A stretch of DNA of 64,000 bases, taken from an uncultured Bacilli bacterium. GTDB lineage: Bacteria; Bacillota_I; Bacilli_A; RF39; UBA660. The position numbers were made by a program, and so were the translations under genes. The stretch spans positions 132,009 to 196,008 of the forward strand of contig CAKPNA010000001.1 of NCBI GenBank assembly GCA_934168275.1, in the 5' to 3' direction. The notes under the pieces are model-generated. The model was not told the DNA's origin and made no database searches. It was given only the letters and a program-made list of their open reading frames with translations. How positions within the stretch are numbered: the stretch's first letter is position 1; the number at the start of each line of letters is the position of its first letter. Below, piece by piece: positions 1 through 64,000 of the stretch.

Positions 1-363
1 GATATTAGTATGCATATAAGATACATTATTTTTAGACGCTAAAAGAGCTAACCTTGAACTAACTACATATCCTGTACCATAACTAATTGCACAATCAAAC
101 CTTCGATAATACTTTAACTTAGTATAAATAATCTTAAACATATTAATAGCTTTTCTAAGTAAAGTAAACTTCATTCTAGATAAACCATAATCTTCAATAT
201 GAACTTCTTTATTAACATTAGGAAGTAGTTCCCCTTTCTTATCTTGTAATAAAATAGTAACATCATATTTACTATAATCAAAATTATTAACAAGATTTAC
301 TAAACAGCTCTCTACTCCCCCAATACTTAGATCATATGTTGTAAATAATATCTTTTTCTTCAT
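1..363 (-). CDS. glycosyltransferase, GT4-like N-terminal region; partial, continues beyond the window start
   Basis: Open minus-strand frame from the ATG at 363 to position 1 with no stop: MKKKILFTTYDLSIGGVESCLVNL... This N-terminus is typical of the GT4 glycosyltransferase N-terminal domain. It starts 4 nt after the GT2 gene stop. Confidence 0.5.
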   Translation of the reverse strand, partial: MKKKILFTTYDLSIGGVESCLVNLVNNFDYSKYDVTILLQDKKGELLPNVNKEVHIEDYGLSRMKFTLLRKAINMFKIIYTKLKYYRRFDCAISYGTGYVVSSRLALLASKNNVSYMHTNI

Positions 364-366
364 ATA

Positions 367-1362
367 TTATTGCCTCTCTACTCTTACTATTCTATAAAAT
401 AACTTCTTCTTACCTACATTACTAAGTAATAAATTAAAATATATTCTATTCTTTAAAGTTAATTCAGGATAATATTTTAATATATATTTCTTATATGGTA
501 TTAATAAATCAATAAGTTCTAAATATTTAGGTGCATACTTAATCTTTGTCTCTTTTGAACCTGTTTGATTTAAAAACAATAAAACATTTCGATACTGAAA
601 GAATACTCTAGCATATATTACTTTATTATATTCTATCTTAATTTGACTCAAAACACTCTCTAACACAATCTTATGATCTTCAAATACCTTTTCTTTAGTA
701 TCAGTCATACTATTTCCTGGTCTATCTACTAAATAATAAGATAAAGCATCTTCAATATACATAACTCTCTTGGCATTACATAATGCTAATAAGTATAACA
801 AATAATCTGTAAAACTAACTTTCTTAGGAAACTTTATATTTTTACATATCTCAGTTCTATATAATTTAGAATGTGGACTAGGTTGTAAAAAATAAAACTC
901 ATCAGTTATTTCATAAACCATATTAGGTACACACTTACATCCATCAAACTTAGAATTATCATATACTTCTTCACTATTATCATTATAAACTAAATATTTA
1001 GAACCTACTACTATATCTAAATTATCAGTAGTAGCCTTCTTATATAATACTTCAATAGCATCCTCTTTTAACCAATCATCAGGATCACATATTAAAAAGT
1101 ATGGTGTAGTTATATTCTTAATAGCATACTCTAACACTGACCCATAACCACCATTTTCTTTTTCAATACATTTAACTCTAGAATCTTTTTTAGCATACTC
1201 TTTCATAATACTAACACTATTATCCGGACTACCATCACTAATTGCCCATATTTCAATATCTTTAAACGTTTGACTAACTAAACTATCTAGACACTTTCTT
1301 AAATATTCTTCCACATTATAAATAGGTACAATAATACTTACCTTTGCATCACTTTTACTCAT
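367..1362 (-). CDS. family 2 glycosyltransferase
   Basis: Translation has VSIIVPIYNVEEYL...DGSPDNS...ICDPDDWL, the GT2 (DxD) signature, over 331 aa. Confidence 0.8.
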   Translation of the reverse strand: MSKSDAKVSIIVPIYNVEEYLRKCLDSLVSQTFKDIEIWAISDGSPDNSVSIMKEYAKKDSRVKCIEKENGGYGSVLEYAIKNITTPYFLICDPDDWLKEDAIEVLYKKATTDNLDIVVGSKYLVYNDNSEEVYDNSKFDGCKCVPNMVYEITDEFYFLQPSPHSKLYRTEICKNIKFPKKVSFTDYLLYLLALCNAKRVMYIEDALSYYLVDRPGNSMTDTKEKVFEDHKIVLESVLSQIKIEYNKVIYARVFFQYRNVLLFLNQTGSKETKIKYAPKYLELIDLLIPYKKYILKYYPELTLKNRIYFNLLLSNVGKKKLFYRIVRVERQ

Positions 1363-1445
1363 TAAATCTTCCTTTCAACTTATAGTATTTCTATAAATAA
1401 TTATAACATATTAACTTTCATTTACAAATATAAATACCATACTTT

Positions 1446-1474
1446 ACTAAAAAACCTCTAGAAAATTCTAGAAG
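1446..1474 (-). terminator. intrinsic terminator downstream of secreted-protein paralog A
   Basis: Palindrome cctctagaa-aa-ttctagaag (1455-1474). On the minus strand it is followed by UUUUUUAG (plus-strand A-run 1447-1454). Confidence 0.45.
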
Positions 1475-1522
1475 TTTAATAGATTTTTATAAATATTAAA
1501 TATTAACAAATATATCTATAAA

Positions 1523-3349
1523 TCAATTTACAATAAAAGGTGAACTTGAAGTCCCATTGCCACTGGATAATACTGTGCCTTTTTTTAAGGATATTGTAGG
1601 TCTAACGTCTAACAAACTAGTGACATAGTTGCTGCTGAAATCCCCAGAAGAACGCAAGGTGAACTCGTTAGCAGCCCAGACGCTGAAGTGAGACGGAGAA
1701 AAGGACCAATTATGTACTCCATTGTATAGGTAATATGATGTATTTGTCTGCCATAGAACCGCTCCAGCATATGCCATTTCTTCCGCTGTTATCATACCAA
1801 CTGGATATGTCAACTTACCATTGCCATTATCCGCACTAACTGAAAATTTATCTAATTGTCTTGGACATACTAAACTAAGTTTTCTATTATATAATCTTTG
1901 CATACTACCAAAATTTAACCACTTATCATAATTACTATAATTATTATTCCAGCCACTAGTATTAAAATTATAATATGTTCGGTCATTACAAAAACCAGTA
2001 TCTTCTAATTTTGATGTATAACTAGTCATATTAGTTTTATACCAAGCGTCTATTTTAACTTTAGCATTTGATTCTTTAACATTAATGTTTCCTTCAAACA
2101 TATCATTTAATAAATCTTTTGGTTTCTTACCATTTGTTAAAGTAAAATAGTAAGCATTTTTATTTTCATTATATATAAAATGAATATAATATACACTTTG
2201 ACATGTTGTACTTGAACTAAAACAAGTATAATGATATTTATCAGTATAATTACTATATTCTGTATTCCAATTGCTTGGGTTTGTTAACGTTTTTGTATCT
2301 TTTAAAGTATATTTTCCTGTGCTAGCATCATATGTTGCATCATTACCAAATACAATATTTCCACTTAGCGTTGTAATATCCTTACTACTAGCAGTATGAG
2401 CAGTATTATACATGTATCCTACATAGGCTGGTGAGTTTGGACTTGTATTAAATTGAATATTACCTATTGTTGTATCCACACCAGTATTATTACATTGTCC
2501 ATTAGAAGGTTTACCATCATATATTAATTTAACCCCACCAGTTTCGGTTGTTCTTACTATTCGCCAACAAAAGTTAGCGAATAAGACATGATTATTATCT
2601 ACTGCTCCCCTGTAGTAATATACAGGGACATTATTTTCAGTATTAGTTGTTGTATATATACCTTTTGTCCCATCATCACTAGATTGTTTACTAAAATCTA
2701 TTTTAGTATATTTATCGGCACTACTCTTTATCTTATAGAATAAAGTATTTGTTCCGTTCCCATCATCATAACCATAATCTATTGGTAGATTAGGATTATT
2801 ACTTGATGTTCCTTTCATATTAACTGATATACTTCCACTTAAATTTTGGGTTTCTGTTTCATCTAGCCAAATATATAAGTAATATGTTTTTGTATAATTA
2901 TTACCTGATTTAGTTATATTATCATAGTCATTTTTAATTAGCCAAACATCATTACCAACTGTTTTATTTTTAAAACTGCCACTTGATACAATATCCTCAG
3001 TACAACTACTAGCATTAGTAGTAAGTGTATATCGCATTGACTCTCTTTTTAAGCTATCCGATAGTGTGGCAATATTCATGCCTATACTAAATGATACTTT
3101 ACCACCTGAAGTATTATTGGAGGTTGCCACAATTTTCTTCTTAATAGCATATTCACTAGTACACTTAGATGGCATGAATGAAGTATTAGTATTGCCTCCT
3201 CCATCAATAGTCATTGTCAAATTACCTGCTCTAATTTGGGTAATATTAGTGGCTACTGCACTTGTTGTATAATAAGCAAATGTTCCTCCAATACCTAGCA
3301 TTACTATTGATAAAATAGTTAAAATAATAAATAATCTCTTTCTTTCCAT
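1523..3349 (-). CDS. large secreted Asn/Thr/Gly/Tyr-rich protein with TasA/camelysin-type (SipW-cognate) signal peptide; paralog A of a multigene family
   Basis: 608 aa ORF. The N-terminus MERKRLFIILTILSIVMLGIGGTFAYYTTSAVATNITQIRAGNLTMT matches the GGTFAYFSD...NTFAAGTLDLTL pattern of TasA/CalY SipW-dependent signal peptides. The first ~92 codons are identical to the ORF at 59963..61531. The C-terminal segment is locally GC-rich (..DVRPTISL..PFIVN). Confidence 0.75.
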   Translation of the reverse strand: MERKRLFIILTILSIVMLGIGGTFAYYTTSAVATNITQIRAGNLTMTIDGGGNTNTSFMPSKCTSEYAIKKKIVATSNNTSGGKVSFSIGMNIATLSDSLKRESMRYTLTTNASSCTEDIVSSGSFKNKTVGNDVWLIKNDYDNITKSGNNYTKTYYLYIWLDETETQNLSGSISVNMKGTSSNNPNLPIDYGYDDGNGTNTLFYKIKSSADKYTKIDFSKQSSDDGTKGIYTTTNTENNVPVYYYRGAVDNNHVLFANFCWRIVRTTETGGVKLIYDGKPSNGQCNNTGVDTTIGNIQFNTSPNSPAYVGYMYNTAHTASSKDITTLSGNIVFGNDATYDASTGKYTLKDTKTLTNPSNWNTEYSNYTDKYHYTCFSSSTTCQSVYYIHFIYNENKNAYYFTLTNGKKPKDLLNDMFEGNINVKESNAKVKIDAWYKTNMTSYTSKLEDTGFCNDRTYYNFNTSGWNNNYSNYDKWLNFGSMQRLYNRKLSLVCPRQLDKFSVSADNGNGKLTYPVGMITAEEMAYAGAVLWQTNTSYYLYNGVHNWSFSPSHFSVWAANEFTLRSSGDFSSNYVTSLLDVRPTISLKKGTVLSSGNGTSSSPFIVN

Positions 3350-3371
3350 AAATGTACAATCCCTTTCTTAG

Positions 3372-3427
3372 TAAATAAAAAACTACGATAAAAAGAGTCT
3401 AATCGCTTAAACTCTCTTTACCGTAGT
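3372..3427 (-). terminator. strong intrinsic terminator/attenuator hairpin immediately upstream of the paralog A start codon
   Basis: On the mRNA: ACUACGGUAAAGAGAGU-(12 nt loop)-ACUCUUUUUAUCGUAGU, a 17 bp stem with 2 GU pairs, followed by UUUUUUAUUU. The stem ends about 45 nt before the ATG at 3349 and the U-tract ends about 22 nt before it, just ahead of the AAAGGGA Shine-Dalgarno. Plus-strand arms are 3382-3398 and 3411-3427. Confidence 0.6.
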
Positions 3428-3459
3428 TATTATATTATTTAAACAAACATGTGTATTAT

Positions 3460-3516
3460 TTAGCCCCCCCCCCCCGGTAAACTTGGAGTTAACTTTTTAT
3501 TAACTTTATTATCCAT
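3460..3516 (-). CDS. putative leader peptide ORF (18 aa, MDNKVNKKLTPSLPGGGG) containing the poly-G tract
   Basis: AAAGGAG Shine-Dalgarno (3532..3526) sits 9 nt upstream of the ATG at 3516..3514. The frame runs through 12 G and hits TAA at 3462..3460. With 13 G the frame would continue and stop at a UAA inside the loop of the downstream terminator. Confidence 0.4.
   Translation of the reverse strand: MDNKVNKKLTPSLPGGGG
3464..3475 (-). repeat. homopolymeric tract of 12 C on the plus strand (12 G on the coding strand); candidate slipped-strand phase-variation site
   Basis: Direct count of 12 consecutive C in a roughly 27% GC genome. The tract lies inside the leader ORF, 115-126 nt upstream of the paralog A ATG. 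Confidence 0.95.
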
Positions 3517-3580
3517 AATTATTAGCTCCTTTCTACTTAGGAAGAAATACTTTGTTTGTTTATTTTCTTACCTTAAATTA

Positions 3581-3609
3581 ATTCTAGCACAAAACTCATC
3601 TCTATGCAA
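3581..3609 (-). promoter_or_regulatory. sigma-A-like promoter (TTGCAT-17-TAGAAT) for the leader/paralog A unit
   Basis: Minus strand reads gtcTTGCATagagatgagttttgtgcTAGAATtaatttaagg. The -10 hexamer is at the aligned position of a TATAAT in the second locus. Confidence 0.45.
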
Positions 3610-3642
3610 GACCAAAAATTACATAAATATTTTAAACTATAA

Positions 3643-5415
3643 CTATTGCTCAATACTACTTATATATTCTAAAAAAGATTCTGCTACATTCTTAGGCAAT
3701 ATTTCTTCTAATTCTTGAATAGTAGCTTTCTTCATATTCGTTAAAGTCTTATATTTCTTTAATAGTTCTTTCTTTCTCTTTTCTCCAATACCATCAATAT
3801 TATCTAAAATACTTGTTAAAGCTCCTTTACTTCTAATACTACGATGATAACTAATAACATAATTATGTACTTCATCTTGCATTCTTGTAAGAAGTAAAAA
3901 TAATGGACTCTTCTTATCTATATTAATAGCTTCTACCGGATAATTACCAAGTAAAACATTAGTATTATGGTTATCATCTTTCTTTAAACCTGCTACCGGA
4001 ATAAAAAAGTTAAGTTCCTCTAAAACACTTCTTGCTACATTAATTTGTCCTAATCCACCATCAACTATTATTAAATCAGGTTTAGGGAGTTTATCTTTCA
4101 TTACTCTGAAATATCTTCTATAAATAACTTCTCTCATCGTCCCATAATCATCATTCTTATCATTAGTTATCTTAAACTTACGATATTCATTCTTACAAGG
4201 TTTACCATCAATAAATACGACCATTCCTGATACATTAAAACTACCAAATAAATTAGAATTATCAAATAGTTCTATTCTACTTAAGTTATCTAAATGTAAT
4301 AACTCTTTAAGTTCACTGATAGCTTTATCTCTCATCTCATCATCTTGTTTAACTAAAGTCATCTGTTCATCAAAATACATCTTAGCATTCTCAAAAGCTA
4401 AATCTAATATTTTTTTCTTCTTACCCTTAACCGGAATATTTACTCTTAAATCAAAAGCTTCCTCTAATAATTCTTTATCTAAAATATCCGGTATTAGTAC
4501 CTCATTAGGTTTAATCTTATGTTTATCATAAAAGTTAGATACATAACTAGTTAATTCTTCTTCTAAAGTATCAACCATTGGGAATATATCTCTCTTTCTA
4601 TCTAATAACTTTCCCCCTCTAATAAATAATATCTGTACAGATAAATAATTACCATCAGTATAATACCCAATAACATCTCTATCTATATTATCATCTAATT
4701 CTACTTTCTGTTTCTCTAAAGTAATATTAATATAATCTAACATATTCTTATATTCAATAGCTTTTTCAAACATTAACTTATCAGCATAATTATCCATACT
4801 CTGTTTTATCTTAGCAGTTACTATCTCATGATTACCATTTAAAAAAGATATAATTTCATTTCTCATATTATTAATTACTTCTTTATCAATATTATGAGTA
4901 CAATAACCAAGACACTCTCCTATATGATAATATAAACATTCTTTCTTTGGATAAGTCTTACACTTTCTAAGAGGATATATTCTATTTAAAATATCTACTG
5001 TCTCTCTAGCTGCTGTTACATTAGGATAAGGGCCAAATAGTTTATGACTTTTATTCTTCCTTATATTAGCATTTCTTACTACTATTAATCTAGGTACATT
5101 CTCATTAGTAAGTTCAATGTATGGATATGATTTATCATCTCTAAGTAAAATATTATATTTAGGATTATATTTCTTTATTAGATTAATCTCTAATAATAAA
5201 GCCTCTAAATTAGAAGAAGTTAATATATATTCAAACTTAGCTATATCTCTTACTAACATAGCAGTCTTTCCTGTATGACTAGATCTAAAATAAGAAGATA
5301 ATCTATTCTTTAAATTCTTCGATTTACCAACATAAATAACATTCCCATCACTATTCTTCATTAAATAACATCCCGGATGGTGTGGTACCAAAGACAATTC
5401 TTCTTTAAACATCAT
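3643..5415 (-). CDS. uvrC: excinuclease ABC subunit C
   Basis: 590 aa with an N-terminal GIY-YIG region (PGCYLMKNSDGNVIYVGKSKNLKNRLSSYF) and UvrC-typical length and C-terminus. Confidence 0.9.
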   Translation of the reverse strand: MMFKEELSLVPHHPGCYLMKNSDGNVIYVGKSKNLKNRLSSYFRSSHTGKTAMLVRDIAKFEYILTSSNLEALLLEINLIKKYNPKYNILLRDDKSYPYIELTNENVPRLIVVRNANIRKNKSHKLFGPYPNVTAARETVDILNRIYPLRKCKTYPKKECLYYHIGECLGYCTHNIDKEVINNMRNEIISFLNGNHEIVTAKIKQSMDNYADKLMFEKAIEYKNMLDYINITLEKQKVELDDNIDRDVIGYYTDGNYLSVQILFIRGGKLLDRKRDIFPMVDTLEEELTSYVSNFYDKHKIKPNEVLIPDILDKELLEEAFDLRVNIPVKGKKKKILDLAFENAKMYFDEQMTLVKQDDEMRDKAISELKELLHLDNLSRIELFDNSNLFGSFNVSGMVVFIDGKPCKNEYRKFKITNDKNDDYGTMREVIYRRYFRVMKDKLPKPDLIIVDGGLGQINVARSVLEELNFFIPVAGLKKDDNHNTNVLLGNYPVEAINIDKKSPLFLLLTRMQDEVHNYVISYHRSIRSKGALTSILDNIDGIGEKRKKELLKKYKTLTNMKKATIQELEEILPKNVAESFLEYISSIEQ

Positions 5416-5498
5416 ATCCCTCCCTTAAATTACTATACATATTATATAAGATAATTGCCATAAAGTAAATATCATGGTACAATTACTTTGGTGAGTTT

Positions 5499-6080
5499 AT
5501 GAATACTATAAAAGAAACTATCGAAAATACTTTAATTATTAAAAACTCTAGATTTATAACAATTATTTATAATATTAATGATATTAAAGATATTGATAAA
5601 TATTTAAAACTAGTTAAAGATAAATATAAAGATGCTACTCATTACTGCTATGCCTATATATTACCTAATAATATTAAATGTAGTGATGATGGTGAACCCG
5701 GTGGTACTGCCGGTAAACCAATATTAGATGTCCTAACTAAACATAATCTAAACTTTATCTTAGCAATCGTTGTTAGATATTTTGGAGGTATCAAACTAGG
5801 TGCTGGTGGTCTTATTCGTGCTTATTCCAAGTGCATATCTAGCTGTTTAAATAATACCGAGTTAACTAAATTAATACCCGGTAAAAATATCGATATCTAT
5901 TTTACTTATAAAGATATTAATGATATTGACTTATTACTAACTATTTGTCATATCAATAATAAAAATTATCAAGATATGATTAGTTATAATGTAAATATTC
6001 CTAATGATTTATTACCAATTCTTGAAAATAAATACCAAGTTAAAGTAAATAATGATATCTATATAAAAAGTGATATGTAA
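5499..6080 (+). CDS. yigZ: YigZ/IMPACT family protein
   Basis: 193 aa; the N-terminal domain with ..HYCYAY....DGEPGGTAGKPIL.. is characteristic of the UPF0029/IMPACT family. Confidence 0.7.
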   Translation: MNTIKETIENTLIIKNSRFITIIYNINDIKDIDKYLKLVKDKYKDATHYCYAYILPNNIKCSDDGEPGGTAGKPILDVLTKHNLNFILAIVVRYFGGIKLGAGGLIRAYSKCISSCLNNTELTKLIPGKNIDIYFTYKDINDIDLLLTICHINNKNYQDMISYNVNIPNDLLPILENKYQVKVNNDIYIKSDM

Positions 6081-6092
6081 TTAAACATATCA

Positions 6093-8279
6093 CTATTTTT
6101 TATAACAATAATTATCATTTATTTTAGTATATCCACTTAAACAAGTATAAGTTGTTACAAGAGCACGACAACTAAGATTATTATTATATAGTTCTTCTCC
6201 AGCATCACACCAACGATTATCCTTACACGATGAATAATTTACACTACCCTGTGATACACAGGAAGCTCCCCAACCTGTACATCGACATGACGTTACCCTA
6301 CCAGTATTTGTTATACAACCACAAGAACCAGTTATATTTGAGTGTGATGTACCTCTATCTTCATATGTAGAACTTTTCTGAGTTGCCACAATAATAATCG
6401 AACAGCTACTAGGATTACCTGCTGTATCTTTTACATAATATGTATGCGTTCCAACTGCAATACTCTTACTAGTACTATTACTTCCGGAATATGAACTACT
6501 CCATCCTTGATAAGCTATTCCTTTATCATCACTAGCTGTTGCTGTTATATTACTAGCATCAGCACTTAATGTACATGTTGGTGATGTTGTATCATTAGCC
6601 TTCCATATAGCATACAAAGTTGTTGATTCATTAGCTGTATACTTAGAACCCGGCTGATAACTAGTTCCACTACCATCAATACTAGTATTCCAACTAACAA
6701 AAGCATAACCTGTTCTCGTTGGCTTAGTACTAGATAAAGTTAAATCAACTGTATTATATTTATCTTGACTTGTCGGAGCACCACTACCACCATTAGCATT
6801 ATAATTAACTGTTATAACATTAGATATATAACCTATAATATTAATAACTGAACTATTACCAACATTATCATAAGCAATTACTTGGATATATCTTTGCCCT
6901 GTATCAGATATAGTTAAATTACTATTATTACTCACTATATTATTACTAACAATATTAGTATTTAATTGATTATATATACCACTACTATTTTGTAATATCC
7001 TAATCTCTTTTATATTGCTCATACTATCACTAGCATTATACTTAATATTAAAACTATTATAAGACCAATTCTTATCATCTATCGAAATACTAGTATTAGT
7101 ACTCTTCTCTATCTTATTACCAATTAAACTACCTAAACAATTATCTTTATTAGAGCACCTCTGTTCAATAACATTAATAGTAGGAGCTGTTCTATCAATA
7201 TAAATACTAACATCTATCTTACTACTATTTCCTGCTTCATCAGTTGCTACAATAGTAGCTTTTCTATTACCATCACCAGATAATGTCTTAGAGCAAGAAT
7301 TATTACAATTGGCACCACTATTACTAGGACTGCCTCCATTAATACTACCTTCATTATTATAAGTCCATTTAATCGCACTATTTTCATTAGTACTAATATC
7401 AAACCAATATCCATAATTTTTCCATTCATTAATTATATAATTACTATTAATAGTAGTAATAAGTTCTCCTTTAGTTTTTGGATTATTTCCCTCATAACTA
7501 CCAATCTTATAAACATTTAAACTAATAGCTGGAGGAATATTATCTATAAAATCAATATTCTTAGTAGCATCTGCTACATTCTCTCCATTAATATTAACAA
7601 AAGCCGATATTACACCATTAGATTTAATATTTAACCTAACTACATCACTACTTGCTAAATACCAACGTCCTGACTCTAAACTACTAACTGCATTATTACT
7701 ACAATTACCAATACCTTCACAAGAATAAACTACATCATTAGTAGTAACCGTATTTTCATCAAATTCTGATATATAAAAATATCTATAATAATTATCATTT
7801 AAACCATTATATAATATCTTCGTATTTGTTGTTTTTACTTTCTTACCTTTATTATCCGTAGATATTGATATACTAGATTGATAACCACAATCTACATCCG
7901 GTAAAATACTATCTTCAAAAGAAAAACTAGTCTCTTTTATAACTTTACTATCTTTATCTCTGACTACTTTTAACATAGTATCCTTTGATAATTTATCATT
8001 CTTATTAATAGTATTCTCATCAAAATAACCTATCTCTATCATATTACCTAATGATATACAACTATATTCATAATTATCTTTAACATTCCAATAACTAGAT
8101 ACTTCATCAGTATATATTTTCGATATATCTTTAATATTATTATAAGTAATTAACTCAGCATTATCTTTTGCCTTATTAATGTTTTTCATTACTATATATA
8201 CTGTAACACTTAAAACTACTCCAAGTATAACTACTGTACTTAATAACTCCACTAATGTAAAACCATTTTTCTTTCTCAT
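6093..8279 (-). CDS. prepilin-type N-terminal cleavage/methylation domain protein (large pseudopilin-like) with Listeria-Bacteroides repeat (Flg_new-like) domain and Cys-rich C-terminus
   Basis: The N-terminus MRKKNGFTLVELLSTVVILGVVL is a class III signal peptide (G|FTLVE). Residues ..GYAFVSWNTSIDGSGTSYQPGSKYTANESTTLYAIW match the Flg_new repeat. The last ~80 aa contain 14 Cys. Confidence 0.7.
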   Translation of the reverse strand: MRKKNGFTLVELLSTVVILGVVLSVTVYIVMKNINKAKDNAELITYNNIKDISKIYTDEVSSYWNVKDNYEYSCISLGNMIEIGYFDENTINKNDKLSKDTMLKVVRDKDSKVIKETSFSFEDSILPDVDCGYQSSISISTDNKGKKVKTTNTKILYNGLNDNYYRYFYISEFDENTVTTNDVVYSCEGIGNCSNNAVSSLESGRWYLASSDVVRLNIKSNGVISAFVNINGENVADATKNIDFIDNIPPAISLNVYKIGSYEGNNPKTKGELITTINSNYIINEWKNYGYWFDISTNENSAIKWTYNNEGSINGGSPSNSGANCNNSCSKTLSGDGNRKATIVATDEAGNSSKIDVSIYIDRTAPTINVIEQRCSNKDNCLGSLIGNKIEKSTNTSISIDDKNWSYNSFNIKYNASDSMSNIKEIRILQNSSGIYNQLNTNIVSNNIVSNNSNLTISDTGQRYIQVIAYDNVGNSSVINIIGYISNVITVNYNANGGSGAPTSQDKYNTVDLTLSSTKPTRTGYAFVSWNTSIDGSGTSYQPGSKYTANESTTLYAIWKANDTTSPTCTLSADASNITATASDDKGIAYQGWSSSYSGSNSTSKSIAVGTHTYYVKDTAGNPSSCSIIIVATQKSSTYEDRGTSHSNITGSCGCITNTGRVTSCRCTGWGASCVSQGSVNYSSCKDNRWCDAGEELYNNNLSCRALVTTYTCLSGYTKINDNYCYKK

Positions 8280-8336
8280 AATACCCTACTTTCTATCTAA
8301 TACAATTATAAAATAAAAAGTAAGTATTATCAAGTA

Positions 8337-9065
8337 TTAATTAATCTTTCCATCTTCATAAAAACTATAATAACTATTGTTTCCTATTATTAAGTGATCT
8401 ACTAATTTAATAGAGTGTATTACCCCTATTTCATAAATATTTCTAGTAATCATTATATCTTCTTTACTAGGAGTGGGATCTCCTGAAGGATGATTATGAA
8501 TACATATAATGGCGGATGCCGATAATAAATAAGCCTCTTTAAATATCTCTCTTGGATGAGCGATAGACTTATTAATACTACCTACAAATAATTTCTTCTT
8601 ACCTAAGCATTTCTTCTTATTATCTAAATAAAGACAATAAAACTCTTCTTGATAAGAATCTCTAAATAAATAATTAAAATACTTAATAATCTTATCTGGA
8701 CTATTACATACTAATAAATCTTTATCTAACACTTCTTGATATATTCTTCTTCCAAGTTCAATAATTGCCTTTAATTCAATAGCTTTAACTTTACCTATTC
8801 CCTCTACTTGTTCTAAAGTATTTATCCCAATATCTTTTAAATTACTAACATCTCCTATAACACTAAGTAAATTATAAGATACTTCTTTAACATTATATTT
8901 CTTCGTACCAGTCTTTAATATTATTGATAATAATTCTTCATTAGATAAACTTTTCTCCCCATACATAAGTAATCTCTCCCTAGGTAATTCTACCTTAGGA
9001 ATATTCTTTAACTTCATATAACACCCCCTATTAATAGTAATATATAAAATATCCTTTTTCAACAA
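8337..9065 (-). CDS. radC: RadC-like JAB domain protein
   Basis: HNHPSGDPTPSKEDI JAMM motif with an N-terminal HhH region; 242 aa. Confidence 0.8.
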   Translation of the reverse strand: MLKKDILYITINRGCYMKLKNIPKVELPRERLLMYGEKSLSNEELLSIILKTGTKKYNVKEVSYNLLSVIGDVSNLKDIGINTLEQVEGIGKVKAIELKAIIELGRRIYQEVLDKDLLVCNSPDKIIKYFNYLFRDSYQEEFYCLYLDNKKKCLGKKKLFVGSINKSIAHPREIFKEAYLLSASAIICIHNHPSGDPTPSKEDIMITRNIYEIGVIHSIKLVDHLIIGNNSYYSFYEDGKIN

Positions 9066-9116
9066 AATTAACTAAAAAAAAGATATAGACTTTTAAATCT
9101 ATATCTCATACTTACA

Positions 9117-9551
9117 TTATCCTTCAATTTGAATATATTTCTTTTCAGGTAACTCTTTCTTTTCTTCTTTCTTAGGAATAACTAATTTCAAAGTACCATT
9201 CTTATATGTTGCCTTAATTTCTTCATCAGTAATATTATTACCTACATAGAAACTTCTAGAACATTCACCATAGTATCTTTCTTTTCTAACAAACTTACCT
9301 TCCTCTTTATCTTCTTTTTCAGTATTAGTTTTAGCATGTATATTTAAATATCCATCCTCAACACTAATCTTTATATCATTTTTATCATAACCAGGTAAAT
9401 CAACCGCTAATAAATATTCATTATTCTTCTCTTTAATATCAGTTTTCATTACCTTACTTCCTTCTTCAGAAAAGAATGGGTCAATTCTAAACATATCCTC
9501 TAATAAATCAAATTCATTTCTTCTTCTTGGTATCATCATCATATTAATCAT
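9117..9551 (-). CDS. Hsp20/alpha-crystallin family small heat shock protein
   Basis: 144 aa with an alpha-crystallin domain pattern (..AVDLPGYDKNDIKISVEDGYLNI..GTLKLVIPK). Confidence 0.8.
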   Translation of the reverse strand: MINMMMIPRRRNEFDLLEDMFRIDPFFSEEGSKVMKTDIKEKNNEYLLAVDLPGYDKNDIKISVEDGYLNIHAKTNTEKEDKEEGKFVRKERYYGECSRSFYVGNNITDEEIKATYKNGTLKLVIPKKEEKKELPEKKYIQIEG

Positions 9552-9710
9552 CTTCCTTTCATTTTATGTGTTGACACCACATGTAAGAGACTTTTCTATC
9601 TCATTACAGTTATAATTATATCACTTATTTTAGCAATGTCAATAGTTAATTGCTAATTTATTTAAAATATTTTAAAATCGCGAGCAGAATTATCTACTCA
9701 CGCTTAAATG

Positions 9711-10499
9711 CTAGTCTATATTAATACCCTTCTCTAACTGCCATTTACCTATAAAATAATAAATAATATTATATATAATATACATAACTATACCACCAAC
9801 TAATATATTTTTAATACCCTTAATACTAACTATATTAGTAGTTATAATATTCATAATATCTTTATTAAATAAACCTATAATATATATTAACCCTATAGTT
9901 ATTAATTGAGTAAATATATACATACCAAATGCCCATATAATAGATTTAACTATTTTATTATTATTAGAACTATGTCCTATAATAATACCAGTATATCCTA
10001 CTAGAAGAATAAATGTTAACTCTAAGAAGAATATCATACCAATAGTTAATATTAATTTTATAACACTAGTATTATAACTATTAGCAGTCATTTCTAATAC
10101 TTTCTTTAATATATCTATATTTTCTTTAGAATAATAACATATAAATAAACAAGTAATAATTACTATTGTTGTTGTTAACATTACTATAATAGAAGACGAT
10201 ACTTTAGATAAATAAATATCTCTTTTAGATACCGGTAAAGTATTAGTTAAATATCCTTCATCTTTATATATATTTCTAACAAATCTTACCCAAGAACGCA
10301 TTAAAGTATTAATAATTGAACTAACTAACATACTAATAGCTATTCCACTACTAATCTTAGATAAAATACTCCATAATAAAGAATCCCCTATACTAAGAAA
10401 CATTCTTGAAAATAAAGAAAATATAAATGCTAAAATATAAAAAACAATAACTAATTTATATATCCATTTTAAATCATATTTTAATAACTTTCCTAACAT
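9711..10499 (-). CDS. ABC-2 type transporter permease
   Basis: 262 aa polytopic membrane protein overlapping the upstream ATPase gene by 7 nt. Confidence 0.6.
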   Translation of the reverse strand: MLGKLLKYDLKWIYKLVIVFYILAFIFSLFSRMFLSIGDSLLWSILSKISSGIAISMLVSSIINTLMRSWVRFVRNIYKDEGYLTNTLPVSKRDIYLSKVSSSIIVMLTTTIVIITCLFICYYSKENIDILKKVLEMTANSYNTSVIKLILTIGMIFFLELTFILLVGYTGIIIGHSSNNNKIVKSIIWAFGMYIFTQLITIGLIYIIGLFNKDIMNIITTNIVSIKGIKNILVGGIVMYIIYNIIYYFIGKWQLEKGINID

Positions 10500-11188
10500 T
10501 TAAAAGACCTCCTAAAAATCTCATCTATACTAGCTTTCTCTTTCTTACGAATAGTATCAGCATCCCCTGTTAAAATAATTTTACCTTTATCTATAAATAT
10601 TACTTCATCTAATATTCTTTCTATATCTGCTATTAAATGTGTAGAAATAATAACACTAGCACCATCTTTAAAATTAGAAAGTATTGTATCTAAAATATAA
10701 TCTCTTGTTGCGGGATCTACTCCTCCTAAAGGCTCATCTAAAATATATAAATCTGCTTCTCTAGACATAACTAATATTAATTCTACCTTCTCCTGCATAC
10801 CTTTAGACATCTTAGCTAAATGTAAATTCTTATCTAATTCTAAATCATCAAGTAATTTCAAAGCCTTCTCTTCATTAAAATTATCATAGAACTCTTTAAA
10901 ATATTTAATAATATCACTAACTTTCATACTCTTATCAAAATAAGTTCTCTCCGGTAAATAAGATATTATCTTCTTACTTTCTATCGAAGGTTTCTTCCCA
11001 TTAATTAATACTTCTCCGCTAGTAGGAGTCAATAAATCATTTATAAGTTTAATAAGCGTTGTCTTACCTTGCCCATTCTTACCTAATAAACCAACTATCT
11101 TTCCACGTTCTATCTTAATATTAACATTATCAAGTATTACTCTATTATCAAAACTCTTACATAAATCTCTACACTCTAATAATTCCAT
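10493..11188 (-). CDS. ABC transporter ATP-binding protein
   Basis: Walker A GKNGQGKTT, signature MSKGMQEKV, Walker B LYILDEP. Confidence 0.85.
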   Translation of the reverse strand: MELLECRDLCKSFDNRVILDNVNIKIERGKIVGLLGKNGQGKTTLIKLINDLLTPTSGEVLINGKKPSIESKKIISYLPERTYFDKSMKVSDIIKYFKEFYDNFNEEKALKLLDDLELDKNLHLAKMSKGMQEKVELILVMSREADLYILDEPLGGVDPATRDYILDTILSNFKDGASVIISTHLIADIERILDEVIFIDKGKIILTGDADTIRKKEKASIDEIFRRSFKC

Positions 11189-11189
11189 T

Positions 11190-11546
11190 CTATCTCTCCT
11201 TCTCTAAATATTTAATTATCTCTTCTGAACTTATTCCTATATTATTCATATCTATCATAAAATCATTAACTAATTCTAAAGCTAAATTATCTTTAACTTT
11301 CTTAATTAATTCTGTATCTTCTGTTATATATTTACCATTAGTTCTCTCCGTATATATTAACCCATCTTTTTCTAACTCCATTAAAGCCTTTTGCATTGTA
11401 TTAGGATTTACTTTAAAACTATTAGCATACTCTCTAACTGAAGATATTCTCTCCCCACTCTTTAATCTACCCGACACTATTTCTCTTTCAATAAGTTTAA
11501 TTAATTGTATATAAATAGGTCTTTCATTATCAAAATTATATTCCAT
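11190..11546 (-). CDS. GntR family (YtrA subfamily) transcriptional regulator
   Basis: 118 aa with a GntR winged helix (..SVREYANSFKVNPNTMQKALMELEKDGLI..). It is the first gene of a GntR-ABC ATPase-permease operon. Confidence 0.75.
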   Translation of the reverse strand: MEYNFDNERPIYIQLIKLIEREIVSGRLKSGERISSVREYANSFKVNPNTMQKALMELEKDGLIYTERTNGKYITEDTELIKKVKDNLALELVNDFMIDMNNIGISSEEIIKYLEKER

Positions 11547-11605
11547 TGCATCACCACTGTATTACTTATCTAATACAATAATACTATTATTTAAAAATAA
11601 AGTCA

Positions 11606-11638
11606 ACAAAAAAAGACTACTTCATCTTGAAATAGTCT
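11606..11638 (-). terminator. intrinsic terminator downstream of serS
   Basis: On the minus strand, AGACUA-loop-UAGUCU followed by a 7-8 U tract. Confidence 0.5.
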
Positions 11639-11644
11639 AAATAT

Positions 11645-12934
11645 TTATTTTTTAGGTATTAATTTATCTTTACCACCCATATAAGGTCTTAAAACTTCTG
11701 GAATAACTACACTACCATCTTCTTGTAAATTATTCTCTAAAAAAGCTATTAACATTCTAGGAGGTGCTATAACAGTATTATTTAAAGTATGAGCAAACTC
11801 TTTATCCCCATTTTCTTTTTTATATCTAATACCAAGTCTTCTTGCTTGAGCATCAGTTAAATTAGAACAAGAACATACTTCAAAATATTTCTTTTGTCTA
11901 GGACTCCAAGCTTCAATATCACAAGAACGATATTTTAAATCAGCTAAATCTCCTGAACAACAAACTAACTTACGAACAGGTATATCTAAACTTCTAAATA
12001 ATTCTACTGAATAATTCCACATCTTATTATACCATTCTTCACTATCTTCCGGTTTACATATAACAACCATCTCTTGTTTTTCAAATTGGTGAATACGATA
12101 TACTCCTCTTTCTTCTATACCATGAGCACCAACTTCTTTTCTAAAACAAGGTGAATAAGACGTCATTGTAATAGGTAATTCACTCTCTTTTAATATTTGA
12201 TCCTTAAACTTAGCAATCATGGAATGTTCACTAGTACCTATCAAATATAAATCTTCCCCTTCTATTTTATACATCATATTTTCTTTTTCTTCAAAAGACA
12301 TAACACCATTAACAGCATCTCCATGAATCATAAAAGGTGGAATACAATAAGTAAATCCTTTATCTATCATAAAATCTCTCGCATAAGCAAGTACTGCTGA
12401 ATGAAGTCTTGCAATATCTCCCATTAAATAGTAAAAACCATTACCACTAACTCTTCCTGCTGCCTCTTTATCTAATCCATTAAAACTAGCCATAATATCT
12501 GAATGATATGGTATCTCATAATTAGGTACTACCGGCTCTCCAAATCTAGCTTCTTCAACATTCTTACTATCGTCTTCCCCAATAGGAACATCATCAGCAA
12601 TCATATTAGGAATAGTCATCATTTTCTCTTTAAGTAAACTAGATAATTCTTCTTCATCTTTCTCTATATTAACTAATTCATTATTAATATCTTTAACTCT
12701 ATCTTTCTTTAGATTAGCTTCTTCTATCTTTTTATCTCGCATAAGTGCACCAATAGTATTACTAATTTCATTTCTCTCTTGTCTTAAATTATCACCATTA
12801 GTCTTTAACTCACGAATTCTTTGATCTAAACTAATAACTTCATCTACAAGTGGTAATTTCTTATCCTGAAACTTTTTCTTAATGTTTTCTTTTACTTTAT
12901 CAGGATTCTCTCTTACAAACTTAATATCTAACAT
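11645..12934 (-). CDS. serS: seryl-tRNA synthetase
   Basis: 429 aa with an N-terminal coiled-coil arm and class II aaRS motifs (..FRKEVGAHG..RIHQFEKQE..GRVSGNGFY). Confidence 0.92.
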   Translation of the reverse strand: MLDIKFVRENPDKVKENIKKKFQDKKLPLVDEVISLDQRIRELKTNGDNLRQERNEISNTIGALMRDKKIEEANLKKDRVKDINNELVNIEKDEEELSSLLKEKMMTIPNMIADDVPIGEDDSKNVEEARFGEPVVPNYEIPYHSDIMASFNGLDKEAAGRVSGNGFYYLMGDIARLHSAVLAYARDFMIDKGFTYCIPPFMIHGDAVNGVMSFEEKENMMYKIEGEDLYLIGTSEHSMIAKFKDQILKESELPITMTSYSPCFRKEVGAHGIEERGVYRIHQFEKQEMVVICKPEDSEEWYNKMWNYSVELFRSLDIPVRKLVCCSGDLADLKYRSCDIEAWSPRQKKYFEVCSCSNLTDAQARRLGIRYKKENGDKEFAHTLNNTVIAPPRMLIAFLENNLQEDGSVVIPEVLRPYMGGKDKLIPKK

Positions 12935-12999
12935 TTCTATCTTCCTTTCATATGAACTAATTATATAATAACATTAATAAAAATGCAACAAAACAATTC

Positions 13000-13260
13000 T
13001 TATTTTAACTTACTTCTTAAATAGTCTTCAAAAGTTTTAATACCATATATAGAATTATAATAATTAGGAAACTCATTTAAATGAGCAAGTGCTATCTTAG
13101 CAGTAATAACTAAATCATCATTACTAACATTAGTCTCAGGATTAACTAACCCATGCTCTAATTCTATATTCATACCATTTAATAAATCTAATGGCGTAAA
13201 CTTATCAAACTTAATACTAAGTATCTTAGATACTCTTTTAACATCATCAATATTAAACAT
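13000..13260 (-). CDS. hypothetical small protein
   Basis: 86 aa ORF with no recognised motif. Confidence 0.4.
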   Translation of the reverse strand: MFNIDDVKRVSKILSIKFDKFTPLDLLNGMNIELEHGLVNPETNVSNDDLVITAKIALAHLNEFPNYYNSIYGIKTFEDYLRSKLK

Positions 13261-13316
13261 ATAATCACCTAAAATAATTTATGAATACTATTAAATAATG
13301 TTAAAAAAAAGAAACA

Positions 13317-13499
13317 TTAAGCTGTTTCCTTTGACATTTTATTAACTCCCTTATAAAAACCACATTTATCACATACTCTATGAGGTCTAATCATTTCACC
13401 ACAGTTTGGGCATTTAACTAAACCATTGGCTCTTAATTTATAATGAGTTCTTCTCATATCTCTTCTTGTCTTACTAACTTTTCTAAATGGAACTGCCAT
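13317..13499 (-). CDS. rpmF: 50S ribosomal protein L32
   Basis: [38 protein letters not shown]. Confidence 0.9.
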
Positions 13500-13501
13500 G
13501 T

Positions 13502-13978
13502 TTATCTATCCTCACTTTCTTCAATCATTTGCTTTAATTCTGTAAAAGGATTATTACTAGATTGTTCTTTCAAAAAATCATCTTCTGTAATAACTCTCCA
13601 TCCATCACCTTTTATCGTTACATTTTCATTTTTTGGAGAATGCACCTTTGAAGGAATTTCCACTAATATATTTTGCCACAAAATATCAGTAATATCAAGT
13701 GAATTTGTGAAATTTTCTAATTTTTCTTCAATTTTAATATTAAAAGAATAAGAAACATCCTCTAAAGTAGTATCATCAGGTAATATCATAACACCTGTTA
13801 TTACTCCATCTAATTCTAATCTATCATCAACTAACTTAACAATAGTACCATCAAATTTAACAGATTCTAACTTTCTTATATTACAATTATCTAAATACTC
13901 TATTGGTATATTTACATCATCTTTAATTACTAATTCATCTTCCATATTAAGAAGTAATTTACTAACATCAATAATCAT
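13502..13978 (-). CDS. yceD: YceD/DUF177 family protein
   Basis: 158 aa acidic protein immediately upstream of rpmF, which is the conserved yceD-rpmF arrangement. Confidence 0.65.
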
Positions 13979-14033
13979 ATTTCACCTGCCAATTAATTAT
14001 ACAATAAATACTATAAAATAGCAATAGTAGTAG

Positions 14034-14058
14034 TTTAGAATCTATCAAAAGTTATTTT
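14034..14058. repeat. 25 bp direct repeat (left copy) flanking the AAA+/vWA insertion
   Basis: tttagaatctatcaaaagttatttt is identical to 17270-17294. This copy supplies the stop codon of the vWA gene, read in a different frame from the rbgA copy. Confidence 0.9.
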
Positions 14059-15334
14059 CAACGTTTTGCCTTTTTACTAAACTTAATTTTTTTGCACCTT
14101 CTCTAGCCAATATATCATCTTCTTCAACAAATATATATCTTATACTTTTTTCATCAAAATCTTTAAAGAAATAGCGACGATTATAATCATCCAAAAAGCA
14201 TGGCTTTTCATGGCCGATAATAACCCACAATATATCTAATCTATTAGTTGGAAATGTTGAAAAGCCATCAGTTATAACTATTTTATTGTCAGAATCACTA
14301 GAAAAACTATCTGCCATAACATGAAAATTTGTTCCACCACGACCAACAATTTGTAAACTATCTATGTCATTATTAGTTCTTATATCATGCCATCCATAAA
14401 ACTTAGTATCACAAAATCCAACTTTAATATTACTATACAATAAAATATTTTTACATTCTCTTAATATAACTCTGATTTTAGCCATATCCATAGAACCACT
14501 ACTATCGATAATAATTTCACTATCAGAATCTATTTCTTCATTTTTCGTTTCTTTTTTAATTATTCCATCCATCTGAACTTCATAAAAACAAGTTGAACTA
14601 TCATCAGGGACTTTTAAGTTGGATTCTAATATATTCTGCCATCTTAGTAATGGCTTAGCCGTTCCAACAGCAACAGCAGGGAATTCTATTCCGAGAGCAT
14701 GTTCTCCACATTTTAATGGCTTTGATTTCTCCGATTCAAACTGTAATTTCATTTTATAACTATCAAATAATTCTTTTCGCATTTTTTCATTATTTGACAT
14801 TAAATCTTGCAAATCTTTAGCATCTGCATCTTTCATCATCTGTCCTGTCATTTCACTAACTTGACTTAAATCAATATGAAAAGTATTTCGACCCATCCAT
14901 TCCTTAATTTGATTAATTTGTGGCAACATTTTCATATATAATTCATCAACTGAATAATTTAGCGCATCCTCTACATATACTAATCCCTTAGGCATTTTTA
15001 AACCATCTCTAATCAACAATTGATTTATAATTGCATCCTCCACATAATTTAATAAATCTTGATCTCTACCAATATTTCTAAACAAATGACTTAAAACTAT
15101 ATGAAAAATTTCATGTACTATAATAAAAACTTTTTCTTCATCATCAAAATCAGTTAAAAACTCGTCTTTATAATAAATAGATTTCCCATCAGTAAAAGCT
15201 GGAGCGGGAACATTCTTTGATGTATGTTTTATTTCAAGATTAACAATTATATTTCCAAATAAAGGATATCTAAAAAGAACTTCATTAATTATATTATTTA
15301 TGTTCATTTGGCACCAACTTTTTTGCATAAGCAA
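14045..15334 (-). CDS. vWA domain protein with N-terminal HExxH metallopeptidase-like domain (DUF2201-like)
   Basis: HExxH at IIVHEIFHIVLSH; MIDAS-type DxSxS at IIIDSSGSMD. It overlaps the AAA+ gene by 41 nt. Confidence 0.65.
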   Translation of the reverse strand: MLMQKSWCQMNINNIINEVLFRYPLFGNIIVNLEIKHTSKNVPAPAFTDGKSIYYKDEFLTDFDDEEKVFIIVHEIFHIVLSHLFRNIGRDQDLLNYVEDAIINQLLIRDGLKMPKGLVYVEDALNYSVDELYMKMLPQINQIKEWMGRNTFHIDLSQVSEMTGQMMKDADAKDLQDLMSNNEKMRKELFDSYKMKLQFESEKSKPLKCGEHALGIEFPAVAVGTAKPLLRWQNILESNLKVPDDSSTCFYEVQMDGIIKKETKNEEIDSDSEIIIDSSGSMDMAKIRVILRECKNILLYSNIKVGFCDTKFYGWHDIRTNNDIDSLQIVGRGGTNFHVMADSFSSDSDNKIVITDGFSTFPTNRLDILWVIIGHEKPCFLDDYNRRYFFKDFDEKSIRYIFVEEDDILAREGAKKLSLVKRQNVENNF

Positions 15335-17129
15335 ATTGTTGCTTTTTATATAATTCCATCATTTTTTGTTCATCGCCTTTAGACCATTCATAATCAAACA
15401 TTGCTAAAAATTCATTCCCTAATTGAGATATAAATTCTCTTACTTTATCAAAGTTTTCATCATCTACACTTGATAAGCATAAAGTCGTATACCATCTTAT
15501 TGATGGATCAAATGGAACTGATGAAGGTGCACATCTATCGTTTATTACATCATCAATCGTAGCTAATTGCAATTTAGAAAATTTTATAAAGTCTTTGGTA
15601 ATCTCATCACCAACAAAAGCACGAAGAACATTTGGATTATTACACTCATATAAAGCTTTAGATGCTAGTGCCCACTTTCTAGGATCAGCATTAGGAGTAA
15701 TTCCATTATATGGTGTCCTTAATACTTTATTACCATTAACTTTAATATAGTCAACAATAGCAGGATGTATTTTTTCATGTTCTACAAGTGGTATGTATTC
15801 TAATTTTCTTTCTTCTTTTTTCCTTCTTAAAGCCCAATCCAACCATTCATCTGAATCAGTATCAATATAAACATGAGCAAATCTTCCAAATAATGGTTCA
15901 CTTAAACCATTAGCAGATCGTGATTCACTCACCTCATTACCCGCAGCACAAACAACAGCATTTTTGGGTAATTCTAATCTAAAACCACTGTTTGTAAGAG
16001 TTTTGTTAAGTGTTACCTCAAAAGCAACTTTTTGCACATCACTTTTAGCATTCGTTAACTCCTCTAAAAACAATATATGTAATAATTCAGGAGCCTCTTC
16101 ACATTTTTTGCATAAACTTTTATACCAATATGGCTCATATAAGAATAACTCTTTTGAATTAAAATCTTTGGCAATAATACCTGTAAATCCATCTGAACTA
16201 GTACAGCCAAAATCAATTAGTTCTAATTTTTTATCTAAAGCAAGCATTCTTTCAGTTTTACCAGTACCAGTTTTACCATGTAAAAATACTGCAATATTAC
16301 TTTTAATACAAATCTCTATAATATCTTCTTCGGTTAATGTAGAAAAATCAAAATTATATCTATTACTACTTGAAACCTCTTTTTCTTCATAAACCTGAAC
16401 TAATGATTTATGTTCTAATTCATCATTAATACTTGTTAAAAAATCAGTATTTAAATATTCATAAATAATTGTATCCTCAAAAAAATCCTTTTTATGTTGA
16501 CCAATTTTCTTAGAAAAGATAACAGCAACTGAATATATAACTCCTAATTTTTCATCATAAACAAATGGTATTTTATCAACTTTCATGTATATGATAGTAT
16601 CTTTTGCTGAATAGGTACCATCACTCAATAATTTTTTTGAGCCTTGATACGGAATTTTAATAAATCTTATTCCTAATACTTCATACTCCTCGTATAGTCT
16701 ACCATCTACATTATGTTGTCTACCTGTTTTATACAATAATTTACTTTTACTTTCAAACATTTTATCAATGGTTTTTCCAACTCCACCATTAATAGAATAT
16801 AAAGGATATTCAAAATCGATATCATCAATTTTAGATGCATCAAAACCATCAATATCATTAACATCAATAACAATTCTAACTCCTTTTTTATCATCATTAA
16901 TACTTGCAATATTTAATATTCCACTGCCACTTACATATTTTCTAGTTCTTACATTTGGTTGATTTTGTGAAGGCATCCCATCTACCCAATAATCACCAAA
17001 ACCAACTGTTTCGTCATACTTGCCGTCAGTAATTCGTGCTAAATCTGAATAATAACACCTTAAATCATTGCTTTCTGATAATTTTCTAATTTGTTCCTCT
17101 GTAAAAATGCCAATTTTTCTAACCTTCAT
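15294..17129 (-). CDS. AAA+ ATPase (MoxR/McrB-like) with about 280 aa N-terminal domain of unknown function
   Basis: Walker A FLHGKTGTGKT, Walker B ILFLEEL, sensor-1 CAAGN, Arg finger region PLFGRF. The likely start is MKVRKIG at 17129, preceded by a GGAGGAAG Shine-Dalgarno; the 6-frame ORF extends to 17186. Confidence 0.65.
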   Translation of the reverse strand: MKVRKIGIFTEEQIRKLSESNDLRCYYSDLARITDGKYDETVGFGDYWVDGMPSQNQPNVRTRKYVSGSGILNIASINDDKKGVRIVIDVNDIDGFDASKIDDIDFEYPLYSINGGVGKTIDKMFESKSKLLYKTGRQHNVDGRLYEEYEVLGIRFIKIPYQGSKKLLSDGTYSAKDTIIYMKVDKIPFVYDEKLGVIYSVAVIFSKKIGQHKKDFFEDTIIYEYLNTDFLTSINDELEHKSLVQVYEEKEVSSSNRYNFDFSTLTEEDIIEICIKSNIAVFLHGKTGTGKTERMLALDKKLELIDFGCTSSDGFTGIIAKDFNSKELFLYEPYWYKSLCKKCEEAPELLHILFLEELTNAKSDVQKVAFEVTLNKTLTNSGFRLELPKNAVVCAAGNEVSESRSANGLSEPLFGRFAHVYIDTDSDEWLDWALRRKKEERKLEYIPLVEHEKIHPAIVDYIKVNGNKVLRTPYNGITPNADPRKWALASKALYECNNPNVLRAFVGDEITKDFIKFSKLQLATIDDVINDRCAPSSVPFDPSIRWYTTLCLSSVDDENFDKVREFISQLGNEFLAMFDYEWSKGDEQKMMELYKKQQFAYAKKLVPNEHK

Positions 17130-17157
17130 AAATCTTCTTCCTCCATAACGTCTAAAT

Positions 17158-17186
17158 ATGATAACATAAATTTTTAATATTTGCAA
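17158..17186 (-). promoter_or_regulatory. sigma-A-like promoter (TTGCAA-17-TATCAT) inside the inserted cassette
   Basis: Minus strand reads ttgcaaatattaaaaatttatgttatcat, about 30 nt upstream of the AAA+ gene's Shine-Dalgarno. Confidence 0.4.
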
Positions 17187-17269
17187 TTATCATCTATAGA
17201 CATTTTATCAAATAAAAAACTAATTCTTGCCTCTTCACACTATATAGCAAAAATTAGTCTAATAATTAA

Positions 17270-17294
17270 TTTAGAATCTATCAAAAGTTATTTT
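17270..17294. repeat. 25 bp direct repeat (right copy, at the 3' end of rbgA)
   Basis: Identical to 14034-14058. Confidence 0.9.
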
Positions 17295-18131
17295 ACCCAA
17301 ATACCCATCTCTTAAATCTCTAAGTACTTTAATATAAACCCTATCATAATCAACTTCACCATTTTTAACTGCTCCTATCTTCTTACCAATACCATCTAAT
17401 ATATTAACAATATCTTCATCATCATTAACTCCATATCTACTAATAATATTATCAGGATATAACTTAAACATAGTCTTAATTATGTATATAGAAATATCTT
17501 CTACATCTAATATTTCTTCTTTAATAGCTGTCATAGAAGCTAAATTATAAGCAATAGTTGAATCATTAAACTTTGGCCATAATATTCCTGGAGTATCTAA
17601 TAATTCTAACTTATCATTAATTCTTATCCATTCTAAATTCTTTGTAATACCCGGTTTATTTCCAACATTTACTGCCTTCTTACCAACTAATCTATTAATT
17701 AAAGTAGATTTTCCAACATTAGGAATACCTAATACTAAACTTCTAACCCTTCTAGGTTTTAAACCTTTATTAATTCTCTTACTATTAATAGATTCCATAA
17801 GTTCATTAGCAATACTAAATATTTCATTAACATTATCATGTAGTAAGTCTAATAAAACTACTTTATAACCTTTATTCTCATAATACTTCTTCCACTCTAA
17901 AGTAATATTCTTATCACATAAATCACTTTTTGTCATAATAAGTATTCTAGGTTTATTCTTAATAATATCTTCTATATCGTTATTCTTAGAAGACTTTGGT
18001 ATTCTAGCATCTATTACCTCAAATACAATGTCTATTAAATCTATTTTTTCTTTTATTTCTCTTTTGGCTTTGGCCATGTGACCAGGGAACCAGTTGATGT
18101 TTGTTTTATTTTCGTTATTCATTATTTCCAC
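17271..18131 (-). CDS. rbgA: ribosome biogenesis GTPase A (YlqF/RbgA)
   Basis: INWFPGHMAKA N-terminus and circularly permuted GTPase motifs (..TKSDL.., GIPNVGKST). Confidence 0.88.
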   Translation of the reverse strand: MEIMNNENKTNINWFPGHMAKAKREIKEKIDLIDIVFEVIDARIPKSSKNNDIEDIIKNKPRILIMTKSDLCDKNITLEWKKYYENKGYKVVLLDLLHDNVNEIFSIANELMESINSKRINKGLKPRRVRSLVLGIPNVGKSTLINRLVGKKAVNVGNKPGITKNLEWIRINDKLELLDTPGILWPKFNDSTIAYNLASMTAIKEEILDVEDISIYIIKTMFKLYPDNIISRYGVNDDEDIVNILDGIGKKIGAVKNGEVDYDRVYIKVLRDLRDGYLGKITFDRF

Positions 18132-18143
18132 CTTCCTCTTTTA

Positions 18144-19172
18144 TTAAAATTTATTTGTTTCTTCTATCAGCAAATCAAAATCTGACTTATATAATTTATC
18201 TTGTTTAATTCTATACTTTTCAAATTCTGTTAATGCCTTATCACAAGCTATTTCATGTGATATTTTTCCGGCGTCTTTTAATATATCTAAATCATCAGCA
18301 AGCAAAAACTTATCTATTCTTGTAGACCAATCTTCCATAGTCATTGGAATATGTCTTTTTGCTCTATTTTCTGCTAAGTCTAAAAAGGCAGATACTATTA
18401 GTTCTAAACTTTCCAGTTCTTCTTTAGATAAATAATTTTTAGCTATTACAACATCTGTTTCTAATACTTTTCCATTTGGTGAATTTTTCCAAGAAGTAAG
18501 ACCCATATGTTCCTTTTCTGAATTTGCTCTATTATATATAATTTCAGCAGCCGTTTGATGAGAAACTGCATAATGCATTTTATTTTGAACCTTTTTAAAA
18601 AAATTAATTGTTGTAGGAGACTTTTTATCATAGTCTACACTAGTGGCATAAATATCGGTAACTTTCTGATAAAATCTTCTTTCAGATAATCTGATTTCTC
18701 TTATCTCTGCAAGCAAAGACTCATAATAATCTTCATCAAAGAATGCTCCATTTGCCATCCTCTTCTTATCTATTATATAACCTTTTTTTGAAAATTCTTT
18801 TAATATATAAGTTGCCCATCTTCTAAATTGTATAGCTCTGTCTGAGTTTGTCCTATAACCTACTGAAATAACCATATCTAAATTATAATATAATATATTT
18901 CTAGTAATCTCCCTATTACCTTCTTTTTGAACTAGTAAGAATTTCTTACTAGTTGAATTTTGCTCTAATTCATAACTATTATATATATCATTAATATGCA
19001 TAGTAATATTATTTCTAGTTGTATTAAAAAGCTCCCCAATAGCTTTCTGTGTTAACCATAAATCACCATCTTCAAATCTAACCTGAATTCCTTTATTATG
19101 TGTTTGTCTTTCAAATATTAAGAATTCTGCACTGCTACTTCTTATAATTAAATCTTTAGACATTTTTGTCAT
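18144..19172 (-). CDS. RhuM family virulence-associated protein
   Basis: The N-terminus ..FLIFERQTHNKGIQVRFEDGDLWLTQKAIGELFNTTRNNITMHI matches the conserved RhuM/Fic-associated N-terminal region. Confidence 0.65.
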   Translation of the reverse strand: MTKMSKDLIIRSSSAEFLIFERQTHNKGIQVRFEDGDLWLTQKAIGELFNTTRNNITMHINDIYNSYELEQNSTSKKFLLVQKEGNREITRNILYYNLDMVISVGYRTNSDRAIQFRRWATYILKEFSKKGYIIDKKRMANGAFFDEDYYESLLAEIREIRLSERRFYQKVTDIYATSVDYDKKSPTTINFFKKVQNKMHYAVSHQTAAEIIYNRANSEKEHMGLTSWKNSPNGKVLETDVVIAKNYLSKEELESLELIVSAFLDLAENRAKRHIPMTMEDWSTRIDKFLLADDLDILKDAGKISHEIACDKALTEFEKYRIKQDKLYKSDFDLLIEETNKF

Positions 19173-19343
19173 CTCCTTTATTTAAAATCTTAGTTTTCCA
19201 TCAAACAAAGTTACCCTTGCTTTTAATATTTTTTCAAAATTATTTGGTTTATCTCCCAAAACTTGTCTGTTATATAAATAGCTTTTAATCTAAAATGTTA
19301 ATGTGTCATAACTCCAACCGTTTTTAACTGTTTGATTCATATA

Positions 19344-20042
19344 CTATACCCGTTTTTCTTCTATTGCAATATCTTTAGCGGCTATTTCACCAATATTAGT
19401 TAATGCCACTTCAATATCTGTCATATTATCTCTAAGTGATTCCTTTCTAATTCCTTTATATTCTTTATATTCACTCGCCTTCATTCCAGACCAACCTTTA
19501 TAGATTTCATTTGTAAGTAATGCATATTCTATAGGATTAGTTATGCCTCCATTCTTCCATACATCTGTAAGCTTAAATTTATCAACTATTCCAGTAAGTC
19601 TTGTTTTTATCCACTCATCAGTATAACCTTTATTGCGATAATATTCTACTATCCTATTAACAGCCAGTTCTGGATTAAATACTTCATCTATCCTTTCACT
19701 ACCTAAATTAGCAAGCCATAATTTGAAAGGTTCTGCCTTTGGGCTTGGAACAGACTCTATTAACCTAAATATGTCTTTAGTTATCATGACATCTCTTAAT
19801 CTAATCTTTCGATCTGGAGCTAACATTTTTAACTGACTACAATTTGTAGTCACTTCGCTGCCTTCTTTTTTTAATCTATTTTTTAATACAGACCAATATT
19901 TTCTTGGCTCATTGCTATCTGTTAAAGCGCCAATTACATCAACTACACTAAAATAGTACTCTTCTCTTTCACTATTCCATACGCTTCTTATTTCTTTACC
20001 TTCAAACAAATTTGAAATTGTTTCTAATTTATTACTTATCAT
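19344..20042 (-). CDS. BRO-N domain protein (phage antirepressor-like)
   Basis: ..FEGKEIRSVWNSEREEYYFSVVDVIGALTDS.. is BRO-N-like. Confidence 0.65.
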   Translation of the reverse strand: MISNKLETISNLFEGKEIRSVWNSEREEYYFSVVDVIGALTDSNEPRKYWSVLKNRLKKEGSEVTTNCSQLKMLAPDRKIRLRDVMITKDIFRLIESVPSPKAEPFKLWLANLGSERIDEVFNPELAVNRIVEYYRNKGYTDEWIKTRLTGIVDKFKLTDVWKNGGITNPIEYALLTNEIYKGWSGMKASEYKEYKGIRKESLRDNMTDIEVALTNIGEIAAKDIAIEEKRV

Positions 20043-20079
20043 TTCATTCCCCTTTACATTGTTTTATTATCAATTACAT

Positions 20080-21009
20080 TTAATAATTCCTATTTCTACA
20101 CATATGATATGGCTTAACAATATCTTTAACATCTTTTGAAGCTAAAAACAAATAATCATTTATATCAATAGAACAAAACCTATCTAATTTTGAATTAATA
20201 TAATTAATAACTGCTATCATATTCGCTCTTATTTCTACTTCATACCCTAAATTTTCTTCTACTACTTGCTTATTATCTACTATATCAGATAACTCAGACC
20301 TATATTCAATTATTCCTAAAGCCCTTAAAGTCTGTGGTATCTTATAATCAGCACATCCTACCAAATGACTATAGTCAACCTTTGCTCCAATAATTAATTC
20401 TTTTATATGTAAAATATCAGAAGTTAATAATTGTGCTAACTTATAAAAATATATTTTTTGATTATTATAATCTCTTACATCACAAAAAACACTAAAATTA
20501 CTAATAATAATATCAAATAATTCCGTATCTATATTAACATCCTTAATAAAATTATAAAAATTACCATTCATCTTTTCATTGACAACATGGCATATTGATT
20601 CAATAGTATTATATCTTTCTCTTAAAAAAGGAATATCAATATTTCCCTTCAATATCTGAGAAAATTCTTCAAAAGAAACATGAGAAAAATCAACGTCATT
20701 AGTTTTCTTCACATAACTTAACAGTGCATATAATAAAGCATCTGACCCATCTTTCTTTCCCTCTATAGTTTCTATTGTCCATTTAGAATTACCCCAAAAG
20801 CAATAATTTATTGAATCATATAGTAGCATAAAATTAATTATTTTATCAATACTCATATCAAATAAATTATAAGGATTACTACTAAGCCAAAACTTTATTT
20901 TTTTAACATTAATATTCTTTATATATTCATCTAACACTTTGTAATTAATTACTACATATTTACTATTTTCAGCAACATAATTACAAGATTCTCTAATTTT
21001 TCCTAACAC
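20080..21009 (-). CDS. possible queuosine-salvage family protein (DUF2419/Qng1-like)
   Basis: ..LLYDSINYCFWGNSKW.. resembles the conserved DUF2419 core. Assigned from memory of the family and not verified. Confidence 0.4.
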   Translation of the reverse strand: MLGKIRESCNYVAENSKYVVINYKVLDEYIKNINVKKIKFWLSSNPYNLFDMSIDKIINFMLLYDSINYCFWGNSKWTIETIEGKKDGSDALLYALLSYVKKTNDVDFSHVSFEEFSQILKGNIDIPFLRERYNTIESICHVVNEKMNGNFYNFIKDVNIDTELFDIIISNFSVFCDVRDYNNQKIYFYKLAQLLTSDILHIKELIIGAKVDYSHLVGCADYKIPQTLRALGIIEYRSELSDIVDNKQVVEENLGYEVEIRANMIAVINYINSKLDRFCSIDINDYLFLASKDVKDIVKPYHMCRNRNY

Positions 21010-21168
21010 ACTATCACTTCCACACTATTGTTTTGTTTCAAGAAACTCTAATACACCTTTATTTTCTAATTGTTTCTTTTCTTTTTCAAGTTCTTTCAAA
21101 CTTTTATCAGGTGTTGGCATTTCTTCTGGCATCATCCCGCCAATATCAGCAATAGCCTTTCTGACTTT

Positions 21169-21894
21169 TTAGCCAACTTCATAATGGACATCTTTTGCTT
21201 CTCTCTCACCCTGTACATTATCTTTTAAAAGTTTTTGTTTAGTTTGATTTATTCTGAATAAATTAGCCACTAATTCATCTTCATTCATATTATCTAAAAT
21301 GTCTTCTCTATAACGTAATTTTTTTCTTTTAAATATATCGTCAGCAGTTTCTCCATTATACAAGCCCTTATATCCAGCATTATGAAACTCTGCCATGTTT
21401 TTTACACCAGCTGCTGAAGCAACCTTTTGTAATGTATAATTTCCTTGCTTTGTTAACCTTCTTTGATAAAATCTTTTTTCAGTATTTGATAACGAATCAT
21501 ATTCTTGTTCAGTTATTTCTTGTTTTCTAGTTTGTATTGCAAAATAAGTTTGCCCTAAAGCGACAACTTCTTTACTTGGATCAGCATTTTGTACTATCAA
21601 ATAACATATATATCTTGATAATTTATAGTCTTTAATAAATTCTTTTTTGCCCTTACCAGTTTTTATTGGCTTGTTGACATCAACAACCCAATTGTTTTTA
21701 CCTGAAACACTATTGTTTGCTGATAAAATTGCTTTATCTATTACTTTTTGAAAATTTCTCCAATCTTTGTATTCTAAAACTTTTGAAAGTTCTCTAACAA
21801 ACCAATACTCATTACCACACTCATCAATATGCTTTATATTTTCAAAAACACTATTAGAATACACATCTACTATTTCATTCATTTCTATACTCAT
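21169..21894 (-). CDS. DinD-like (DNA-damage-inducible protein D family, BRO-N related) protein; 47 further in-frame codons follow its TAA stop
   Basis: ..NEYWFVRELSKVLEYKDWRNFQKVI.. matches the E. coli DinD N-terminal region. After the TAA at 21171..21169 the same frame stays open to 21025. Confidence 0.65.
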   Translation of the reverse strand: MSIEMNEIVDVYSNSVFENIKHIDECGNEYWFVRELSKVLEYKDWRNFQKVIDKAILSANNSVSGKNNWVVDVNKPIKTGKGKKEFIKDYKLSRYICYLIVQNADPSKEVVALGQTYFAIQTRKQEITEQEYDSLSNTEKRFYQRRLTKQGNYTLQKVASAAGVKNMAEFHNAGYKGLYNGETADDIFKRKKLRYREDILDNMNEDELVANLFRINQTKQKLLKDNVQGEREAKDVHYEVG

Positions 21895-22299
21895 CCCCCA
21901 ATCATACCTATTGCATTAGTTAGCCTGTTGAACCTAACAATTATCTTTATTTAAAATAATATTATATCTTTTTGATAAAACTATACTATATTTAACATGC
22001 TCAATCTAAAATCTATTTCTAACTATCTTGACAATATCGACAAACACGCAAAATTAATCATAGTTCTATAATAAGTAATACCATAATTAATAAACTAAAT
22101 CAACAAAATTAACTAAATATATCATAAACACTATCTTCCATCAATATCGTTTCCTCTAATAAAATCATCTTACCATTTACTAATGGGCAATTACACATTG
22201 ACTTTCTAGCATTCTTTAAATATACCTCATATCTTCTTGTCCCACTAACAACACCTCTAAATCTACTTAAATTATACCAAACATCACCATATTATTCCA

Positions 22300-22334
22300 T
22301 AATAAAAGCACTATTTTTAATTAAATAATGCTCT
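22300..22334 (-). terminator. intrinsic terminator after the hybrid kinase gene
   Basis: AGCAUUAUUU-loop-AAAUAGUGCU then UUUUAUU on the minus strand. Nearly the same sequence occurs at 26088-26121. Confidence 0.4.
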
Positions 22335-22340
22335 TCAATC

Positions 22341-24116
22341 TTATAACCATTTATTTATCTTATTCATTAAATCATCTTTATCAATAGGCTTAATTATATA
22401 ATCACTAAACCCACTATCTTTATAACCTTCATCATATTTAATACTATTATTTGTAGTAAGAAGAATAACATTAGTATCAAACCCTTTTATCTTACTAAAT
22501 TTATTCATAACACTAATACCATTCATATAAGGTATATCTTCATCTAATAATATTAAATCATACTTATCCCCTTTTCTAATTCTATCTAGTGCTTCCTTAC
22601 CTAAAGTAGAACTATCATATAAAATATTATGTTTATCTAATATTTTACCAATTAATTTAATATTAGAATTATCATCATCTACTATTAATATCTTTTTATT
22701 ATTAACATAACTATAATAATTATCTTTATTATCGATACCAATCTTTTGATCTAATATAATTGTAATAGTCGTCCCCTTATTATACTCACTACTAATAAGT
22801 AAATTACCACCCATCATATTAATAATCTTTCTAGCACCATATAAACTATTTTGATCTTTAGTATTTTTATTTAAACATTTATCTAATTCTTCGGCTCTTA
22901 TCCCTATACCAGAATCTTCTATCTTTATAACTAATCTAGCAATATCATTCTTAAATATTGCGTTAGCGGATAATTCAACATAACCTCTAGCTGTATATTT
23001 ATAAGAATTACCTAAAATAGTATTCAATACATTCTTTAAATTAATACTATCTCCATATAAAATATCAGGAAGATTACTATCTATACTATCTCTAAAATTA
23101 ATAGTTTTACCTTCAAATAATTTCTTATTCTTTCTTACTATTTCTTTTAATAATACCTTAATATTATATTTATTACTAATAGTTTTAACATTAATATCAT
23201 CAATAACATCAATATTATATATATCATTAGCCATACTATATAACTTATTATTTGAAGATATTATCTTTCTAGCAAAATATTTGTTGTCTTCTATATCATC
23301 ACTATTAAGTATTTCTTCAGATGATTTATTAATATCTCTAGCAACATTCTTAACATCATTCATCATATTATATATAAACATACTTTTGTCTTCATTAGCT
23401 GCATCAGCAATCTTCTTAGATATATGAGCTTCTTCAAGTAATTTCTTATCTGGGTTTTCTATTGTAAAATACATAATTACTGTAATGAAAGCCTCCATCG
23501 AAGTAAATGCCAATATCTCAGGATAAAGTTTTTGAATTATTCCAACTAAAACTCCTATTACCATATATACATATATAGGCAAATATTTTTTACTTTTAAT
23601 ATTCTTAAAGTTCTTAACTAAACAAGTAAGCATAAGTATAATATATAACGTACTACTACCAAAAACTATATTTACACTAGGGCCATATGAATACATAACA
23701 TATCCTAAAGTATTTATATTAAATTGAATAGGTAACACAAATATTAAAATCATCGTAATTATATCTATTATAATATGAAACATAGTAACTTTTTTCAAAT
23801 ACAACTTCAACTGATTCTTTTCCCTATTTGAAGAAATTAAAAATACATATATACTAAATACAGAGCACCAAACAGTTAATTCAACTAAAAAAAGTTTATT
23901 TAAAATTGTATAGAACTTTAAATAATCTTTAGCATATCCTGCAAATATTGTACAAAATAATTCTAAAATTATTCCAATAAAATTAATGATGATAAGTTTT
24001 GAATAAACTTTGTTTTCAAGTGTCTTAATTTTATCTTTTGAAAAATATGCTATCATTAATAAAATATTATAGAAAAAACTTATTATTGTTAAAAATATCG
24101 TAGTATTTATTTTCAT
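22341..24116 (-). CDS. hybrid sensor histidine kinase/response regulator with polytopic N-terminal membrane domain
   Basis: Six or more N-terminal TM helices, a HATPase_c region (..IEDSGIGI..GGNL..) and a C-terminal receiver (KKILIVDDDNSNIKLIGKIL...DLILLDEDIPYMNG). Confidence 0.8.
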   Translation of the reverse strand: MKINTTIFLTIISFFYNILLMIAYFSKDKIKTLENKVYSKLIIINFIGIILELFCTIFAGYAKDYLKFYTILNKLFLVELTVWCSVFSIYVFLISSNREKNQLKLYLKKVTMFHIIIDIITMILIFVLPIQFNINTLGYVMYSYGPSVNIVFGSSTLYIILMLTCLVKNFKNIKSKKYLPIYVYMVIGVLVGIIQKLYPEILAFTSMEAFITVIMYFTIENPDKKLLEEAHISKKIADAANEDKSMFIYNMMNDVKNVARDINKSSEEILNSDDIEDNKYFARKIISSNNKLYSMANDIYNIDVIDDINVKTISNKYNIKVLLKEIVRKNKKLFEGKTINFRDSIDSNLPDILYGDSINLKNVLNTILGNSYKYTARGYVELSANAIFKNDIARLVIKIEDSGIGIRAEELDKCLNKNTKDQNSLYGARKIINMMGGNLLISSEYNKGTTITIILDQKIGIDNKDNYYSYVNNKKILIVDDDNSNIKLIGKILDKHNILYDSSTLGKEALDRIRKGDKYDLILLDEDIPYMNGISVMNKFSKIKGFDTNVILLTTNNSIKYDEGYKDSGFSDYIIKPIDKDDLMNKINKWL

Positions 24117-24187
24117 TTTTTCAGCACCTCTTTATACCTCTTTATACTATACAGAATTATATCATAATACAAAATCAAAAGAAAGCA

Positions 24188-26026
24188 TTATTTAGTGCTT
24201 TCCTCTAACTTTCTCACTCTTGTCTTTTCAACTTTTTTATAATCAACTTTACCAACTGATGTAAGTGGTAAATCTTCTTCAAAGATAAAATCATCAGGTT
24301 GTGAATATTCAGAAAGTTTATCTTGACACAATTTTATTAATTCCTCTTTTAGTTCTTTAAGTTCTTTCACACTATCTTTTTTTACAACGATGTGAGCTTC
24401 AGGAGAGAAACCATATACTTGATCAGGAACAGAAATAACACAACAATTGTCAATATCAGGATGACTCGTAATAATTCCCTCAATATATGAAGGATATAAT
24501 TTAAAGCCTCCATGAGTAAACATTCTTTTATATCTTCCTTTAAAAAATAGAAAACCATCTTCATCAATTAAACCAACATCTTCGGAATGAATCCATCTTT
24601 TACCATCGCTATGTACTTTTATTACCTTATCCTCTTCTTCTTTATTATTTAAATAACCAAGCATTTCAGTTGGACCTGTTATACATATTTCCCCTTCTTC
24701 ACCATACTTTAATTCCTTATCACTACCTCTTTCAAAAATACCATAAATATTAAGTGGAAGTGGAATACCCAAACTTGTAAACTTATTAACATCACCCATA
24801 CAAGTTACTGCAGTCCCAGATAATTCTGTCATACCAAAACCTTTATCTATACTACCAATAGAATTATGATGTTCTAAAAAGCCTTTAACTTCTTTTTCCT
24901 GAGCTTCGGTAAAAGATTCCCCACCTACTCCAATATGCTTAATGCATTTCCAATTCATAGAATTTGCTTTTTTATCATGAACAAAATGCTCAACATAAGT
25001 AGGAACAGTAGCAGTATGATTAGGTTTATATTTAATCATAAACTCTGTAAACTCTTTAGGAGATAATATAGGAGCAATAATATTAGTCATACCTAAACAC
25101 ATAGGCATATGAATAGTAACAACAATACCATACGCAACAAATGGAACAATACCATTTAAAAAAGTATCACCTTTATTATAATTAGCATTAAGTGATTTAT
25201 ATTGAATAGCCATAGCATTAAAGTTTTCATTAGATAATTTAACTGTTTTAGGTACACCAGTAGTCCCTCCAGTATGAACTAAAGCTGCTACCATATCCTT
25301 CTTATATCTAGGATATCTAGTATAACGATATTTAGAAACATTCATTAAATCATTCCATGTCATATATTTATCTTTTTTCTTTATCTCATCTATCTTACTA
25401 TATAAAATACTATCTTCTTTTCTAGCTTTCTTTTCTGCTAATACATTAAATGGAAATAATACTGAATTAAATGGACTTAATGTAATAACATTTTCTACTA
25501 TGTTATCAATTTCTTCATCATCCATACACTTATCAAACTCAGGTAAGAAATTATCCATAACTACTACTGTGCTAGATTTTACTTCCTTAAGATATTTTTT
25601 TATTTGTCTATAATCACTTCTTACATCAATTAAATTAATAATAGCTCCTAACTTATTTAATGCATAGAATAAAATCTCTAATTCAGGATTAGCAATAGAC
25701 ATAACCGTTACTACTTCACCTTCAATAACACCAAGATTATATAATCTTCTAGCAGTCTCATCTATCATATCTATAAATGCTTTATAACTAATCTTCTTAC
25801 CATAATATATAATTGATTTAGTATTTAAATTATCTTTATTTTGACTTACCATATATTGATAAGCAGTTAATTCAGGTATACTAGCAGTAAGTGCTTCTTT
25901 AGTATAATATTTCTGCCAAGGTTTATCAATTGAAGCATATCCCGTAATTTTTGTATCTCTATCAACTACATAACTATCATTCATTTTACTATAAATATCA
26001 ATATTCTTTATAGACATATATATCAT
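24188..26026 (-). CDS. AMP-dependent synthetase/ligase (acyl-CoA synthetase-like)
   Basis: AMP-binding motif AALVHTGGTTGVPKTV; 612 aa. Confidence 0.8.
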   Translation of the reverse strand: MIYMSIKNIDIYSKMNDSYVVDRDTKITGYASIDKPWQKYYTKEALTASIPELTAYQYMVSQNKDNLNTKSIIYYGKKISYKAFIDMIDETARRLYNLGVIEGEVVTVMSIANPELEILFYALNKLGAIINLIDVRSDYRQIKKYLKEVKSSTVVVMDNFLPEFDKCMDDEEIDNIVENVITLSPFNSVLFPFNVLAEKKARKEDSILYSKIDEIKKKDKYMTWNDLMNVSKYRYTRYPRYKKDMVAALVHTGGTTGVPKTVKLSNENFNAMAIQYKSLNANYNKGDTFLNGIVPFVAYGIVVTIHMPMCLGMTNIIAPILSPKEFTEFMIKYKPNHTATVPTYVEHFVHDKKANSMNWKCIKHIGVGGESFTEAQEKEVKGFLEHHNSIGSIDKGFGMTELSGTAVTCMGDVNKFTSLGIPLPLNIYGIFERGSDKELKYGEEGEICITGPTEMLGYLNNKEEEDKVIKVHSDGKRWIHSEDVGLIDEDGFLFFKGRYKRMFTHGGFKLYPSYIEGIITSHPDIDNCCVISVPDQVYGFSPEAHIVVKKDSVKELKELKEELIKLCQDKLSEYSQPDDFIFEEDLPLTSVGKVDYKKVEKTRVRKLEESTK

Positions 26027-26087
26027 CCCCTCAAATAAATTACCTATATAATACTCTATTTTTACAAATTAGTCAAACATCTAATCA

Positions 26088-26121
26088 ATAATAAAAGCAC
26101 TATTTAAACTAAATAATGCTC
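26088..26121 (-). terminator. intrinsic terminator after the 819 aa gene (near-duplicate of the 22300 terminator)
   Basis: Shares aataataaaagcactattt...taaataatgctctt with the 22300 site. Confidence 0.4.
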
Positions 26122-26127
26122 TTATAT

Positions 26128-28587
26128 TTAATATTCTCTTTTTCTAGTATATCCCTTAGAATTATCTATATCTTCATTTTTTGGCACCGGTATCTCTTGC
26201 CACTCTCCTACTGACAATTCTCTAGAAGAAGTTATTTGCTCAATATATTTATTAACATCCGTACTTATTTCTAATAACTGATCATCTGATACGCCTAGCT
26301 TTCTTAATTCTTCTAAATTATCTCTCATACCAACATTATTTTTAGATACTACACTTTCAAGTAATTTAGCAATATATTTATTAGCTTCTATTCCCATTCT
26401 TTGATTATCTATTCCAATATTCATTAAATTAGAAGCACCTATTAAAGGTATTAATGTATCTCTAGCCATTTCTAATCCGGTAATAGTAGTTAAATCACCT
26501 TTAATTAATACATATAAACTATATATATAATTTCTTAATAATTGATCTGTTAATGCAAAACTATCTCTCTTAGCATTCAATGCTTTTAAATATACATCAA
26601 TCTTTAATGTCTCAAGTACATCATCTTTATCTATTTCATTCATTTTTATTCTATAATACTCTATTGCATCATTTACTTTATCCAAGTATTCAAGATTCTT
26701 CTTTCTATATACTTCCATATATCTAACTAAATCTTCAAATGTTTTTATATCTTGATATAATGGTTCGATATGTTCAACAACTTTTTTCTTTAATTCTTCT
26801 AATACATCTTCATTAATATCAATACTAGGTTCTTCTTGCTCTCCTGTACCAAATATTCTATCAAACCAAGATTGTTTTTTTCTAGTACTTGTCTCTTTAC
26901 TATATATCTTATCTATAACATCTTTTATACTAGCAACACTACTATTTCTTTCTCCTTGTTTTACTACTTCTGGAAACTCACTATTTATATATTTAGTATG
27001 AATACCAAGTTCACTACCATAACTCACAATATCTGTAGTACTATCAGGTTCTAATTCATATGCTTTTAATTCTGCTAAAATAGTTGTTCTCTCTTCCATT
27101 GATAAAGTGTCAATATAATCTTTATTGTAAATAAGCTCTGCTTTATATGCTATATAATCTACACCAAAGCTTTCTACTATTTTTCTTACCACATCTGAAT
27201 CTTTTCTGAATAACATTCTAGTCAAATCATTCTTTGTAATTGTAGTTTTTTTACTATCACAATATTTTTTAAAGTACTCAATAAATATATCATAATTTAA
27301 ATCTTTATCACTATTTAATTCATCCGCACTATATCCTAGTAATTCTAAAACTTTCTCATAAGTTATGTTATATTTACTTACATATTCATCATTACTTCTA
27401 TAAGCTTTACCATATTCATCATAAAATATATTATTTTCACTTACATATCCCTCAATTAATCCTAAAAATAAAGATAAATCTTCTATATCACTATCACTTA
27501 ACTGTTCTACTATTCCTCTTTTATTATTTACTAAATATTCATATATCCTAACAGCATCCACTACTATAATTTTAGATACTCTATCAAATTCAAAGTCTAA
27601 GCATTCATCTACTTGCTTTCTTAACAATTCTCTTTGCTCTTTTACTTTAATTTCTTCTCTTACTTTATCTAAATCACATAAATCATCATAATTAATATTT
27701 AAACCAGCTAAAAATCTAACCGTTTTCATATCTTTATTTTCTTTAGTAAATATTTTAACTTTTATCTTACCATTTTCTTCTGTTACAAATGGCATTAACT
27801 CAGAAACAACAATATTTATATCAAGTTTACCATCTAAATATGCATCTATTCGTCTTTCATACCAATCATTTATACTATCAATAGTAATACCAACATACAT
27901 ATATATCTTACTATCTTCGTGATTAGTATATAATACCGCATACAAAATAGCTAACTTTGTATTTTCTATATCATCATGTTCTTTTCCAAGTATTGTTTTA
28001 TTCATAGCATCATATGCTTTATAGGCCATCTCCATAAAATTATAATATTGATTAGATTTATTTATAAAGCAATATTCTTTTAATTTGCTGTCCATATCTC
28101 TATAAAAGGAAAAAACGCTACATTTCGATTTATCAAGTTTTTCTTCTATACGGCTATAAACTTTTTTAATAACCTCACTATTATCACAAGCTCTATTACA
28201 TAAGTTCATTGCTACATCATCTATTGTAATATCACTAGGTTTTTTATTAACATTAATCCCACCATATACAAATCTAGAAAATTTATCAATCGCTACTTTT
28301 TGATTTAATTCTTGACTATCTATTTCTTCTTTAGTAATTGGTATATTTAATATTTCTAATACTTCCTCTAAACTAAAACCATACCACACATAAAACTCAT
28401 CAGCCTTTGTATTATAAAACGAAGAAGCAATATATAACGCTAAAAGTGCTACATCATCATATGAATGTAATATATTTTTATTATATTTACCATCTTTCAT
28501 TTTTTCTACCAATAATTGATAAGTTTTTGTAGTAAAATTAACAAAATCTCTAGTTTCTGCATTTAATTTATCATATGTTAAACTCAT
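26128..28587 (-). CDS. hypothetical large cytoplasmic protein (819 aa)
   Basis: Long ORF with ordinary codon usage and no recognised motif. Confidence 0.5.
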   Translation of the reverse strand: MSLTYDKLNAETRDFVNFTTKTYQLLVEKMKDGKYNKNILHSYDDVALLALYIASSFYNTKADEFYVWYGFSLEEVLEILNIPITKEEIDSQELNQKVAIDKFSRFVYGGINVNKKPSDITIDDVAMNLCNRACDNSEVIKKVYSRIEEKLDKSKCSVFSFYRDMDSKLKEYCFINKSNQYYNFMEMAYKAYDAMNKTILGKEHDDIENTKLAILYAVLYTNHEDSKIYMYVGITIDSINDWYERRIDAYLDGKLDINIVVSELMPFVTEENGKIKVKIFTKENKDMKTVRFLAGLNINYDDLCDLDKVREEIKVKEQRELLRKQVDECLDFEFDRVSKIIVVDAVRIYEYLVNNKRGIVEQLSDSDIEDLSLFLGLIEGYVSENNIFYDEYGKAYRSNDEYVSKYNITYEKVLELLGYSADELNSDKDLNYDIFIEYFKKYCDSKKTTITKNDLTRMLFRKDSDVVRKIVESFGVDYIAYKAELIYNKDYIDTLSMEERTTILAELKAYELEPDSTTDIVSYGSELGIHTKYINSEFPEVVKQGERNSSVASIKDVIDKIYSKETSTRKKQSWFDRIFGTGEQEEPSIDINEDVLEELKKKVVEHIEPLYQDIKTFEDLVRYMEVYRKKNLEYLDKVNDAIEYYRIKMNEIDKDDVLETLKIDVYLKALNAKRDSFALTDQLLRNYIYSLYVLIKGDLTTITGLEMARDTLIPLIGASNLMNIGIDNQRMGIEANKYIAKLLESVVSKNNVGMRDNLEELRKLGVSDDQLLEISTDVNKYIEQITSSRELSVGEWQEIPVPKNEDIDNSKGYTRKREY

Positions 28588-28689
28588 ACTATATTCCCCC
28601 CAAATGTTGCTTTATTATATCATAAACAAATGTATGTGTCAATATGTCATAATATACCGTTAAAAATAATAGACTCTTATTTAAGCCTA

Positions 28690-29499
28690 TTATCTACTAT
28701 GTCTTACTTCATTATCTAATTTATGTGGATATCTAATAACTTTTTTCTCATTATTAAATATCACTGCATTAGGATACAATCTACTTAATTCATCTAATTC
28801 TTCATCGCCATAATTAATTTTCTTTATGCATATGCCATTAATTAAGAATGGTGGTATCCCTCCCGGAATAGCAGACCAATAATTAGTTTTAAATTCATAT
28901 TCATATCGCATCCCCTTACCAGCTGGTGATAAAGGTTCAATAAGATTTTCAAGTAAATCTATTTCTTCTTTAGTATATATTTGAGGTATACTTTCTGGAG
29001 AAGTTTCTTTTATATGTTCAAACTCAAAATAATCTAAGTGAAGTAAATATTGCATAATAGGATTTGTATCATCAAAAAATAGTAATAATCCTCTTCCAAT
29101 ATTTAATCTACTATAATTATCTTCTGCAAGATCCCCTCTATATTGATATTCATCATCTTTCATTCTTGAAACAAAAGTACAAAAACATCCTTCTCTTTCT
29201 GATTCAAGTAAGCCAAACCATTCACTTGCTAATACTCCATATTGAGAAATTAATCTTAAACTATTAAGATCAGAAGAACATCGATGATTAACCATATAAG
29301 ATTTAATAATAACATTATTATCTACATCAATACTCATTGGTGTTACTTCACTATCTTTAGCTTTTTCATATAAATTATAATACAATCTCTCTAACATTCT
29401 AATTTTATCTTTTAAATAATCACTATCTACTAAATCATGTTTAGATAAATCTTTAAATTCACCTTCAGCATTGCCAAGATTAGCCCCTTTAATTACCAT
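28690..29499 (-). CDS. hypothetical protein (269 aa)
   Basis: ORF with no recognised motif. Confidence 0.45.
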   Translation of the reverse strand: MVIKGANLGNAEGEFKDLSKHDLVDSDYLKDKIRMLERLYYNLYEKAKDSEVTPMSIDVDNNVIIKSYMVNHRCSSDLNSLRLISQYGVLASEWFGLLESEREGCFCTFVSRMKDDEYQYRGDLAEDNYSRLNIGRGLLLFFDDTNPIMQYLLHLDYFEFEHIKETSPESIPQIYTKEEIDLLENLIEPLSPAGKGMRYEYEFKTNYWSAIPGGIPPFLINGICIKKINYGDEELDELSRLYPNAVIFNNEKKVIRYPHKLDNEVRHSR

Positions 29500-29514
29500 A
29501 TTCTATCCTCAAAA

Positions 29515-30432
29515 TTATTTCTCATCATCTTTAGAATCTTTACTTAATCCTTCTTTAATACCTTTACTAATTTCTTTAGCCATTTCTCCATAAGCTGGTG
29601 CCATTTCTTTAGCAATACTAGCGCCTGCTTTACCAATAGTTGGAGCCATCTTTTCTATTCCTTCTTGTGCGACCGGCATAACTTGTTGCGTATGGAACGC
29701 TAGTATCTCTCTTTGTCTTGTTGTCATATAAATAGAACCTGCAATCATGCAAGAAGCAATAATAATAAATCCACCAATCATATAAAATGGTATACTATCA
29801 TATGAATCAAAATCTTTATTAAAATCACTCTTATCATTTAATTGACTTACTAAAGTACAATAATGTGAAATATACATATTATTTTTAGTATCTCCTACGC
29901 AATAATTTAAATTAGTACTTAATACACTTTCAATTACATTTATAGCTATTGAGTCTTCATCCCTATTACTAGATAATAAACAATAATCTTTAGTTAACTC
30001 ATTATTCTTATATTCATCAAAAGCACAATAACTAAAACTAGGATCTAATACATTAGTTATTATCTTTAAACTATAACTTTCTCCATCATCATATTTAGTA
30101 AAATTATCATATTTAATTCCTTTACTAATTAATTCTTGCTTTTTATTTTCAAGATTCTGTTTCTCAACTCTTAATGCTTCATCTCTTTTACTTTCAAGTT
30201 CTGCTTTCTTAGTCTCTAAATTAACTTTCTCTGCTTCTATATCATTTTGCAATTTCTTAATAGTATCTTCTGAATAATTAGAATTAGTCTTACTCTGTTT
30301 TAAAATACCTACAGTAATTAAAGAACCTCCTACTAAAAGTCCCATTACAAGAACTATAATAGCAACCATCTTTAATTTTTTCTTACCCTTCTCATAATTT
30401 TCTTCCGTTAAAAATTCTTTCTTCTCACTCAT
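29515..30432 (-). CDS. hypothetical membrane protein with coiled-coil region and two TM helices
   Basis: An N-terminal TM (IIVLVMGLLVGGSLITVGIL), a heptad-like middle region (..KVNLETKKAELESKRDEALRVEKQNLENKKQEL..) and a second TM near the C-terminus. Confidence 0.45.
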   Translation of the reverse strand: MSEKKEFLTEENYEKGKKKLKMVAIIVLVMGLLVGGSLITVGILKQSKTNSNYSEDTIKKLQNDIEAEKVNLETKKAELESKRDEALRVEKQNLENKKQELISKGIKYDNFTKYDDGESYSLKIITNVLDPSFSYCAFDEYKNNELTKDYCLLSSNRDEDSIAINVIESVLSTNLNYCVGDTKNNMYISHYCTLVSQLNDKSDFNKDFDSYDSIPFYMIGGFIIIASCMIAGSIYMTTRQREILAFHTQQVMPVAQEGIEKMAPTIGKAGASIAKEMAPAYGEMAKEISKGIKEGLSKDSKDDEK

Positions 30433-30518
30433 TTTATCTACTCCTTCTATTAAAATTATATCACATTAAACTCATATCGTACATACATTAAAAGAAAAAA
30501 GTACTATCACAAGTACTT

Positions 30519-30731
30519 CTATCTACAACCACGTCTACTAGTCTTTATCATATTTTCATATTCACTACTTAATTCTTGAATTAAAATACCTAGTTCTACT
30601 TTTCTTTTATCATTAGGATTACTTATTTTATTATATTCTTGAGTAAGTCTTCCTAAACGACTTTCTATACTTTCTAATCCTGCAGAAACATTATCTAATT
30701 CATCAAATGATAATTCATCTCTATCCATCAT
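30519..30731 (-). CDS. hypothetical small coiled-coil protein (70 aa)
   Basis: ORF with a Shine-Dalgarno-like context. Confidence 0.35.
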   Translation of the reverse strand: MMDRDELSFDELDNVSAGLESIESRLGRLTQEYNKISNPNDKRKVELGILIQELSSEYENMIKTSRRGCR

Positions 30732-30799
30732 AACACTCTCCTTACCATAACTATAGCATTAATAAATATCTAAGTCAATTTATATACACAATGTTTACA

Positions 30800-31747
30800 C
30801 TATTTAAATTCTTCTATTCCCCATTTTAATGGATATCTATACTCTATTTTTTCTTTCTTTGGTTCATAATGTTTTTTTATTTTAGTTCTATTTGATTTTA
30901 AATCAGGTATTGCCTGTCGACAATATTTATCCAATTCACAAAATATATTCTGACAATCTATAAGTTGTAACGGCCTATTACCAATTCGTTTAAAATCTAA
31001 ATTAAGCCTTTTAAATTCTTCATCTTGATGATTATACATATATCTTATAATATCTTCATTACTCATTTTGTCCTTATCAATAAAGCATTTCTTAATTCCA
31101 CGAAGTGAACCAGGACCCGCAACTGTGAATTCATCTTCTTTCCAATCTACTACTTCACTATAATTAATATCTGTCACCAATTGATAAGCCATAAAATTCC
31201 CTATTAAAGGATATTTTTTAATTATATTAAATGCTTCTTCCATGCTTTTACATTTAATTATTTTGTCCTGCATTCTGTCTTCATTAAACATCTTATTAAG
31301 CAAAGCTAAATGATTATCATGCTTTCTATCATAACCAAACACTTTATTAGCGCAACTAATATATGCATCATTATATATTTTAATACCTTTTGATATAGCA
31401 CTTTCCAATACCTTAGAATAATCTTTCATATTAAACGTTTTTAATGTAATATCCGAAAAATTTGCTAACAATAACTCCCAAGTTGATTCTTTATTAAATA
31501 ATTTAAATAATAATATTCTAAATAATATATCTTCATCAGAATATTTTCTTCCATTATATATAACATTTCTAAGTAAATATTGACTAACTCTATCATTAAC
31601 TCTATAACTATTACAAAACTTATATTTCTGTAATATTTTATCATTAGTCCATGGAGCAGGTTCTTCATTTAACTTTTTCCAAAAAATATTTTGCCTTTCA
31701 CAAGCAAAATACCAATATAAATCATATACGTTTTGTCTTTTCTTCAT
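30800..31747 (-). CDS. hypothetical protein; possibly related to phage/bacterial 'DNA base hypermodification' (aGPT-Pplase-like) proteins
   Basis: The N-terminus MKKRQNVYDLYWYFACERQNIFWKK..PAPWTNDKILQKYKFCNSYRVNDRVSQYL resembles from memory the conserved N-terminus of that family. Unverified. Confidence 0.35.
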   Translation of the reverse strand: MKKRQNVYDLYWYFACERQNIFWKKLNEEPAPWTNDKILQKYKFCNSYRVNDRVSQYLLRNVIYNGRKYSDEDILFRILLFKLFNKESTWELLLANFSDITLKTFNMKDYSKVLESAISKGIKIYNDAYISCANKVFGYDRKHDNHLALLNKMFNEDRMQDKIIKCKSMEEAFNIIKKYPLIGNFMAYQLVTDINYSEVVDWKEDEFTVAGPGSLRGIKKCFIDKDKMSNEDIIRYMYNHQDEEFKRLNLDFKRIGNRPLQLIDCQNIFCELDKYCRQAIPDLKSNRTKIKKHYEPKKEKIEYRYPLKWGIEEFK

Positions 31748-31753
31748 ACATTT

Positions 31754-32248
31754 TTACTGAACCAATTTCCTTCCTCTATTATAAGTATCATCACTACAAT
31801 TAACTTTAACATACTCAATAGATTCATCAACATAACTTGCCGGTATAACATCTAATCCATAATAATATGCTAACTCATTGCAAAAATAATTTTCATATAT
31901 TATTTCTTCCGATATAGTAAAATATTCAGCCATCTTATTATCATTATCCATGATTATTGTAGATACATCTTCAATATCATTACATATCTCTAAACGATTC
32001 TTAGGTATTTTAACACCACTTGGCCAAATAATTAAATAATCTCCATCTTCCTGTATATTAAATACTCTATTAGTTATATAATCTATATATTTATCATCTT
32101 TAATTCTTTGCATATATAAATAATAGTCATCACGAATACTACCTTTAGTATATGCTTGTTCTTTATTATCACTAAAATATCTAACCCAAAAATAAATACC
32201 TTGAATATTTAACTGATAATTATCACTTTTCTTTTTCACCATTAACAC
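31754..32248 (-). CDS. hypothetical protein (164 aa)
   Basis: Lies 6 nt downstream of the preceding gene, suggesting an operon. Confidence 0.45.
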   Translation of the reverse strand: MLMVKKKSDNYQLNIQGIYFWVRYFSDNKEQAYTKGSIRDDYYLYMQRIKDDKYIDYITNRVFNIQEDGDYLIIWPSGVKIPKNRLEICNDIEDVSTIIMDNDNKMAEYFTISEEIIYENYFCNELAYYYGLDVIPASYVDESIEYVKVNCSDDTYNRGRKLVQ

Positions 32249-32309
32249 CGCCCTTACAACCTTTAGTATAACATATATAAATTAAAAGAACAAATTAAAT
32301 TGTTCCTTA

Positions 32310-33077
32310 TTACTTAAATAACAATGTTATATCACCATACATAACTACTCTACATATTCCAATAATAACTAAATGTGCTGGATAATATAAATAGAAGAAC
32401 CATTTCATCCACTTACTCTTTCCTTTAGTACCATCATATAACTTTAATATTGGATAAACTAATATTGAAAATAGCACTAATATTCCATATACTTTATTTA
32501 CAAATATAAAAGATATAATAGCATATAATCCTAACCATATCATCATAGAAGAACACTGTTTCTTTAAATTACCTCGATCTTTATACATACTTATTATAGA
32601 CATAACTGCAATAGAACTAAAGTCTGCGCAAAAAGTAATTAAACATATAAATACTACTAATAATGTTTTCTGCCACTCTTTTAATTTATTCTCTCCATAT
32701 ACAATATAAAGTGCTACTACTGCCCATGCTAAAGACCACATAATACTAGTTTGATTAAATATATTACCATCTATAAAAGGTATTATATTAATACCAAAAG
32801 CATAACAATAAGCAAAGTGTGATATTATTGAAAAGATAAATAATCTAGTTATATACTTCTTAAGACTCTTAGTATAATAAAAGCCTTCACATATAAAGAA
32901 AAACATAATTGGTGCTGTTAATCTACCTATAATATGCATTATATTAGATACCATATTATTAGGCATTCCCGGATATAATAAATCTGCTATATGATCTATT
33001 GTCATTGCTATTATTGCTATTAACTTCAAATGGTTAGCGTTCATCTTCTTCATAACTACCTCGATAAATTCTTCCAA
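32310..33077 (-). CDS. TraX family membrane protein
   Basis: N-terminus ..NANHLKLIAIIAMTIDHIADLLYPG with six or more TM helices, the TraX family pattern. Confidence 0.55.
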   Translation of the reverse strand: MEEFIEVVMKKMNANHLKLIAIIAMTIDHIADLLYPGMPNNMVSNIMHIIGRLTAPIMFFFICEGFYYTKSLKKYITRLFIFSIISHFAYCYAFGINIIPFIDGNIFNQTSIMWSLAWAVVALYIVYGENKLKEWQKTLLVVFICLITFCADFSSIAVMSIISMYKDRGNLKKQCSSMMIWLGLYAIISFIFVNKVYGILVLFSILVYPILKLYDGTKGKSKWMKWFFYLYYPAHLVIIGICRVVMYGDITLLFK

Positions 33078-33670
33078 AGAAACTCCACAACATCACTCTC
33101 ATCTTCTTTAACAGTATCATAATCTTCTTTAGTCATATCTGTAAAATACTTATTTAATTTCTTATTTATTGATATTGTATTTAAAGGATACCCCGGATCA
33201 ATTTTATCAGAAAGTTTATCTACTATATAAAAATCATCTTTATTCCATGTATAAGTAGACTCCACTCCATTATTAATAACCGCAATTCCATATACCCATC
33301 TACAAGTTAATTTACCATCTACACCATATTCATGCGCTAAATTAGAATAATAAGTAAGCATTTCTTCATCAGATAATCTCTTACCATTAACTCTTCTAAC
33401 ATATAGCCCTGGTTGCTTGTCACCAGGTATATTATCTATATATAAACTATCATCCATAGCAAACACCGGTATATCTAACACTTTAGCATACGCCCTAGCT
33501 TTTATTAAAGCATTCTCTATTGCATCCTTACCATCCTCTGAAACTTCGATATCCTCATCAATATCCTTAATAGTTATTATTTCAATACCATTTCTTAATA
33601 AACCATCTTTAAATCTTTTAGCTTTACTCTCATTTCCTGTTGCAAATAATACTTTCTTCATTACTTCCAC
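33056..33670 (-). CDS. non-canonical purine NTP pyrophosphatase (Ham1/RdgB family)-like protein
   Basis: ..KVLFATGNESKAKRF.. and ..DDSLYIDNIPGDKQPGLYVRR.. resemble the Ham1 fold motifs. Overlaps the TraX gene by 22 nt. Confidence 0.55.
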   Translation of the reverse strand: MEVMKKVLFATGNESKAKRFKDGLLRNGIEIITIKDIDEDIEVSEDGKDAIENALIKARAYAKVLDIPVFAMDDSLYIDNIPGDKQPGLYVRRVNGKRLSDEEMLTYYSNLAHEYGVDGKLTCRWVYGIAVINNGVESTYTWNKDDFYIVDKLSDKIDPGYPLNTISINKKLNKYFTDMTKEDYDTVKEDESDVVEFLWKNLSR

Positions 33671-34260
33671 CTATACAAACCTTTCTTTTATAATATCATC
33701 TTTTTCTAACTTACCAATAAGTAGTGATGAATTAGGATCATGTTCCATAAAATTCTTATTAACTAACTTTTCATCATAATTAGCATAACAATACTTACAG
33801 AAATGCTTACAAGAATTATATACTCCAATATCAACCATTTGTACACAATGACATTTCTTCTCTTTTCTAGCACCCCATTCTTTCTTATATACTTTACCTG
33901 TTAATTTATAAGCTAGTTCATGTGATAAACATTCACCCTTCTCAAAACCATATTCTACTAAATTTCTATCTTCAAAACAAGTATGCACTATAATATTATG
34001 TTCATGAGCACTCTTACTAAACGATTTACCAATTACCATATAATCATTCTCTGTAAATTCTCGGTGATTAATTATTCTAACGCTCTTTCTAACATTCTTA
34101 TAATTATCTATAAATGAAATTAATATCTTACTAACATAACCATCTAATAAACTACATACTCTAAAATATATTCTACTAACTAACTTAGGATTAAATGAAT
34201 TTCTTACATCAACATAACTTTCTTTATATCAATTCATAAACCATTATGTATAAAAAGCTA
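33671..34260 (-). pseudogene. DUF1848 family remnant (N-terminal truncation plus internal deletion)
   Basis: C-terminal ..CHCVQMVDIGVYNSCKHFCKYCYANYDEKLVNKNFMEHDPNSSLL matches the conserved DUF1848 C-terminus (DIGAYNTC.HGC.YCYAN). The same frame is open 63 codons further upstream (to the TGA at 34231..34229) with no start codon, encoding ..YVDVRNSFNPKLVSRI.. which resembles the DUF1848 N-terminal region. About 120 central residues are missing. Confidence 0.5.
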
Positions 34261-34360
34261 CTATATCTGTTCTACCACTAACATTTAATATCATCTATCT
34301 CACTACCTAACACTAAAATTATATCACAAATAAAAAGTAAATACACAAATAACTATGTAT

Positions 34361-36355
34361 TTACATTCTCTCTTTAATAATATTCTTACTGCAAATATAA
34401 GTAAATATAAAATATATTGAATATATAATAATTAAAAATATAAATGTTGTAACCGAACCTTTTAATATATTATCTATACCTAAGCTACCTAAAACATAAG
34501 TACAAAATCTAAGTCCAAATATTGTATGAACTATTGCTAAAGATAAAGGCATAACAAAGAATATTAACATTTGTTTAAATAAAGATTTATTTATATCTAC
34601 CTCATCAGCCCCTATTTGTCTTAATACTTGATACTTATTCTTATCATCTAAAGAGTCCGATAATTCTTTTAAAGCAAGAATAGCCGAAGATGAAATAAGA
34701 AAGATAATACCTAAATATAAACCAATAAATGTAACAATCGCCGATAACCCTGTTGAAGCCTCTTTTATATCATTCTTTGTATCTATTGTAATAGTATTAC
34801 TTCTATTATATTCACTAAACTTATCCTCGATTAATTTAACTATATCTTCATCTTTTGTTCGATAATTACCAACTAGCATTTTTATACTAGCATCTTCTTT
34901 GTTAATAACTTTATCAGGTACTACAAAGAACCCTAAATTAGATGGATTACCACCAATTCTAACAAATCCTTCAATACACCTCTTACTAGCGGGTTTTAAG
35001 TCATAACCAAATATATTAATTATACTATCTCTAACTAACACTTCATCATATAATTCTTTATCATAATTAGATACAATAATATATTCATCATCTTTTAAAG
35101 ATACTTTATCTAAATTATATAATTTAGCTAACTTATTATAATCACTTTCTCCAACTATCTCTACTAAAAAATCATATCTTAAATATGGATACTTATCTTT
35201 AATTATTGGATAGTAATTACCAAGTGATTCTCTATATAATAAATTATTATCATAATATTCATTAATAATAACCATATCTTTAACATTATCTTTTATTAAC
35301 TTCTCACTATTTATAGAATTAATTACTTCTTCTTTATCAACATTTGTACTTATTACCCCCTGAAAATCAACTGGTGCATACTTATTAATAGAATTATTAA
35401 AATAGTTCTTTATAGTAAAAGCACTAGATAATAAACATAGAGTAATAAACAACATAATACATATAACTGATATTGATATAACCATTGAATTAATCTTACT
35501 ACTTATTTGTTTAAAAACAAAAGTATTTAATTTTTTATAATATATATTATGCCATTTAGATAATATCTTTAATAACATTCCTGATATTGAATAAAAGAAT
35601 AATATCGTACCAACTACCCCAAGAGATATTGAAAGTAATAATATATTCAAACCATAGTCAAGTAATTTAAATAATCCATCTGTAACCATATAATATGCTG
35701 ATCCTAACATACCTATTGATAATATAAATAATACTATACAAACATAAGGATTCTTTAATTTAATCTTTTCTTGTTTCTTACTAGCTTGTAATAGATTTAT
35801 AAGTTTATTTTTATTTATAATAATTGTATTAAAAATCATTACTACTAAATATATAATACCATAATAAATTATTGTCTTTATCATTGCACTCTTCGAAAAG
35901 TTAAACGAAAATTTAGTCATATTAACTTCAAACATATTAGCTACAAATATACTTGTAATTTGTGATAAAGCTATTCCTAATAATAAACCAATTCCTAAAG
36001 AAATAAGTCCAATTAAGAAAGTCTCAATTAACAGTAGTAATGATATTTTTCTCTTAGACATTCCTAATGTCATATATATACCAAACTCTTTATTACGTTT
36101 CTTTATCAAAAATCTTGATGCATATATAATTAAGAATCCTAATATAACTGATACAAATACTGACACATATGATAATGATGATACTAAAAGTTCAATTATC
36201 TCTTCTTGACTACTAGATAGTTCTAGCATAACCGTTTGACTATCCATCGAATTAAAGACATAAAATATACAAACACCCATTATTAAAGTAATAAAGTATA
36301 TAGCATAATCTTTAAAACTTTTCTTTATATTAGATACTGATAATTTATAAAGCAT
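34361..36355 (-). CDS. BceB-type ABC transporter permease (FtsX-like, 10 TM with large extracellular loop)
   Basis: 664 aa with 4 TM, a roughly 220 aa loop, and further TM helices. Overlaps the ATPase gene by 11 nt. Confidence 0.8.
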   Translation of the reverse strand: MLYKLSVSNIKKSFKDYAIYFITLIMGVCIFYVFNSMDSQTVMLELSSSQEEIIELLVSSLSYVSVFVSVILGFLIIYASRFLIKKRNKEFGIYMTLGMSKRKISLLLLIETFLIGLISLGIGLLLGIALSQITSIFVANMFEVNMTKFSFNFSKSAMIKTIIYYGIIYLVVMIFNTIIINKNKLINLLQASKKQEKIKLKNPYVCIVLFILSIGMLGSAYYMVTDGLFKLLDYGLNILLLSISLGVVGTILFFYSISGMLLKILSKWHNIYYKKLNTFVFKQISSKINSMVISISVICIMLFITLCLLSSAFTIKNYFNNSINKYAPVDFQGVISTNVDKEEVINSINSEKLIKDNVKDMVIINEYYDNNLLYRESLGNYYPIIKDKYPYLRYDFLVEIVGESDYNKLAKLYNLDKVSLKDDEYIIVSNYDKELYDEVLVRDSIINIFGYDLKPASKRCIEGFVRIGGNPSNLGFFVVPDKVINKEDASIKMLVGNYRTKDEDIVKLIEDKFSEYNRSNTITIDTKNDIKEASTGLSAIVTFIGLYLGIIFLISSSAILALKELSDSLDDKNKYQVLRQIGADEVDINKSLFKQMLIFFVMPLSLAIVHTIFGLRFCTYVLGSLGIDNILKGSVTTFIFLIIIYSIYFIFTYICSKNIIKERM

Positions 36356-37112
36356 CGTTCATCTCACCCCCTAAAAGAGTGACTACATCAATTATATTAT
36401 CAAAAAATTCCTTTCTTGTTTTTTCACCTCTACTTAATTCATTAAATATCTTTCCATCTTTAATAAATACTACTCTACTAGCATAACTAGCCGTAAAAGC
36501 ATCATGTGTTACCATTAAAATAGTGGAATTTAATTTCTTGTTTAAAAATTCAATACTATCTAATAATTGTCTAGATGACTTAGAATCTAACGCTCCAGTT
36601 GGCTCGTCTGCTAAAATTAAACTAGGATTAGTTATGATTGCTCTTGCACTAGCAATTCTTTGCTTTTCACCACCACTCATTTGATATGGATATTTATCTA
36701 GTATTTTAGTAATACCTAACTTACCACTAATGTCTTCTATTTTCTCTTTTTGTTCTTTATAAGGAACATTTTGGATAGATAATGATAAAGATATGTTTTC
36801 ATATCCCGTAAGAGTATCTAATAAGTTAAAATCTTGAAATATAAAACCTAACTTATCTCTTCTAAACTTATTTAATTTATTACCTTTTAACTTTGTAATA
36901 TCCTCTCCATCAACAAAAATATGTCCGGCAGTTACTTTATCTATTGTCGATATCATATTTAATAAAGTCGTCTTTCCTGAACCACTAGCCCCCATAATTG
37001 CTACAAATTCTCCTCTTCCTACTTCCATAGAAATATCATTAATAGCCTTAGTTAAACTAGATTTACTTCCATAGTATTTTTCTACATTGCATAATCTTAA
37101 AATATTTTCCAT
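36345..37112 (-). CDS. BceA-type ABC transporter ATP-binding protein
   Basis: Walker A GASGSGKTT, signature MSGGEKQRIASARA, Walker [12 protein letters not shown]. Confidence 0.85.
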   Translation of the reverse strand: MENILRLCNVEKYYGSKSSLTKAINDISMEVGRGEFVAIMGASGSGKTTLLNMISTIDKVTAGHIFVDGEDITKLKGNKLNKFRRDKLGFIFQDFNLLDTLTGYENISLSLSIQNVPYKEQKEKIEDISGKLGITKILDKYPYQMSGGEKQRIASARAIITNPSLILADEPTGALDSKSSRQLLDSIEFLNKKLNSTILMVTHDAFTASYASRVVFIKDGKIFNELSRGEKTRKEFFDNIIDVVTLLGGEMNDAL

Positions 37113-37201
37113 AAACTTTTTCTCCTTTCATAACTAATTCTACTAAATCACTATCTATTTGTCGCCAATTTAATATTACATTACCTTACAATTTCGTAAT
37201 A

Positions 37202-38212
37202 TTAAAAATTATAATAATTATTCTTACCAAATTCAATAATTACTTTGGTATATTTATCTAGGTCACTCTCAATATAAATATTATGGCCTAACTTACTACA
37301 TAAGTTCTTAACAATATATAAACCCATACCCGTTGATTTTATCTTATCTCTACCATTCTTACCGGTAAACGATTTATCAAAAACTCTCTTAATATCCCCC
37401 TTAGATATTCCAATTCCGTTATCATATACTATCAGATTTACTTTATCTTCACTAACATTACTAGTAATTTTAATAAAACTATCTTTCTCTTTCTTATACT
37501 TAATACTATTACTAATAATTTGATTTAATATAAACTCCATCCATTTCTTATCAGTATATACACATTCATTATCTATATTAACTTCTAACTCAATCTTATT
37601 TTCTAATAAATCATCTTTATTCTTTAAACTAACACTTCTAACTATATCTTTTAAAGAAACTTCACTAATGATAAAGTCTTTCTCGGTTATTTCACTTCGC
37701 ATATAATAAAGTATTTGATCAATATCATTATCTAGTCTTCTAATAATACTTAATAATTCATTAGAATTAACTTCTTTATGATTATGACACTTCAAAACCA
37801 TACTAGCTATTGGTAACTTAACTTCATGTATCCACATCTCAATATAATCTTTAAATTCATTAATACTTCTTTTCTGAATATTAATATTCTCTATCATTGA
37901 CTTATTTATATCATATAAAATATTATTAACTATTTCTTCTTCATAAGTAGTAGGTTCTAAAACAGTTTCTAATACTAAATATTTCTTATCTAATTTATCT
38001 AGCATTCCTAATATATTATTATAATAACTTCTTTTCCTAAAATAATTAATTAGTATTATCATTATTCCATTTATTATTAATATTAAAAATATTACTATCA
38101 AAACACTCTTATCTAAATTAAATACTTTAAGAATTAAAGAAATAAGTACTACCATCAATAAATATATAACTATACTAATAACTTTATCTTTTATATAACT
38201 AACTAATTTCAT
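37202..38212 (-). CDS. BceS-type intramembrane-sensing histidine kinase
   Basis: Two N-terminal TM helices with a minimal loop, a HisKA region and HATPase (..VYDNGIGI..GMGLYIV..). Overlaps the response regulator gene by 4 nt. Confidence 0.8.
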   Translation of the reverse strand: MKLVSYIKDKVISIVIYLLMVVLISLILKVFNLDKSVLIVIFLILIINGIMIILINYFRKRSYYNNILGMLDKLDKKYLVLETVLEPTTYEEEIVNNILYDINKSMIENINIQKRSINEFKDYIEMWIHEVKLPIASMVLKCHNHKEVNSNELLSIIRRLDNDIDQILYYMRSEITEKDFIISEVSLKDIVRSVSLKNKDDLLENKIELEVNIDNECVYTDKKWMEFILNQIISNSIKYKKEKDSFIKITSNVSEDKVNLIVYDNGIGISKGDIKRVFDKSFTGKNGRDKIKSTGMGLYIVKNLCSKLGHNIYIESDLDKYTKVIIEFGKNNYYNF

Positions 38213-38871
38213 AATAATATATACCCTATTCCTTTTCTTGTCTCTATCATATCTTCTCTAGTTAATTCTTTTAACTTACTTCTTAATCTACTTATATTAA
38301 CTGTTAAAGCATTATCATTAATATATTCATCATTATTCCATAACGTTGTCATTAGTTCATCTCTCAATACTATTCTCTCTTTATTACTTAATAAATAACT
38401 AAAAATAATCATCTCATTCTTAGTAAGTACTATTTCTCGGTCATTGCTCTTAATTATTCCTTTATTAATATCCACTACTAAATCTTTATATTTAATTACA
38501 TCTAATCTATTTTCACATCTTCTAAATATATTAGATATTCTAAGTAATAGTATTACCGGATTATAAGGCTTAGTTATATAATCATCCGCTCCATAAGACA
38601 TTGATAATACTTCATCCGTTTCATTAGTCTTACTAGTTATCATAATAACCGGTATATTAGATTCTTTTCTAATCTCTTTTAACAATAATTCTCCATTAAG
38701 AAAAGGAATATTAATATCTAACAAAATAAGATCAATATTACTATCCATTATTCTTTCTTTAGCATTCTTAAAGTCTTCTAAAATAATTGCCTCATACGAA
38801 GCATTAACTAATAAATCATATAACTCACTTGCTACTGTTTTATCATCTTCTACTATCATTATTTTCTTCAT
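38209..38871 (-). CDS. OmpR-family response regulator (BceR-like)
   Basis: Receiver (MKKIMIVEDDK...DLILLDINIP) plus winged-helix C-terminus. Confidence 0.85.
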   Translation of the reverse strand: MKKIMIVEDDKTVASELYDLLVNASYEAIILEDFKNAKERIMDSNIDLILLDINIPFLNGELLLKEIRKESNIPVIMITSKTNETDEVLSMSYGADDYITKPYNPVILLLRISNIFRRCENRLDVIKYKDLVVDINKGIIKSNDREIVLTKNEMIIFSYLLSNKERIVLRDELMTTLWNNDEYINDNALTVNISRLRSKLKELTREDMIETRKGIGYILL

Positions 38872-38968
38872 AAAAGTCCCACTTTCTTATATATATTATA
38901 TCATCTAATATATATATTTTATCTTACAGTTTTGTAATATTTGAATATTTTATTATATCCCCCACGAA

Positions 38969-40375
38969 TTGACAATTTATTCACGAAATAACTCCTATTA
39001 TATATATTGTAAAGGAGAGAATATGAAAAAAATAATATTTATATTATTGGCTTTTCTACTAATTTATAGTCCAGTTAAAGCCGATGCAGTCGAAGAATTA
39101 ACTTATAAATGGCAAGCTATTCAACCGGAAACAACAAAAACTGATGATAGTATATTAGTTGATTGGGAATATCTAGGTAAACAAATTGACGAAAATAAAA
39201 AAAGTTATTACCTATTTACCTTAACATATACTATTCCTGAAGATTATGACAAAGAAACATTAGTAATCAACCCAGATATATTTGAGGTTATTGCATGGGG
39301 TCAAGATGAAAAACAAGCCCCTTATATCGTACCAGGTTATACCTTAAAAGTTAATGTTAAAATAATTAACAAATCTAAATATAACTATAACTATGATAAA
39401 GATTCTTTTGTAATATATCCATATAGTTCTAAAGAATTAGAAGAAATTGGTTATCAAAAAATAAGTGATATAAAAACATTTAATAATGAAAATATTACAG
39501 AATTACAAAAGTTTAGAAGAACTAGTAATCTTGCTTTAAAAGCTCTTACTACTAAAACAAAAGATATGAATAATGAAGTATTAGATACTCTACTAAAAGA
39601 AAAAGGTTATGATGGTATTAGTGATTTAGCAACTTACTATTTAGATTTCTTTAACGACTATTATAATTATGGTAAAGATGGTAAAGAGAAAATAACTAAA
39701 TTAACTGACTTTACTAAAGAAGAAATAGCTTATGGTATATTTGGTGGGAATGCGATAAACTACGAAGAAGATAATCCTGAATTAATTAAATTACACTATG
39801 ACTTTCTATTTAATTATGCTATGGGTATATCTCTAGCCGATGAAAATATAGATGACACTAATCAACATGAATATACTCCAGGAGAATATATGCGCAATAT
39901 CTCTAAAGGTGATGACAAAATTCAAGAACATATTGGAAATCTAAGTAATAATACTGAACAAGGTATTGACATGAACTTCCATTTCAATGGCCCACTTCTA
40001 ACTAATGCTTATCAAGGTTATCGTATCACAGGCCATGCACACCTATCATATACTGCTGAACAAGGCAAAGTAATTGCTAAATATATTGATACTGCCGGAA
40101 ATGTTTTAGCAGATGAAGTTATTACTACCGGTATGGTTAATAAAGAATATCAAACAACTGATAAGATAATTGATAACTATAATCTAGTTAAAATTGAAGG
40201 TGAAGAAATAGGAACATATACTAAAGAAGATATTATTGTTGTCTATATCTATAGTTTAGCCGATAAAAATATTCCTGATACAGGTGTTAAAACAAATAAT
40301 AATTTAGAAATAGCTGCCGCATCAAGTATAATTATTCTAATTGGTGCTTTATTCTTAAAAAAGAAATTTAATTAA
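38969..40375 (+). CDS. secreted surface protein with MucBP-like domain and C-terminal cell-wall-sorting-like signal (IPDTG variant)
   Basis: Signal peptide MKKIIFILLAFLLIYSPVKA. C-terminal ..NIPDTGVKTNNNLEIAAASSIIILIGALFLKKKFN, an LPXTG-like motif followed by a hydrophobic stretch and a basic tail. Preceded by a MucBP-like segment. Confidence 0.6.
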   Translation: MTIYSRNNSYYIYCKGENMKKIIFILLAFLLIYSPVKADAVEELTYKWQAIQPETTKTDDSILVDWEYLGKQIDENKKSYYLFTLTYTIPEDYDKETLVINPDIFEVIAWGQDEKQAPYIVPGYTLKVNVKIINKSKYNYNYDKDSFVIYPYSSKELEEIGYQKISDIKTFNNENITELQKFRRTSNLALKALTTKTKDMNNEVLDTLLKEKGYDGISDLATYYLDFFNDYYNYGKDGKEKITKLTDFTKEEIAYGIFGGNAINYEEDNPELIKLHYDFLFNYAMGISLADENIDDTNQHEYTPGEYMRNISKGDDKIQEHIGNLSNNTEQGIDMNFHFNGPLLTNAYQGYRITGHAHLSYTAEQGKVIAKYIDTAGNVLADEVITTGMVNKEYQTTDKIIDNYNLVKIEGEEIGTYTKEDIIVVYIYSLADKNIPDTGVKTNNNLEIAAASSIIILIGALFLKKKFN

Positions 40376-40384
40376 AAGAAAAAC

Positions 40385-40420
40385 TACACTTTAGTACTAA
40401 GTGTAATTTTTTTATTTATT
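40385..40420. terminator. bidirectional intrinsic terminator between convergent genes
   Basis: Palindrome acacttt-agtact-aagtgt flanked by T-runs on both strands. Confidence 0.5.
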
Positions 40421-42460
40421 GTATTTTTTAATTATTCTTAAAGTATTTAAAATCGTAATTAACGTAACTCCCGTATCACCAAAGACAGCAAGCCACATAT
40501 TAGCATAACCAAATACACTAAGAAGTAAGATAATTAATTTAACACTCATAGCAAAGATTAAATTTTGTTTAATTATTTTTCTTGTATATTTTGATATCTC
40601 AATAGCCTGTGGAATACGCTCTACTTCATCACTCATTAAAACAATATCACTAGCTTCAATTGCTGAGTCAGCACCTACACCGCCCATCGAAATACCAATA
40701 TCTGCTCTTTTTAATACCGGAGCATCATTAATACCATCTCCAACAAATATTGTTATTTTATTACTTTCACTAACCTTTTCATAACACTCAAACTTATCTG
40801 TCGGAAGCATCTCATACTTAATCTCATCAATATCAAGTTTATGACCAATATCTAGGGCAACATCTTTTTTATCTCCTGTAAACATATAAGTTTTAATACC
40901 ATATGATTTTAACTTAGTAATCGCTTCCTTAGCATTATTTTTAATACCATCATCTATTGTAATAGAAGCCACATGTTTACCATCAATATTTAAATGAATC
41001 ATTGCTTCATTATCACACTTATTACATAGCTTACCATTACCTATTAAAATCTTTTTATTATCTAAAGTAAATGATATACCCTTACCAGTCATCTCTTTAA
41101 AGTTCTTAACTTTACTACTATCAATATCCGTATCTTTAAGTCTTAAAATTGATTTAGCAATCGGATGATCTGAATAAGACTCACCCATTACTAAGATATC
41201 GATAATTTCATCTTTCGTATATTTTTTATCTATAATTTCTATATTGGATACAGTAAATGCTCCACTAGTAAGTGTTCCTGTCTTATCAAAAATTATACTA
41301 GTAGCTTCACTTAAATTATCTAAGTAATTACTACCCTTAATTAAGATACCTTTCTTGCCGGCTACTCCAATTGCTGTAAAATAAGATAAAGGAATAGATA
41401 TTGCAATCGCACACGGACAAGATATTACCAAGAAAGTAAGCCCTCGATATATACTATCATGCGTAGATATATTAAATACTAATGGAAATAATACCATTAT
41501 CAAAACTGCTAAAATAACTACAACAGGAGTATAGATTTTACTAATCTTAGAAATAACGGTCTCAGTTTTTGCTTTTTTGTCAGTAGCACTCTCTAATAAT
41601 TCTAAAATCTTTGATACGGTACTATTTTCAAATAAAGAAGTAGTTTTTATTTCTATTACATTTAAAGTATTGATACTACCTGATAATACTATTGACCCTT
41701 CTTCAACCTCTACAAGTTCACTCTCACCTGTTAATGCTGAAGTATCTAACTTACTACTACCCTTTACTACTATACCATCAACTGGTATTTTTTCACCAGC
41801 CTTAACAACAAGAATATCTCCTACTAAAACATCTTCTACTTTAACCTTATCAATTTTATTTTTTACCTTCTTATAAGCATATGGTTCTTTAATATCTAAT
41901 AACTCTTTAATAGACTTTCTTGAATTATTAATAGCTTTCTCTTCTAATATTTTACCAATAGTATATAAAGTTATAACCATCATACCTTCCATAACCTCAC
42001 CAAGTAATAAAGCTCCAAGACATGATATAGTAATTAAAGCATTCTCATTAATTCCATTACCCTTAACTAACAATTTAACCGCATTAATTGTTGTTCTATA
42101 AAGAAGTAATCCATAAGAAACAATATAAAACACTAACTTAAATGGCTTAGATAAAGGTAGAAGATATGCTAAAATACCAATAACTAAAGCAATAATTAAT
42201 ATACTTAAATGAAATTGCTTAGTATCTTTCTCTACCTCTTCCTCTGTAAGATAAGCATCAGGTTCAATACCCTTTACAAGTTCATTTAAATCTTTCAAAC
42301 TATATTTCTTATCTGATTCATAAGAAACTTTACAAGTATTAAAATTAACTGAAGCATTCTTAAAATCGCTATTATTATTTAACATTTCTTCTATTTTTCT
42401 TGCACAATTAGCGCAATCTAAATTATTAATATTATATCTATATTTACTCATCACATTCAC
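40412..42460 (-). CDS. cadA: heavy-metal (Cd/Zn/Pb-type) translocating P1B-type ATPase
   Basis: N-terminal HMA (LDCANCARKIE), CPC motif in TM6 (ISCPCAIAISIP), DKTGTLT, GDGINDAP. Confidence 0.88.
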   Translation of the reverse strand: MNVMSKYRYNINNLDCANCARKIEEMLNNNSDFKNASVNFNTCKVSYESDKKYSLKDLNELVKGIEPDAYLTEEEVEKDTKQFHLSILIIALVIGILAYLLPLSKPFKLVFYIVSYGLLLYRTTINAVKLLVKGNGINENALITISCLGALLLGEVMEGMMVITLYTIGKILEEKAINNSRKSIKELLDIKEPYAYKKVKNKIDKVKVEDVLVGDILVVKAGEKIPVDGIVVKGSSKLDTSALTGESELVEVEEGSIVLSGSINTLNVIEIKTTSLFENSTVSKILELLESATDKKAKTETVISKISKIYTPVVVILAVLIMVLFPLVFNISTHDSIYRGLTFLVISCPCAIAISIPLSYFTAIGVAGKKGILIKGSNYLDNLSEATSIIFDKTGTLTSGAFTVSNIEIIDKKYTKDEIIDILVMGESYSDHPIAKSILRLKDTDIDSSKVKNFKEMTGKGISFTLDNKKILIGNGKLCNKCDNEAMIHLNIDGKHVASITIDDGIKNNAKEAITKLKSYGIKTYMFTGDKKDVALDIGHKLDIDEIKYEMLPTDKFECYEKVSESNKITIFVGDGINDAPVLKRADIGISMGGVGADSAIEASDIVLMSDEVERIPQAIEISKYTRKIIKQNLIFAMSVKLIILLLSVFGYANMWLAVFGDTGVTLITILNTLRIIKKYNK

Positions 42461-42830
42461 CTTTCATTCTATGTTCTATATGTTCAAGACCTATTTCATA
42501 TAATTTATTAATATGTTCATCATCTAAAGTATAATATACTTCTTTTCCTGACTTTCTATATCTAACTATGCCAGCATTCTTTAAAATAGAAAGTTGATGC
42601 GATATCGACGATTTAGTCATATTCAAAACATTAGCAATATCACATACACACATCTCATTATTATCTAGTGTCCAAATAATCTTAATTCTTGTTAAATCTC
42701 CTAATATCTTAAATAATTCTGACAAATTAATCAATTCCTTATCATCAGGTCTATTTTTAATAGCCATATTAACTGCCTCTTCATGAATAATATTACAATC
42801 ACAAACTAGTTCTTTTCTCTCCATACACAC
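42444..42830 (-). CDS. cadC: ArsR/SmtB family metalloregulator (CadC-like)
   Basis: ..EMCVCDIANVLNMTKSSISHQLSILKNAGIV.. HTH with the metal-binding Cys pair. Overlaps cadA by 17 nt. Confidence 0.8.
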   Translation of the reverse strand: MCMERKELVCDCNIIHEEAVNMAIKNRPDDKELINLSELFKILGDLTRIKIIWTLDNNEMCVCDIANVLNMTKSSISHQLSILKNAGIVRYRKSGKEVYYTLDDEHINKLYEIGLEHIEHRMKGECDE

Positions 42831-42835
42831 CTCCT

Positions 42836-42859
42836 ATAGTTGAACAACTATTCAACTAT
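42836..42859. promoter_or_regulatory. inverted repeat ATAGTTGAA-N6-TTCAACTAT; candidate CadC operator
   Basis: Perfect 9 bp inverted repeat 5-30 nt upstream of the cadC start. Further TTGAACA-like half sites follow. Confidence 0.5.
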
Positions 42860-42948
42860 ATTATAATTGAACATCTGTCTAACTGTCAACAACTATTTAC
42901 TAAATATTTTTTTTATGCTACAATTAATATATCAGATAGGAGGTTGAA

Positions 42949-43527
42949 ATGAAAAAGAAAGATTTTATAATTGGTGGAATTATTCTTGTTGTTATTATTA
43001 TATTAGGTTTTATTTTTCTTAAACCGAATACTTCTTCAGAATTAAAAACAAATGAAGATATTACTAAGATGATTAAATCTATATATAAAAATAGCAAACT
43101 AGAATTACCAGAATTAGAAACAGAAACTATTGATATTAATAATTCTGATGATTTATTAAGTTATACTGGTCTTAAATCTAATGAAAATGTTGAATCAGTA
43201 ATAGTTTCTTTACCCCAAATGAACGCTATTCCTTATAACTTAGCAGTAGTTAAAGTAAAAGATAATACTAACATTGAAGAAATGAAAGAAGAAATGTTAA
43301 ATAACATTAATATGCGTCGTTGGGTTTGCGTAAATGCTGATAAATTATATATCACAAATAACGGTAATGTAATATTTCTAATTATGGCTAATGAAGAAGA
43401 TGCCAAACCAATATATGAAGAATTCAAAAAATATGTTAACAATAACATTGGTAAAGAACTAGAAAAAACATATGAAGAAGAAGATATTGAATTACCAGAC
43501 GAAATATTAAAAGACGTTAACGAATAA
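42949..43527 (+). CDS. hypothetical membrane-anchored protein (first gene of the MBOAT operon)
   Basis: AGGAGG Shine-Dalgarno, N-terminal TM, 192 aa. Confidence 0.45.
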   Translation: MKKKDFIIGGIILVVIIILGFIFLKPNTSSELKTNEDITKMIKSIYKNSKLELPELETETIDINNSDDLLSYTGLKSNENVESVIVSLPQMNAIPYNLAVVKVKDNTNIEEMKEEMLNNINMRRWVCVNADKLYITNNGNVIFLIMANEEDAKPIYEEFKKYVNNNIGKELEKTYEEEDIELPDEILKDVNE

Positions 43528-43569
43528 TCAAGTAGCACCTTAATTGGTGCCTTTTCAAAAGGAGGAATT

Positions 43570-44961
43570 ATGTTATTTACAAGTATAAGTTTTTTGTATT
43601 ACTTTCTACCATTAGTACTAATTGTCTACTTCATAGTACCCAAAAAATATAAAAATTTAGTATTATTATTATTTTCATTATTATTTTATTTCTATGGAGA
43701 ACCAAAGTATATATTATTAATGTTATTTGAAATATTAGTAGCGTATATAGGAGCTATTCTAATAGATAAATATAAAGATAAAAGTATTCTAATACTTACC
43801 CTATTTATTCACATAATACTATTAGTAATATTTAAATATACTGATTTCTTTATATCAAACATTAATAATATCTTTAATACTAACTTTAAGTTATTAAATA
43901 TAGCCCTACCAATAGGAATATCCTTCTATACATTTCAAATAATAAGTTATGTAATAGACGTTTATCGAGGAAAAGTAAAAGTTCAAAAAAGTTTCTTAAA
44001 ACTAGCAACATATGTATCTTTATTTCCCCAACTAATAGCAGGCCCTATTGTAAGATATGAAATAATCGAAGATGAACTAGATAATAGAAAACATAGTTTT
44101 GAAGACTTTGCTATTGGCGTTAGAAGGTTTACTATTGGTCTTGCTAAAAAAGTATTAATTGCTAATATGTTAGGAGAACTATGTACCAAATTTGACCTAG
44201 CAGATGAAAGAAGTATTGTCTTCTATTGGGTATTTGCTGTAAGTTATATGTTACAAATCTATTTTGACTTTGGAGCTTATTCTGACATGGCTATCGGTTT
44301 AGGTCGAATATTCGGTTTCCACTTCTTAGAAAACTTTAACTATCCATATATATCAAAAAGTATTACTGAATTTTGGCGAAGATGGCATATCTCCCTAGGA
44401 TCTTGGTTTAGAGATTATGTCTATATCCCTCTTGGAGGCAACCGTGTAAGTAAAATCAAGTTTTTAAGAAATATCTTAATTGTTTGGTTATTAACCGGAA
44501 TATGGCATGGAGCTAGTTGGAATTTTATAATATGGGGATTATTATTTGGAATATTATTAATAATAGAAAAATTATGGTTAAATAAAATATTAGATAAATT
44601 ACCTAATATTATAAAAAGAATATATGTATTATTTATAGTAATGATAAGTTTTATAATCTTTAATGCTAATACCATGAATACCGCTTGGCATAATATTATT
44701 GGTCTATTTGGTTTTAATAAAGAGCCATTTATAAATACATATACTATATACTATATAAAAAGTTATTTACCAATACTAATAGTAGCCATTATAGCATCCA
44801 CACCAATATGTAAAAATATAATAGAAAAATTAAAGAAAAATAATCTTATAAACAATATAATAAATATACTAGAACCATTTTATATAATTATCTTATTACT
44901 ACTAGTAACAGCATATCTAATAGATAGTTCATATAACCCATTCTTATATTTTAGATTTTAG
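43570..44961 (+). CDS. MBOAT family membrane O-acyltransferase (DltB/AlgI/PatA-like)
   Basis: ..FWRRWHISLGSWFRDYVYIPLGGNR.. hallmark; 463 aa polytopic. Confidence 0.85.
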   Translation: MLFTSISFLYYFLPLVLIVYFIVPKKYKNLVLLLFSLLFYFYGEPKYILLMLFEILVAYIGAILIDKYKDKSILILTLFIHIILLVIFKYTDFFISNINNIFNTNFKLLNIALPIGISFYTFQIISYVIDVYRGKVKVQKSFLKLATYVSLFPQLIAGPIVRYEIIEDELDNRKHSFEDFAIGVRRFTIGLAKKVLIANMLGELCTKFDLADERSIVFYWVFAVSYMLQIYFDFGAYSDMAIGLGRIFGFHFLENFNYPYISKSITEFWRRWHISLGSWFRDYVYIPLGGNRVSKIKFLRNILIVWLLTGIWHGASWNFIIWGLLFGILLIIEKLWLNKILDKLPNIIKRIYVLFIVMISFIIFNANTMNTAWHNIIGLFGFNKEPFINTYTIYYIKSYLPILIVAIIASTPICKNIIEKLKKNNLINNIINILEPFYIIILLLLVTAYLIDSSYNPFLYFRF

Positions 44962-44969
44962 GAGGCATA

Positions 44970-46046
44970 ATGAATAATAAAACAAAAAACATAGTAGTAA
45001 CAATACTATTCTCAACAATTCTAATTTCATTTCTAACAATAAATATAATAACAAAAGACGAAAAAATATCACTATCTGAAAGAAGAAAACTTCAACAATT
45101 CCCTGAATTAACCATCAAAAGTTTACTAAAAGGGACTTTCTTTAAAGAATTTGATACTTATACTACAGATCAGTTTATTAAAAGAGATGAATTTAGAAAA
45201 GTTAAAGTCAACTTAGAACTTAAATTCAAAAAAAATTATAATAACTTATATACTTATCAAGACTATATAATTGAGCAAACATTTCCATTAAATGAAAAAT
45301 CAGTTAATAATCTAACTAACAAAATGAATACATTAAAAAACAACTATTTTAAAAATAATAATACTTACTACACAATAGCACCCGATAAAAATTATTTTAT
45401 AAATAACGGTAATCTAAGATTAGATTATACAAAACTAACAAATATTATGCAAAATAATTTAAAAGACTTTAAATATATTGACATATTTAATACCTTATCA
45501 TTAGAAGATTATTATAAAACAGATACACATTGGAAACAAGAAAATCTACCAAAAGTAATTGATGTATTAAAAAAAGAAATGAACTTTAAAGCTAATACAA
45601 CATATATAGAAGAACCTATTACTTCTTTTAAAGGTGTATATGCTAAACAATTACCAATTAAAACAACTACTGAAACAATTAAAGTATTAACAAATAATAC
45701 AATTAAAAATAGTAAAACATACAATTATGAAACAAAAAAAGAAACAACTATATATGATCTAGATAAAATTAAATCTCAAGATAAATATGATATCTACCTA
45801 TCAGGTGCTGTATCTCTAATAGAAATAGATACTAATATTTCAAACAATAAAGAATTAATTGTATTTAGAGATTCTTATGGAAGTAGCCTAATACCATTAT
45901 TAGCAGAAGGATATAGCAAAATAACTGTTATTGATACAAGATATATATCCCCTAAATTACTTAAAAATTATGTTGACTTTGAAAATAAAGATATATTATT
46001 TATATATGGAATTATATCAATTAACAACAGCGCCTCAATAAGATAA
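44970..46046 (+). CDS. DHHW family protein (MBOAT partner)
   Basis: N-terminal TM and ..YYKTDTHWKQEN.. DHHW motif. Adjacent to an MBOAT gene, as is typical. Confidence 0.65.
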   Translation: MNNKTKNIVVTILFSTILISFLTINIITKDEKISLSERRKLQQFPELTIKSLLKGTFFKEFDTYTTDQFIKRDEFRKVKVNLELKFKKNYNNLYTYQDYIIEQTFPLNEKSVNNLTNKMNTLKNNYFKNNNTYYTIAPDKNYFINNGNLRLDYTKLTNIMQNNLKDFKYIDIFNTLSLEDYYKTDTHWKQENLPKVIDVLKKEMNFKANTTYIEEPITSFKGVYAKQLPIKTTTETIKVLTNNTIKNSKTYNYETKKETTIYDLDKIKSQDKYDIYLSGAVSLIEIDTNISNNKELIVFRDSYGSSLIPLLAEGYSKITVIDTRYISPKLLKNYVDFENKDILFIYGIISINNSASIR

Positions 46047-46050
46047 AAAG

Positions 46051-46076
46051 CATCACTTAATAGTGATGTTTTTTTA
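46051..46076. terminator. bidirectional intrinsic terminator
   Basis: catcact-taa-tagtgatg followed by T8. Confidence 0.55.
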
Positions 46077-46604
46077 TATTAAACCAAATTTATTTAATGG
46101 CCATAATCTAAATACAGCTTTACCTGTAATATTATTTTTAGATACTAAACCAAGTTCTTTACTTCTACTATCCGCTGATATCTCTCTATTATCCCCTAAA
46201 ACTAAATATTTATCTTTAGGTATTACCTCACAACTATAACATATATCTTTTAAACTAAAATTATTAGTATCGTTTTTAGCATACCCATCTTCTACTTCTT
46301 CACCATTAATATATAATTTATTATCTTTATATTCAACATAATCACCCGGTAGACCAATTACTCTTTTGATAACTAAATAATTTTGTTTTTTAATAACAAC
46401 AATATCAAATCTCTCAATATCTTTATATCTATAAAGTATCTTACTATTTAATATCCATTCTCCATCATGAAGTGTATTCTCCATTGAACGACCACTAACG
46501 ATTTCCGGAGTTATTATATATAACCTAAGTAATGCTACCACAACAATAATTATAATATATGGCACAACTTCTTTAATTTTACTTTTCATAAATATTCCTT
46601 TCAA
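46074..46604 (-). CDS. lepB: signal peptidase I (bacterial P-type, S26)
   Basis: ..SGRSMENTL.. (box B) and ..GDNREISADSR.. (box E). Confidence 0.85.
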   Translation of the reverse strand: MKGIFMKSKIKEVVPYIIIIVVVALLRLYIITPEIVSGRSMENTLHDGEWILNSKILYRYKDIERFDIVVIKKQNYLVIKRVIGLPGDYVEYKDNKLYINGEEVEDGYAKNDTNNFSLKDICYSCEVIPKDKYLVLGDNREISADSRSKELGLVSKNNITGKAVFRLWPLNKFGLI

Positions 46605-46624
46605 AAAAAGATAACAGCAAGCTA

Positions 46625-46978
46625 TTATCTCTCTTCTTTAATCTTATATGAACTCTTTCTTGAACCTAAGAAATATAATTTTGCTCTTCTTACTTTACCT
46701 TTCTTAATAACTTCGATAGAAGCTATCTTAGGACTATGTAATGGGAATATTCTTTCTACTCCAACACCTGCAGATTCTTTTCTAACTGTAAATGTTTCAG
46801 AAATTCCACTACCTTTACGAGCAATAACTATACCTTCAAAGTATTGAACTCTTTCCTTAGCAACACCATTCTTTACTTCAGTAATAATGCTACCAACCTT
46901 AACTGTATAACCTACTTTAAATTCTTCAATATTAGGTTTAAGTTGCTTTGAAGTTACTTTTTCCATTAAATTACTCAT
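46625..46978 (-). CDS. rplS: 50S ribosomal protein L19
   Basis: ..[46 protein letters not shown]. Confidence 0.9.
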
Positions 46979-46984
46979 CGTTTA

Positions 46985-47080
46985 TTCACTCTCCTTTGCT
47001 TTTAACAGTGATTATAACAATATTGTCAGCGAATCACCAACTGTTTATAATTCTATCACATAATATAATATCTAGCAAGC
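46985..47080 (-). ncRNA. possible rplS 5' leader (L19-leader-like autoregulatory element)
   Basis: Imperfect inverted repeat aacagtgatt...aatcaccaactgtt in the 5' UTR of rplS. Firmicutes commonly carry an L19 leader here. Not structurally verified. Confidence 0.25.
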
Positions 47081-47109
47081 CCTTTTTTCTTAATTCCCAA
47101 TTTTTTTCA

Positions 47110-48225
47110 TTAATTTGCTATATTATTAAAGTCTTTCTGCCCCTCTTGATAAGGAGTAACATCTAGAAGATTATCAGACATTATATATGTCGCACCAGCA
47201 TTCATATAAGAGTTTTTACCATTTTCAGATAAAACACCCCAAACACAAGAATCAATACCTTTTTCATTAAAATCTGCAATTCTAGACTTTATTACATTTA
47301 AATCTAATTTAGCATAAAGATTAACACATTCAACATTATTATCAACAATCATCTGCATATTACTAGAATTTACTTCATTTGCAAGCAACCATATTCTAGC
47401 ATCGTCAGAAGTATTTCTAATGTTTTGTACATCAGCTTCATGATTTGTTTGAAAAACACAACTATCTAACATACCATATTCTTTAACAGTTTCAACAACT
47501 GCTGAAGATAATTTTGCATCAGAACCATCAGTATTGTAATATTTTAAATCAATTACTGCTGTCATACCATATTCTTTACAAATCTTTAAATAATCCTCAA
47601 ATGAAGGTGCATTGCTGTCAGGAGAATTATGACTACAAACTATCTCACCAGAATTATTAAATCCAACATCAGTCTCACAGCCCCAAAAACCATTAACCCC
47701 GGCATTTCTAAATGCTTCTACAGTATTTTCTTTTATTCCTCCCGAATGATAACCTCTATGAGCAATGCCACTATTATTTTTTGGCTGAAGATTTGCTCCA
47801 TAATAAACAATATCAGTATCAACATCGGTATCAGTAGCCACACTATCAGCATCTGACTCATCTAAATTATCTGACTTGCTATCAAGAAACTCCGCCGCCA
47901 CATTTGCCGCTACTGTAATACCACCCAATGCTCCAAAACCTATATTATTAACACTAACTAATTGTTTACCTGAAGCACCACTTGCAATAAGACTATCAAT
48001 TTCTTCCAAGCAAATAGCACAATCACGTATTTTACTACTAAAAATATTAGAATGTTCCTCAAACGTTGAAAATTTACTTTGTAATTTTCCCTTAAAAGAA
48101 TTAAATGCCGGAACATCACAACTCGCACTCGCCACAGCTTGATATGGTCCTTCACAACTAGTAAAACTATTTAATACCTCATTACCACCTGATTTTAACA
48201 ACTCCGTACTTACATTTACTGCCAT
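47110..48225 (-). CDS. membrane-anchored glycerophosphodiester phosphodiesterase (GDPD) with uncharacterised Cys-containing N-terminal domain
   Basis: C-terminal ..IAHRGYHSGGIKENTVEAF...GFWGCETDV.. GDPD motifs. A central TM (IGFGALGGITVAANVAAEFL) and an acidic linker precede them. Confidence 0.7.
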   Translation of the reverse strand: MAVNVSTELLKSGGNEVLNSFTSCEGPYQAVASASCDVPAFNSFKGKLQSKFSTFEEHSNIFSSKIRDCAICLEEIDSLIASGASGKQLVSVNNIGFGALGGITVAANVAAEFLDSKSDNLDESDADSVATDTDVDTDIVYYGANLQPKNNSGIAHRGYHSGGIKENTVEAFRNAGVNGFWGCETDVGFNNSGEIVCSHNSPDSNAPSFEDYLKICKEYGMTAVIDLKYYNTDGSDAKLSSAVVETVKEYGMLDSCVFQTNHEADVQNIRNTSDDARIWLLANEVNSSNMQMIVDNNVECVNLYAKLDLNVIKSRIADFNEKGIDSCVWGVLSENGKNSYMNAGATYIMSDNLLDVTPYQEGQKDFNNIAN

Positions 48226-48329
48226 ATATAACCCACCTCTATCTTTAAATATATCATCAACCCATATATATTACTTATATACTCATTATATCATAATCGC
48301 CAGCAAAATCAATAATTTAATTTTTTATC

Positions 48330-49289
48330 TTACAAACTTTCTCTAAAAGACTTTAAAGCTGATATAAAATCCTCATCTTCTTCATCATCAGATATATTAA
48401 AAGTCTTATCTTTATTAGCAAGCAACTCTTGATAACTAATAATAGCTTCGTCTTCTTGTTTTTGTTCATAGTCAGTAAGTTCAATGGTTTGAGGTTTTAC
48501 CTCTCTCGATAACTTCTCTGACACTTCTTCCATAAAATTTCTAGGCTTATCTTCTTTCTTAACATAAGTCTGTTTCATATCTGCAAAAGATATTCTATTA
48601 TTACCTGTTTCTTGTTTTGCTACTTCTTCTTCATTAACTTCTTGCTTAACCTCCATAACCGGAGTCTTAACTTCAGGAGCTTGTTCAATAAAAGTACTAG
48701 GTACTGACTTTACTTCTTCAACATTCTTACTTTCATCAACTATTGTTTTTTCTACTTTACTAGCTCTTTTCCCCATCAAATCATTACGCACTAACTCATT
48801 AGAATAATAACCAACCGGTGATATTAACGTACTAGCAGATGAATATTTATTAGAATATGGCTTACTACTAGAAGGTGTATTAACATTACTAACTTGTTTG
48901 TTCTCTACTCTGTTCTCTAACTTATTTTCTACTTTAGGTTCAACACTAACTTTGTTATTAACTACTTCTTTCTTAACTTCATCTCTAGTTTGAAAAGTAG
49001 GCGCATTAACTTCAGGTATACTCTTTTCAACTGCATCTATCTTATCTATAGATTTATCGATAGCATTACTATTAATTTTAATATCACTATCTACCTGATT
49101 ATCCTTAACCCAAGTATCATTATTATTATTTAATAAATCTAACTTAACTGAATCCTTATCATCAACTTCTATCTCATCATAGGTATCTTCTTCTTCATTA
49201 ATGTGTTTAATCTTAATGTAAACAAATACTCCTGTAATACCAATAATAATAATTCCTACAATAATAGCTATTTTTACTATGTTATCCAT
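48330..49289 (-). CDS. hypothetical single-pass membrane protein, Glu/Lys/Val-rich
   Basis: N-terminal TM and a low-complexity KVENKLENRVENKQ region. Confidence 0.45.
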   Translation of the reverse strand: MDNIVKIAIIVGIIIIGITGVFVYIKIKHINEEEDTYDEIEVDDKDSVKLDLLNNNNDTWVKDNQVDSDIKINSNAIDKSIDKIDAVEKSIPEVNAPTFQTRDEVKKEVVNNKVSVEPKVENKLENRVENKQVSNVNTPSSSKPYSNKYSSASTLISPVGYYSNELVRNDLMGKRASKVEKTIVDESKNVEEVKSVPSTFIEQAPEVKTPVMEVKQEVNEEEVAKQETGNNRISFADMKQTYVKKEDKPRNFMEEVSEKLSREVKPQTIELTDYEQKQEDEAIISYQELLANKDKTFNISDDEEDEDFISALKSFRESL

Positions 49290-49293
49290 GTTA

Positions 49294-50004
49294 TCACTCC
49301 ATATTTATATAATTAATAATACTTGCTACAAAAAATGTTGCTGTCTCCACTCTAAGAATTCTATTTCCTAAAGATATGCTCTTATATCCATAAGAATTAA
49401 GTTTATCTTCTTCATTTGCACTAAGTCCCCCTTCTGGACCTATTACAAATATTATATTATCATCTTTACTTAAATTATCAACATATTTATTAATAATATT
49501 ATCTTTTTCTTTAGTACTACATACTAACTTTGTATCTATATCTATATTCTTTAAATCATCTATTGTCATAACATTAGTAATATTTGGAATAACATTTCTA
49601 AACGATTGCTCACTAGCTTCTTTACATATCATTTGCCAACGAACCAACTTCTTAGCAAATCTAATATCATCTAATTTAACAATACTTCTTTCCGTCTTTA
49701 ATGGAATAATAGTCTCTACTCCTAACTCCGTAAGTTTCTGTAATATTAGATCCATCTTCTGTTCTTGAACTAATCCAACCGCTACCGTAAGACCTATTGT
49801 CTTATCTTCTTCATTACTAGTACTCTCTATTATATAACTAAATGGTATTGTATTTTCTATTTTACAATGATAAACCATCTTATCATAAACTACTTCAAAA
49901 TAGTCTCCACTAACTAGTCTCATAACTTTAGTTATATGTTTCATATCACTATCATATAAGACTGGCTTATCATCAATAAAATCTTTAGCAAAATATCTCT
50001 GCAT
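49294..50004 (-). CDS. rsmE: 16S rRNA (uracil1498-N3)-methyltransferase
   Basis: ..GPEGGLS..E...GY....LG.RILR.ETA.. C-terminal SPOUT motif; 236 aa. Confidence 0.85.
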   Translation of the reverse strand: MQRYFAKDFIDDKPVLYDSDMKHITKVMRLVSGDYFEVVYDKMVYHCKIENTIPFSYIIESTSNEEDKTIGLTVAVGLVQEQKMDLILQKLTELGVETIIPLKTERSIVKLDDIRFAKKLVRWQMICKEASEQSFRNVIPNITNVMTIDDLKNIDIDTKLVCSTKEKDNIINKYVDNLSKDDNIIFVIGPEGGLSANEEDKLNSYGYKSISLGNRILRVETATFFVASIINYINME

Positions 50005-50005
50005 A

Positions 50006-50236
50006 CTATAAATTATTAGCTATTACTTGAGTAAATACTCTAGCTATCTCATCATCATTATATACATTTTTAATTCTATCAATACCATTATCATTATATA
50101 CTCTAACAACTATATTCTGTGTTATATCATCATTAGTTAAATATAAATACATTTTATCCCCTAAAATAACCTTATCTACAATAACATATTCTTTATTATT
50201 AGATAACTTTATCTTATCATACCTACCATACTTCAT
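50006..50236 (-). CDS. hypothetical small protein (76 aa)
   Basis: ORF abutting rsmE. Confidence 0.4.
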   Translation of the reverse strand: MKYGRYDKIKLSNNKEYVIVDKVILGDKMYLYLTNDDITQNIVVRVYNDNGIDRIKNVYNDDEIARVFTQVIANNL

Positions 50237-50329
50237 TTTATACCTCTTTACTTCTATTTATTATTACTGACAATTATTATAATAACATATATGAGCACTA
50301 AAATAAAGTCCAAAAAAGAAATATTTTAT

Positions 50330-50507
50330 AATACTTAGTAATATAATATATTAGAACAAGTGATAAATCAAAAGTTTATCGTTGAAACCTCACGATTCCA
50401 AATTTCTGCTTCACAGACACTCTATTGAGTCTTCTCCAACAGACTTAAATTCCGATAGTCGCTACCGTACATAATTATATATTTTTAATTTAATTTACTT
50501 GCTCTTT
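50330..50507 (-). ncRNA. putative TnpB-associated omega-RNA / IS right-end region
   Basis: Locally GC-rich, structured segment directly 3' of the tnpB stop (e.g. cgttgaaacctcacg, gtctgttggagaagac), as expected for an IS605-family right end and omega-RNA scaffold. Confidence 0.4.
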
Positions 50508-51662
50508 TTAATAATTACTACAATAATTTTTCATATACATTTTTACACCTTCAAACATTATATTAATACTGACATTCAAATCTCTATCTATTTCTAAATG
50601 ACACTTTGTACATTTGTATGTCCTTTCGTTTAGGTTCTTATATTTTTTATCAATATTTTCACATACACTACAAGTTTGACTTGAGGGATAATAATCATAT
50701 ATTTGATAAAACTGTTTACCTTTAAATTTCGATTTATACTCTAGTTGTTTTAATATTTCATTAAAACTTGCATCATTTATATTTTTTGATAGAGTTGTCT
50801 TTTTGCCATTTATTATCATTTCTTTAGTATGAAGTTTTTCACATGTGATAATATCATATTCATCTGTAATATTTTTAGTTATTTTATGTATATAATATTT
50901 TCTTGCATTTGCTAGTTTTGAATGAAGTATCGCTAATTTTTGTTTGCACTTTTTATAATTTTCACTACCTTTTACTTTTCTTGCTAATAATCTTTGCATT
51001 CTCTCTATTCTTTTTTCATACTTTAAGATATATTTATTGTTTTCAAATACAGTTCCATCAGAAAGAGTTAAAAGATTTTTAACTCCTAAATCTATACCTA
51101 CTATCGAAGTTGGAATAACTTTATCGATTTCATCATGAATTTCAAAAAGTACAGAAACATAATATTTTCCACTTGGTTCTTTTGAAATAGTCGCATTTAA
51201 TATTCTCCCATTGATTGATTCAGTGTTTCTATAACCTCTAATTTTCATTACTTTAAGTTTAGGCAATTTAATAGTTTTGTTTTTTAAATCAAGTTCAATA
51301 TTACAATAGTTATGATTTTTGTACGTACCATAAACAGCAGTTGTATTATAACTATTTTTACTAAATTTACTTTTGAATTTTGGATAACCACCTTGTTTAT
51401 TAAAAAATCTTTTATATGAATCATCTAGATTAAACAATGCTTTATTTATAGCAATACTATCTATTTCTTGTAAAAATGGATATTCGTATTTTAAATAATG
51501 AGTATAATGTCTTATATTTTCATTTGCTTTCTTATAACCGTTTTCTTTTAGCATATTCAAAAAATAGTTGTAGACAAACCTAGTACAGCCTAATGTTTTA
51601 TTAATTAAAGTTCTTTGATCTTCATTTGGATAAATTCTAAATTTATATGCTTTGTAATACAT
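50508..51662 (-). CDS. tnpB: IS605-family OrfB/TnpB (RNA-guided nuclease family) protein
   Basis: N-terminus MYYKAYKFRIYPNEDQRTLINKTLGCTRFVYN and a C-terminal zinc finger (CSVCEN...CTKCHLEIDRDLNVSINI). Confidence 0.85.
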   Translation of the reverse strand: MYYKAYKFRIYPNEDQRTLINKTLGCTRFVYNYFLNMLKENGYKKANENIRHYTHYLKYEYPFLQEIDSIAINKALFNLDDSYKRFFNKQGGYPKFKSKFSKNSYNTTAVYGTYKNHNYCNIELDLKNKTIKLPKLKVMKIRGYRNTESINGRILNATISKEPSGKYYVSVLFEIHDEIDKVIPTSIVGIDLGVKNLLTLSDGTVFENNKYILKYEKRIERMQRLLARKVKGSENYKKCKQKLAILHSKLANARKYYIHKITKNITDEYDIITCEKLHTKEMIINGKKTTLSKNINDASFNEILKQLEYKSKFKGKQFYQIYDYYPSSQTCSVCENIDKKYKNLNERTYKCTKCHLEIDRDLNVSINIMFEGVKMYMKNYCSNY

Positions 51663-51878
51663 TAATAATCCCCCCTTGTTAGCTTCTTAATACTATACTT
51701 ATCATACAATATTAATCAATGTATAGCAATAAAATTTACAATTTTTTTCAAATTATTTTTTGCTTGAAGAACTTTTCTATTTAACCAAAAATAACAATAA
51801 ACTAACCATTTATCACTAATCTATTGTATTTATTAATTAGTTTATTATAATAATATCTCGCAGAAAGGAAGATAATAT

Positions 51879-52469
51879 ATGCAAAGTACAGAAAAGATAA
51901 CATTTAATGAAGATGCATTATCACTAATAAATCATTTAATTAATATTTATATTGCTAAATACCCAATTAATGGTTATATAAGTAAAGATCCTACACTACA
52001 TTTAGCAAACATCGAAAGGCTTCTTAATGAAAAGCAACTAAGTATTATCAAATATCCATATCAAACAGATAGACCTATTAGCATAATATTAACAAGTCCG
52101 AAAGGACAAAAAATATTTCTTAGTATTATGTTTGATCCTGCTACCGGTATAGTAGATAAAGAAATTATTGACTTTTTAAATCGTATTTATAGTAATAGTT
52201 TAAGTGATACTATAACAGTAATTGAACTATATAACTATATTTTAAGTTATAACATACCAACTATATCCATTGATAGTTTAACGTCTTATATAATAGAATG
52301 TCAAAGAAAGTTAGATTTAAGAGATATAATAACCGAATATGTTGCTAAATCACTAATAGAATCTGATATAAATATTACTAGTAATGGTATTTATCGTAGT
52401 GAAATGTTTACTAAAGAAATGAATACATGCTATCATACTTCAAATAAACTAGTTCTTAGTAAAAGATAA
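51879..52469 (+). CDS. hypothetical protein (196 aa)
   Basis: GGAAG Shine-Dalgarno; no recognised motif. Confidence 0.45.
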   Translation: MQSTEKITFNEDALSLINHLINIYIAKYPINGYISKDPTLHLANIERLLNEKQLSIIKYPYQTDRPISIILTSPKGQKIFLSIMFDPATGIVDKEIIDFLNRIYSNSLSDTITVIELYNYILSYNIPTISIDSLTSYIIECQRKLDLRDIITEYVAKSLIESDINITSNGIYRSEMFTKEMNTCYHTSNKLVLSKR

Positions 52470-52517
52470 TAGCACCATTTCAAGCATTATTTAATATAAT
52501 GTAATAAAGGTGATTAT

Positions 52518-52727
52518 ATGTATCCAAGAATGATGTACAATAATAGACGACCAAACAATATGATGAATAATGACCGATTTATTGGTGGTGGCTTTTTAGG
52601 GCCATTTATTCTAGGAGGTATTACCGGAGGACTATTAGCGCCTTCTTTCTATCCTAGACCTTACCCTATGCCTTATTACGGACCACCAGTACCCGGACCT
52701 TATCCACCATATCCCGTTATCTATTAA
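52518..52727 (+). CDS. small Pro/Tyr/Gly-rich protein (69 aa)
   Basis: AAAGGTG Shine-Dalgarno 7 nt upstream. The sequence ..GGGFLGPFILGGITGG..YPRPYPMPYYGPPVPGPYPPYPVIY is followed by a strong terminator. Confidence 0.5.
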   Translation: MYPRMMYNNRRPNNMMNNDRFIGGGFLGPFILGGITGGLLAPSFYPRPYPMPYYGPPVPGPYPPYPVIY

Positions 52728-52730
52728 AGA

Positions 52731-52768
52731 AAGAAGAGAGCCACAAACTTTCTTCTTTTGCTTTTTTT
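52731..52768 (+). terminator. intrinsic terminator
   Basis: aagaagagag-ccacaaa-ctttcttctt followed by ttgcttttttt. Confidence 0.55.
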
Positions 52769-52820
52769 AGCAATTTGGTTATTTGTAAAAAGAACTCCGT
52801 CCTAAAACGAAGTCCATTTA

Positions 52821-53693
52821 TTATACTAATTTCTTACTTACTAAATCATACTTATAAGTAATACCCTCACTATCACTACTAAGTACATCAAATGACATAA
52901 CATTATCTTCAAAACGAATATTTAAAGTATCTATATTATTAGTATCAGAATAATCTAAATGACCATCTATTATCATTATTAAATTAGATTCTAGCTTATT
53001 ATTAACTATATCTATTTTATTATCTTTATCAATGACTAAATAATTACTATTATCTATTCTAGTAATATATAAGTAATCACTACCAATTACTTCTTTACTA
53101 AGTGATAACAAACTATATTTATTATCTTTCTCTATAATAACATTTTCTCCATTAACTTCAACATATTGATACTCTAAATCTAAATATATACTAAAATCAC
53201 TATCTATTAATCCATATAAACTATTATTGCTAACCTTTAACATATTACCTGACACTGCTATATTATCATAAATATTATTAACTATTACACTACCTTGATT
53301 ATCAATAATACCAACTTTATTATTACCTCTTATTATAAAATATGTATTATTATTATAAAGTAAATATTCATACCAATCATAACTATCACTAACTACTTTA
53401 TCATTCTTATAATCATATACCAAATACTTACCATTATCATTAATAATAACTGTATCATCATCATAGTTAACTATATATGGACTATTTTTCTTATAAGTAT
53501 AACGACTATAATAACTACCTACATTTGTTGTCGAAGTACATAACTTATTATCACAATCATAAAAATATAAATATTTATTAGTATCCAAACTTTCCCATTT
53601 AACCTTATATTCAATAACCAAATATAATATTAAGCCTAAAATAATATATACACCTAAAACCCACACTAACTTCCACCAATTTATCTTTTTCAT
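52821..53693 (-). CDS. hypothetical membrane-anchored protein, Tyr/Asn-rich repeats
   Basis: N-terminal TM (WKLVWVLGVYIILGLILYLVI); 290 aa. Overlaps the ATPase gene by 4 nt. Confidence 0.45.
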   Translation of the reverse strand: MKKINWWKLVWVLGVYIILGLILYLVIEYKVKWESLDTNKYLYFYDCDNKLCTSTTNVGSYYSRYTYKKNSPYIVNYDDDTVIINDNGKYLVYDYKNDKVVSDSYDWYEYLLYNNNTYFIIRGNNKVGIIDNQGSVIVNNIYDNIAVSGNMLKVSNNSLYGLIDSDFSIYLDLEYQYVEVNGENVIIEKDNKYSLLSLSKEVIGSDYLYITRIDNSNYLVIDKDNKIDIVNNKLESNLIMIIDGHLDYSDTNNIDTLNIRFEDNVMSFDVLSSDSEGITYKYDLVSKKLV

Positions 53694-56011
53694 TTCTTAC
53701 CTCCAAATAATTTCACTATAAAATCATATATTAAAGTAAATAACCATACTAAATAATTATCTGCTAAAATAAGTAAAATCATTAATATTATTCCCCATAC
53801 ACTAGGAATAGATAAAAGTAAAAACTCCCTAAATAGTATCATTGATAAGACAAAACTTATACTACAAGCCACTAATAATATCTTTCTAATAAAAGTAAGT
53901 GGGCTACATATCTTATATAATAAGTATAAGTTTAAATATCCTGTTGCTCCTACTACTACAAATCTTAAATTATCAAAATCAACATTAAATATATTACTTA
54001 TCATAATAATAAAGAATATATTTATAAATACACATAAACCTGCCGGTAAAGCATTTCTAAATACTTTGACCATAAACCCTTTTTTAACCTTTGTATAATT
54101 AGGTTCTAGAGCCAAGAAGAATGAAGGAATACCTACACAAAATGCTCCAATCAATGATAACTGTACCGGATAGAAAGGATATTCATGAGCAAGAACTATT
54201 GATAGTATTGATAATATAAATGAATAAATAGTCTTAATTAAATACATACTAGATACTCTCTCGATATTATTAACTACTCTTCGACCCTCATTAACTATAT
54301 CCGGAAGTATCCCAAAGTCAGCATCAGTTAAAACTACCTCAGCCACATTTCTTGCCGCACTTACCCCATTAGCAAGAGCAATACCACAGTCTGATTCCTT
54401 TAAGGCTAAAATATCGTTAACACCATCTCCTATCATACCAACCGTCTTATCTTCTTTCAAAGCCTTAACAATCATCTTCTTTTGTTCAGGAGTAACACGC
54501 CCAAAAATCATATATTCATTAACAATACTCTTAAGCTTATCATAATCTTCTGGTAAATCTTTACCACTTATATACTTATCATAACCATCAAAATCTAAAT
54601 ACTTAACAATATTTGATACTGTTAATGGATTATCCCCTGATATAATCTTTAAACTAACATCTTGACTTTTAAAATACTCTAACGTTTCTTTAGCATTCTT
54701 TCGGACATTATCTTTAATAATAATAAAGGCTATTACTTTACTATCAACTATCTTATTACCTTCTACCTTACCTTTAGCTAAAGTAAGTATTCGGTATCCC
54801 TTATCCGTAAATTTAACTAATTCTGGATAATCTTCAATCTTCTTATCAGTAAGATATTCTAAAGCTCCTAATCCATAGTCTCCTTCTTTAAAAGAAACTG
54901 CACTATATTTTCTAGATGATGAAAAAGGAATTCTTTTTATTACCTCATAATCACTATTCTTATTAAAATATTTACTAAGTGCTTTATCTGTAGCATTAAT
55001 ATCCTTATCTAACATATTACCTACTATTTTATTAACATCATACTTTTCATTAAGCTTTAAAATATCTACTACTTCCATTGTCCCATCAGTAATAGTTCCT
55101 GTTTTATCAAGGCATAAGACATCAACACAAGCAAGTAATTCAATACCATTTAATTTTTGAATAATAACTTTCTTCTTAGCCATCTTAATAACTCCGACTG
55201 TCAAAGCAATTGAAGTAAGAAGCATTAACCCTTCCGGTATCATTCCATTAACTCCAGCCACTGCTCCTAGAATAGCCTCTGAATAACTATTTTTATTATA
55301 AAAATATTGTGATATAAATAATAAAACTGCTGTTGGTACTATTAAAACAGTAACTACCTTTAAAATACTATTAATACTCTTCTTTAAATAAGAAGTATTT
55401 TCTTTAATCGTTGCTGCTTCTTTAACTAAATTACTAGCATATGTATCTTCATTAATTGATATAACTTTAGCATATACTTCACCACTAGTAATAACTGTTC
55501 CTGATATAAGTTTATCTCCTACATTCTTAGTAATCGCATCACTCTCACCTGTAATAACTGACTCATCAACTTCACAATTATTACCTTTAACTATTACAGC
55601 ATCTACGCAAATATCATCACCAACTGTTAAGCATAAAATATCATCAATAACTATATCCCAAGTATTAATCTGCTCTTTCTTACCTTCTCTTACTACTGTA
55701 ACCTTATCACTATTAGCAATAGTAAGACCATCGATGATCTTTTTAGCTTTTATCTCTTGATATATTGATATCACCGTATTAATAATTATAACACCTAAAA
55801 ATGTTGCATTAGCAAACTGTCCAGTTGTTAATACTAAGATAAATAATACAACATTAATCATATTAAATAAAGTAATAGTATTAGATAAAACAATAGTCTT
55901 AATACTTCTCGAATGTTTAACATTCTTATTATTAACAAGCCCATTAGATATACGATACTCAACATCCTGTCTATTTAAACCATCCATTATTAATACCTCT
56001 TTCCTACACAT
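53690..56011 (-). CDS. P-type cation-transporting ATPase (P2-like, PEGL motif; probable Ca2+/Mg2+)
   Basis: DKTGTIT, PEGL in TM4, GDGVNDILALKESDCGIA. Confidence 0.85.
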   Translation of the reverse strand: MCRKEVLIMDGLNRQDVEYRISNGLVNNKNVKHSRSIKTIVLSNTITLFNMINVVLFILVLTTGQFANATFLGVIIINTVISIYQEIKAKKIIDGLTIANSDKVTVVREGKKEQINTWDIVIDDILCLTVGDDICVDAVIVKGNNCEVDESVITGESDAITKNVGDKLISGTVITSGEVYAKVISINEDTYASNLVKEAATIKENTSYLKKSINSILKVVTVLIVPTAVLLFISQYFYNKNSYSEAILGAVAGVNGMIPEGLMLLTSIALTVGVIKMAKKKVIIQKLNGIELLACVDVLCLDKTGTITDGTMEVVDILKLNEKYDVNKIVGNMLDKDINATDKALSKYFNKNSDYEVIKRIPFSSSRKYSAVSFKEGDYGLGALEYLTDKKIEDYPELVKFTDKGYRILTLAKGKVEGNKIVDSKVIAFIIIKDNVRKNAKETLEYFKSQDVSLKIISGDNPLTVSNIVKYLDFDGYDKYISGKDLPEDYDKLKSIVNEYMIFGRVTPEQKKMIVKALKEDKTVGMIGDGVNDILALKESDCGIALANGVSAARNVAEVVLTDADFGILPDIVNEGRRVVNNIERVSSMYLIKTIYSFILSILSIVLAHEYPFYPVQLSLIGAFCVGIPSFFLALEPNYTKVKKGFMVKVFRNALPAGLCVFINIFFIIMISNIFNVDFDNLRFVVVGATGYLNLYLLYKICSPLTFIRKILLVACSISFVLSMILFREFLLLSIPSVWGIILMILLILADNYLVWLFTLIYDFIVKLFGGKK

Positions 56012-56115
56012 ACTACAATAATTTTATCAAAATATATATCATCAGTCAATTAATCTAACACTTAAAAATAATATAAATTAAATGTAAATAAAAACAAGAG
56101 TATATTACCCCTGTT

Positions 56116-56526
56116 CTATAACCATTTATTATTTACTAGTTCTAATATTTCATCTCTTTCATACTGATTAGTAAACTCTATTATCTTCTTAATAACATTC
56201 TGAATTAAAACACTATTATTTAAATCAACTTCATCTTTGGAAAGTATCTTACTAAGACCTCTTTTATATTGACTATCTTCAACATACATAGATAAACTAT
56301 GATCTATTTGATATATAATTCTTAATTGATTAATATTTTCTCCATCACAAGAAAATATTAATTCACGATACCAATCTATTAACTTAGACGATAAAGTATC
56401 ACCATATTCATATTCATAATTAACTATTTTATCATAATTAGGACAATTACTTAAAATCTTATTAACATATCTTAAATTAATTGTTTTAGTTTCTACTAAA
56501 TCTGTATCTATCATATAACTACCCAC
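56116..56526 (-). CDS. hypothetical protein (136 aa)
   Basis: ORF only; no recognised motif. Confidence 0.4.
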   Translation of the reverse strand: MGSYMIDTDLVETKTINLRYVNKILSNCPNYDKIVNYEYEYGDTLSSKLIDWYRELIFSCDGENINQLRIIYQIDHSLSMYVEDSQYKRGLSKILSKDEVDLNNSVLIQNVIKKIIEFTNQYERDEILELVNNKWL

Positions 56527-56588
56527 CTTATCTTAATTTCAGTATAACATATTTTATAACAATGTAAAGTATAATTAACTATTTTTAC

Positions 56589-57294
56589 CTATATTCTAAT
56601 AATACTTTTTAATCTAGCTATTACCTTCTTCTCTATTCTAGATATATATGATTGACTAATACCCAACTTATCCGCTACTTCTTTTTGTGTTAATTCTCTC
56701 TTATTATTTAAACCATATCTTAACTCAATAATTTCTCTATCTCTCTCATTTAACTTATTAATCTCATCAATCATAATCTTCTTATCAAGTGCATTCTCTA
56801 ATCCTTTAGTAACTATATCCGGTGAAGTACCTAACACATCCTCTAAATGAAGTTCATTTCCTTCAGCATCAAAACTAAGACTATCTTCAAAACTAACTTC
56901 TCCTTTTCTTCTCTTAGTTTTTCTTAAATACATAAGTATTTCATTATCAATACATCTTGAAGCATAAGTAGCTAACTTAATATTCTTATCTAATTTATAA
57001 GTACTAACTGCCTTAATCAAACCAATCGTTCCAATAGAAACCAAATCTTCTAAATCAACATTAGTATTATCATACTTCTTAGCTAAGAATACTACTAATC
57101 TTAAATTATGTTCAATTAATTTATCACTAGCTTCCTTATCCCCATTTTCTTTTCTACCAACCCAATATATTTCTTCTTCTTTAGAAAAAGGTTCTGGTAA
57201 TTTATCAGTACTTCCTATAAAAAAACAATAATTATATTTATTTAATATCTTCTTTATTAACTCTATTATCTTCTTTATAATATCACCCTTTCAT
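56589..57294 (-). CDS. sigE: sporulation-type pro-sigma factor (SigE/SigK family); the ATG at 57294 is out of frame with the body by one extra G in a GGG run
   Basis: Body: ..LIEHNLRLVVFLAKKYDNTNVDLEDLVSIGTIGLIKAVSTY...ATYASRCIDNEILMYLR...ISQSYISRIEKKV. The in-frame upstream extension KGDIIKKIIELIKKILNKYNYCFFIGSTDKLPEPFSKEEE matches the pro-sigma-E pro-sequence but has no start codon. ATG AAA GGG TGA (57294..57283) is in the +2 frame. Confidence 0.6.
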
Positions 57295-57408
57295 TAATAT
57301 TATAAATTACTAATAATAAAATTATTGTCGAATACTAAGTTATCTAATACATAAAATCCATTGAAAATTTTTGCCACTTTTACCACTTTTTTTCAATGGA
57401 TTAATTAT

Positions 57409-58335
57409 TTACTTACTTAATTTATTAGTTATCAATCTATCTAAAAACTCTCCATAAGATATATTCTTAAGTTTTAACTCTTTAGGTATTAAACTATGTC
57501 CTGTCATACCAGGTAAAGTATTTATTTCTAATACATATATATCATTATCACTAACTATCATATCTACTCTAGCATAATCTTTACTATTTAAAGTAATAAA
57601 TACTTCTTTAGCAATATCTTTAATTCTACTAACTATATCTTCACTTAAACTAGATATATCTATATATGTCTTATCATCATCATACTTAGCTTTATAATCA
57701 TAAAATATTGAATTAGGTTTAATATCTAATACATCAAGTACTTCTATAACATTACCATCTTCTATCACACCACAAGATATTTCATTACCACTAATATATT
57801 CTTCTACTAATATATCATATCCTAATCTCTTTAATTTCTTTAACCCTCTCATTAACTCTCTAGTATTATTAACTATCATAACTCCCACACTAGAACCTTC
57901 TTCATTAGGCTTAATAACCAATGGATAATCTAACTTACTATAATTCTTTTTATCTATCTTATCACTATTCTTAATAAATAAATATTTAGGAGTCTTAATA
58001 TTATTACTTTCTAATAATTTCTTAGTAATATATTTATTCATTCCAATCGCACTACCTAGTACATCACTACCTATATAAGGAATATTCAAACACTCTAACA
58101 ACCCTTGAATACTACCATTCTCCCCTATCCCGCCATGTAATCCAATAATAACTATATCTAATTTATTATTTAATATATCATATACCCATTTATTATCTAA
58201 TTCATAAGGTATAAATATCTTAACTATATTATACTTACTACTATCTAGATTATTTATTATTTCCATACCAGTATTTATTGATATATCACACTCATTAGAT
58301 CTTCCTCCATATATAACACCTACATTTAATTTCAT
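57409..58335 (-). CDS. ddl: D-alanine--D-alanine ligase
   Basis: ..GVIYGGRSNE..S..TG... and an ATP-grasp C-terminus (..EINTLPGMT..); 308 aa. Confidence 0.88.
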   Translation of the reverse strand: MKLNVGVIYGGRSNECDISINTGMEIINNLDSSKYNIVKIFIPYELDNKWVYDILNNKLDIVIIGLHGGIGENGSIQGLLECLNIPYIGSDVLGSAIGMNKYITKKLLESNNIKTPKYLFIKNSDKIDKKNYSKLDYPLVIKPNEEGSSVGVMIVNNTRELMRGLKKLKRLGYDILVEEYISGNEISCGVIEDGNVIEVLDVLDIKPNSIFYDYKAKYDDDKTYIDISSLSEDIVSRIKDIAKEVFITLNSKDYARVDMIVSDNDIYVLEINTLPGMTGHSLIPKELKLKNISYGEFLDRLITNKLSK

Positions 58336-58361
58336 ATCATCACCAATATAAGTATATGATT

Positions 58362-58388
58362 AAATGAAAAAAACTACGCCTGTAGTTT
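58362..58388 (-). terminator. intrinsic terminator
   Basis: AAACUAC-GCCU-GUAGUUU with UUUUUUC on the minus strand. Confidence 0.5.
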
Positions 58389-59288
58389 CTATCTTTTACG
58401 TCTTCTAACTAATCTATTTTGTTTAATAACTTCATCTTTTGGAATATCAATATTTAATTTATAAGATATCTTAGGTTCTCTAAATTTAACAGTAGGCATA
58501 TCTTTTAATGATTCAAGACTATATTTATCCATTAAATAATCATATGCTCTAACCATATACTTATCTCTTCCCATAAATATAATAGTATATACTGAAACAG
58601 TAATATTATCTTTATCTATCTTAACCATAACTATATCATCATCAGTTAAATATGTATCAGTAGGAATATCATCAATAGATATATTATTAATACTATTATC
58701 TAATAACCCCAACATATCTTCACCAATAGTATCATCATCACTATCTCTATATTCCTCTAATTCTCTTCTATACTTATCCTTAAGTAAACTAACTATATCT
58801 TCTTCCTTAGGTATACATAAGTCTTTATAAAATTCCCCATCTAAATTCATTAAATAACTATTACTATTATTAAATAAATTATCTAATTCTTCTCTAGATA
58901 ACATAAGTACTCTATCATTAGAATTAACAAACTTAGTTAAAACTAAAGCACTATTACCATCTCTAACAATATACTTCTCATATACATTTCCATCTTTAAT
59001 CATTACATATACTTTATCATAATCAAATAATTGTATAGTATGTTTAACTTCAAATAACCCATTTTTTGATATATAAGTAGGAATATTAGCATAAGCAAAA
59101 GACTTTCTTCTATCATCTTCCATATATCTATTAATAGATACACAAGGATAATCTATAACATCATGATATATAATACCATCTCTACTAAATATAGTTAATG
59201 AATCATTATAACCAATACTTACTTGTACACAATCACTACCTACATAAGGTCTACTAACTCTCTCTACTATTTCATCCCTATTTTTCAT
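58389..59288 (-). CDS. hypothetical protein (299 aa)
   Basis: ORF with a basic C-terminal tail; no recognised motif. Confidence 0.45.
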   Translation of the reverse strand: MKNRDEIVERVSRPYVGSDCVQVSIGYNDSLTIFSRDGIIYHDVIDYPCVSINRYMEDDRRKSFAYANIPTYISKNGLFEVKHTIQLFDYDKVYVMIKDGNVYEKYIVRDGNSALVLTKFVNSNDRVLMLSREELDNLFNNSNSYLMNLDGEFYKDLCIPKEEDIVSLLKDKYRRELEEYRDSDDDTIGEDMLGLLDNSINNISIDDIPTDTYLTDDDIVMVKIDKDNITVSVYTIIFMGRDKYMVRAYDYLMDKYSLESLKDMPTVKFREPKISYKLNIDIPKDEVIKQNRLVRRRKR

Positions 59289-59574
59289 AACACTATCTCC
59301 TCACGTCATTTTATTCTATCACAATTATATATATTTTTAAACCACTACTATAAAATATTCTAAAAATACTTCAGATATCACTACCTGAAGTATATATTTA
59401 AATATAATTTAATCTATATTAGTGTTCAATACAATTTACTTACTAATATAGATTGTCTACAATCTTTTTAGAATTTTTTTAATTTTCAATCCATAGAATC
59501 TACCTGTTTCACATATAAAGGCAAAATATTACCATAGCAATTATATTGTTATAGATTTTGCCGAAGTAAACGTA

Positions 59575-59707
59575 CAAAAAATAGTAAAAATACGGACGGA
59601 CCCCGTTAGAGTTGTTGACGTTGTTGTTGTTCAAGTTCCCATCAGAGTCCAAGTTGAACTCGTTAGCATTCGAGTTGTTGAAGTTATACGGAGACAAAGC
59701 CCAAACT
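59575..59707 (-). pseudogene. orphan internal fragment (~133 bp) homologous to the GC-rich 3' segment of the secreted-protein family
   Basis: About 75% nt identity to 60040-60150 of paralog B (..tgggctttgtctccg...aacgagttc...ggggtccgtccg..), encoding ..SPYNFNNSNANEFNLDSDG...GVRP. Homology stops on both sides. Confidence 0.6.
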
Positions 59708-59890
59708 AAAAGTCAAAAACTAACGAAGCAATCTCACGGTAAGATCCTAAGTTAATTTATATAAACTATATCATATAGATTAACCCATAATAATATTTAT
59801 ATTGCCGGCTCCTATTTAGTCGCCGGACTTCACTAATAGATTATCTCTTTGTTAAGGGGTTACCTTTACCTCAAGATTATCTTTATTATT

Positions 59891-59914
59891 GGCCTTGAAA
59901 GGGTTTTCAAGGCC
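59891..59914. repeat. perfect 10 bp inverted repeat GGCCTTGAAA-GGGT-TTTCAAGGCC downstream of the paralog B stop
   Basis: Seen directly. GC-rich stem in an AT-rich spacer with no flanking U-tract on either strand. Confidence 0.6.
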
Positions 59915-59962
59915 ATCCATTCAAGCATTATGCAAGGGATAGAACTAATTTTCTTCCAAGCT

Positions 59963-61531
59963 CTATCCAATCACGAACGGATCTGCAGCAGTCCCTGATC
60001 CTCCTCCTGTCATCCCTATCCCCGGTTGAAGTGAAACGGACGGACGCACCCCACGAGGGGTATTGACGGTGCTGGAGTGCAAGTGCCCACCAGAGCTCAA
60101 GCCGAACTCGTCAGCAAACGGGTAGAGGAAGTCAAACGGAGACAAAGCCCAATAAGATTTTCCTGTATATAAGTAAAATGAACCATTTGCATCAGATGAA
60201 CTACTATAATATTTTCCTCCGGCATATACCATTTCATCAGCAGTTATTAATCCAACTGGATATGTTAATGCACCATTACCATTACTTGTATTTACTGTAA
60301 ACTTATCATTATCTTGAGCACATTTTAATGTTGGTGTTGGATTTGATACCTTAGGTCCTACTCTAGATGTTGGACCATATACTGTTTTATTTGTTCCATA
60401 TCCTAATGTTGTATAACTACTATAATTCCCACCATTTGAATTTGCTAAATCTGTTACTATACTTCTATCATTACACCATACTGTATCTTCTAATTGTAAT
60501 GTATAACTTGTCATATTATTTTCATACCATGTATCTATTACTCCCTTTATTGTTGAATCATTTGTATTGGCATGAGTACTTGCGTATGTACTTGATTCAG
60601 TAGTTCCAAACATATATCCTACATATGCATTATCATCACGAGTTGAATTAAATGCTGAACTACCTATTGTAGAATTATTACCTGTATTATTACATTGACC
60701 ATTAGATGGTACTCCATCATAGATAAGTTTTACTCCACCTGTCTCGGTAGTTCTTACTATTCGCCAACAGAAATTAGCAAATATTACACGATTATCTACA
60801 TTACCTCGATAGTAATATACCGGATTACCACTATCGGTATTAGTAATCATAAATATACCATTAGTATTATCTTGTACTGATGTTTTACTAAAATCAATAG
60901 TAGTTGTTGTATCAGCATTATTTTTTATATAATCATATAAAGGAATAGTTTTTACTGCTTCTGTTGTTAAATTAGGATTATTACTAGATGTTCCTTTCAT
61001 ATTAACTGATATACTACCTGATAGATTTTGAGTTTCTTTTTCATCTAACCATATATAGAGATAATATGTTTTGGTATAAGTATTACTTGTATTAGTAATA
61101 TTATCATAGTCATTCTTTACTATCCATATATCACTACCTACTGTGGCATTACTAAAATTACCATTTGCAATTAAACCATCAGTACAACTATTCTCAGATG
61201 TTGTTAAAGCATATTTCATTGTAGTAGTCTTTAAACTATCCGATAATGTTGCTACATTCATACCTATACTAAATGATACTTTACCACCTGAAGTATTATT
61301 GGAGGTTGCCACAATTTTCTTCTTAATAGCATATTCACTAGTACACTTAGATGGCATGAATGAAGTATTAGTATTGCCTCCTCCATCAATAGTCATTGTC
61401 AAATTACCTGCTCTAATTTGGGTAATATTAGTGGCTACTGCACTTGTTGTATAATAAGCAAATGTTCCTCCAATACCTAGCATTACTATTGATAAAATAG
61501 TTAAAATAATAAATAATCTCTTTCTTTCCAT
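59963..61531 (-). CDS. large secreted Asn/Thr/Gly/Tyr-rich protein with SipW-cognate (TasA-type) signal peptide; paralog B
   Basis: 522 aa. The first ~92 aa are identical to paralog A, then diverged but homologous (..VYYYRG.VDN.V.FANFCWRIVRTTETGGVKLIYDG.PSNGQCNNTG..). GC-rich C-terminus ..GVRPSVSLQPGIGMTGGGSGTAADPFVIG. Confidence 0.75.
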   Translation of the reverse strand: MERKRLFIILTILSIVMLGIGGTFAYYTTSAVATNITQIRAGNLTMTIDGGGNTNTSFMPSKCTSEYAIKKKIVATSNNTSGGKVSFSIGMNVATLSDSLKTTTMKYALTTSENSCTDGLIANGNFSNATVGSDIWIVKNDYDNITNTSNTYTKTYYLYIWLDEKETQNLSGSISVNMKGTSSNNPNLTTEAVKTIPLYDYIKNNADTTTTIDFSKTSVQDNTNGIFMITNTDSGNPVYYYRGNVDNRVIFANFCWRIVRTTETGGVKLIYDGVPSNGQCNNTGNNSTIGSSAFNSTRDDNAYVGYMFGTTESSTYASTHANTNDSTIKGVIDTWYENNMTSYTLQLEDTVWCNDRSIVTDLANSNGGNYSSYTTLGYGTNKTVYGPTSRVGPKVSNPTPTLKCAQDNDKFTVNTSNGNGALTYPVGLITADEMVYAGGKYYSSSSDANGSFYLYTGKSYWALSPFDFLYPFADEFGLSSGGHLHSSTVNTPRGVRPSVSLQPGIGMTGGGSGTAADPFVIG

Positions 61532-61553
61532 AAATGTACAATCCCTTTCTTAG

Positions 61554-61609
61554 TAAATAAAAAACTACGATAAAAAGAGTCTAATCTCTTAAACTCTCTA
61601 TATCGTAGT
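61554..61609 (-). terminator. intrinsic terminator/attenuator hairpin upstream of paralog B; copy of the 3372-3427 element
   Basis: Arms at 61564-61580 and 61593-61609, followed by a U-tract on the mRNA. Nearly identical to the locus A hairpin. Confidence 0.6.
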
Positions 61610-61700
61610 TATCTTTATTTTTATTTAACAAACAGTTGTTATTATTTGCCCCCCCCCCAAGTAAACTTAGAGTTAACATATTATTATAATTCTTTTTCAT
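61581..61700 (-). CDS. putative leader peptide ORF (39 aa) containing the poly-G tract and terminating inside the terminator loop
   Basis: AAAGGAG Shine-Dalgarno 9 nt upstream of the ATG at 61700. MKKNYNNMLTLSLLGGGANNNNCLLNKNKDNYDIESLRD, with the UAG at 61583..61581 as the last 3 nt of the hairpin loop. Confidence 0.4.
   Translation of the reverse strand: MKKNYNNMLTLSLLGGGANNNNCLLNKNKDNYDIESLRD
61649..61658 (-). repeat. homopolymeric tract of 10 C on the plus strand (10 G on the coding strand) inside the leader ORF
   Basis: Direct count. Confidence 0.95.
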
Positions 61701-61787
61701 AAATTTTAACTCCTTTCTAGTAAACGTTCGTTTGCTATAACCTTTACTCGGAAGAAATATGTTTGTTTATTTTCTTACCTTAAATTA

Positions 61788-61816
61788 ATTATATAACAAT
61801 TTAGATTTATATACAA
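61788..61816 (-). promoter_or_regulatory. sigma-A-like promoter (TTGTAT-17-TATAAT)
   Basis: Minus strand reads TTGTATataaatctaaattgttaTATAATtaatttaagg. The -10 hexamer aligns with the TAGAAT of locus A. Confidence 0.45.
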
Positions 61817-61853
61817 CCCATAAATTTAACTTTTTCTTGTAATATTACATACC

Positions 61854-64000
61854 TTAATCTACTTCTTTACCACTAAGTATTCTAGCAGGACTCTTTCTTA
61901 TAGTATTAAATACCGGTATTAACCCTACTATAATATTAAATAAATACATAAGTATAATACATAATATCATAATATATATATTCATAACATAATTTCTACC
62001 TATATAATCAATATCACTAAGTACATATAAACAATAACTCATAAATAATACTCCTGGAAGTGATGCTAAAGTACTAATAGCAAATGATTCAGAAATAAAC
62101 ATCTTATATATATCTAACTTCTTAACTCCTATAGCTCTATAAATACCTACTTCTTTAATTCTCGATAAGAATGAAGATCTAGTCATTAATATTATCTCTA
62201 TTAAAGATATTCCTAACATAATACTAGCTACTATTAAACTAGCATTAACACTATCTTTCATACTATCTATATAACTATTTCTATCACTTTGATATACATC
62301 AATAACTTTAACACCTATATCTTTAAAATTATTAATTACCTTATCTTTATCTTTACTATATATAATAATACCCTTACTATTCTCTATTAAATCATACTTC
62401 TTAGTATTACTACTAACAAAATAACTATTAATATCATCTTCACTTTTATAATATCCTACTACTACTAATTTTTTACCATTAACTTTCTTATCAATTTCTT
62501 TATTTAATTTATATTCTTCTTGATAACTTTCATTAATAATAACTTCATAATCATTACTAGGTTCTCTTCCTTTAGTAATAACTATCTTATCTCTATAACT
62601 ATCATAACTATATATACTACTATTATCTAATTCTTCACTAATAGCTACACTGCTAACTCCAAATCCATAGTCATAATCATATCCTGCTTTACTATTAATA
62701 ATTATATTATATAATTCATTTCTACTAGCATATATTGAAGGACTACCCATATCTACTATACCTACTATTGTATACTCTTTATTAGCAAATACTTTACTAT
62801 TAACCATTCTCTCTACTTCATAGTACCCAATCATTTCTAGCCCTTTAGTCTTATCATAAGCCATCTTATCAATAACTATTTCATTATCATTCTCTGGATA
62901 TCTACCATATATAATATCTTTACTACTAATCATCTCATTACTAGCAATAGAACCATTAATAATAATATTACTATCTTTAGTTTGATAATATTCTTGATTA
63001 CTAACTTTCATTCCTACCTTACTATTACCTGGTAGCATATATATAATACCATCCATACCTTCATAATTAAGATAATCTTCTACTTTAACTTTATTCCTCT
63101 CTATCTTTAAATAATTCTTATTAGTAGCAATAAACTCACTATCATTAACTGTTAATAACCCAATAATATTACTAACTGAATAAGTAACAAATAAAGCCGC
63201 TAAAAAGAATCCCCCTAATAATAATTTCTTAACAAAACTATATCCAAATACTTTCTTAAATCCATGTTTAATAATACTACCAAGATTAAATATTGAACTA
63301 TATTTAAGTTTTATATCTTTATTAATTATCTTATCAAAATCAAATGAATACTTCTCATATACACTTTTGTCTAACTTCTTATAATGATCATTAACTATCT
63401 CTATAGAACTATTACCATCTACTACTTCAATTCTACTATCATCATTACTTTTAATATATATATTCCCATTCTTAACAGCAATAACTAAGTTTAATTTCTT
63501 ATCTTCATCATTATAATAATCAATATTAATATTATTATCACTATTTTTATAACTATATTTAAAATCTTTTAAATATAAAGTATTATCTATTCTATAATCT
63601 ATCTTATCATCATGTTTATTTATATAATCTTTAACAATTGTTCCATCAGTTATCTCTAATATTCTACTAGCATAAAACTTAGCAATATCTACTTCATGAG
63701 TAACTAATAATACTAACTTATCTCTTGATATAGCTTTAATAATATTCATAATCTCAATCGTATTCTTACTATCTAAGTTTCCTGTTGGTTCATCCGCTAA
63801 AATAATATCTGGATTCTTTACTAAGGCTCTCGCAATACCAACTCTTTGTCTTTCACCACCTGATAGCATTCCACAAGGTCGATAACGATAACGATACATT
63901 CCAACACGTTCTAATATATATTCAACACGTATCTTTATCTCTTTCTTATCCTTAATACCTATCATCTTAAGAACCATAGCAACATTATCATAAACACTCA
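61854..64000 (-). CDS. ABC transporter ATP-binding/permease fusion protein (ATPase fused to FtsX-like permease); 5' end lies outside the window
   Basis: ..[32 protein letters not shown].. followed by a large extracellular domain and a C-terminal 3-4 TM FtsX-like region. The frame stays open upstream of the listed Met to position 64000 (..SVYDNVA..). Confidence 0.75.

Follow-up and report, generated by a model that had tools for sequence, protein, structure and literature searches.

The window analysed here is a 64-kb stretch of DNA from an uncultured human-gut Bacilli lineage (26% G+C). It contains two homologous ORFs at the positions given in the original prediction, both on the minus strand, and a block of DNA that the two have in common:

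1523..3349, minus strand: gene A, an ORF of 608 aa
59963..61531, minus strand: gene B, an ORF of 522 aa and a paralogue of A
A 3081..3404 = B 61263..61586, minus strand: exact 324-nt block common to A and B by DNA alignment, read as a gene-conversion tract

Gene pair and family

When the two loci were aligned at the DNA level, uninterrupted identity began 55 nt before the ATG and continued through codon 90, so the near-identical 5' cassette described earlier is an exact run of 324 nt. The surroundings of this block are roughly 65–70% identical. On its 3' side, DNA identity falls sharply to 63–68%; on its 5' side, about three differences occur in the 30 nt directly adjoining the block, and identity beyond them is 55–75%, in keeping with the homologous but diverged promoter and leader region that had been proposed. 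The proteins are 69% identical over their first 361 aa and 40% over their last 200 aa, and the earlier figure of 60–70% for the rest of the protein therefore holds for the N-terminal half but not for the C-terminal end.

Comparison between strains indicates how the common block is maintained. Over 5.5 kb, the window and the corresponding sequence from another sample (L001) are identical save for one G of a poly-G tract and 14 substitutions, which cluster at 3164..3313, within the block; in a third sample, B is set apart by the same six substitutions. At the sequence level, these patterns show that the 324-nt block moves between paralogues by gene conversion, its identity arising because short patches are exchanged between them, and the clustering of between-strain substitutions inside the block agrees with the original view of a contingency-type secreted or surface family with ongoing 5' gene conversion. 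The exchanged patches include the signal-peptide region and the cassette formed by the terminator and the ribosome-binding site.

A search for further copies, which had been suggested as a check, returned 4–5 leader copies per metagenome-assembled genome (MAG). The family is spread over at least 8 distinct chromosomal loci and has more than 2600 close homologues; A and B belong to this scattered family, which encodes secreted binding proteins. It is very improbable that they are simply a duplicated pair that underwent one recent conversion and lacks programmed variation: one recombination event alone could yield the identical block, but this account does not fit the many loci and thousands of homologues, variation that follows template adenines, or poly-G tracts that are confined to leaders and polymorphic in length. 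It is already contradicted by the survey of G runs, the tract polymorphism and the adenine bias reported below.

The product of gene A, as far as a weak profile match, an AF2 model and homologues allow, would consist of a SipW-type signal peptide, a camelysin/TasA-like beta-sandwich N-domain and a large C-terminal DUF6273-related domain that ends in a variable region. Pfam and NCBIfam searches with A and B gave nothing above cut-off; TIGR04088 matched weakly at the N-terminus (..GIGGTFAYYTTSA), with 15.4 bits for A and 14.1 bits for B, both below the cut-off of 19. Among A, B and the homologues tested, the sole match to PF12389 (Peptidase_M73) above cut-off was that of P0155, a protein 45% identical, at residues 3–171 (37.2 bits versus a cut-off of 22.5). 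A and B thus probably resemble TasA/camelysin with a SipW-type signal peptide, at scores below the family cut-offs. The likeness lies in the signal peptide region and the N-terminal beta-sandwich, to which A and B add a C-terminal variable domain of ~330–420 aa that is absent in TasA.

AF2 gave a confident beta-sandwich at residues 45–185 (N-domain pLDDT 63–91) and pLDDT values below 50 for residues 186–522 in two runs (25 and 139 sequences). Foldseek comparison of the model with the PDB returned generic beta-sandwich matches only, with TM-scores up to ~0.2, which we set aside, and neither B nor a diverse C-domain profile had relatives among PDB sequences. Distant homologues match DUF6273 at the end that carries the variable region (P0121, 39.4 bits; P0161, 26.9 bits); this domain is reported to be a C-type-lectin-like target of diversity-generating retroelements (DGRs; PMC10743442). 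The large C-terminal domain would bind a ligand.

Template repeat and variable regions

The original prediction had also named a third, orphan fragment as support for recombination. Such a fragment exists: 59592..59704 is 76% identical to B (60040..60152) and 65% identical to A (1597..1709). It is not a recombination remnant but a DGR template repeat (TR), which together with the variable regions (VRs) and adjoining segments is arranged as follows:

59591..59704, minus strand: DGR template repeat, encoding ..SPYNFNNSNANEFNLDSDGNLNNNNVNNSNGVRP with 13 AAC codons; identified by its mismatch pattern against the VR of B
60039..60150, minus strand: VR of gene B, residues 461–497, with adenine-biased mismatches to the TR
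1598..1712, minus strand: VR of gene A, about residues 547–584, located by entropy in 79 orthologues
59705..59962, minus strand: conserved, hairpin-rich and GC-richer non-coding segment that separates the TR from the stop codon of B
59408..59590, minus strand: conserved non-coding segment 3' of the TR, a candidate DGR RNA spacer at which homology of the window ends

Between the TR and the VR of B, 22 of 28 mismatches fall at TR adenines (P = 3e-10), leaving 6 at other bases, and at an independent locus (L071) the same is true for 23 of 24 (P = 3e-16). A pseudogene at 59.6 kb was rejected, since AAC richness and adenine-specific mismatches mark the fragment as a template. Across 86 B-type homologues, entropy reaches 2.1–3.5 bits at TR codons containing A, the exception being GAG (1.3 bits), and is at most 1.3 bits at every TR codon without A. 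The 79 A-type orthologues exceed 3 bits at residues 554, 556, 557, 559, 561, 564, 566, 570, 573 and 574; these hypervariable sites carry the residue repertoire of NNC codons and stand amid invariant scaffold residues.

Taken at the level of sequence, these data show DGR diversification of the family. The variable region comprises the ~37 codons that precede the conserved GVRP motif. Template adenines would become any base in the target gene, and huge diversity would result at 15–20 surface positions on a fixed scaffold. Judged from these alignments, adenine-directed mutagenesis of the C-terminal VR is the main source of protein variation.

The VR of A differs from the window's TR at 40 positions, just 18 of them at A, and on this comparison the TR is not cognate to it. 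A-type scaffold codons are TGG and TTC where the TR has TCG and TTG, so the subfamilies would need different templates. The 3' boundary of VR and TR is rich in G/C (GGGGTGCGTCCGT in the VR, GGGGTCCGTCCGT in the TR), with homology ending after it, and at L071 a stretch of 14 nt (GGGGTGCATTCTGT) is identical in TR and VR; we infer that this boundary acts as an IMH. The segment at 59705..59962, taken with the VR, is probably what had been called the GC-rich 3' segment. Rfam searches of the TR region at permissive E-values gave chance-level matches only.

No reverse transcriptase was detected by a scan for motif C in all ORFs of the window and all fetched loci or in the 10-kb flanks of seven further family loci, and no RVT_1 domain was present in the precomputed Pfam annotation of flanks. 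The accessory protein Avd was likewise not recognised in the window or the fetched loci. Homology of the window to the L071 and L111 loci stops directly after the TR spacer; at those loci the spacer is followed by a short unclassified ORF, truncated in L111 and absent from the window. This ORF has no Pfam or NCBIfam match and no database relatives, and as an Avd it remains an unverified lead. Scans of viral contigs returned chance matches or nothing with TR and flank sequences and no relatives with protein profiles.

The lack of a reverse transcriptase in the window and in every flank examined would suit a fossil DGR that has lost this enzyme, with present variation coming from recombination and ordinary mutation only. 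Other observations point the same way, namely the end of homology right after the TR spacer and the truncated ORF of L111, the six non-adenine mismatches between TR and VR of B, and the VRs of A and B, which are unchanged between near-identical strains and suggest that the DGR may be inactive now or act rarely. However, hypervariability follows template adenines even in orthologues that are 82–99% identical elsewhere, which argues that diversification continued during recent strain divergence, and the non-coding flanks of the TR are kept between diverged loci. In addition, the search for a reverse transcriptase covered a small part of the genome (the window, fetched loci and flanks), and enzymes of this type are able to work in trans on distant targets. 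We therefore regard a fossil as rather unlikely, though far from negligible.

Leader ORFs, poly-G tracts and terminators

The description of the leaders as homologous but diverged missed a poly-G tract and an upstream ORF (uORF), both of which are present in each of them:

3581..3589, minus strand: putative extended -10 element TGcTAGAAT of leader A, at a position conserved in all leaders (alignment)
3526..3534, minus strand: Shine-Dalgarno site AGAAAGGAG of uORF A
3460..3516, minus strand: uORF of leader A in its present short frame, MDNKVNKKLTPSLPGGGG and stop, supported by frame conservation
3464..3475, minus strand: poly-G tract of leader A, 12 G (11 G at the same locus in another sample)
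3377..3426, minus strand: intrinsic-terminator-like hairpin (3383..3426) and T-run of leader A; 20-pair stem, -25 kcal/mol, z = -8.2
61710..61718, minus strand: Shine-Dalgarno site of uORF B
61581..61700, minus strand: uORF of leader B in the long frame, 39 codons, with its TAG stop (61581..61583) in the terminator loop
61649..61658, minus strand: poly-G tract of leader B, 10 G (11 G in L074)
61559..61608, minus strand: terminator-like hairpin (61565..61608) and T-run of leader B; -22.3 kcal/mol, z = -6.95

A consensus promoter scan did not flag the TGcTAGAAT of leader A. The hairpin that directly precedes the main ribosome-binding site resembles a strong intrinsic terminator in energy and stem, as originally proposed; in the alignment, 99% of its cells are paired, with two compensatory pairs. 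It is not the terminator of an upstream gene, a possibility ruled out by its position 3' of the conserved -10 element and the uORF. Instead, the terminator is placed between the promoter and uORF on one side and the main gene on the other, as an attenuator would be. An antiterminator hairpin controlling read-through was rejected, the only alternative being a 6-bp AACUCU/AGAGUU pairing that is too weak against the 20-bp stem. A scan of JGI metagenomes with an 18-mer from the terminator yielded 9 true leaders among 22 matches.

Several features suggest that the leader carries a translated short ORF. The conserved AGAAAGGAG is followed at fixed spacing by an ATG 7–9 nt on, and in 21 distinct sequences the ATG lies 40–41 nt from the poly-G tract and the uORF frame contains 0 stops, compared with 62 and 51 for the two alternatives. 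In two samples (L075 and L101), uORF B was called as a 39-aa gene. Of 22 distinct spacers that follow the tract, 21 leave exactly one frame open to the hairpin (shuffling would give 0.43 with one or more open frames), and the remaining two frames stop 1–24 nt after the tract, 19–42 nt before the hairpin. Every terminator-type leader has its long-frame stop codon (TAG or TAA) within the terminator loop. Leaders of a second type have a hairpin that contains the ribosome-binding site, and their long frame crosses this hairpin before ending 5 nt beyond the main ATG. The long frame is the present one in about a third of leaders, as random tract lengths would give, and in one leader (L002, L003) the uORF ATG is lost.

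In the sequence surveyed, runs of eight or more G or C occur in leaders only. The window has two G runs of this kind, one per leader (expected 0.03), and in 477 kb of the lineage all 32 G/C runs of this length lie in leaders. When four orthologous loci were aligned pairwise over ~60 kb, every indel was a gain or loss of one G in the tract. Tract lengths were G12/G11 for A, G10/G11 for B, G10/G11 for the P0118 locus and G9/G10/G11 for the P0120 locus, within a range of 7–12 across leaders; these are consensus values of short-read assemblies, in which homopolymer miscalls are not fully excludable. Natural locked variants are of three kinds. Interrupted tracts occur in L006, L038, L059 and L067, the one in L038 being locked in the short frame with its terminator intact. 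In 10 samples the whole module of uORF, poly-G tract and terminator has been precisely lost via fusion of two ribosome-binding sites, and promoters without the module also occur. A role of the tract as a promoter spacer was ruled out, as it lies inside the uORF, ~110 nt 3' of the -10 element.

From these patterns, the poly-G tract and uORF appear to be the most likely ON/OFF device. Transcription would start at the conserved -10 element to give a leader of ~190 nt, and after 13 codons the uORF would enter the hypermutable tract, where slipped-strand mispairing at replication would shift its frame. With two of the frames, the ribosome would stop 1–24 nt past the tract, the terminator would fold and the gene would be OFF. 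With the third, the ribosome would read into the terminator loop and prevent the hairpin, turning the gene ON; in the second leader type, the stop of the third frame would overlap the main ATG and the ribosome-binding site would be opened, again giving ON. For the strain of the window, this would accordingly predict that B, with G10 and the long frame, is ON and that A, with G12 and the short frame, is OFF.

One alternative is that the poly-G tract is a structural part of the leader RNA, riboswitch-like or protein-bound, and forms the 3' strand of a helix with an upstream CUUCC, so that variation in its length would have no effect or stem from assembly errors, and the frame of the uORF would not matter. 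Consistent with this, a consensus fold nests AAUAAACA/UGUUUGUU, CUUCC/GGGGG and GGAGUUAA/UUAACUCY helices, 96.8% of cells are paired compared to 42–53% in slid controls, and a 17-nt block (GTTAACTCYAAGTTTAC) is conserved at synonymous positions. However, a 5-bp helix does not need 10–12 G's, G runs are found nowhere else in the 477 kb, the uORF frame is protected from stops, and twin stops right after the tract with a single open third frame are kept in at least five spacer types. The leader helices have support from conservation and energy and little covariation (three double changes), and Rfam searches of the whole window at the gathering threshold and of the leader at permissive E-values gave chance-level matches only. 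As a replacement for the frame switch, an RNA structure is thus improbable, although the two are not mutually exclusive.

A second alternative, to which we give equally little weight, accepts the switch but reverses its polarity or moves it to another level: a ribosome in the long frame could block access to the main ribosome-binding site or make the mRNA less stable (long = OFF), or translation could be the only level of control, with a leaky terminator. The ON/OFF direction is itself inferred, and this alternative would accommodate the locked-short variant with an intact terminator (L038) and the leader without a uORF ATG. Transcription is also often uncoupled from translation in Firmicutes, which weakens a mechanism that sets the ribosome against the terminator. 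Against a reversed polarity, the second leader type has the classic geometry for positive translational coupling, the long frame of terminator-type leaders ends in the loop, which a ribosome can reach only by opening the 5' arm, and the short-frame stops lie too far before the hairpin to affect it.

The full form of the frame-switch reading is more tentative, and we put it at somewhat less than even odds. Here the leader would be a previously undescribed phase-variation switch in which ribosome travel, set by the poly-G tract, decides whether a terminator or a hairpin masking the ribosome-binding site forms, so that each DGR-diversified lectin paralogue would be gated independently and heritably. 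The same switch might also gate the template RNA, because no terminator separates gene B from the template repeat.

Relation to known systems and significance

Overall, we estimate a probability of roughly 0.6 that a DGR, a poly-G frame switch and gene conversion jointly vary this family. Each component resembles known systems in part. As in the DGRs of Bordetella phage BPP-1 (Mtd/TR/Brt), Treponema (TvpA) and gut phages with DUF6273 'tentaclin' targets (PMC10743442), a TR/VR pair lies on the same strand and substitutions are concentrated at template adenines, the template is rich in AAC, a putative ligand-binding domain has the VR at its C-terminal end with a G/C-rich boundary behind it, and homologues of the family match DUF6273. 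The differences are that no reverse transcriptase or Avd adjoins the TR, which directly follows its target amid conserved non-coding segments, that targets are distributed over at least eight chromosomal loci and their subfamilies need different templates, and that they combine a TasA-like N-domain with a predicted phase-variable leader.

Simple-sequence-repeat contingency loci, such as the poly-G/C tracts of Neisseria, Haemophilus and Campylobacter and the poly-G tracts 5' of Treponema tpr genes, likewise have G tracts of 7–12 nt that are length-polymorphic in near-identical strains and attached to a surface or secreted multigene family. In this family, however, the tract is located in a leader uORF 5' of a terminator and not in the structural gene or promoter spacer, so a frame change would alter downstream expression and not the product. 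Ribosome-mediated attenuation, known from the E. coli pyrBI and trp leaders and from the Firmicutes resistance leaders ermK, bmrCD and vmlR/lmo0919, also uses a short leader ORF followed by an intrinsic terminator. The likeness is greatest for pyrBI, in which the leader ORF, as in one frame here, extends into the terminator and a translating ribosome can prevent the hairpin; the predicted input differs in being a heritable, reversible frameshift and not a metabolite or an antibiotic-stalled ribosome. Finally, the cwpV and flgB switches of Clostridioides difficile act by site-specific DNA inversion with a terminator or Rho (PMC7446863). They share with our prediction the phase variation of surface-structure genes via premature termination in the 5' leader and not via the promoter, but the variable element here is a slippery homopolymer read by the ribosome. 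A literature search for poly-G or uORF attenuator switches, and for DGRs combined with phase variation, found no precedent.

Of the means by which bacteria adapt their surface molecules in advance, phase variation and DGR hypermutation are the best known; as a rule each is investigated on its own, and chiefly in pathogens or phages. In the uncultured gut Firmicute analysed here, a commensal, one chromosomal family appears to combine DGR mutagenesis of the binding site, stochastic ON/OFF switching of paralogues and gene conversion. The predicted switch joins a hypermutable repeat to a leader-peptide attenuator and, if confirmed, would be a new mechanism of phase variation; it would also explain the short 'hypothetical' genes of 18–49 aa called 5' of such loci and offer engineers a small terminator module that is programmed by reading frame. 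The loci further suggest that a DGR template may lie at a distance from any reverse transcriptase, a point that bears on the detection of DGRs in metagenomes. Should the template RNA be gated as well, diversification would be tied to the paralogue that is currently expressed.

Paralogous genes and exchange of their 5' ends

The window (26% G+C) contains two paralogous genes for putatively secreted proteins:

1523..3349, minus strand: gene A, ORF of 608 aa
59963..61531, minus strand: gene B, ORF of 522 aa

The original prediction that these homologous ORFs share a near-identical 5' cassette was borne out by global alignment of both loci, which revealed an exact 324-nt identity (A 3404..3081, B 61586..61263) reaching from 55 nt 5' of the ATG as far as codon 90. 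On its upstream side, DNA identity is about 90% over the adjoining ~30 nt and 55–75% in the remaining leader; 3' of the block it falls sharply to 63–68%. The predicted protein identity of 60–70% beyond the cassette holds for the first 361 residues (69%) and not for the last 200 (40%); the protein alignment also places an ~86-residue insertion in A relative to B.

Neither protein has an assigned name or a Pfam domain. Their N-termini resemble a SipW-dependent signal peptide, below the cut-off, residues 45–185 are confidently predicted to form a beta-sandwich and a 45%-identical homologue matches Peptidase_M73 (camelysin/TasA). The last ~330 residues constitute a widespread module, which clustering at 50% identity splits into 5,726 groups; the proteins that carry it reach 4,905 aa, and it is fused elsewhere to VWA, GH3, ALK/LTK glycine-rich and Listeria-Bacteroides repeat domains. 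The lineage consists of uncultured human-gut 'Bacilli' (MAGs CAKOYD01 and CAKPJO01; UBA6414). Further copies of the cassette were indeed found, with 4–5 leader-bearing copies per MAG and several family loci occurring together in the same samples. Scans of viral contigs with protein profiles found no phage relatives.

Comparisons between strains bear out the proposal of ongoing gene conversion or recombination within the family. A contig obtained from another sample (L001) matches the window exactly across 5,500 nt except for one G of a poly-G tract and 14 substitutions, all at 3164..3313, within the block common to A and B. In a third sample (L101), B carries just six substitutions, at 61474..61495, and the two A alleles differ by the same six changes at 3292..3313. 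Among A-type orthologues, identity of the first 92 residues is uncoupled from that of the protein body (in P0002, for example, the body is 100% identical and the N-terminus 93%). At L083, an identical gene (protein identical to P0120) is joined to a different upstream leader half (1..250; tract G7), which is evidence that the leaders themselves have been exchanged between loci. Short 5'-end patches thus move between paralogues, and gene conversion is directly visible between strains.

Several neighbouring genes were also observed. Two genes from A, the window encodes a 728-aa protein with a prepilin-type N-methylation motif and a Listeria-Bacteroides repeat (6093..8279, minus strand), and at L087 (995..2884) the gene immediately 5' of a family member whose switch module is gone encodes a 629-aa N_methyl/Big_13 protein. 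A link between the family and pilin-like proteins is possible. An IS605-family TnpB (OrfB_IS605/Cas12f-like) gene is located at 50508..51662 (minus strand), and at the P0120 locus this element is again present, downstream of family genes. Adjacent genes at 14045..17186 (minus strand) encode a DUF2201 putative metallopeptidase with a VWA-like domain and an AAA_5 ATPase.

Poly-G tracts and a putative leader switch

Each leader comprises, in order, a conserved -10-like element (TGcTAGAAT in A, TATAAT in B), a conserved 5' segment, AGAAAGGAG, the ATG of a short upstream reading frame (uORF) 7–9 nt further on, 13 codons ending in the invariant GTTAACTCYAAGTTTAC, a G tract, a terminator, and the main ribosome-binding site and ATG. 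The tracts in the window are:

3464..3475, minus strand: poly-G tract of leader A, 12 G
61649..61658, minus strand: poly-G tract of leader B, 10 G

These are the only G runs of at least 8 in the window (0.03 expected). Across 477 kb of lineage DNA, including the window, all 32 G/C runs of at least 8 lie inside uORF leaders, and A/T runs of at least 10 are absent despite 74% A+T, which suggests that long homopolymers are avoided genome-wide except where used. Tract length varies between samples in otherwise identical surroundings: G12 versus G11 at the A locus; G10 (window, L075, L076 and L101) versus G11 (L074) at the B locus; G10 versus G11 at the P0118 locus; and G10 in seven samples, G11 in one and G9 in one at the P0120 locus. 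Pairwise alignments of orthologous loci, about 60 kb in all, contain no other indels; the tract is hypervariable.

The uORF appears to be under selection: across 21 distinct versions, whose codons 2–8 differ widely, it has no in-frame stop, compared to 62 and 51 in the other two frames. Past the tract, two frames stop within 1–24 nt, often via a conserved CTAAATAA. Of 22 distinct spacers, which fall into at least five types, 21 leave exactly one frame open (for shuffled sequences, the expectation of one or more open frames is 0.43). In terminator-type leaders the stop of the open frame (TAG or TAA) lies in the terminator loop, so that tract length decides whether the uORF ends 19–42 nt before the hairpin or inside it. 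The terminator hairpin noted from the first reading was confirmed as a strong one, with a 20-pair stem and T-run in A and folding energies of -25 (A) and -22.3 kcal/mol (B; z-scores of -7 to -8 versus shuffles). The P0118 and P0120 loci have a second leader type, in which two smaller hairpins replace the terminator, the second holds the ribosome-binding site and the open frame stops 5 nt beyond the main ATG.

We propose that slipped-strand mispairing in the G tract at replication would reset the uORF frame. In the long frame, the ribosome would melt the 5' arm of the hairpin and cover its 3' arm, allowing polymerase read-through (gene ON) or, in the second leader type, would open the ribosome-binding-site hairpin and reinitiate (gene ON); in the short frames the terminator would fold (gene OFF). 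On this reading, B would be ON and A OFF in the window strain. Comparative sequence evidence lends this proposed mechanism good support, and its weakest step is the polarity (long = ON). That polarity is favoured by the coupling-type leaders and the position of short-frame stops, but is weakened by the share of leaders in the long frame, about a third as expected by chance, and by transcription–translation coupling, which is often loose in Firmicutes.

Natural 'locked' forms are of several kinds. Some have interrupted tracts, with the long frame in L006, L059 and L067 and the short one in L038; in L002 and L003 the uORF ATG is changed to ATA; and in ten samples (L087–L096) the uORF ribosome-binding site is fused precisely to the main one, with the uORF/poly-G/terminator module gone. 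B-type genes at the nrdD locus also belong here, some of them with a bare promoter (L102). A consensus RNA fold has three nested helices round the uORF start, including CUUCC/G tract and GGAGUUAA/UUAACUCY, with 96.8% of cells paired compared to 42–53% in slid controls; compensatory changes number just three, and the L038 terminator stem accounts for two. An RNA-level role of the conserved leader block is thus possible and would be compatible with a DNA-level switch.

A template repeat and the variable regions

The third fragment near 59.6 kb, originally taken for an orphan, is real, and its relation to B identifies it differently:

59591..59704, minus strand: template repeat, encoding ..SPYNFNNSNANEFNLDSDGNLNNNNVNNSNGVRP, with 13 AAC codons

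It aligns gap-free to the variable region (VR) at the 3' end of B (60039..60150), with 22 of 28 mismatches at template adenines, which make up 29% of the template (hypergeometric P = 3e-10). An adjacent pair in an independent metagenome locus (L071) has 23 of 24 mismatches at adenines (P = 3e-16). Among 86 B-type homologues, all adenine-containing template codons but one correspond to hypervariable residues (2.1–3.5 bits; only GAG at residue 475 falls short, with 1.3 bits) and adenine-free codons to conserved residues (each ≤1.3 bits). This pattern is the defining signature of adenine-directed mutagenesis by diversity-generating retroelements (DGRs), and by it the fragment is a DGR template repeat.

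The VR of 79 A-type orthologues (82–100% identical overall) has ten interspersed positions above 3 bits, mostly drawn from the set derivable from AAC via both A's (Y, S, G, D, H, N, A, C, R, I, V, T, F, L), in a nearly invariant scaffold (F555, W558, A560, EF, L565, SSG, F571, V576, RP). This scaffold requires TGG and TTC in place of the TCG and TTG of the window template, so the template for A must be a different one; it is absent from the window, which has only three copies of the repeat. In several homologues the VR end has a match to DUF6273, a domain reported to be a C-type-lectin-like target of DGRs in gut phages (PMC10743442).

Conserved, hairpin-rich non-coding DNA flanks the template on both sides in the window, L071 and L111, and is rearranged in L039; neither flanking segment matched Rfam. 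The segment directly 3' of the stop codon is also present after template-free B-type genes (L102, L110). In the window this GC-richer segment (59705..59962, minus strand; also in L111, L071 and L039) contains the hairpins GGCCTTGAAAACCCTTTCAAGGCC and GTCCGGCGACTAAATAGGAGCCGGC. The template-repeat region is directly followed downstream by a gene (58389..59288, minus strand) for a 299-aa acidic protein that lacks a Pfam match and is conserved at this locus in other samples. In L039 (1..1400 of UBA6414 contig DJPK01000020.1), the 3' non-coding segment lies beside an IS4-like transposase gene and is followed by a hybrid, with a template-repeat-like start leading into VR and gene 3' end, that looks like a product of template–VR recombination or deletion.

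Reverse transcriptase (RT) motif C was absent from all window ORFs of at least 120 aa and from every fetched locus, as was RVT_1 from precomputed Pfam annotation of the 10-kb flanks of eight different family loci. A short ORF follows the template spacer in L071 and L111 (truncated in the latter), and window homology ends just before it; with no family match and no relatives found, we did not name it as the DGR accessory protein Avd. Near-identical strains show no change in the VR of either A or B, and the VR of B has six non-adenine mismatches to the template. The element may be dormant, rarely acting or reliant on an RT elsewhere in the genome. Contigs L071, L110 and L111 end within a few hundred bases past the family gene or template repeat. 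Assemblers likely fail at such repeats, in which case RT-bearing neighbourhoods may be systematically missing from assemblies.

Relation to known systems

The leader combines the principles of simple-sequence contingency loci and pyrBI-type ribosome-mediated attenuation, a poly-G/uORF/terminator combination of which we found no description in the literature searched. In function, it comes closest to the C. difficile cwpV and flgB switches, which likewise act via leader termination but use DNA inversion instead of a poly-G tract (PMC7446863). The DGR part belongs to a known kind and its organisation is unusual: its chromosomal targets are many and dispersed, its templates are specific to subfamilies, and no RT is adjacent.

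Follow-up and report, generated by a model that had tools for sequence, protein, structure and literature searches.

Organization of the Locus

The window, i.e., the whole stretch of 64,000 nucleotides analyzed here, carries a gene for a secreted protein of 608 aa and, at its other end, a gene for a paralogue of 522 aa. We refer to the two regions as locus A and locus B. At both loci, the gene is preceded by the same arrangement, which we call the cassette: a short leader ORF with an uninterrupted run of G, followed by a predicted terminator hairpin with its U-tract, ahead of the start of the main gene. All elements of locus A are located on the minus strand; they are listed here from the promoter to the main gene.

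3581–3609, minus strand: promoter, composed of TTGCAT (3609–3604), a 17-nt spacer and TAGAAT (3586–3581), with TGC ahead of the latter (extended -10)
3535–3580, minus strand: 5'UTR of the family, TAATTTAAGGTAAGAAAATAAACAAACAAAGTATTTCTTCCTAAGT, common to the cassette-less paralogues
3526–3534, minus strand: Shine-Dalgarno (SD) sequence of the leader, AGAAAGGAG, 9 nt ahead of the leader ATG
3460–3516, minus strand: leader ORF, MDNKVNKKLTPSLPGGGG, 18 codons and a stop; ATG at 3516–3514, TAA at 3462–3460; the current G12 corresponds to the predicted OFF frame
3477–3493, minus strand: invariant nucleotide block GTTAACTCCAAGTTTAC, complementary to the leader SD region
3464–3475, minus strand: tract of 12 G, candidate slippage-prone switch; G13 or G10 would give an open leader frame
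3455–3463, minus strand: CTAAATAAT, with TAA stops in two of the three frames directly after the tract
3407–3454, minus strand: extension read in the ON frame only, including the near-invariant TGTTTGTTT (3449–3441) and ending with TAA (3409–3407) at the hairpin apex
3381–3428, minus strand: predicted terminator hairpin, 22 bp, loop GCGA
3373–3382, minus strand: U-tract TTTTTTATTT, 3' of the hairpin
3361–3369, minus strand: second SD sequence, AAGAAAGGG, for the main gene
1523–3349, minus strand: regulated gene A, ATG at 3349, encoding the 608-aa secreted protein; SipW-type signal peptide weak, beta-sandwich at the N-terminus, no Pfam family

The order of promoter, ribosome-binding site, 18-codon leader with G12, terminator, and SD and ATG of the main gene had been proposed in an earlier note on this DNA, and each element was found at the position given there. 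The hairpin and its U-tract were recovered as well; its stem, described as 17 bp, comprises 22 bp by folding. It is called by a terminator scan and folds with -27.9 kcal/mol (z = -8.5), a stability reached by none of 200 shuffled sequences. TTGCAT-17-TAGAAT was missed by a simple promoter scan, since its TTGCAT agrees with the -35 consensus at only three of six positions. The arrangement TTGYAY-17-TAKAMT is kept in position across loci with diverged spacers, those devoid of a cassette included.

At a GC content of 26.4%, the window contains only two runs of G or C longer than six, of lengths 12 and 10. Both are located in homologous cassettes, which excludes a chance origin of the poly-G and bears out the earlier expectation that a 12-mer of G would be unlikely to arise by chance. 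The second run (G10, 61658–61649) lies within a paralogous copy of the whole arrangement, which constitutes locus B.

61788–61816, minus strand: promoter, composed of TTGTAT, a 17-nt spacer and TATAAT
61581–61700, minus strand: leader ORF in the open (predicted ON) frame, 39 aa, ending with TAG at the hairpin apex
61649–61658, minus strand: tract of 10 G; the orthologue L004 has G11 (predicted OFF), L005 has G10
61563–61610, minus strand: predicted terminator hairpin, -28.5 kcal/mol, z about -8.5, followed by a U-tract
59963–61531, minus strand: regulated gene B, encoding the 522-aa paralogue; residues 1–95 are identical to those of A, mosaic beyond

The length of the tract determines where the leader of locus A ends. 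With 12 G, it stops just after the tract at TAA 3462–3460; with 13 G, the frame is open up to TAA 3409–3407 at the apex of the hairpin, i.e., in its loop; and with 11 G, it stops early again, at the second TAA of CTAAATAAT. All three outcomes agree with those deduced before. By this frame rule G12 is a closed frame, such that locus A would be in the OFF state that had been ascribed to it.

The Regulated Protein Family and Its Distribution

Relatives of the regulated proteins number at least 2,640 and stem nearly all from human-gut metagenome assemblies. In a scan of species-representative genomes with a cassette-internal pattern, eight copies were found in three MAGs, two of which contain three to four copies each; the cassette-bearing MAGs are named "uncultured Bacilli bacterium" and "Bacillales (NCBI: Caryophanales) bacterium UBA6414". 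A tract-agnostic pattern, applied to metagenomes, yielded 33 matches, among them 8 true cassettes and a remainder matching by chance. Every cassette precedes this one protein family, with the exception of L033, whose cassette precedes a different protein, also with a SipW-type signal.

A Pfam search of the proteins A and B revealed no family. Against the TIGR04088-type signal peptide (NCBIfam), they score 15.4 and 14.1 bits, below the cut-off of 19. The AlphaFold model of the regulated protein has a mean pLDDT of 52, with a confident N-terminal beta-sandwich, and a Foldseek search against the PDB gave no match at E ≤ 0.001, the weak and non-significant matches being pilin-like beta-sandwiches with TM scores of 0.3–0.4. 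Because the model is poor and these matches are weak and non-significant, we go no further than to describe the product as secreted or surface-located, and we do not claim a pilin identity for it.

Conservation of the Cassette and Its Frame Logic

For the comparative analysis, 45 instances of the cassette, representing 30 alleles, were collected from gut metagenomes and from the three species-level MAGs. They follow a common layout. An SD sequence, a gap of 9 nt, an ATG and about seven variable codons lead to the invariant block GTTAACTCYAAGTTTAC and the tract G(n); after the tract follow C(T)AAATAAT, ACAYTTGTTTGTT, an AT-rich spacer, the 22-bp hairpin, the U-tract, the second SD and the main ATG. 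The spacing of 9 nt between SD and ATG is kept in nearly all leaders examined. L002 and L003 carry ATA where the leader ATG is expected.

Among 18 distinct leaders, not a single in-frame stop occurs between ATG and tract, compared with 53 and 44 stops in the two other frames; when the variable leader parts are shuffled, each remains open only about 35–47% of the time. The interpretation of the leader as a maintained ORF is supported by its sequence. Downstream of the tract, the earlier note had expected one of three tract lengths to open the frame. Exactly one frame is open to the hairpin apex in 26 of the 30 alleles and two frames are open in the other 4, so that no allele lacks an open frame. 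The stops of the open frames are located at +3, +7 or +11 from the start of the apex, or past the hairpin, and those of the closed frames at -26 to -57 (30 alleles). All 24 distinct spacers, which fall into 11 length classes, retain an open frame, an outcome that shuffled spacers show with P of about 0.43 each. When one spacer is taken per length class, the same shuffle control gives P of about 4e-5 for this retention.

By the frame rule, most instances are OFF (34 of 45) and 11 are ON. The latter share is near the expectation of one in three, and would fit a repertoire of paralogues of which few are expressed at a time.

The hairpin reveals covariation. In its alignment, 95% of the cells are paired, compared with 36–53% when the partner column is slid. 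Compensatory double changes occur at three pairs, all from one lineage, and four further pairs vary solely by G-U-compatible transitions, as expected for an RNA on this strand. Judged from this alignment, the hairpin is under RNA-level constraint. The U-tract is conserved among alleles as well, with the exception of the L002/L006 lineage and L044, where it is absent next to the hairpin.

Tract Length Polymorphism

Seven alleles were seen at least twice, and in five of them the tract length differs between samples with identical flanks. At locus A, the tract counts 12 in the window and 11 in the 99%-identical orthologue L001. The tract of locus B counts 10 in the window and in L005, and 11 in L004. 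Lengths of 10 and 11 were found at the P0118 locus; at the P0120 locus, the length is 9 in one sample and 10 in seven, with G11 in the near-identical allele L009. L070-72 have tracts of 8, 8, and 9. Moreover, several contigs (L005, L078, and L081) break off at the tract. Across all cassettes, the observed tracts range from 7 to 12 nt, and some of the length differences between assemblies could partly be homopolymer consensus errors.

A Probable Phase-Variable Attenuator

We consider it probable, at roughly 0.75, that a slipped-strand phase-variable transcription attenuator explains the region. Transcription would begin at the upstream promoter, and a ribosome would initiate on the short leader ORF with its G tract, the length of which, modulo three, would set the reading frame downstream of it. 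In two of the frames, the ribosome would encounter a TAA within one to two codons (CTAAATAAT), at least about 30 nt upstream of the hairpin. Hairpin (22 bp) and U-tract could then form and transcription would stop ahead of the main gene (OFF). In the third frame, translation would proceed through about 17–20 further codons to a TAA or TAG at the apex (TGA in a few alleles); the ribosome would cover the 5' arm, no terminator would form, and RNA polymerase would proceed into the gene of the surface protein (ON). Each paralogue would be switched on its own, and heritably, by slippage of its G tract during replication. With these assumptions, locus A (G12) would be OFF, to be turned ON at G13 or G10, and locus B (G10) would be ON.

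At the level of sequence, every prediction of the phase-variable translational attenuator put forward in the earlier note holds in the comparative data. From these we infer actual termination at the hairpin, read-through mediated by the ribosome, and switching within populations at some rate. In some Firmicutes, the coupling between transcription and translation is poor, and the action of a ribosome on a nascent terminator could be limited for this reason.

Cassette-Less, Locked, and Coupling-Type Relatives

At the P0075 locus, the paralogues L016-L025 share this promoter and 5'UTR with the cassette-bearing loci, and AGAAAGGA leads straight into the main ATG, with neither leader ORF, tract, nor hairpin. 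As these cassette-less paralogues share the upstream promoter and the 5'UTR, the cassette acts after initiation. Judged by this comparison, it is an insert within the leader, between duplicated SD sequences and downstream of the normal promoter of the family.

The L002/L006 lineage and the locked L044 have lost the outer hairpin arm together with the adjacent U-tract. In the L002/L006 lineage, a local hairpin (GUGCAGUCUU/AAGGCGUGUAC) is predicted to sequester the main SD; the open leader frame crosses this hairpin, and its stop overlaps the main ATG (ATGAATAA). In the locked-ON L044, the open frame of the leader ends 2 nt short of the main ATG. These variants look like derived translational-coupling versions of the switch. 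Since they seem to use translational coupling, termination is not the sole output of the cassette.

The same variants speak for the view that the phase-variable leader acts mainly on translation or mRNA fate and not on transcription termination. The ribosome in the ON frame would unfold the downstream structure and hand over to, or expose, the main start, and OFF RNA would be poorly translated or degraded. A sequestered main SD with a leader overlapping the main ATG (L002/L006), and a leader ending 2 nt before it (L044), argue for such a device. At loci A and B and in most alleles, however, the main SD follows about 15–25 nt past the hairpin and the U-tract and is unpaired in the folds. Furthermore, some 60 nt separate the ON-frame stop from the main ATG downstream of it, a distance too large for classical coupling, and the U-tract is conserved. 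We regard this view as unlikely.

Slippage in DNA or in RNA

Long homopolymers are prone to transcriptional slippage. Slippage of RNA polymerase, or ribosomal frameshifting, on G10-12 could place a fixed fraction of transcripts or ribosomes in the open frame and result in a graded, non-heritable, low expression, in which case the length differences would be largely neutral drift or sequencing error. A majority of OFF alleles (34 of 45) would be tolerable if OFF is leaky, and the contigs broken at the tract could reflect a difficulty in sequencing. Yet identical alleles occur at ON and OFF lengths in different samples, as assembled by two different assemblers. In addition, three alleles have interrupted tracts, GGAGAAGGGG in L044 and L059 and GGGTGGGGGG in L057, and in all three the frame is open. 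Neither slippage nor sequencing error explains why interrupted tracts are fixed in the open frame; this fixation implies selection on the frame encoded in the DNA. As a replacement for the heritable switch, slippage at the RNA level is quite improbable. As an addition, it is compatible with the attenuator and does not exclude it.

Invariant Nucleotide Blocks

No allele deviates from the block GTTAACTCYAAGTTTAC, not even where another phase is used to read it. Its part UUAACUCY is exactly complementary to GGAGUUAA in the leader SD region, with 53 of 56 positions pairing and no compensatory change. After the tract, TGTTTGTT is complementary to AAACAAAC in the 5'UTR, a motif equally conserved in the cassette-less loci. 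RNAalifold draws this helix and also the pairing of SD and anti-SD, and for both of them no compensatory changes were found, the positions being invariant or wobble-compatible only. Candidate interactions are those of the anti-SD UUAACUCY with the leader SD, the AAACAAAC-GUUUGUUU helix between 5'UTR and post-tract region, and pyrimidine stretches with the G tract.

The blocks GTTAACTCYAAGTTTAC and TGTTTGTT are not accounted for by the attenuator model, and they may add a further regulatory layer. Tentatively, and at low odds, the cassette could go beyond a binary switch: RNA interactions of the blocks would tie tract length to leader initiation or polymerase pausing and thereby produce at least three heritable levels, and the cassette would also be a portable module, spread by gene conversion, with terminator-type and coupling-type outputs.

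Another reading gives the tract a role in the initiation of transcription. The variable G tract would set the spacing within an internal promoter (TTTACY ... AATAAT) or an activator site (a GTTAAC-N5-GTTTAC direct repeat) and would tune initiation by its length. The GTTAAC/GTTTAC repeat, with a period of 11 bp, is indeed located just upstream of the tract, AATAAT follows after it, and the block is conserved as nucleotides and not as peptide (L037). Nevertheless, a promoter scan of loci A and B found no promoter-like pair spanning the tract; the implied spacers at the observed tract lengths are 10–16 nt, mostly 13–15 nt, where about 16–18 nt are expected for this class; and the cassette-less paralogues use the upstream promoter. 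A transcript initiated in this way would still meet the terminator. Moreover, the maintained ORF, the frame-specific stops and the locked variants in frame are left unexplained. With no hexamer pair across the tract, spacers that are too short and a promoter located upstream, we rejected this model as highly improbable.

We see next to no chance, too, that the small ORF is a gene in its own right, with a functional peptide as its product, the hairpin as its terminator and a downstream gene that is expressed independently. Some assemblies annotate ON-frame leaders of 35–49 aa as genes, and the peptide read after the tract shows fair conservation, but this conservation is at the nucleotide level, with spacer indels altering the peptide, and L037 reads the pre-tract block in another phase. 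The sole promoter, as the cassette-less paralogues tell, is the upstream one. From the U-tract to the main ATG there are only about 35 nt, and a promoter scan of this interval found none. The lack of room and signal for a separate promoter, together with the phase change in L037, makes an independent small-peptide gene unlikely.

A known RNA family (riboswitch, T-box, or known leader) was rejected, as the best permissive Rfam match on the leader reaches 26.7 bits, the gathering threshold being 70; at gathering thresholds, Rfam gave no match in the whole window.

Relation to Known Systems

According to the earlier note, the combination of tract variation and leader attenuation has no standard annotation category. 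It is not without precedent: the same logic was experimentally shown for pil1 and pil3 of S. gallolyticus (PMC3894217). There, GCAGA repeats are situated in the ORF of a leader peptide ahead of a premature stem-loop terminator, in pil1 and likewise in pil3 (Danne 2014, PLoS Pathog 10:e1003860; PMC3894217). Leaders that stop at least 28 nt upstream result in low expression, while leaders ending in or next to the hairpin result in high expression by ribosome-induced destabilisation (PMC3894217). The proof consisted of RBS/ATG, triple-stop and terminator-deletion mutants and of chloramphenicol (PMC3894217).

The cassette has an SSR in a leader ORF, a predicted terminator, a frame-dependent stop, and repeat variation, which are the four sequence-level criteria of the S. 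gallolyticus type of attenuator, a class defined by mechanism and not a homologous family. In both systems, short leaders end well upstream (at least 28 nt in S. gallolyticus, mostly at least 30 nt here) and long ones in or beside the hairpin. [quoted passage not shown] The differences are considerable. S. gallolyticus has 13–22 copies of GCAGA, as opposed to a G homopolymer of 7–12 nt here; two of three frames are ON in pil1, whereas it is usually one of three in the cassette. The two systems share no sequence homology. The one controls a sortase pilus operon, the other a family of proteins with a SipW-type signal, of which several paralogues exist per genome, in at least three species-level genomes, along with cassette-less, locked-ON and coupling derivatives. 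Finally, the S. gallolyticus switch is genetically proven, whereas ours is predicted from sequence.

Other systems share parts of this logic. In E. coli pyrBI and, more loosely, trp, the choice between termination and read-through at an intrinsic terminator depends on the translation of a leader that runs into it, as it would in the cassette; like pyrBI (see also the discussion in PMC3894217), the cassette would need no separate antiterminator helix. The input is different: a physiological one (UTP, charged tRNA) that acts via the kinetics of ribosome and polymerase in pyrBI and trp, a heritable frameshift in the DNA here.

The CTCTT repeats of Neisseria opa and the G/C tracts in genes of Campylobacter, Helicobacter, and Neisseria change frame by slipped-strand mispairing, and their paralogues switch independently, which leads to combinatorial surface variation. 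The cassette would likewise shift a frame by slipped-strand mispairing and switch paralogues independently. In these coding-region systems, however, the repeat is inside the structural ORF and OFF means a truncated protein from a full-length mRNA, whereas the repeat of the cassette belongs to another ORF, upstream of the structural one, and the predicted effect of OFF is aborted transcription. In cwpV of Clostridioides difficile, the formation of an intrinsic terminator ahead of a surface-protein gene depends on a site-specific inversion that a recombinase carries out in the 5' leader. Both are heritable changes of 5'-leader DNA that govern the formation of a terminator before such a gene; in cwpV, unlike here, the change is an inversion by a recombinase, and a leader ORF and its ribosome play no part.

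A literature search on homopolymer or leader-ORF attenuators retrieved the S. gallolyticus work only; neither a version with a homopolymer nor any work on this lineage was found. The novelty consists in the homopolymer tract, the rule of one ON frame in three, the portable cassette across a paralogue family, and the derived translational-coupling form.

Implications

The G12 run at locus A is most likely a heritable, reversible on/off switch for a surface-protein gene, as far as comparison of its relatives can tell. The layout of the cassette, i.e., SD-ATG, short ORF, homopolymer, out-of-frame stops, one open frame, and terminator, provides a signature that can be searched for in genome annotation, and the natural variants constitute a ready-made mutational series for testing the model. 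Ribosome-mediated antitermination with a repeat in the leader has so far been documented in a single species. An unrelated version based on a homopolymer, here in uncultured human-gut Bacilli, would suggest that this design recurs among Gram-positive gut bacteria as a means of varying the surface stochastically. The cassette also marks a large family of secreted proteins, to which no function is assigned, as probable host-, phage- or immune-facing antigens.

Conserved blocks and predicted RNA pairings

Two blocks within the cassette, i.e., the leader ORF with its G tract followed by the terminator hairpin, show strong nucleotide conservation:

3477-3493 (locus A) and ~61661-61677 (locus B), minus strand: invariant block GTTAACTCYAAGTTTAC, conserved in its nucleotides but not in its peptide
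3441-3449, minus strand: near-invariant post-tract block TGTTTGTT, complementary to AAACAAAC in the 5'UTR (~3552-3559)

The invariant block contains UUAACUCY, the complement of the leader SD region GGAGUUAA, and CUCYAAG is also able to pair locally with the first bases of this tract. For TGTTTGTT and AAACAAAC, a long-range helix of 10 bp was predicted by RNAalifold, in which the variation seen is exclusively wobble-compatible.

Variation at the G tract and in the leader

The contigs of four related loci (L005, L046, L078, and L081) end at the G tract or a few bases from it. Such assembly breaks would be expected from a mixture of tract lengths in a sample, or from a drop in coverage across the poly-G stretch.

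Closed leader frames, which stop upstream of the hairpin and are predicted to be OFF, end at -26 to -30 relative to the start of the hairpin apex in L037, L067/L069, L075-L077, and other alleles, and some stop just 10-14 nt before the hairpin base. In four alleles, two frames reach the hairpin. Owing to these late stops and to the four alleles with two hairpin-reaching frames, some cassettes may have three expression levels instead of two.

A variant architecture, in which the outer hairpin arm and the adjacent U-tract are gone, was observed in the upstream 150 nt of L002, L003, and L006-L015, and in L044. In the L002/L006 lineage, a local hairpin sequesters the main SD and the end of the open leader frame overlaps the main ATG; in L044, the open frame ends 2 nt before the main ATG. 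This architecture appears to be derived from the switch and to work by translational coupling. In L002 and L003, the leader starts with ATA in place of ATG, and yet tract length is still polymorphic (10 vs. 11), pointing either to non-AUG initiation or to a decaying switch.

The 5'UTR varies as well. An insert of approximately 25 nt lies directly ahead of the leader SD at locus B (window ~61722-61745, minus strand) and in the 5'UTRs of L002, L028-L032, and L054. Within it lies a small palindrome; the arms vary in sequence from locus to locus but remain complementary (AAACG..CGTTT, AAACAT/ATGTTT, TAAGCA..TGCTTA). It may form a small stem-loop or act as an operator. In L033, L059, L070-L072, and L080, the 5'UTR lacks part of its usual sequence ahead of the leader SD and has TTGTACATTTTAATTYGCAA there instead, either once or as two direct copies; this element may serve as an alternative promoter or bind a regulator.

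Genomic context and evolution of the family

Large neighbouring proteins with weak prepilin-type N_methyl motifs and Flg_new or Big_13 repeats are encoded at 6093-8279 (minus strand) and by the upstream gene in L017-L025, suggesting clustering of the main gene family with further proteins of the surface or pseudopilin-like kind. Downstream of gene A, genes for GT2, GT4, and a Polysacc_synt/MurJ-type flippase follow (window 367-1522, minus strand; L001 4988-7827). No terminator-like site was found between gene A and the GT2 gene, and therefore the switch might also affect this glycan locus, although a promoter-like site is present in between.

At the P0075 locus (L016-L025), the approximately 110 nt upstream of the family genes carry the promoter and 5'UTR of cassette-bearing members, while leader ORF, G tract, and hairpin are all absent and the main ATG directly continues from the 5'UTR SD. 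Presumably, these paralogues are expressed constitutively. By appearance, either the cassette was inserted between duplicated SD sequences, or it was deleted from there in the genes that lack it.

Between the paralogues A (1523-3349) and B (59963-61531), identity is 100% for residues 1-95 and for the hairpin-to-ATG stretch; beyond residue 95, it is 69% and 40% in blocks. This pattern indicates that the family has undergone gene conversion or evolved as mosaics.

What the first reader, a model, noticed from the sequence alone, without database searches (positions are those of the whole stretch)
14034..17294. AAA+ (MoxR-like) ATPase plus HExxH-vWA two-gene cassette inserted after rbgA with 25 bp direct repeats
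A perfect 25 bp direct repeat (tttagaatctatcaaaagttatttt) brackets exactly the two overlapping genes and their TTGCAA-17-TATCAT promoter. The right repeat is the native last 7 codons plus stop of rbgA. The left copy is reused in a different frame as the stop of the vWA gene. This looks like a site-specific insertion at the 3' end of rbgA between rbgA and the yceD-rpmF operon. vWA-MoxR pairs with an extra peptidase-like domain have been proposed as NTP-dependent conflict or defence systems. This compact two-gene version has an uncharacterised ~280 aa N-terminal domain on the ATPase and no integrase.
Basis: partly seen in the sequence, partly recalled or inferred. Interest (0 to 1): 0.65.

Follow-up and report, generated by a model that had tools for sequence, protein, structure and literature searches.

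The report
Integrase-less two-gene cassette after rbgA
A 3.2-kb piece of DNA carrying two co-transcribed genes (an ATP-driven motor protein with a previously undescribed front domain, and a protease-like partner) has been inserted cleanly at the end of a ribosome-assembly gene in some strains of an uncultured gut bacterium; the insertion is real, but how it moved and what it does remain unproven.

Summary
A perfect 25-bp direct repeat (14034-14058, 17270-17294) brackets a 3,211-bp cassette. It holds a promoter, an AAA_5 ATPase and a DUF2201_N/DUF2201 (HExxH + vWA) gene that overlaps it by 14 nt.

Four conspecific contigs, plus a sister lineage with two mismatches, have rbgA directly followed by yceD. 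They carry one copy of the 25-mer and exactly the window's outer flanks. Six independent assemblies carry the cassette. More distant species with rbgA-yceD adjacency lack it, so it is a derived, polymorphic insertion.

The cassette has no recombinase, terminal inverted repeats or dif-like symmetry, and no attP-type junction was found. It best resembles an att-flanked, integrase-less CIME-like element, but a one-off insertion with a 25-bp target duplication is not excluded.

Relatives of the pair ride on integrative mobilizable elements or sit alone at unrelated chromosomal sites. Homologues without the N-domain are adjacent genes in N4-like phages.

The 240-aa N-terminal domain models confidently but matches nothing in Pfam, PDB or BFVD. 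It evolves 5-10 times faster than the ATPase core.

A defence role is plausible but unsupported: PADLOC gives no hit, and the pair is not one of the published vWA-MoxR ternary systems.

The parts
17271..18131 (-). rbgA (ribosome biogenesis GTPase A), the target gene. Its last 7 codons plus stop lie inside the right-hand repeat copy.
   Evidence: Pfam MMR_HSR1/RsgA_GTPase hits. It is 93-97% identical to rbgA of the conspecific loci L001, L002, L041 and L042.
17270..17294 (-). attL-like copy of the 25-bp direct repeat (AAAATAACTTTTGATAGATTCTAAA on the - strand). It is the native rbgA 3' end plus 1 nt.
17190..17269 (-). Left-end non-coding 80 nt of the cassette. Its origin is unknown. It is found only in the filled alleles of this species.
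   Evidence: blastn-short against all fetched loci finds it only in L034 and L043-L045. It is absent from viral contigs.
17158..17186 (-). Promoter-like TTGCAA-17-TATCAT with an upstream TG, followed by a GGAGG ribosome-binding site.
   Evidence: Consensus scan. An equivalent element sits at the same place upstream of the homologous pairs in L037 and L038. RBS. Function is inferred, not shown.
15294..17132 (-). AAA+ (AAA_5) ATPase, 612 aa. Layout: N-domain residues 1-240 (16413-17132), linker (16329-16412), AAA core residues 269-430 (15843-16328), helical C-terminal region (15297-15842). Motifs: Walker A GKTGTGKT (16254-16277), Walker B ILFLEE (16059-16076), sensor-1 AAGNE (15933-15947).
   Evidence: Pfam AAA_5. 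PHROG 1297, E 2e-39. AF2 model pLDDT 86.7. Invariant motif residues in 44 homologues. Coordinates.
16413..17132 (-). N-terminal beta-rich domain of the ATPase, with no detectable known relative.
   Evidence: AF2 pLDDT 93.3, pTM 0.90. No Pfam hit even at E<=10. No Foldseek match in PDB (best E 0.035, TM 0.10) or BFVD. Only 13 clusters among 1.84 billion representatives match at E<=1e-3. dN/dS is 0.2-0.35 against 0.02-0.05 in the AAA core.
14045..15307 (-). DUF2201-family partner, 420 aa. It has an N-terminal zincin-like domain with HEIFHIVLSH (15086-15115) and a C-terminal vWA-like domain. MIDAS residues: DSSGS (14492-14506), GGT (14327-14341), TDG (14264-14275). The start overlaps the ATPase stop by 14 nt. 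The last 4 codons plus stop come from the left-hand repeat copy.
   Evidence: Pfam DUF2201_N and DUF2201. PHROG 1314. Weak PDB sequence match to the minimal metallopeptidase projannalysin, E 0.0012. The motifs are invariant in an alignment that includes homologues from an N4-like phage and an Acinetobacter plasmid.
14034..14058 (-). attR-like copy of the 25-bp direct repeat. It supplies ..ENNF* of the vWA gene.
13996..14024 (-). Native yceD-rpmF promoter-like element TTGCTA-17-TATAAT. The insertion leaves it intact, and it is identical in the empty sites.
13317..13978 (-). yceD (13502-13978) and rpmF (13317-13499), the operon downstream of the insertion site.
   Evidence: Pfam YceD. tblastn across loci. 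Annotation of L043.

Best explanation
This is a derived, strain-polymorphic insertion of a compact, non-autonomous two-gene cassette into the last 25 bp of rbgA in an uncultured gut Bacilli species.

Mobility (inferred, about 0.5). A circular DNA carrying the pair and a copy of the rbgA 3' end recombined with the chromosomal rbgA end. This was conservative site-specific recombination or a Campbell-type single crossover over a 25-bp identity segment. It restored rbgA and left attL- and attR-like direct repeats. The recombinase acted in trans or was lost afterwards, so the element is now a CIME-like remnant. A possible trace of that loss is the vWA reading frame running into the repeat. The allele then spread, or was lost, within the species by homologous recombination of the flanks and/or deletion between the repeats.

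Function (inferred, about 0.35-0.4 for the conflict reading). The two translationally coupled genes form an ATP-driven remodelling/proteolysis module. The AAA+ ring would use its fast-evolving N-terminal beta domain to recognise a target. The partner would dock through its MIDAS-vWA domain and cleave with its zincin-like HExxH domain. The module is habitual cargo of integrative mobilizable elements. I take it to act in conflicts between mobile elements, phages and the host (exclusion/defence or establishment), not in housekeeping.
For: Insertion:
- Empty sites L001, L041, L042 and L060 equal the window's left flank + one 25-mer + right flank. L002, a sister lineage, is empty with 2 mismatches in the 25-mer.
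- Filled sites are the window, L034, L043-45, L059 and L061.
- The more distant species L004 and L014 have rbgA-yceD adjacency without the cassette.
- The cassette genes are intact and under purifying selection within the species.
- Cassette divergence (0.7-1.4%) is similar to that of yceD-rpmF and serS.
- Flank haplotypes are mosaic with respect to filled/empty state.

att-like reading:
- Site-specific tyrosine-integrase elements in streptococci are flanked by 12-54-bp direct repeats that contain the end of a housekeeping gene (PMC4701971).
- CIMEs are defined as elements that kept attL/attR but lost their integration and transfer genes (PMC5704250).
- The rbgA coding sequence and the yceD promoter are both preserved.

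Mobile-element cargo:
- Relatives at 63-76% identity lie next to Mob_Pre or MobL relaxases, large serine recombinases, AAA_25 and HTH genes (L039, L047-49, L053).
- The 87% relative lies in an element with N6_N4_Mtase and a SpaA adhesin (L037).
- The pair is adjacent in the N4-like phage S6.

Active module:
- Walker A/B, sensor-1, HExxH..H and MIDAS residues are invariant.
- The 14-nt overlap is conserved.

Recognition domain:
- The N-domain is 38-48% identical where the AAA core is 86-90% identical in the same proteins.
- dN/dS is 0.2-0.35 against 0.02-0.05.
Against: Against the mobility model:
- No recombinase lies in the cassette. None lies in the 15 kb upstream that was scanned, and the genes downstream in L043's precomputed Pfam annotation include none. 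No homologue of the serine recombinases seen on related elements lies anywhere in the window.
- No attP-type junction and no other element was found at this site among metagenome, viral or YceD-anchored look-ups.
- None of 30 other species' rbgA loci shows a repeated rbgA tail.
- The recombinases seen on related elements are serine recombinases, which do not normally leave 25-bp repeats (own knowledge).
- No other copy of the pair has convincing flanking repeats.
- The 25-mer is identical only to this species' own rbgA end. That fits a target duplication as well as an att core.

Against the conflict function:
- PADLOC gives only a weak hit, E 0.01.
- There is no experimental literature on DUF2201.
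- N-domain dN/dS is well below 1, so there is no domain-wide positive selection.
- Several solitary copies sit among housekeeping genes, not in defence islands.
Confidence: 0.5

Rival explanations
1. A one-off illegitimate insertion. A linear or circular fragment holding just promoter + ATPase + vWA was captured at a staggered break in the rbgA 3' end. Fill-in repair duplicated 25 bp of target, giving a true target-site duplication. No site-specific recombinase was involved.
For: - No recombinase, no attP and no other user of the site were found.
- The repeat is identical to this species' own rbgA end, while other species differ at 2-5 positions.
- Other copies of the pair lack repeats.
- Homology to the nearest relative (L037) is limited to the promoter and coding sequence. 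It ends at about the vWA stop codon, and the vWA frame simply runs on into target DNA.
Against: - 25 bp is longer than the target duplications of known bacterial transposition systems (own knowledge: usually 2-15 bp).
- No transposase or terminal inverted repeats are present.
- The insertion neatly preserves both rbgA and the yceD promoter, although selection could explain that.
Confidence: 0.27
2. The cassette is ancestral in the species, and the empty alleles arose by deletion between the repeats. Under this reading the polymorphism reflects loss, not gain.
For: - Recombination between the 25-bp repeats would give exactly the observed empty site.
- Cassette divergence is as large as that of the flanks.
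- Flank haplotypes do not sort by filled/empty state.
Against: - The sister lineage L002 and the other species with rbgA-yceD adjacency (L004, L014) are empty. An insertion must therefore still have happened at the base of, or within, the species.
- This rival concerns later dynamics only, and it is compatible with the main explanation.
Confidence: 0.1
3. A Xer/dif-type module or an integron-like cassette, moved by host recombinases acting on a short structured site.
For: It is an integrase-less small cassette bounded by identical sites of about 25-28 bp.
Against: - The 25-mer and the reconstructed attB/attP have no dyad symmetry beyond chance: best 7-8 of 11 arm matches, and 29% of shuffles reach 8 or more.
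- There is no resemblance to the B. subtilis dif sequence, which I recalled from memory.
- GC skew is uniform across the region, so this is not a replication terminus.
- The cassette has its own promoter and no attC-like palindrome.
Confidence: 0.02
4. Function rival: the pair is a housekeeping-type MoxR/vWA chaperone for assembly or metal insertion of a specific enzyme (as with NorQ/NorD or CbbQ/CbbO), acquired horizontally, with no role in genetic conflict.
For: - It has the MoxR-type + vWA operon logic.
- Several solitary copies lie among metabolic genes, next to rubrerythrin in L055/56 and next to glyoxalase and RibD_C in L057/58.
Against: - No conserved client gene is next to the pair across 12 contexts.
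- The pair is repeatedly linked to relaxases and recombinases, and it occurs in lytic phages.
- It is dispensable within the species.
- The partner carries a conserved peptidase motif, which classical chaperone pairs lack.
Confidence: 0.12

Closest known systems
CIMEs (cis-mobilizable elements) and decayed ICE/IMEs of streptococci
   Same: They are flanked by attL/attR direct repeats that include the end of a conserved housekeeping gene, and they carry no integration or transfer genes. Repeat lengths of 12-54 bp are reported for tyrosine-integrase elements (PMC5704250; PMC4701971).
   Different: - No cognate ICE or IME using the rbgA 3' end was found here.
- Streptococcal elements that target rbgA use its 5' end.
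- This cassette is only 3.2 kb.
- Its mobilisation is untested.
Pseudo-SCC / SCC-like cassettes at the 3' end of rlmH (orfX) in staphylococci (own knowledge, not tested here)
   Same: They insert at the 3' end of a ribosome-related housekeeping gene, which stays intact. They are bounded by short direct repeats. Versions without the recombinase genes exist.
   Different: SCC uses Ccr serine recombinases and a defined integration-site sequence. Nothing homologous was seen here, and the hosts are unrelated.
ATPase + DUF2201 gene pair of N4-like phages (PHROG 1297 + PHROG 1314; e.g. Erwinia phage S6 gp035/gp036)
   Same: Both proteins are homologous and the genes are adjacent. HExxH and MIDAS residues are invariant across the alignment.
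   Different: Phage ATPases match only residues about 270-605 at 23-25% identity and lack the N-terminal domain. Their function is unknown, and the phage partner is mis-annotated as 'HNH endonuclease'.
Classical MoxR-type AAA+/vWA chaperone pairs (RavA-ViaA, CbbQ-CbbO, NorQ-NorD, CoxD-CoxE, BchI-BchD; own knowledge)
   Same: An AAA+ ATPase with beta-hairpin inserts is paired with a MIDAS-bearing vWA protein in one operon. By analogy, the mechanism is ATP-driven remodelling of a vWA-captured client.
   Different: - No sequence match to any solved member.
- Pfam assigns AAA_5, not AAA_3.
- The ATPase has an extra N-domain.
- The partner carries a zincin-like domain.
- The pair is borne on mobile elements and is dispensable.
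vWA-MoxR ternary conflict systems (Kaur, Burroughs, Iyer, Aravind 2020; PMC7159879)
   Same: The core is a MoxR-like ATPase plus a vWA protein. A peptidase-type domain is fused to the vWA protein, and one part of the system diversifies.
   Different: - There is no third component (VMAP, iSTAND, FtsH or beta-propeller).
- The peptidase lies N-terminal, not C-terminal, to the vWA domain.
- The host is a unicellular gut Bacilli lineage and its phages, not multicellular bacteria.

Membership tests
Site-specifically integrated element (ICE/IME/CIME type) | [quoted passage not shown] | tested here: met
   Perfect 25-bp repeat = rbgA last 7 codons + stop + 1 nt.
Site-specifically integrated element (ICE/IME/CIME type) | Empty site (attB) with a single repeat copy in related genomes | tested here: met
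   L001, L041, L042 and L060 are exact. L002 has 2 mismatches.
Site-specifically integrated element (ICE/IME/CIME type) | Integrase/recombinase encoded by the element (this feature is absent by definition in CIMEs) | tested here: not met
   Only two genes are present, AAA_5 and DUF2201. No recombinase lies in the 15 kb upstream that was scanned. No serine-recombinase homologue lies anywhere in the window.
Site-specifically integrated element (ICE/IME/CIME type) | Evidence of recombination at the site: an attP/circular junction, or the same site used by related elements | tested here: not met
   - The 25-mer finds only empty sites in metagenome contigs and nothing in viral contigs.
- YceD-anchored look-ups show only the empty state or this cassette.
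- There is no repeated rbgA tail in 30 other species.
- Excision itself is not testable with these tools.
Transposon / insertion sequence | Transposase gene and terminal inverted repeats, with a short target-site duplication | tested here: not met
   There is no transposase domain. No inverted repeat joins the cassette ends. The 25-bp duplication exceeds the usual range (own knowledge).
Xer-dependent dif module / IMEX | Site of about 28 bp with two inverted 11-bp arms around a 6-8-bp centre, resembling dif | tested here: not met
   Best dyad is 7-8 of 11, no better than shuffles, and there is no dif-like alignment.
AAA_5 (PF07728) AAA+ ATPases, helix-2-insert clade ('MoxR-like' in the broad sense) | Pfam AAA_5 above the gathering score; Walker A, Walker B and sensor-1 present | tested here: met
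   - Pfam score is 25.4 bits against a cut-off of 22, which is marginal.
- GKTGTGKT, ILFLEE and AAGNE are invariant in 44 homologues.
- Two beta-hairpin inserts appear in the model's secondary structure at residues 319-332 and 378-387 (their assignment is my inference).
- Foldseek's best PDB hits are MCM subunits, but only at TM 0.25.
MoxR proper (AAA_3, RavA/MoxR subfamily) | Match to AAA_3 or to solved MoxR/RavA/CbbQ proteins | tested here: not met
   Pfam gives no AAA_3 hit. The profile and single-sequence searches of PDB give no AAA+ relative.
DUF2201 family (PF13203 + PF09967) | Both Pfam domains above the gathering score; HExxH and vWA MIDAS motifs | tested here: met
   Scores are 80.4 bits (cut-off 23.2) and 29.6 bits (cut-off 26.4). 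H65, E66, H69, H74, D268, S270, S272, T326 and D347 are invariant.
vWA-MoxR ternary conflict systems (PMC7159879) | A third conserved component (VMAP, iSTAND, FtsH, or a beta-propeller fused to vWA) and effector domains C-terminal to the vWA domain | tested here: not met
   The unit has two genes in all 12 contexts examined. The peptidase-like domain lies N-terminal to the vWA domain. Definition taken.
Known anti-phage defence systems (PADLOC-DB v2) | Significant match of the components to a defence-system model | tested here: not met
   The ATPase gives only HEC-02B at E 0.01 over 40 residues. The vWA protein gives none.

The most novel reading that the evidence does not exclude
The pair is an undescribed two-gene conflict system of gut Bacilli and their mobile elements. 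A structurally novel, fast-diverging N-terminal domain on a highly conserved AAA+ motor recognises an invader or rival-element protein. It then hands that protein to a vWA-tethered zincin peptidase. The module also travels as a minimal, integrase-less cassette that can be captured at the ends of housekeeping genes.
Probability: 0.3. Interest if true: 0.65.

Novelty: new variant of a known kind. Interest (0 to 1): 0.42.

Why it matters
The finding gives a clean natural gain/loss polymorphism, with filled and empty alleles at about 96-99% flank identity. The module involved is a two-gene ATPase/peptidase-vWA pair that is widespread on integrative mobilizable elements and in N4-like phages, yet no experimental work on it was found in the literature searches made. 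The matched strains would make its function directly testable.

The N-terminal domain has a confident predicted structure with no detectable relative and a very narrow distribution. That makes it a candidate specificity module.

The integrase-less, 25-bp-repeat-bounded structure is also a useful case for asking how small cargo modules move in reduced-genome gut Bacilli that are known only from metagenomes.

Tried and rejected
1. Extended homology beyond the 25-mer. The repeat finder reported 58 nt at 76%, but the extra 33 nt score no better than shuffles.
2. Flanking repeats at other copies of the pair (L037-L058). Only short or low-complexity matches of 15 nt or less were found, consistent with chance.
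3. A recurrent att site at the rbgA 3' end in 30 other species. None was found. My recollection that streptococcal elements target the rbgA 3' end was wrong; they use the 5' end.
4. A donor element or attP. The 25-mer and the cassette left end are absent from viral contigs. Metagenome hits were only empty sites. The left-end 80 nt is absent from all other loci.
5. Recombinases in the window. There are no serine-recombinase or relaxase homologues. Pfam on ten upstream ORFs found none.
6. dif/Xer or a palindromic site. Rejected.
8. Literature on DUF2201 and on N4-like phages. No functional study was found.
9. The DUF5661 indel next door was checked for the same mechanism. It has no repeat.
10. 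Domain-wide positive selection in the N-domain. dN/dS is 0.2-0.35, so the domain is fast-evolving but under purifying selection.

Full report
**1. The observation**

The 25-mer occurs exactly twice in the window, at 14034-14058 and 17270-17294. No further copy appears with up to 3 mismatches, and none is expected by chance.

All genes here are on the - strand. In order they are: rhuM, rbgA (18131-17271), an ATPase gene (17132-15294), a vWA gene (15307-14045), yceD (13978-13502), rpmF, a DUF5661 gene and serS.

- On the - strand the repeat reads AAA ATA ACT TTT GAT AGA TTC TAA A.
- At 17270-17294 it is the last seven codons and stop of rbgA.
- At 14034-14058, in another frame, it supplies ..E N N F stop of the vWA gene.
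- The 58-nt family reported by the repeat finder does not hold up. The 33 nt beyond the 25-mer align no better than shuffled sequence, so the repeat is exactly 25 bp.
- The vWA gene starts at ATG 15307, not at the upstream TTG. This gives the same 14-nt overlap with the ATPase stop as in every homologous pair.
- A TTGCAA-17-TATCAT element with an upstream TG (17186-17158) and a GGAGG ribosome-binding site precede the ATPase.
- An equivalent element precedes the homologous pairs in L037 and L038. This conservation matters more than the consensus match, because promoter-like matches are not enriched in this AT-rich DNA.

**2. It is an insertion, and it is polymorphic**

A scan of one genome per species with RbgA returned 36 loci, all from uncultured gut Bacilli ("Tenericutes", CAG:302-type MAGs).

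- In L001 (RbgA 95% identical) and L002 (93%), rbgA is followed directly by yceD-rpmF-serS. L034 carries the cassette.
- At nucleotide level the L001 junction is exactly the window's rbgA flank, one 25-mer and the window's yceD flank.
- A metagenome scan for the 25-mer gave two further empty sites, L041 and L042.
- Look-ups of the identical ATPase and of the identical YceD gave filled sites L043-L045, L059 and L061, and empty site L060.
- The sister lineage L002 is empty with two mismatches in the 25-mer. L004 and L014, the more distant species in which rbgA and yceD are adjacent, are also empty. The empty state is therefore ancestral.
- Seven independent assemblies, differing by 0-1.4% in the cassette, rule out an assembly artefact.
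- Cassette divergence between strains (0.7-1.4%) is like that of yceD-rpmF and serS (0.3-2.7% in most comparisons).
- Flank haplotypes do not sort by filled or empty state. For example, the window's right flank is closest to the empty L042. L061 is 100% identical to the window from rbgA to rpmF but only 95% identical in serS.
- The allele is therefore not brand new. It has been reshuffled by homologous recombination and/or gained and lost more than once.

**3. How it got there**

The cassette holds only the two genes.

- No homologue of the serine recombinases or relaxases of related elements lies anywhere in the window.
- Ten ORFs upstream contain no recombinase. The downstream genes are housekeeping-type.
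- No inverted repeats join the cassette ends.
- There is no dif-like dyad symmetry.
- No attP-type junction or larger donor element was found. The 25-mer and the cassette's left end are absent from viral contigs, and the left-end 80 nt is absent from every other locus.
- None of 30 other species has a repeated rbgA tail downstream.
- In conspecific strains only two states exist at the site.
- Other copies of the pair have no convincing flanking repeats.

Homology to the closest relative (L037, 87% at protein level) covers only the promoter and the two genes. It stops at about the vWA stop codon. The window's vWA reads on for eight extra residues (..KRQNVENNF*), of which the last four and the stop come from the repeat.

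Two models fit.

- **Model A: att-type recombination.** This is conservative site-specific or Campbell-type recombination over a 25-bp identity segment, with the recombinase in trans or since lost. Site-specific tyrosine-integrase elements in streptococci are flanked by 12-54-bp repeats containing the end of a housekeeping gene (PMC4701971). Elements that keep attL/attR but have lost their integration and transfer genes are known as CIMEs (PMC5704250). A deletion that removed the rest of a larger element would also explain the vWA frame running into attR.
- **Model B: a one-off capture.** A staggered break with fill-in would give a true 25-bp target duplication. This would explain why the repeat matches only this species' own rbgA end and why nothing else uses the site. 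However, 25 bp exceeds known transposition duplications (own knowledge).

I favour A (about 0.5) over B (about 0.27). The data cannot decide between them.

My recollection that streptococcal elements target the rbgA 3' end was checked and is wrong. They use the 5' end.

**4. What the cassette encodes**

*The ATPase*

- It hits Pfam AAA_5 marginally (residues 282-418, 25.4 bits against a cut-off of 22) and PHROG 1297 strongly (2e-39).
- Walker A (GKTGTGKT), Walker B (ILFLEE), sensor-1 (AAGNE) and many other residues are invariant in 44 homologues.
- No solved structure is related by sequence.
- The AlphaFold model is confident (pLDDT 86.7). It shows a beta-rich N-domain (1-240), a linker, an AAA core with two beta-hairpin inserts and a helical C-terminal region.
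- Foldseek's best PDB hits are MCM subunits (E about 1e-10, but TM only 0.25). I read this only as support for the insert-bearing AAA+ clades.

*The partner*

- It is a clear DUF2201_N + DUF2201 protein and matches PHROG 1314.
- It has a weak sequence match to the minimal metallopeptidase projannalysin (E 0.0012).
- HExxH..H and the MIDAS residues (DxSGS, T, D) are invariant from these Bacilli to an N4-like phage and an Acinetobacter plasmid.

Both proteins therefore look catalytically competent. Within the species the ATPase gene is under purifying selection.

**5. The N-terminal domain**

- Modelled alone it is very confident (pLDDT 93.3, pTM 0.90).
- It has no Pfam hit even at E<=10 and no NCBIfam hit.
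- An exhaustive HMMER search of 1.84 billion representatives finds only 13 clusters at E<=1e-3. Two of them are proteins of about 480 aa that carry the domain without an AAA+ module.
- Within the family the domain is 38-48% identical where the AAA core is 86-90% identical in the same proteins.
- Pairwise dN/dS is 0.2-0.35 in the N-domain against 0.02-0.05 in the core. The domain is functional but evolves 5-10 times faster, without domain-wide positive selection.
- This pattern fits a specificity or recognition module.

**6. Where the pair lives**

Full-length relatives (49-87% identical) are abundant in the same bacterial clade. The contexts seen were:

- an element with N6_N4 methyltransferase and a SpaA adhesin (L037);
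- elements with Mob_Pre or MobL relaxases, large serine recombinases, AAA_25 and HTH genes (L039, L047-49, L053);
- solitary two-gene units among housekeeping genes at unrelated sites (L038, L046, L055/56, L057/58).

The unit always has two genes.

The AAA+ and C-terminal part (residues about 270-605) matches 363 phage records at 23-25% identity. These are mostly N4-like Schitoviridae, plus Bacillus phage G. In Erwinia phage S6 the ATPase gene is followed by the DUF2201-type gene, which is mis-annotated "HNH endonuclease". There are also hits on Burkholderia conjugative plasmids. Close relatives are rare in IMG/VR contigs.

**7. Function**

Nothing experimental is known about DUF2201.

- PADLOC has no model for the pair.
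- The published vWA-MoxR conflict systems are ternary. They are defined by VMAP, iSTAND, FtsH or a beta-propeller component and by effectors C-terminal to the vWA domain, and they occur in multicellular bacteria (PMC7159879). This pair does not qualify as a member.
- By analogy with MoxR-type/vWA pairs (own knowledge), I propose the following. The ATPase ring uses its N-domain to bind a target. The partner docks through MIDAS. ATP-driven remodelling then exposes the target to the zincin-like peptidase.
- Three things point to a role in conflicts among mobile elements, phages and the host, as exclusion/defence or establishment: the habitual mobile-element linkage, dispensability within a species and the fast-evolving N-domain. 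My confidence in this reading is only about 0.35-0.4.
- A housekeeping chaperone role is less likely, because no client gene is conserved next to the pair.

**8. Verdict**

- The insertion reading is correct.
- "Site-specific" and "defence" remain hypotheses.
- The mobility architecture is a new instance of a known kind (an att-flanked, integrase-less cassette).
- The cargo is a new variant of the AAA+/vWA theme, with an N-terminal domain that has no detectable relatives.
- Interest is moderate.

Noticed in passing
window 13000-13260 (- strand), between rpmF and serS: An 86-aa DUF5661 gene is a second presence/absence polymorphism 0.8 kb from the cassette. It is present in the window, L043, L044 and L061, and absent in L001, L002, L042, L059 and L060. 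It replaces about 13 nt, has no flanking repeat, and segregates independently of the cassette (L059 has the cassette but no DUF5661).
   Followed up: partly
window 18144-21894 (- strand); L060:1-5087: The region upstream of rbgA is a variable island. The window, L059 and L061 carry RhuM (18144-19172) and two Bro-N proteins (19344-20042, 21169-21894). The empty-site strain L060 instead carries Nuc_deoxyri_tr2, YhcG_C/DUF1016, Ham1p, SWIM and a 71-aa fragment of a serine-recombinase 'Recombinase' domain. RhuM genes lie just upstream of rbgA in many other species of the clade.
   Followed up: partly
window 30800-31747 and 32310-33077 (- strand): There is a strong match to the 5-hmdU DNA kinase helical domain (HMUDK_hel, E 3e-107). 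I recall this family as part of phage DNA hypermodification pathways (from memory, not checked here). It sits near a TraX-family gene and three ORFs (26128-30432) with no Pfam hit.
   Followed up: no
L061:7045-8334 versus window 11645-12934: L061 is 100% identical to the window across rbgA, the cassette, yceD and rpmF, but only 95% identical in serS. This indicates a recombination breakpoint near the DUF5661 gene and frequent homologous exchange in this species.
   Followed up: no
proteins P0126 and P0130: The ATPase's N-terminal domain also occurs at the start of proteins of about 480 aa that lack any AAA+ module. They carry an unannotated helical C-terminal half instead. This is a second architecture for the domain.
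   Followed up: partly
window 6152-7181 versus L001:8270-8765: There is a length polymorphism (1029 against 495 bp) inside the large Flg_new-repeat protein gene (6093-8279).
   Followed up: no
L038:1-1213 and 7832-9082: One relative's contig carries two DUF2201-type genes about 6.6 kb apart. The first is a longer (523 aa) version cut by the locus end, so some genomes hold more than one such system.
   Followed up: no

Follow-up and report, generated by a model that had tools for sequence, protein, structure and literature searches.

The closest described counterpart of the module considered here belongs to the pil1 and pil3 loci of Streptococcus gallolyticus, where a leader ORF contains GCAGA repeats and its frame is shifted by these repeats (Danne et al. 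2014; PMC3894217). The stem-loop terminators of pil1 and pil3 have energies of −18.7 and −28.2 kcal/mol, respectively, and leader frames ending in or next to the hairpin lead to high expression; isolates with a leader stop at least 28 nt upstream show a heterogeneous, mostly low-expression profile (PMC3894217). Start-codon, (triple-)stop-codon and terminator-deletion mutants behaved as the model predicts (PMC3894217). A literature search for other leader-peptide attenuators based on SSRs found none besides S. gallolyticus.

Several other systems share single features with this arrangement. In pyrBI-type attenuation of E. coli, the leader is translated through the attenuator hairpin. Classical SSR phase variation, known from Neisseria, Haemophilus, Campylobacter and Treponema, employs poly-G/C tracts located in an ORF or in a promoter spacer. 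In Clostridioides difficile cwpV, a DNA switch in the 5′ leader governs an intrinsic terminator placed before a surface-protein gene. SSRs are also found in 5′-UTRs, as in H. pylori tlpB, a target of the sRNA RepG, and in M. catarrhalis uspA1. The 5′-UTR repeat of H. influenzae hmw acts through RNA structure, as an RNase III substrate (PMC12721329).

The window analyzed here, i.e., the whole 64-kb stretch of DNA, contains two loci, designated A and B, in which a homopolymeric G tract lies in a short leader ORF upstream of a hairpin and a long gene. Judging from the sequence, we consider it likely that this module is a phase-variable transcription attenuator. An earlier note had arrived at a frame-dependent read-through mechanism and implied high novelty for it; the novelty has to be reduced, as the mechanism is already proven for S. 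gallolyticus pil1/pil3 (PMC3894217).

Organization of the leader modules at loci B and A

The locus B module is encoded on the minus strand, where we recovered the complete architecture described previously, namely a TTGTAT-17-TATAAT promoter, an AAAGGAG site, a leader ATG, a G10 tract and a hairpin. Both the −35 hexamer TTGTAT (61811..61816) and, after a 17-nt spacer, the −10 hexamer TATAAT (61788..61793) were read directly. A motif TTG(C/T)A(T/C) is kept at the −35 position in paralogs with differing upstream genes, and conservation between paralogs starts at the promoter. A simple promoter scan did not list the locus B promoter, because its −35 hexamer matches the consensus TTGACA at only 3/6 positions; the promoter and hairpin calls rest on folding and conservation, not on a consensus scan. 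The 5′ terminus of the predicted transcript contains a stem-loop GGUAAGAAAAUA...UAUUUCUUCC (61750..61779, minus strand) with the element E1 (AAUAAACA) in its loop. In L065, L068 and L080, the 3′ arm of this stem-loop occurs in a shifted register, UUUACCUU pairing with AAGGUAA. The stem-loop possibly functions in mRNA stability.

The leader SD site AAAGGAG (61710..61716, minus strand), invariant in the aligned loci, lies 9 nt before the leader ATG (61700–61698). In the G10 frame, the leader ORF consists of 39 codons and UAG (61581..61700, minus strand; UAG at 61583–61581), in agreement with the length proposed earlier, and encodes the peptide MKKNYNNMLTLSLLGGGANNNNCLLNKNKDNYDIESLRD; a gene caller applied to the source contig also called it as a 39-aa gene. 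The G10 tract, the mutable element of the module (61649..61658, minus strand), comprises leader codons 15–17 and the first base of codon 18; the −10 box precedes it by about 130 nt, and the main ATG follows 118 nt further on. G runs of at least 9 nt are found at two places only in the 26% G+C window, loci A and B, against 0.01 expected, which makes chance an implausible source of the tracts.

Tracts of 11 or 12 G stop the leader before the hairpin, as was claimed earlier. With G11, translation would end at a TAA at 61642..61644 (minus strand), position −62 relative to the AGACUCU arm, and with G12 at a TAA at 61625..61627 (minus strand), position −45 and 14 nt before the hairpin base; the G10 stop is at −1. 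The hairpin itself (61563..61610, minus strand) is formed by 10 bp, a 1 × 1 mismatch and 11 bp, with a GAGA tetraloop (61588–61585), and has an RNAfold energy of −24.8 kcal/mol (z −8.2). It is followed by the U-tract UUUUAUUU (61555..61562, minus strand), which together with two preceding paired U's reads UUUUUU-A-UUU. The main ATG is at 61531 (minus strand), and the putative terminator lies about 30 nt upstream of it. The UAG had been placed in the terminator loop, on the assumption of a short stem and a 12-nt loop; in the RNAfold structure it belongs instead to the upper stem, on the 3′ strand and one nucleotide after the tetraloop. A ribosome at this UAG has unwound the whole 5′ arm, so the corrected position strengthens the original argument that a terminating ribosome occludes this arm.

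Locus A, also on the minus strand, has a promoter consisting of TTGCAT, a 17-nt spacer and TAGAAT (3581..3609), the sequence TGcTAGAAT representing an extended −10. Its leader ORF in the present G12 frame (3460..3516; G12 at 3464–3475) has 18 codons and a TAA at 3462–3460, right after the tract; the open frame requires G10 or G13. The terminator hairpin (3381..3428) carries a GCGA tetraloop and is predicted at −27.5 kcal/mol (z about −8), so that the cap is a GNRA tetraloop at both loci. The controlled gene (1523..3349) encodes a 608-aa paralog with the first ~93 residues identical to those of locus B.

From the hairpin 3′ arm into the coding sequence, loci A and B show 100% identity, and they are thus not independent witnesses of conservation. 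Their agreement reflects recent duplication or gene conversion. A stop codon within the hairpin loop of both loci had been put forward as evidence that the arrangement is selected: the layout is indeed shared, but agreement between near-identical duplicates is no such evidence, and their open frames end at different stops, locus A having a TAA where the 5′ arm reaches its top and locus B a UAG on the 3′ arm. The suggestion that both loci are in opposite states agrees with their frames, the G10 leader of B reaching the hairpin and the G12 leader of A stopping right after the tract; we therefore predict that locus B is ON and locus A is OFF.

The mechanism that we consider likely would operate as follows. 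The module's own promoter would start a transcript whose first ~220 nt hold the SD-preceded leader ORF with the poly-G tract, followed by a very stable putative intrinsic terminator (21-bp hairpin and U-tract) about 30 nt before the main start. Slipped-strand mispairing in replication would alter the number of G's and thereby the leader reading frame. In the G10 frame of locus B, the pioneer ribosome would translate up the 5′ arm and stop at UAG just past the hairpin tip; a ribosome on the 5′ arm would prevent the terminator from folding while RNA polymerase crosses the U-tract, and the main gene would be transcribed (ON). With either of the remaining frames, release of the ribosome would take place at a TAA 14–31 nt before the hairpin, allowing the terminator to fold and leaving expression OFF or low. 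The G12 state of locus B could be intermediate rather than fully OFF; in some loci the third frame, with a stop 12–14 nt before the hairpin, may likewise not be fully OFF, and transcriptional slippage on G10–12 could blur the states. Within this scheme, the sequences show the parts and their geometry, a hairpin conserved as RNA, a conserved open frame, varying tract lengths and a bias of decayed tracts to the predicted ON frame; we infer termination activity, ribosome–polymerase coupling and the actual expression states. In Bacillus subtilis RNA polymerase outruns ribosomes, which would weaken ribosome-mediated antitermination; S. gallolyticus is a working Firmicute case.

Reading frames and tract lengths in related loci

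Related loci were gathered by a genome scan, by searching metagenomes for the hairpin's invariant 3′ arm and by look-ups of identical proteins on other contigs. The metagenome scan returned 10 loci only, and a scan of viral_contigs for the hairpin arm gave 0 matches. The hosts are uncultured Bacilli MAGs, with labels including Bacillales UBA6414, Hadza "uncultured Bacilli" and "Tenericutes". The module is confined to the closest relatives, homologs at 38–54% identity being devoid of it. Several paralogs per genome carry the module, in mixed predicted states, and a repeat within an SD-preceded leader ORF is also present in more than 20 related loci. The leader ORF of L060/L067, which are degenerate loci, continues into the main start codon (TAAttATG).

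We tabulated the frames of 28 leaders of distinct sequence, taken from assemblies of related gut Bacilli. Wherever the hairpin is intact, one frame or more can be read as far as position −32, −20, −18, −9 or −1, counted from the upper 3′ arm, i.e., it ends between 2 nt before the hairpin base and just past the hairpin tip; L114 has two such frames. All other frames are closed by stop codons at −41 to −68, which corresponds to 12–40 nt upstream of the hairpin, and in every locus two frames have stop codons immediately after the tract. A random frame of the same composition would be open for 22 codons with a probability of about 0.10.

Loci lacking the leader ORF, or closed by stops in every frame ahead of the hairpin, had been named as observations that would speak against the mechanism. 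Among the 28 distinct leaders, none is closed in every frame in this way. Each leaderless locus is also devoid of the hairpin; in the L001, P0042 and P0029 loci both are absent, the promoter being followed directly by the main ribosome-binding site. These loci match the constitutive terminator-deletion mutant of S. gallolyticus (PMC3894217).

Some loci possess a decayed tract, defined as one with 6 or fewer uninterrupted G's. These are L009 (GGTTGGGG), L066 (GGGTGGGGGG), L069-78 (GGAGGGG; an ortholog of locus B found in 10 samples), L087-93 and L111-113 (G5), L114 (TTTTGGGGGG) and L060/67 (GGAGAAGGGG). All six independent decayed tracts are in the hairpin-reaching frame (binomial p = 0.0014), while intact tracts comprise 5 predicted ON and 11 predicted OFF states, near the expected one-third (Fisher p = 0.006 against the decayed tracts); kinship of the loci makes these statistics overstate independence. 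The ON and locked alleles differ in length by multiples of three, as exemplified by G10 and GGAGGGG (7 nt) at the locus B ortholog and by G7 after ACT as against G9 after ACTT.

A comparison of tract lengths across samples had been recommended in the earlier note, and orthologous loci indeed vary (G11/G12, G10/G11). Loci with an identical downstream protein in different samples have tracts differing by one G: at the P0094 locus, four contigs carry G12 and two carry G11, and at the P0111 locus, two contigs carry G10 and one carries G11, all lengths being taken from metagenome consensus assemblies in which G10–12 runs are error-prone. Three states of the tract occur among orthologs of locus B, namely G10 (window), G11 (L118/119) and an interrupted form (L069-78). 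Errors in sequencing long G runs may be a source of such length differences.

This leads to the most skeptical explanation, according to which there is no switch at all: the tract and the small ORF would be neutral remnants, or the lengths assembly artefacts, and expression would be independent of the tract. The use of consensus assemblies, the relatedness of the loci by descent and the recent duplication of A and B are compatible with it. We nevertheless find it highly improbable, given that G10–12 runs are about 100-fold above expectation in 26% G+C DNA and occur only at the modules, that the tract is retained across diverged paralogs, that the frame bias of decayed tracts is significant and that the stretch from the terminator to the main SD site offers no room for another promoter. 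The frame-set read-through originally proposed is supported by the frame pattern of the 28 leaders, the decayed tracts (p = 0.0014), the tract polymorphism and the S. gallolyticus precedent.

Structure of the hairpin and the leader RNA

Within 19 sequences, 98.5% of hairpin pair cells are standard pairs. Substitutions in the 5′ arm are about 20 transitions that produce G-U wobbles, and L114 shows a single compensatory change from GC to AU, a pattern in line with an RNA structure encoded on the minus strand. Five to seven T's after the hairpin are kept in all loci. A 21-bp hairpin with 5–7 U's has the canonical form of an intrinsic terminator, and termination is predicted on this basis. We also considered that the hairpin serves as the terminator of the upstream gene and rejected this, as upstream genes differ between loci and conservation starts at the −35 hexamer of the module.

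A simple terminator scan did not call the hairpin, most likely due to its own criteria, the internal stem mismatch being possibly the cause. A scan of the window against Rfam 15 at the gathering score gave 0 matches, and in an E-value scan of positions 59200–61900 the hairpin matched miRNA precursor models only, below the threshold. The missing terminator call would fit an explanation in which the hairpin is not a terminator and the leader frame acts post-transcriptionally, the hairpin being a stability or processing element or the leader ribosomes aiding translation of the main ORF. The overlap of the leader with the main start in L060/L067 also suggests that translational coupling can occur. 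On the other hand, a conserved 21-bp hairpin of −25 kcal/mol followed by 5–7 U's is what a canonical intrinsic terminator looks like, and the main-gene SD site GAAAGGGA (61542..61549, minus strand) stays unpaired in predicted folds, some 30 nt past the leader stop; we regard post-transcriptional action as unlikely.

The claim that the architecture and not the peptide is conserved holds beyond the two loci of the window: the leader peptide shows no conservation, and different loci read the same nucleotides in different frames. For instance, the block GTTAACTCTAAGTTTAC encodes MLTLSLL in most loci and VNSMF in L009, L062 and L068. RNAalifold predicts three pairings, namely that this block pairs with the SD site of the leader itself (GGAGUUAA with UUAACUCU), that a CU-rich 5′ segment pairs with the G tract (CUUCC with GGGGG), and that the 5′ element AAUAAACA pairs with UGUUUGUU located after the tract, the last helix showing one AU-to-GC compensatory event. 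No helix competing for the 5′ arm of the terminator was found with RNAalifold. The attenuator model, as formulated above, leaves the strong nucleotide conservation in the leader and this predicted long-range structure unexplained.

Such conservation raises an alternative in which the tract acts at the RNA level, through leader structure or a partner in trans, and the leader ORF is incidental. Its variants include base pairing between the tract and the CU-rich segment, masking of the leader SD site, formation of an RNase III substrate as in hmw and targeting by an sRNA as in tlpB/RepG. Arguments in its favor are the RNAalifold pairings together with their AU-to-GC compensatory event, the conservation of leader nucleotides despite differing frames and the precedent of the hmw 5′-UTR (PMC12721329). 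However, an RNA-level effect predicts no three-nucleotide periodicity, yet six of six decayed tracts are in the hairpin-reaching frame and the ON/locked length differences are multiples of three; the long-range structure cannot account for this periodicity. The stops of two frames immediately after the tract in every locus also speak against it. Finally, UUUACCU takes the place of the CU-rich partner in L065, L068 and L080, all of which retain G10–G12, and we rejected pairing of the tract with this segment as the primary explanation for that reason. Taken together, action of the tract at the RNA level seems improbable to us.

The controlled gene and comparison with known systems

The gene controlled at locus B (59963..61531, minus strand) has an intact ORF and encodes a 522-aa protein with a hydrophobic N-terminal segment. 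More than 7000 homologs were identified, nearly all of them in gut metagenome assemblies; Pfam, NCBIfam and PDB profile searches with the protein gave no match, and an AlphaFold2 model based on a 25-sequence alignment is poor (pLDDT 37.8). The C-terminus of the gene contains a DGR variable region (VR; 60040..60150, minus strand), and a template repeat (TR; 59592..59702, minus strand) is located 337 nt downstream of it. VR and TR differ by 27 mismatches, of which 21 are on template adenines, adenine making up 29% of TR. This pattern identifies at least the gene of locus B as a DGR target. As for the DGR reverse transcriptase (RT), no ORF with YxDD or IGxxxSQ was found in the 64-kb window and no RVT Pfam match within 10 kb; a motif search of all loci revealed IGNMTSQ...YMDD only in the distant locus L037. 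The module probably switches on and off a hypervariable surface-protein gene.

We tentatively suggest, as a possibility that we rate somewhat below even, that one family of surface proteins is varied at two layers in these reduced-genome gut Bacilli. The poly-G attenuator would turn several paralogs ON or OFF, VR-spacer-TR cassettes on several paralogs, served by an RT encoded elsewhere, would hypermutate the ligand-binding tip, and the long-range RNA structure would gate leader translation. If true, this would be the first link between SSR phase variation and a DGR and the first homopolymer leader-peptide attenuator. As at least one controlled gene is a DGR target, the locus joins two diversification strategies that are normally studied apart. 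The natural series of predicted alleles (ON, OFF, locked ON and module deleted) would serve as evidence for an organism that is unculturable, and the locus gives testable predictions for metagenomic read-level and metatranscriptomic data. In surveys, "intergenic" homopolymer tracts may be scored as promoter effects or ignored although they act via small ORFs.

Classical SSR phase variation is similar to the proposed switch in the use of a homopolymeric G tract as a reversible element, in its action on a surface multigene family and in mixed ON and OFF states, here predicted. Unlike in the pilC/opa type, the tract is outside the structural ORF, which stays intact in all states; unlike in the porA/opc/hif/tpr type, it is neither between nor upstream of the −35 and −10 boxes. 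As in 5′-UTR SSRs, the repeat is transcribed in the 5′ leader, within a predicted long duplex; those repeats, however, respond gradually to length, with no three-nucleotide period and no need for a leader ORF. A heritable DNA change in the 5′ leader that decides on terminator formation, as proposed here, is also found in cwpV, where the change is a recombinase-driven inversion and is independent of translation.

Among attenuators, the proposed mechanism resembles pyrBI in that a ribosome trailing RNA polymerase would block the terminator hairpin directly, with no antiterminator hairpin needed. The input differs: in pyrBI it is UTP-dependent polymerase pausing, which is physiological, and here it would be a heritable leader frameshift, which is stochastic. 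The module also differs from amino-acid-sensing attenuators of the trp/his type, with their runs of regulatory codons, as its leader codons are not conserved and RNAalifold found no competing antiterminator helix.

The strongest likeness is to pil1/pil3. Both systems consist of a promoter, an SD-preceded leader ORF with a hypermutable repeat, a stem-loop terminator and a structural gene, and in both the frame places the leader stop either far upstream of the hairpin or in or at it. The hairpin energies are in the same range (−18.7 and −28.2 kcal/mol there, −24.8 and −27.5 kcal/mol here), more than one locus is present per genome, both hosts are Firmicutes, and surface or secreted proteins are targeted, which is a prediction in our case. 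The two systems match in mechanism, by analogy, and not by descent. The repeat is a mononucleotide G tract here and GCAGA there, and the leader sequences are unrelated. One of three frames is predicted to be ON here, compared with two of three in S. gallolyticus, and the target is a DGR-diversified family of unknown fold instead of sortase pili. The host of the present module is an uncultured low-G+C gut Bacilli lineage with natural alleles that have the module deleted or are predicted to be locked ON, and an additional conserved long-range structure is predicted in its leader. What is new here compared with the precedent is the homopolymer repeat, the single predicted ON frame in three, the presence of several paralogs per genome and the DGR-target gene. 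The same logic, built with a homopolymer and applied to several paralogs in an unrelated uncultured gut lineage, suggests that this solution is more general than the pili of one species.

A diversity-generating retroelement target under the proposed switch

The gene controlled by the poly-G module at locus B (59963–61531, minus strand; 522 aa) is a diversity-generating retroelement (DGR) target. Its C-terminal part contains a G+C-rich variable region (VR; 60150–60040, minus strand), and an A-rich template repeat (TR; 59702–59592, minus strand) is located 337 nt downstream of it. Comparison of the two repeats revealed 27 mismatches, 21 of which fall at template adenines. The 64-kb window contains no reverse transcriptase (RT), and none lies within 10 kb on the source contig. 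Among the related loci collected from gut Bacilli metagenome assemblies, a DGR-type RT (IGNMTSQ...YMDD) was found only at the distant locus L037.

A VR-like segment is also present in the paralogous gene of the other module, locus A (1707–1597, minus strand). Measured against the locus B TR, it has mismatches at 40 of 111 positions, of which only 18 are adenines, and there is no TR downstream of the locus A gene. This segment is either a decayed VR or a VR that uses another template. Close to locus A, a gene lacking the poly-G module (6093–8279, minus strand) encodes a second surface-protein candidate: 728 aa long, it combines a prepilin-type N-terminal methylation motif with a Listeria-Bacteroides repeat. 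Another gene of the window (50508–51662, minus strand) encodes an OrfB/TnpB-like protein of the IS605 family, with the Pfam domains HTH_OrfB_IS605 and OrfB_IS605 and the Cas12f1-like TNB domain.

Template repeats behind several target genes

The VR-spacer-TR cassette at 59288–60250 of the window also lies 3′ of target genes in L088, L118 and L114. It follows locus B orthologs and, in addition, a different paralog (PcsB context), so several target genes seem to possess their own TR, apparently with no adjoining RT. Such an arrangement is unusual for a DGR.

In one allele of the locus B orthologs (L069–L078; 10 loci fetched out of 23 contigs), the spacer appears to have been deleted through recombination between VR and TR. 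The resulting 473-aa protein, identical in all 23 contigs, ends with the TR-encoded NSNANEFNLNSDGNLNNNNVNNSNGVRPYF; its leader has an interrupted G tract (GGAGGGG) in the ON frame.

Predicted leader structure, loss and decay of the module

A long-range structure is predicted for the locus B leader (61781–61630, minus strand; alignment A5). In it, the 5′ AAUAAACA pairs with UGUUUGUU located past the G tract, the G tract itself with CUUCC, and UUAACUCU within the leader ORF with the leader Shine-Dalgarno (SD) site GGAGUUAA. The nucleotides involved are conserved despite the differing reading frames between loci.

Some paralogs (L001, L094–L099 and L108–L110) have the promoter but neither leader nor hairpin. 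The L001 junction looks like a deletion between two similar SD regions flanking the module, AGAAAGGAG and AGAAAGGG. The modules at L060, L067 and L061 are degenerate, their hairpins having lost the 5′ outer arm; in L060 and L067 the G tract is absent as well, and the leader ORF continues across what is left of the hairpin until it overlaps the start codon of the main gene (TAAttATG).

Hairpins downstream of the variable region

The VR-bearing gene is followed, approximately 50 nt beyond its stop codon, by a perfect 10-bp hairpin, GGCCUUGAAA-ACCC-UUUCAAGGCC (59914–59891, minus strand). A second G+C-rich hairpin occurs near 59825–59800. Hairpin or cruciform elements 3′ of the VR are known from other DGRs, and the placement of the two hairpins resembles that of these post-VR elements.
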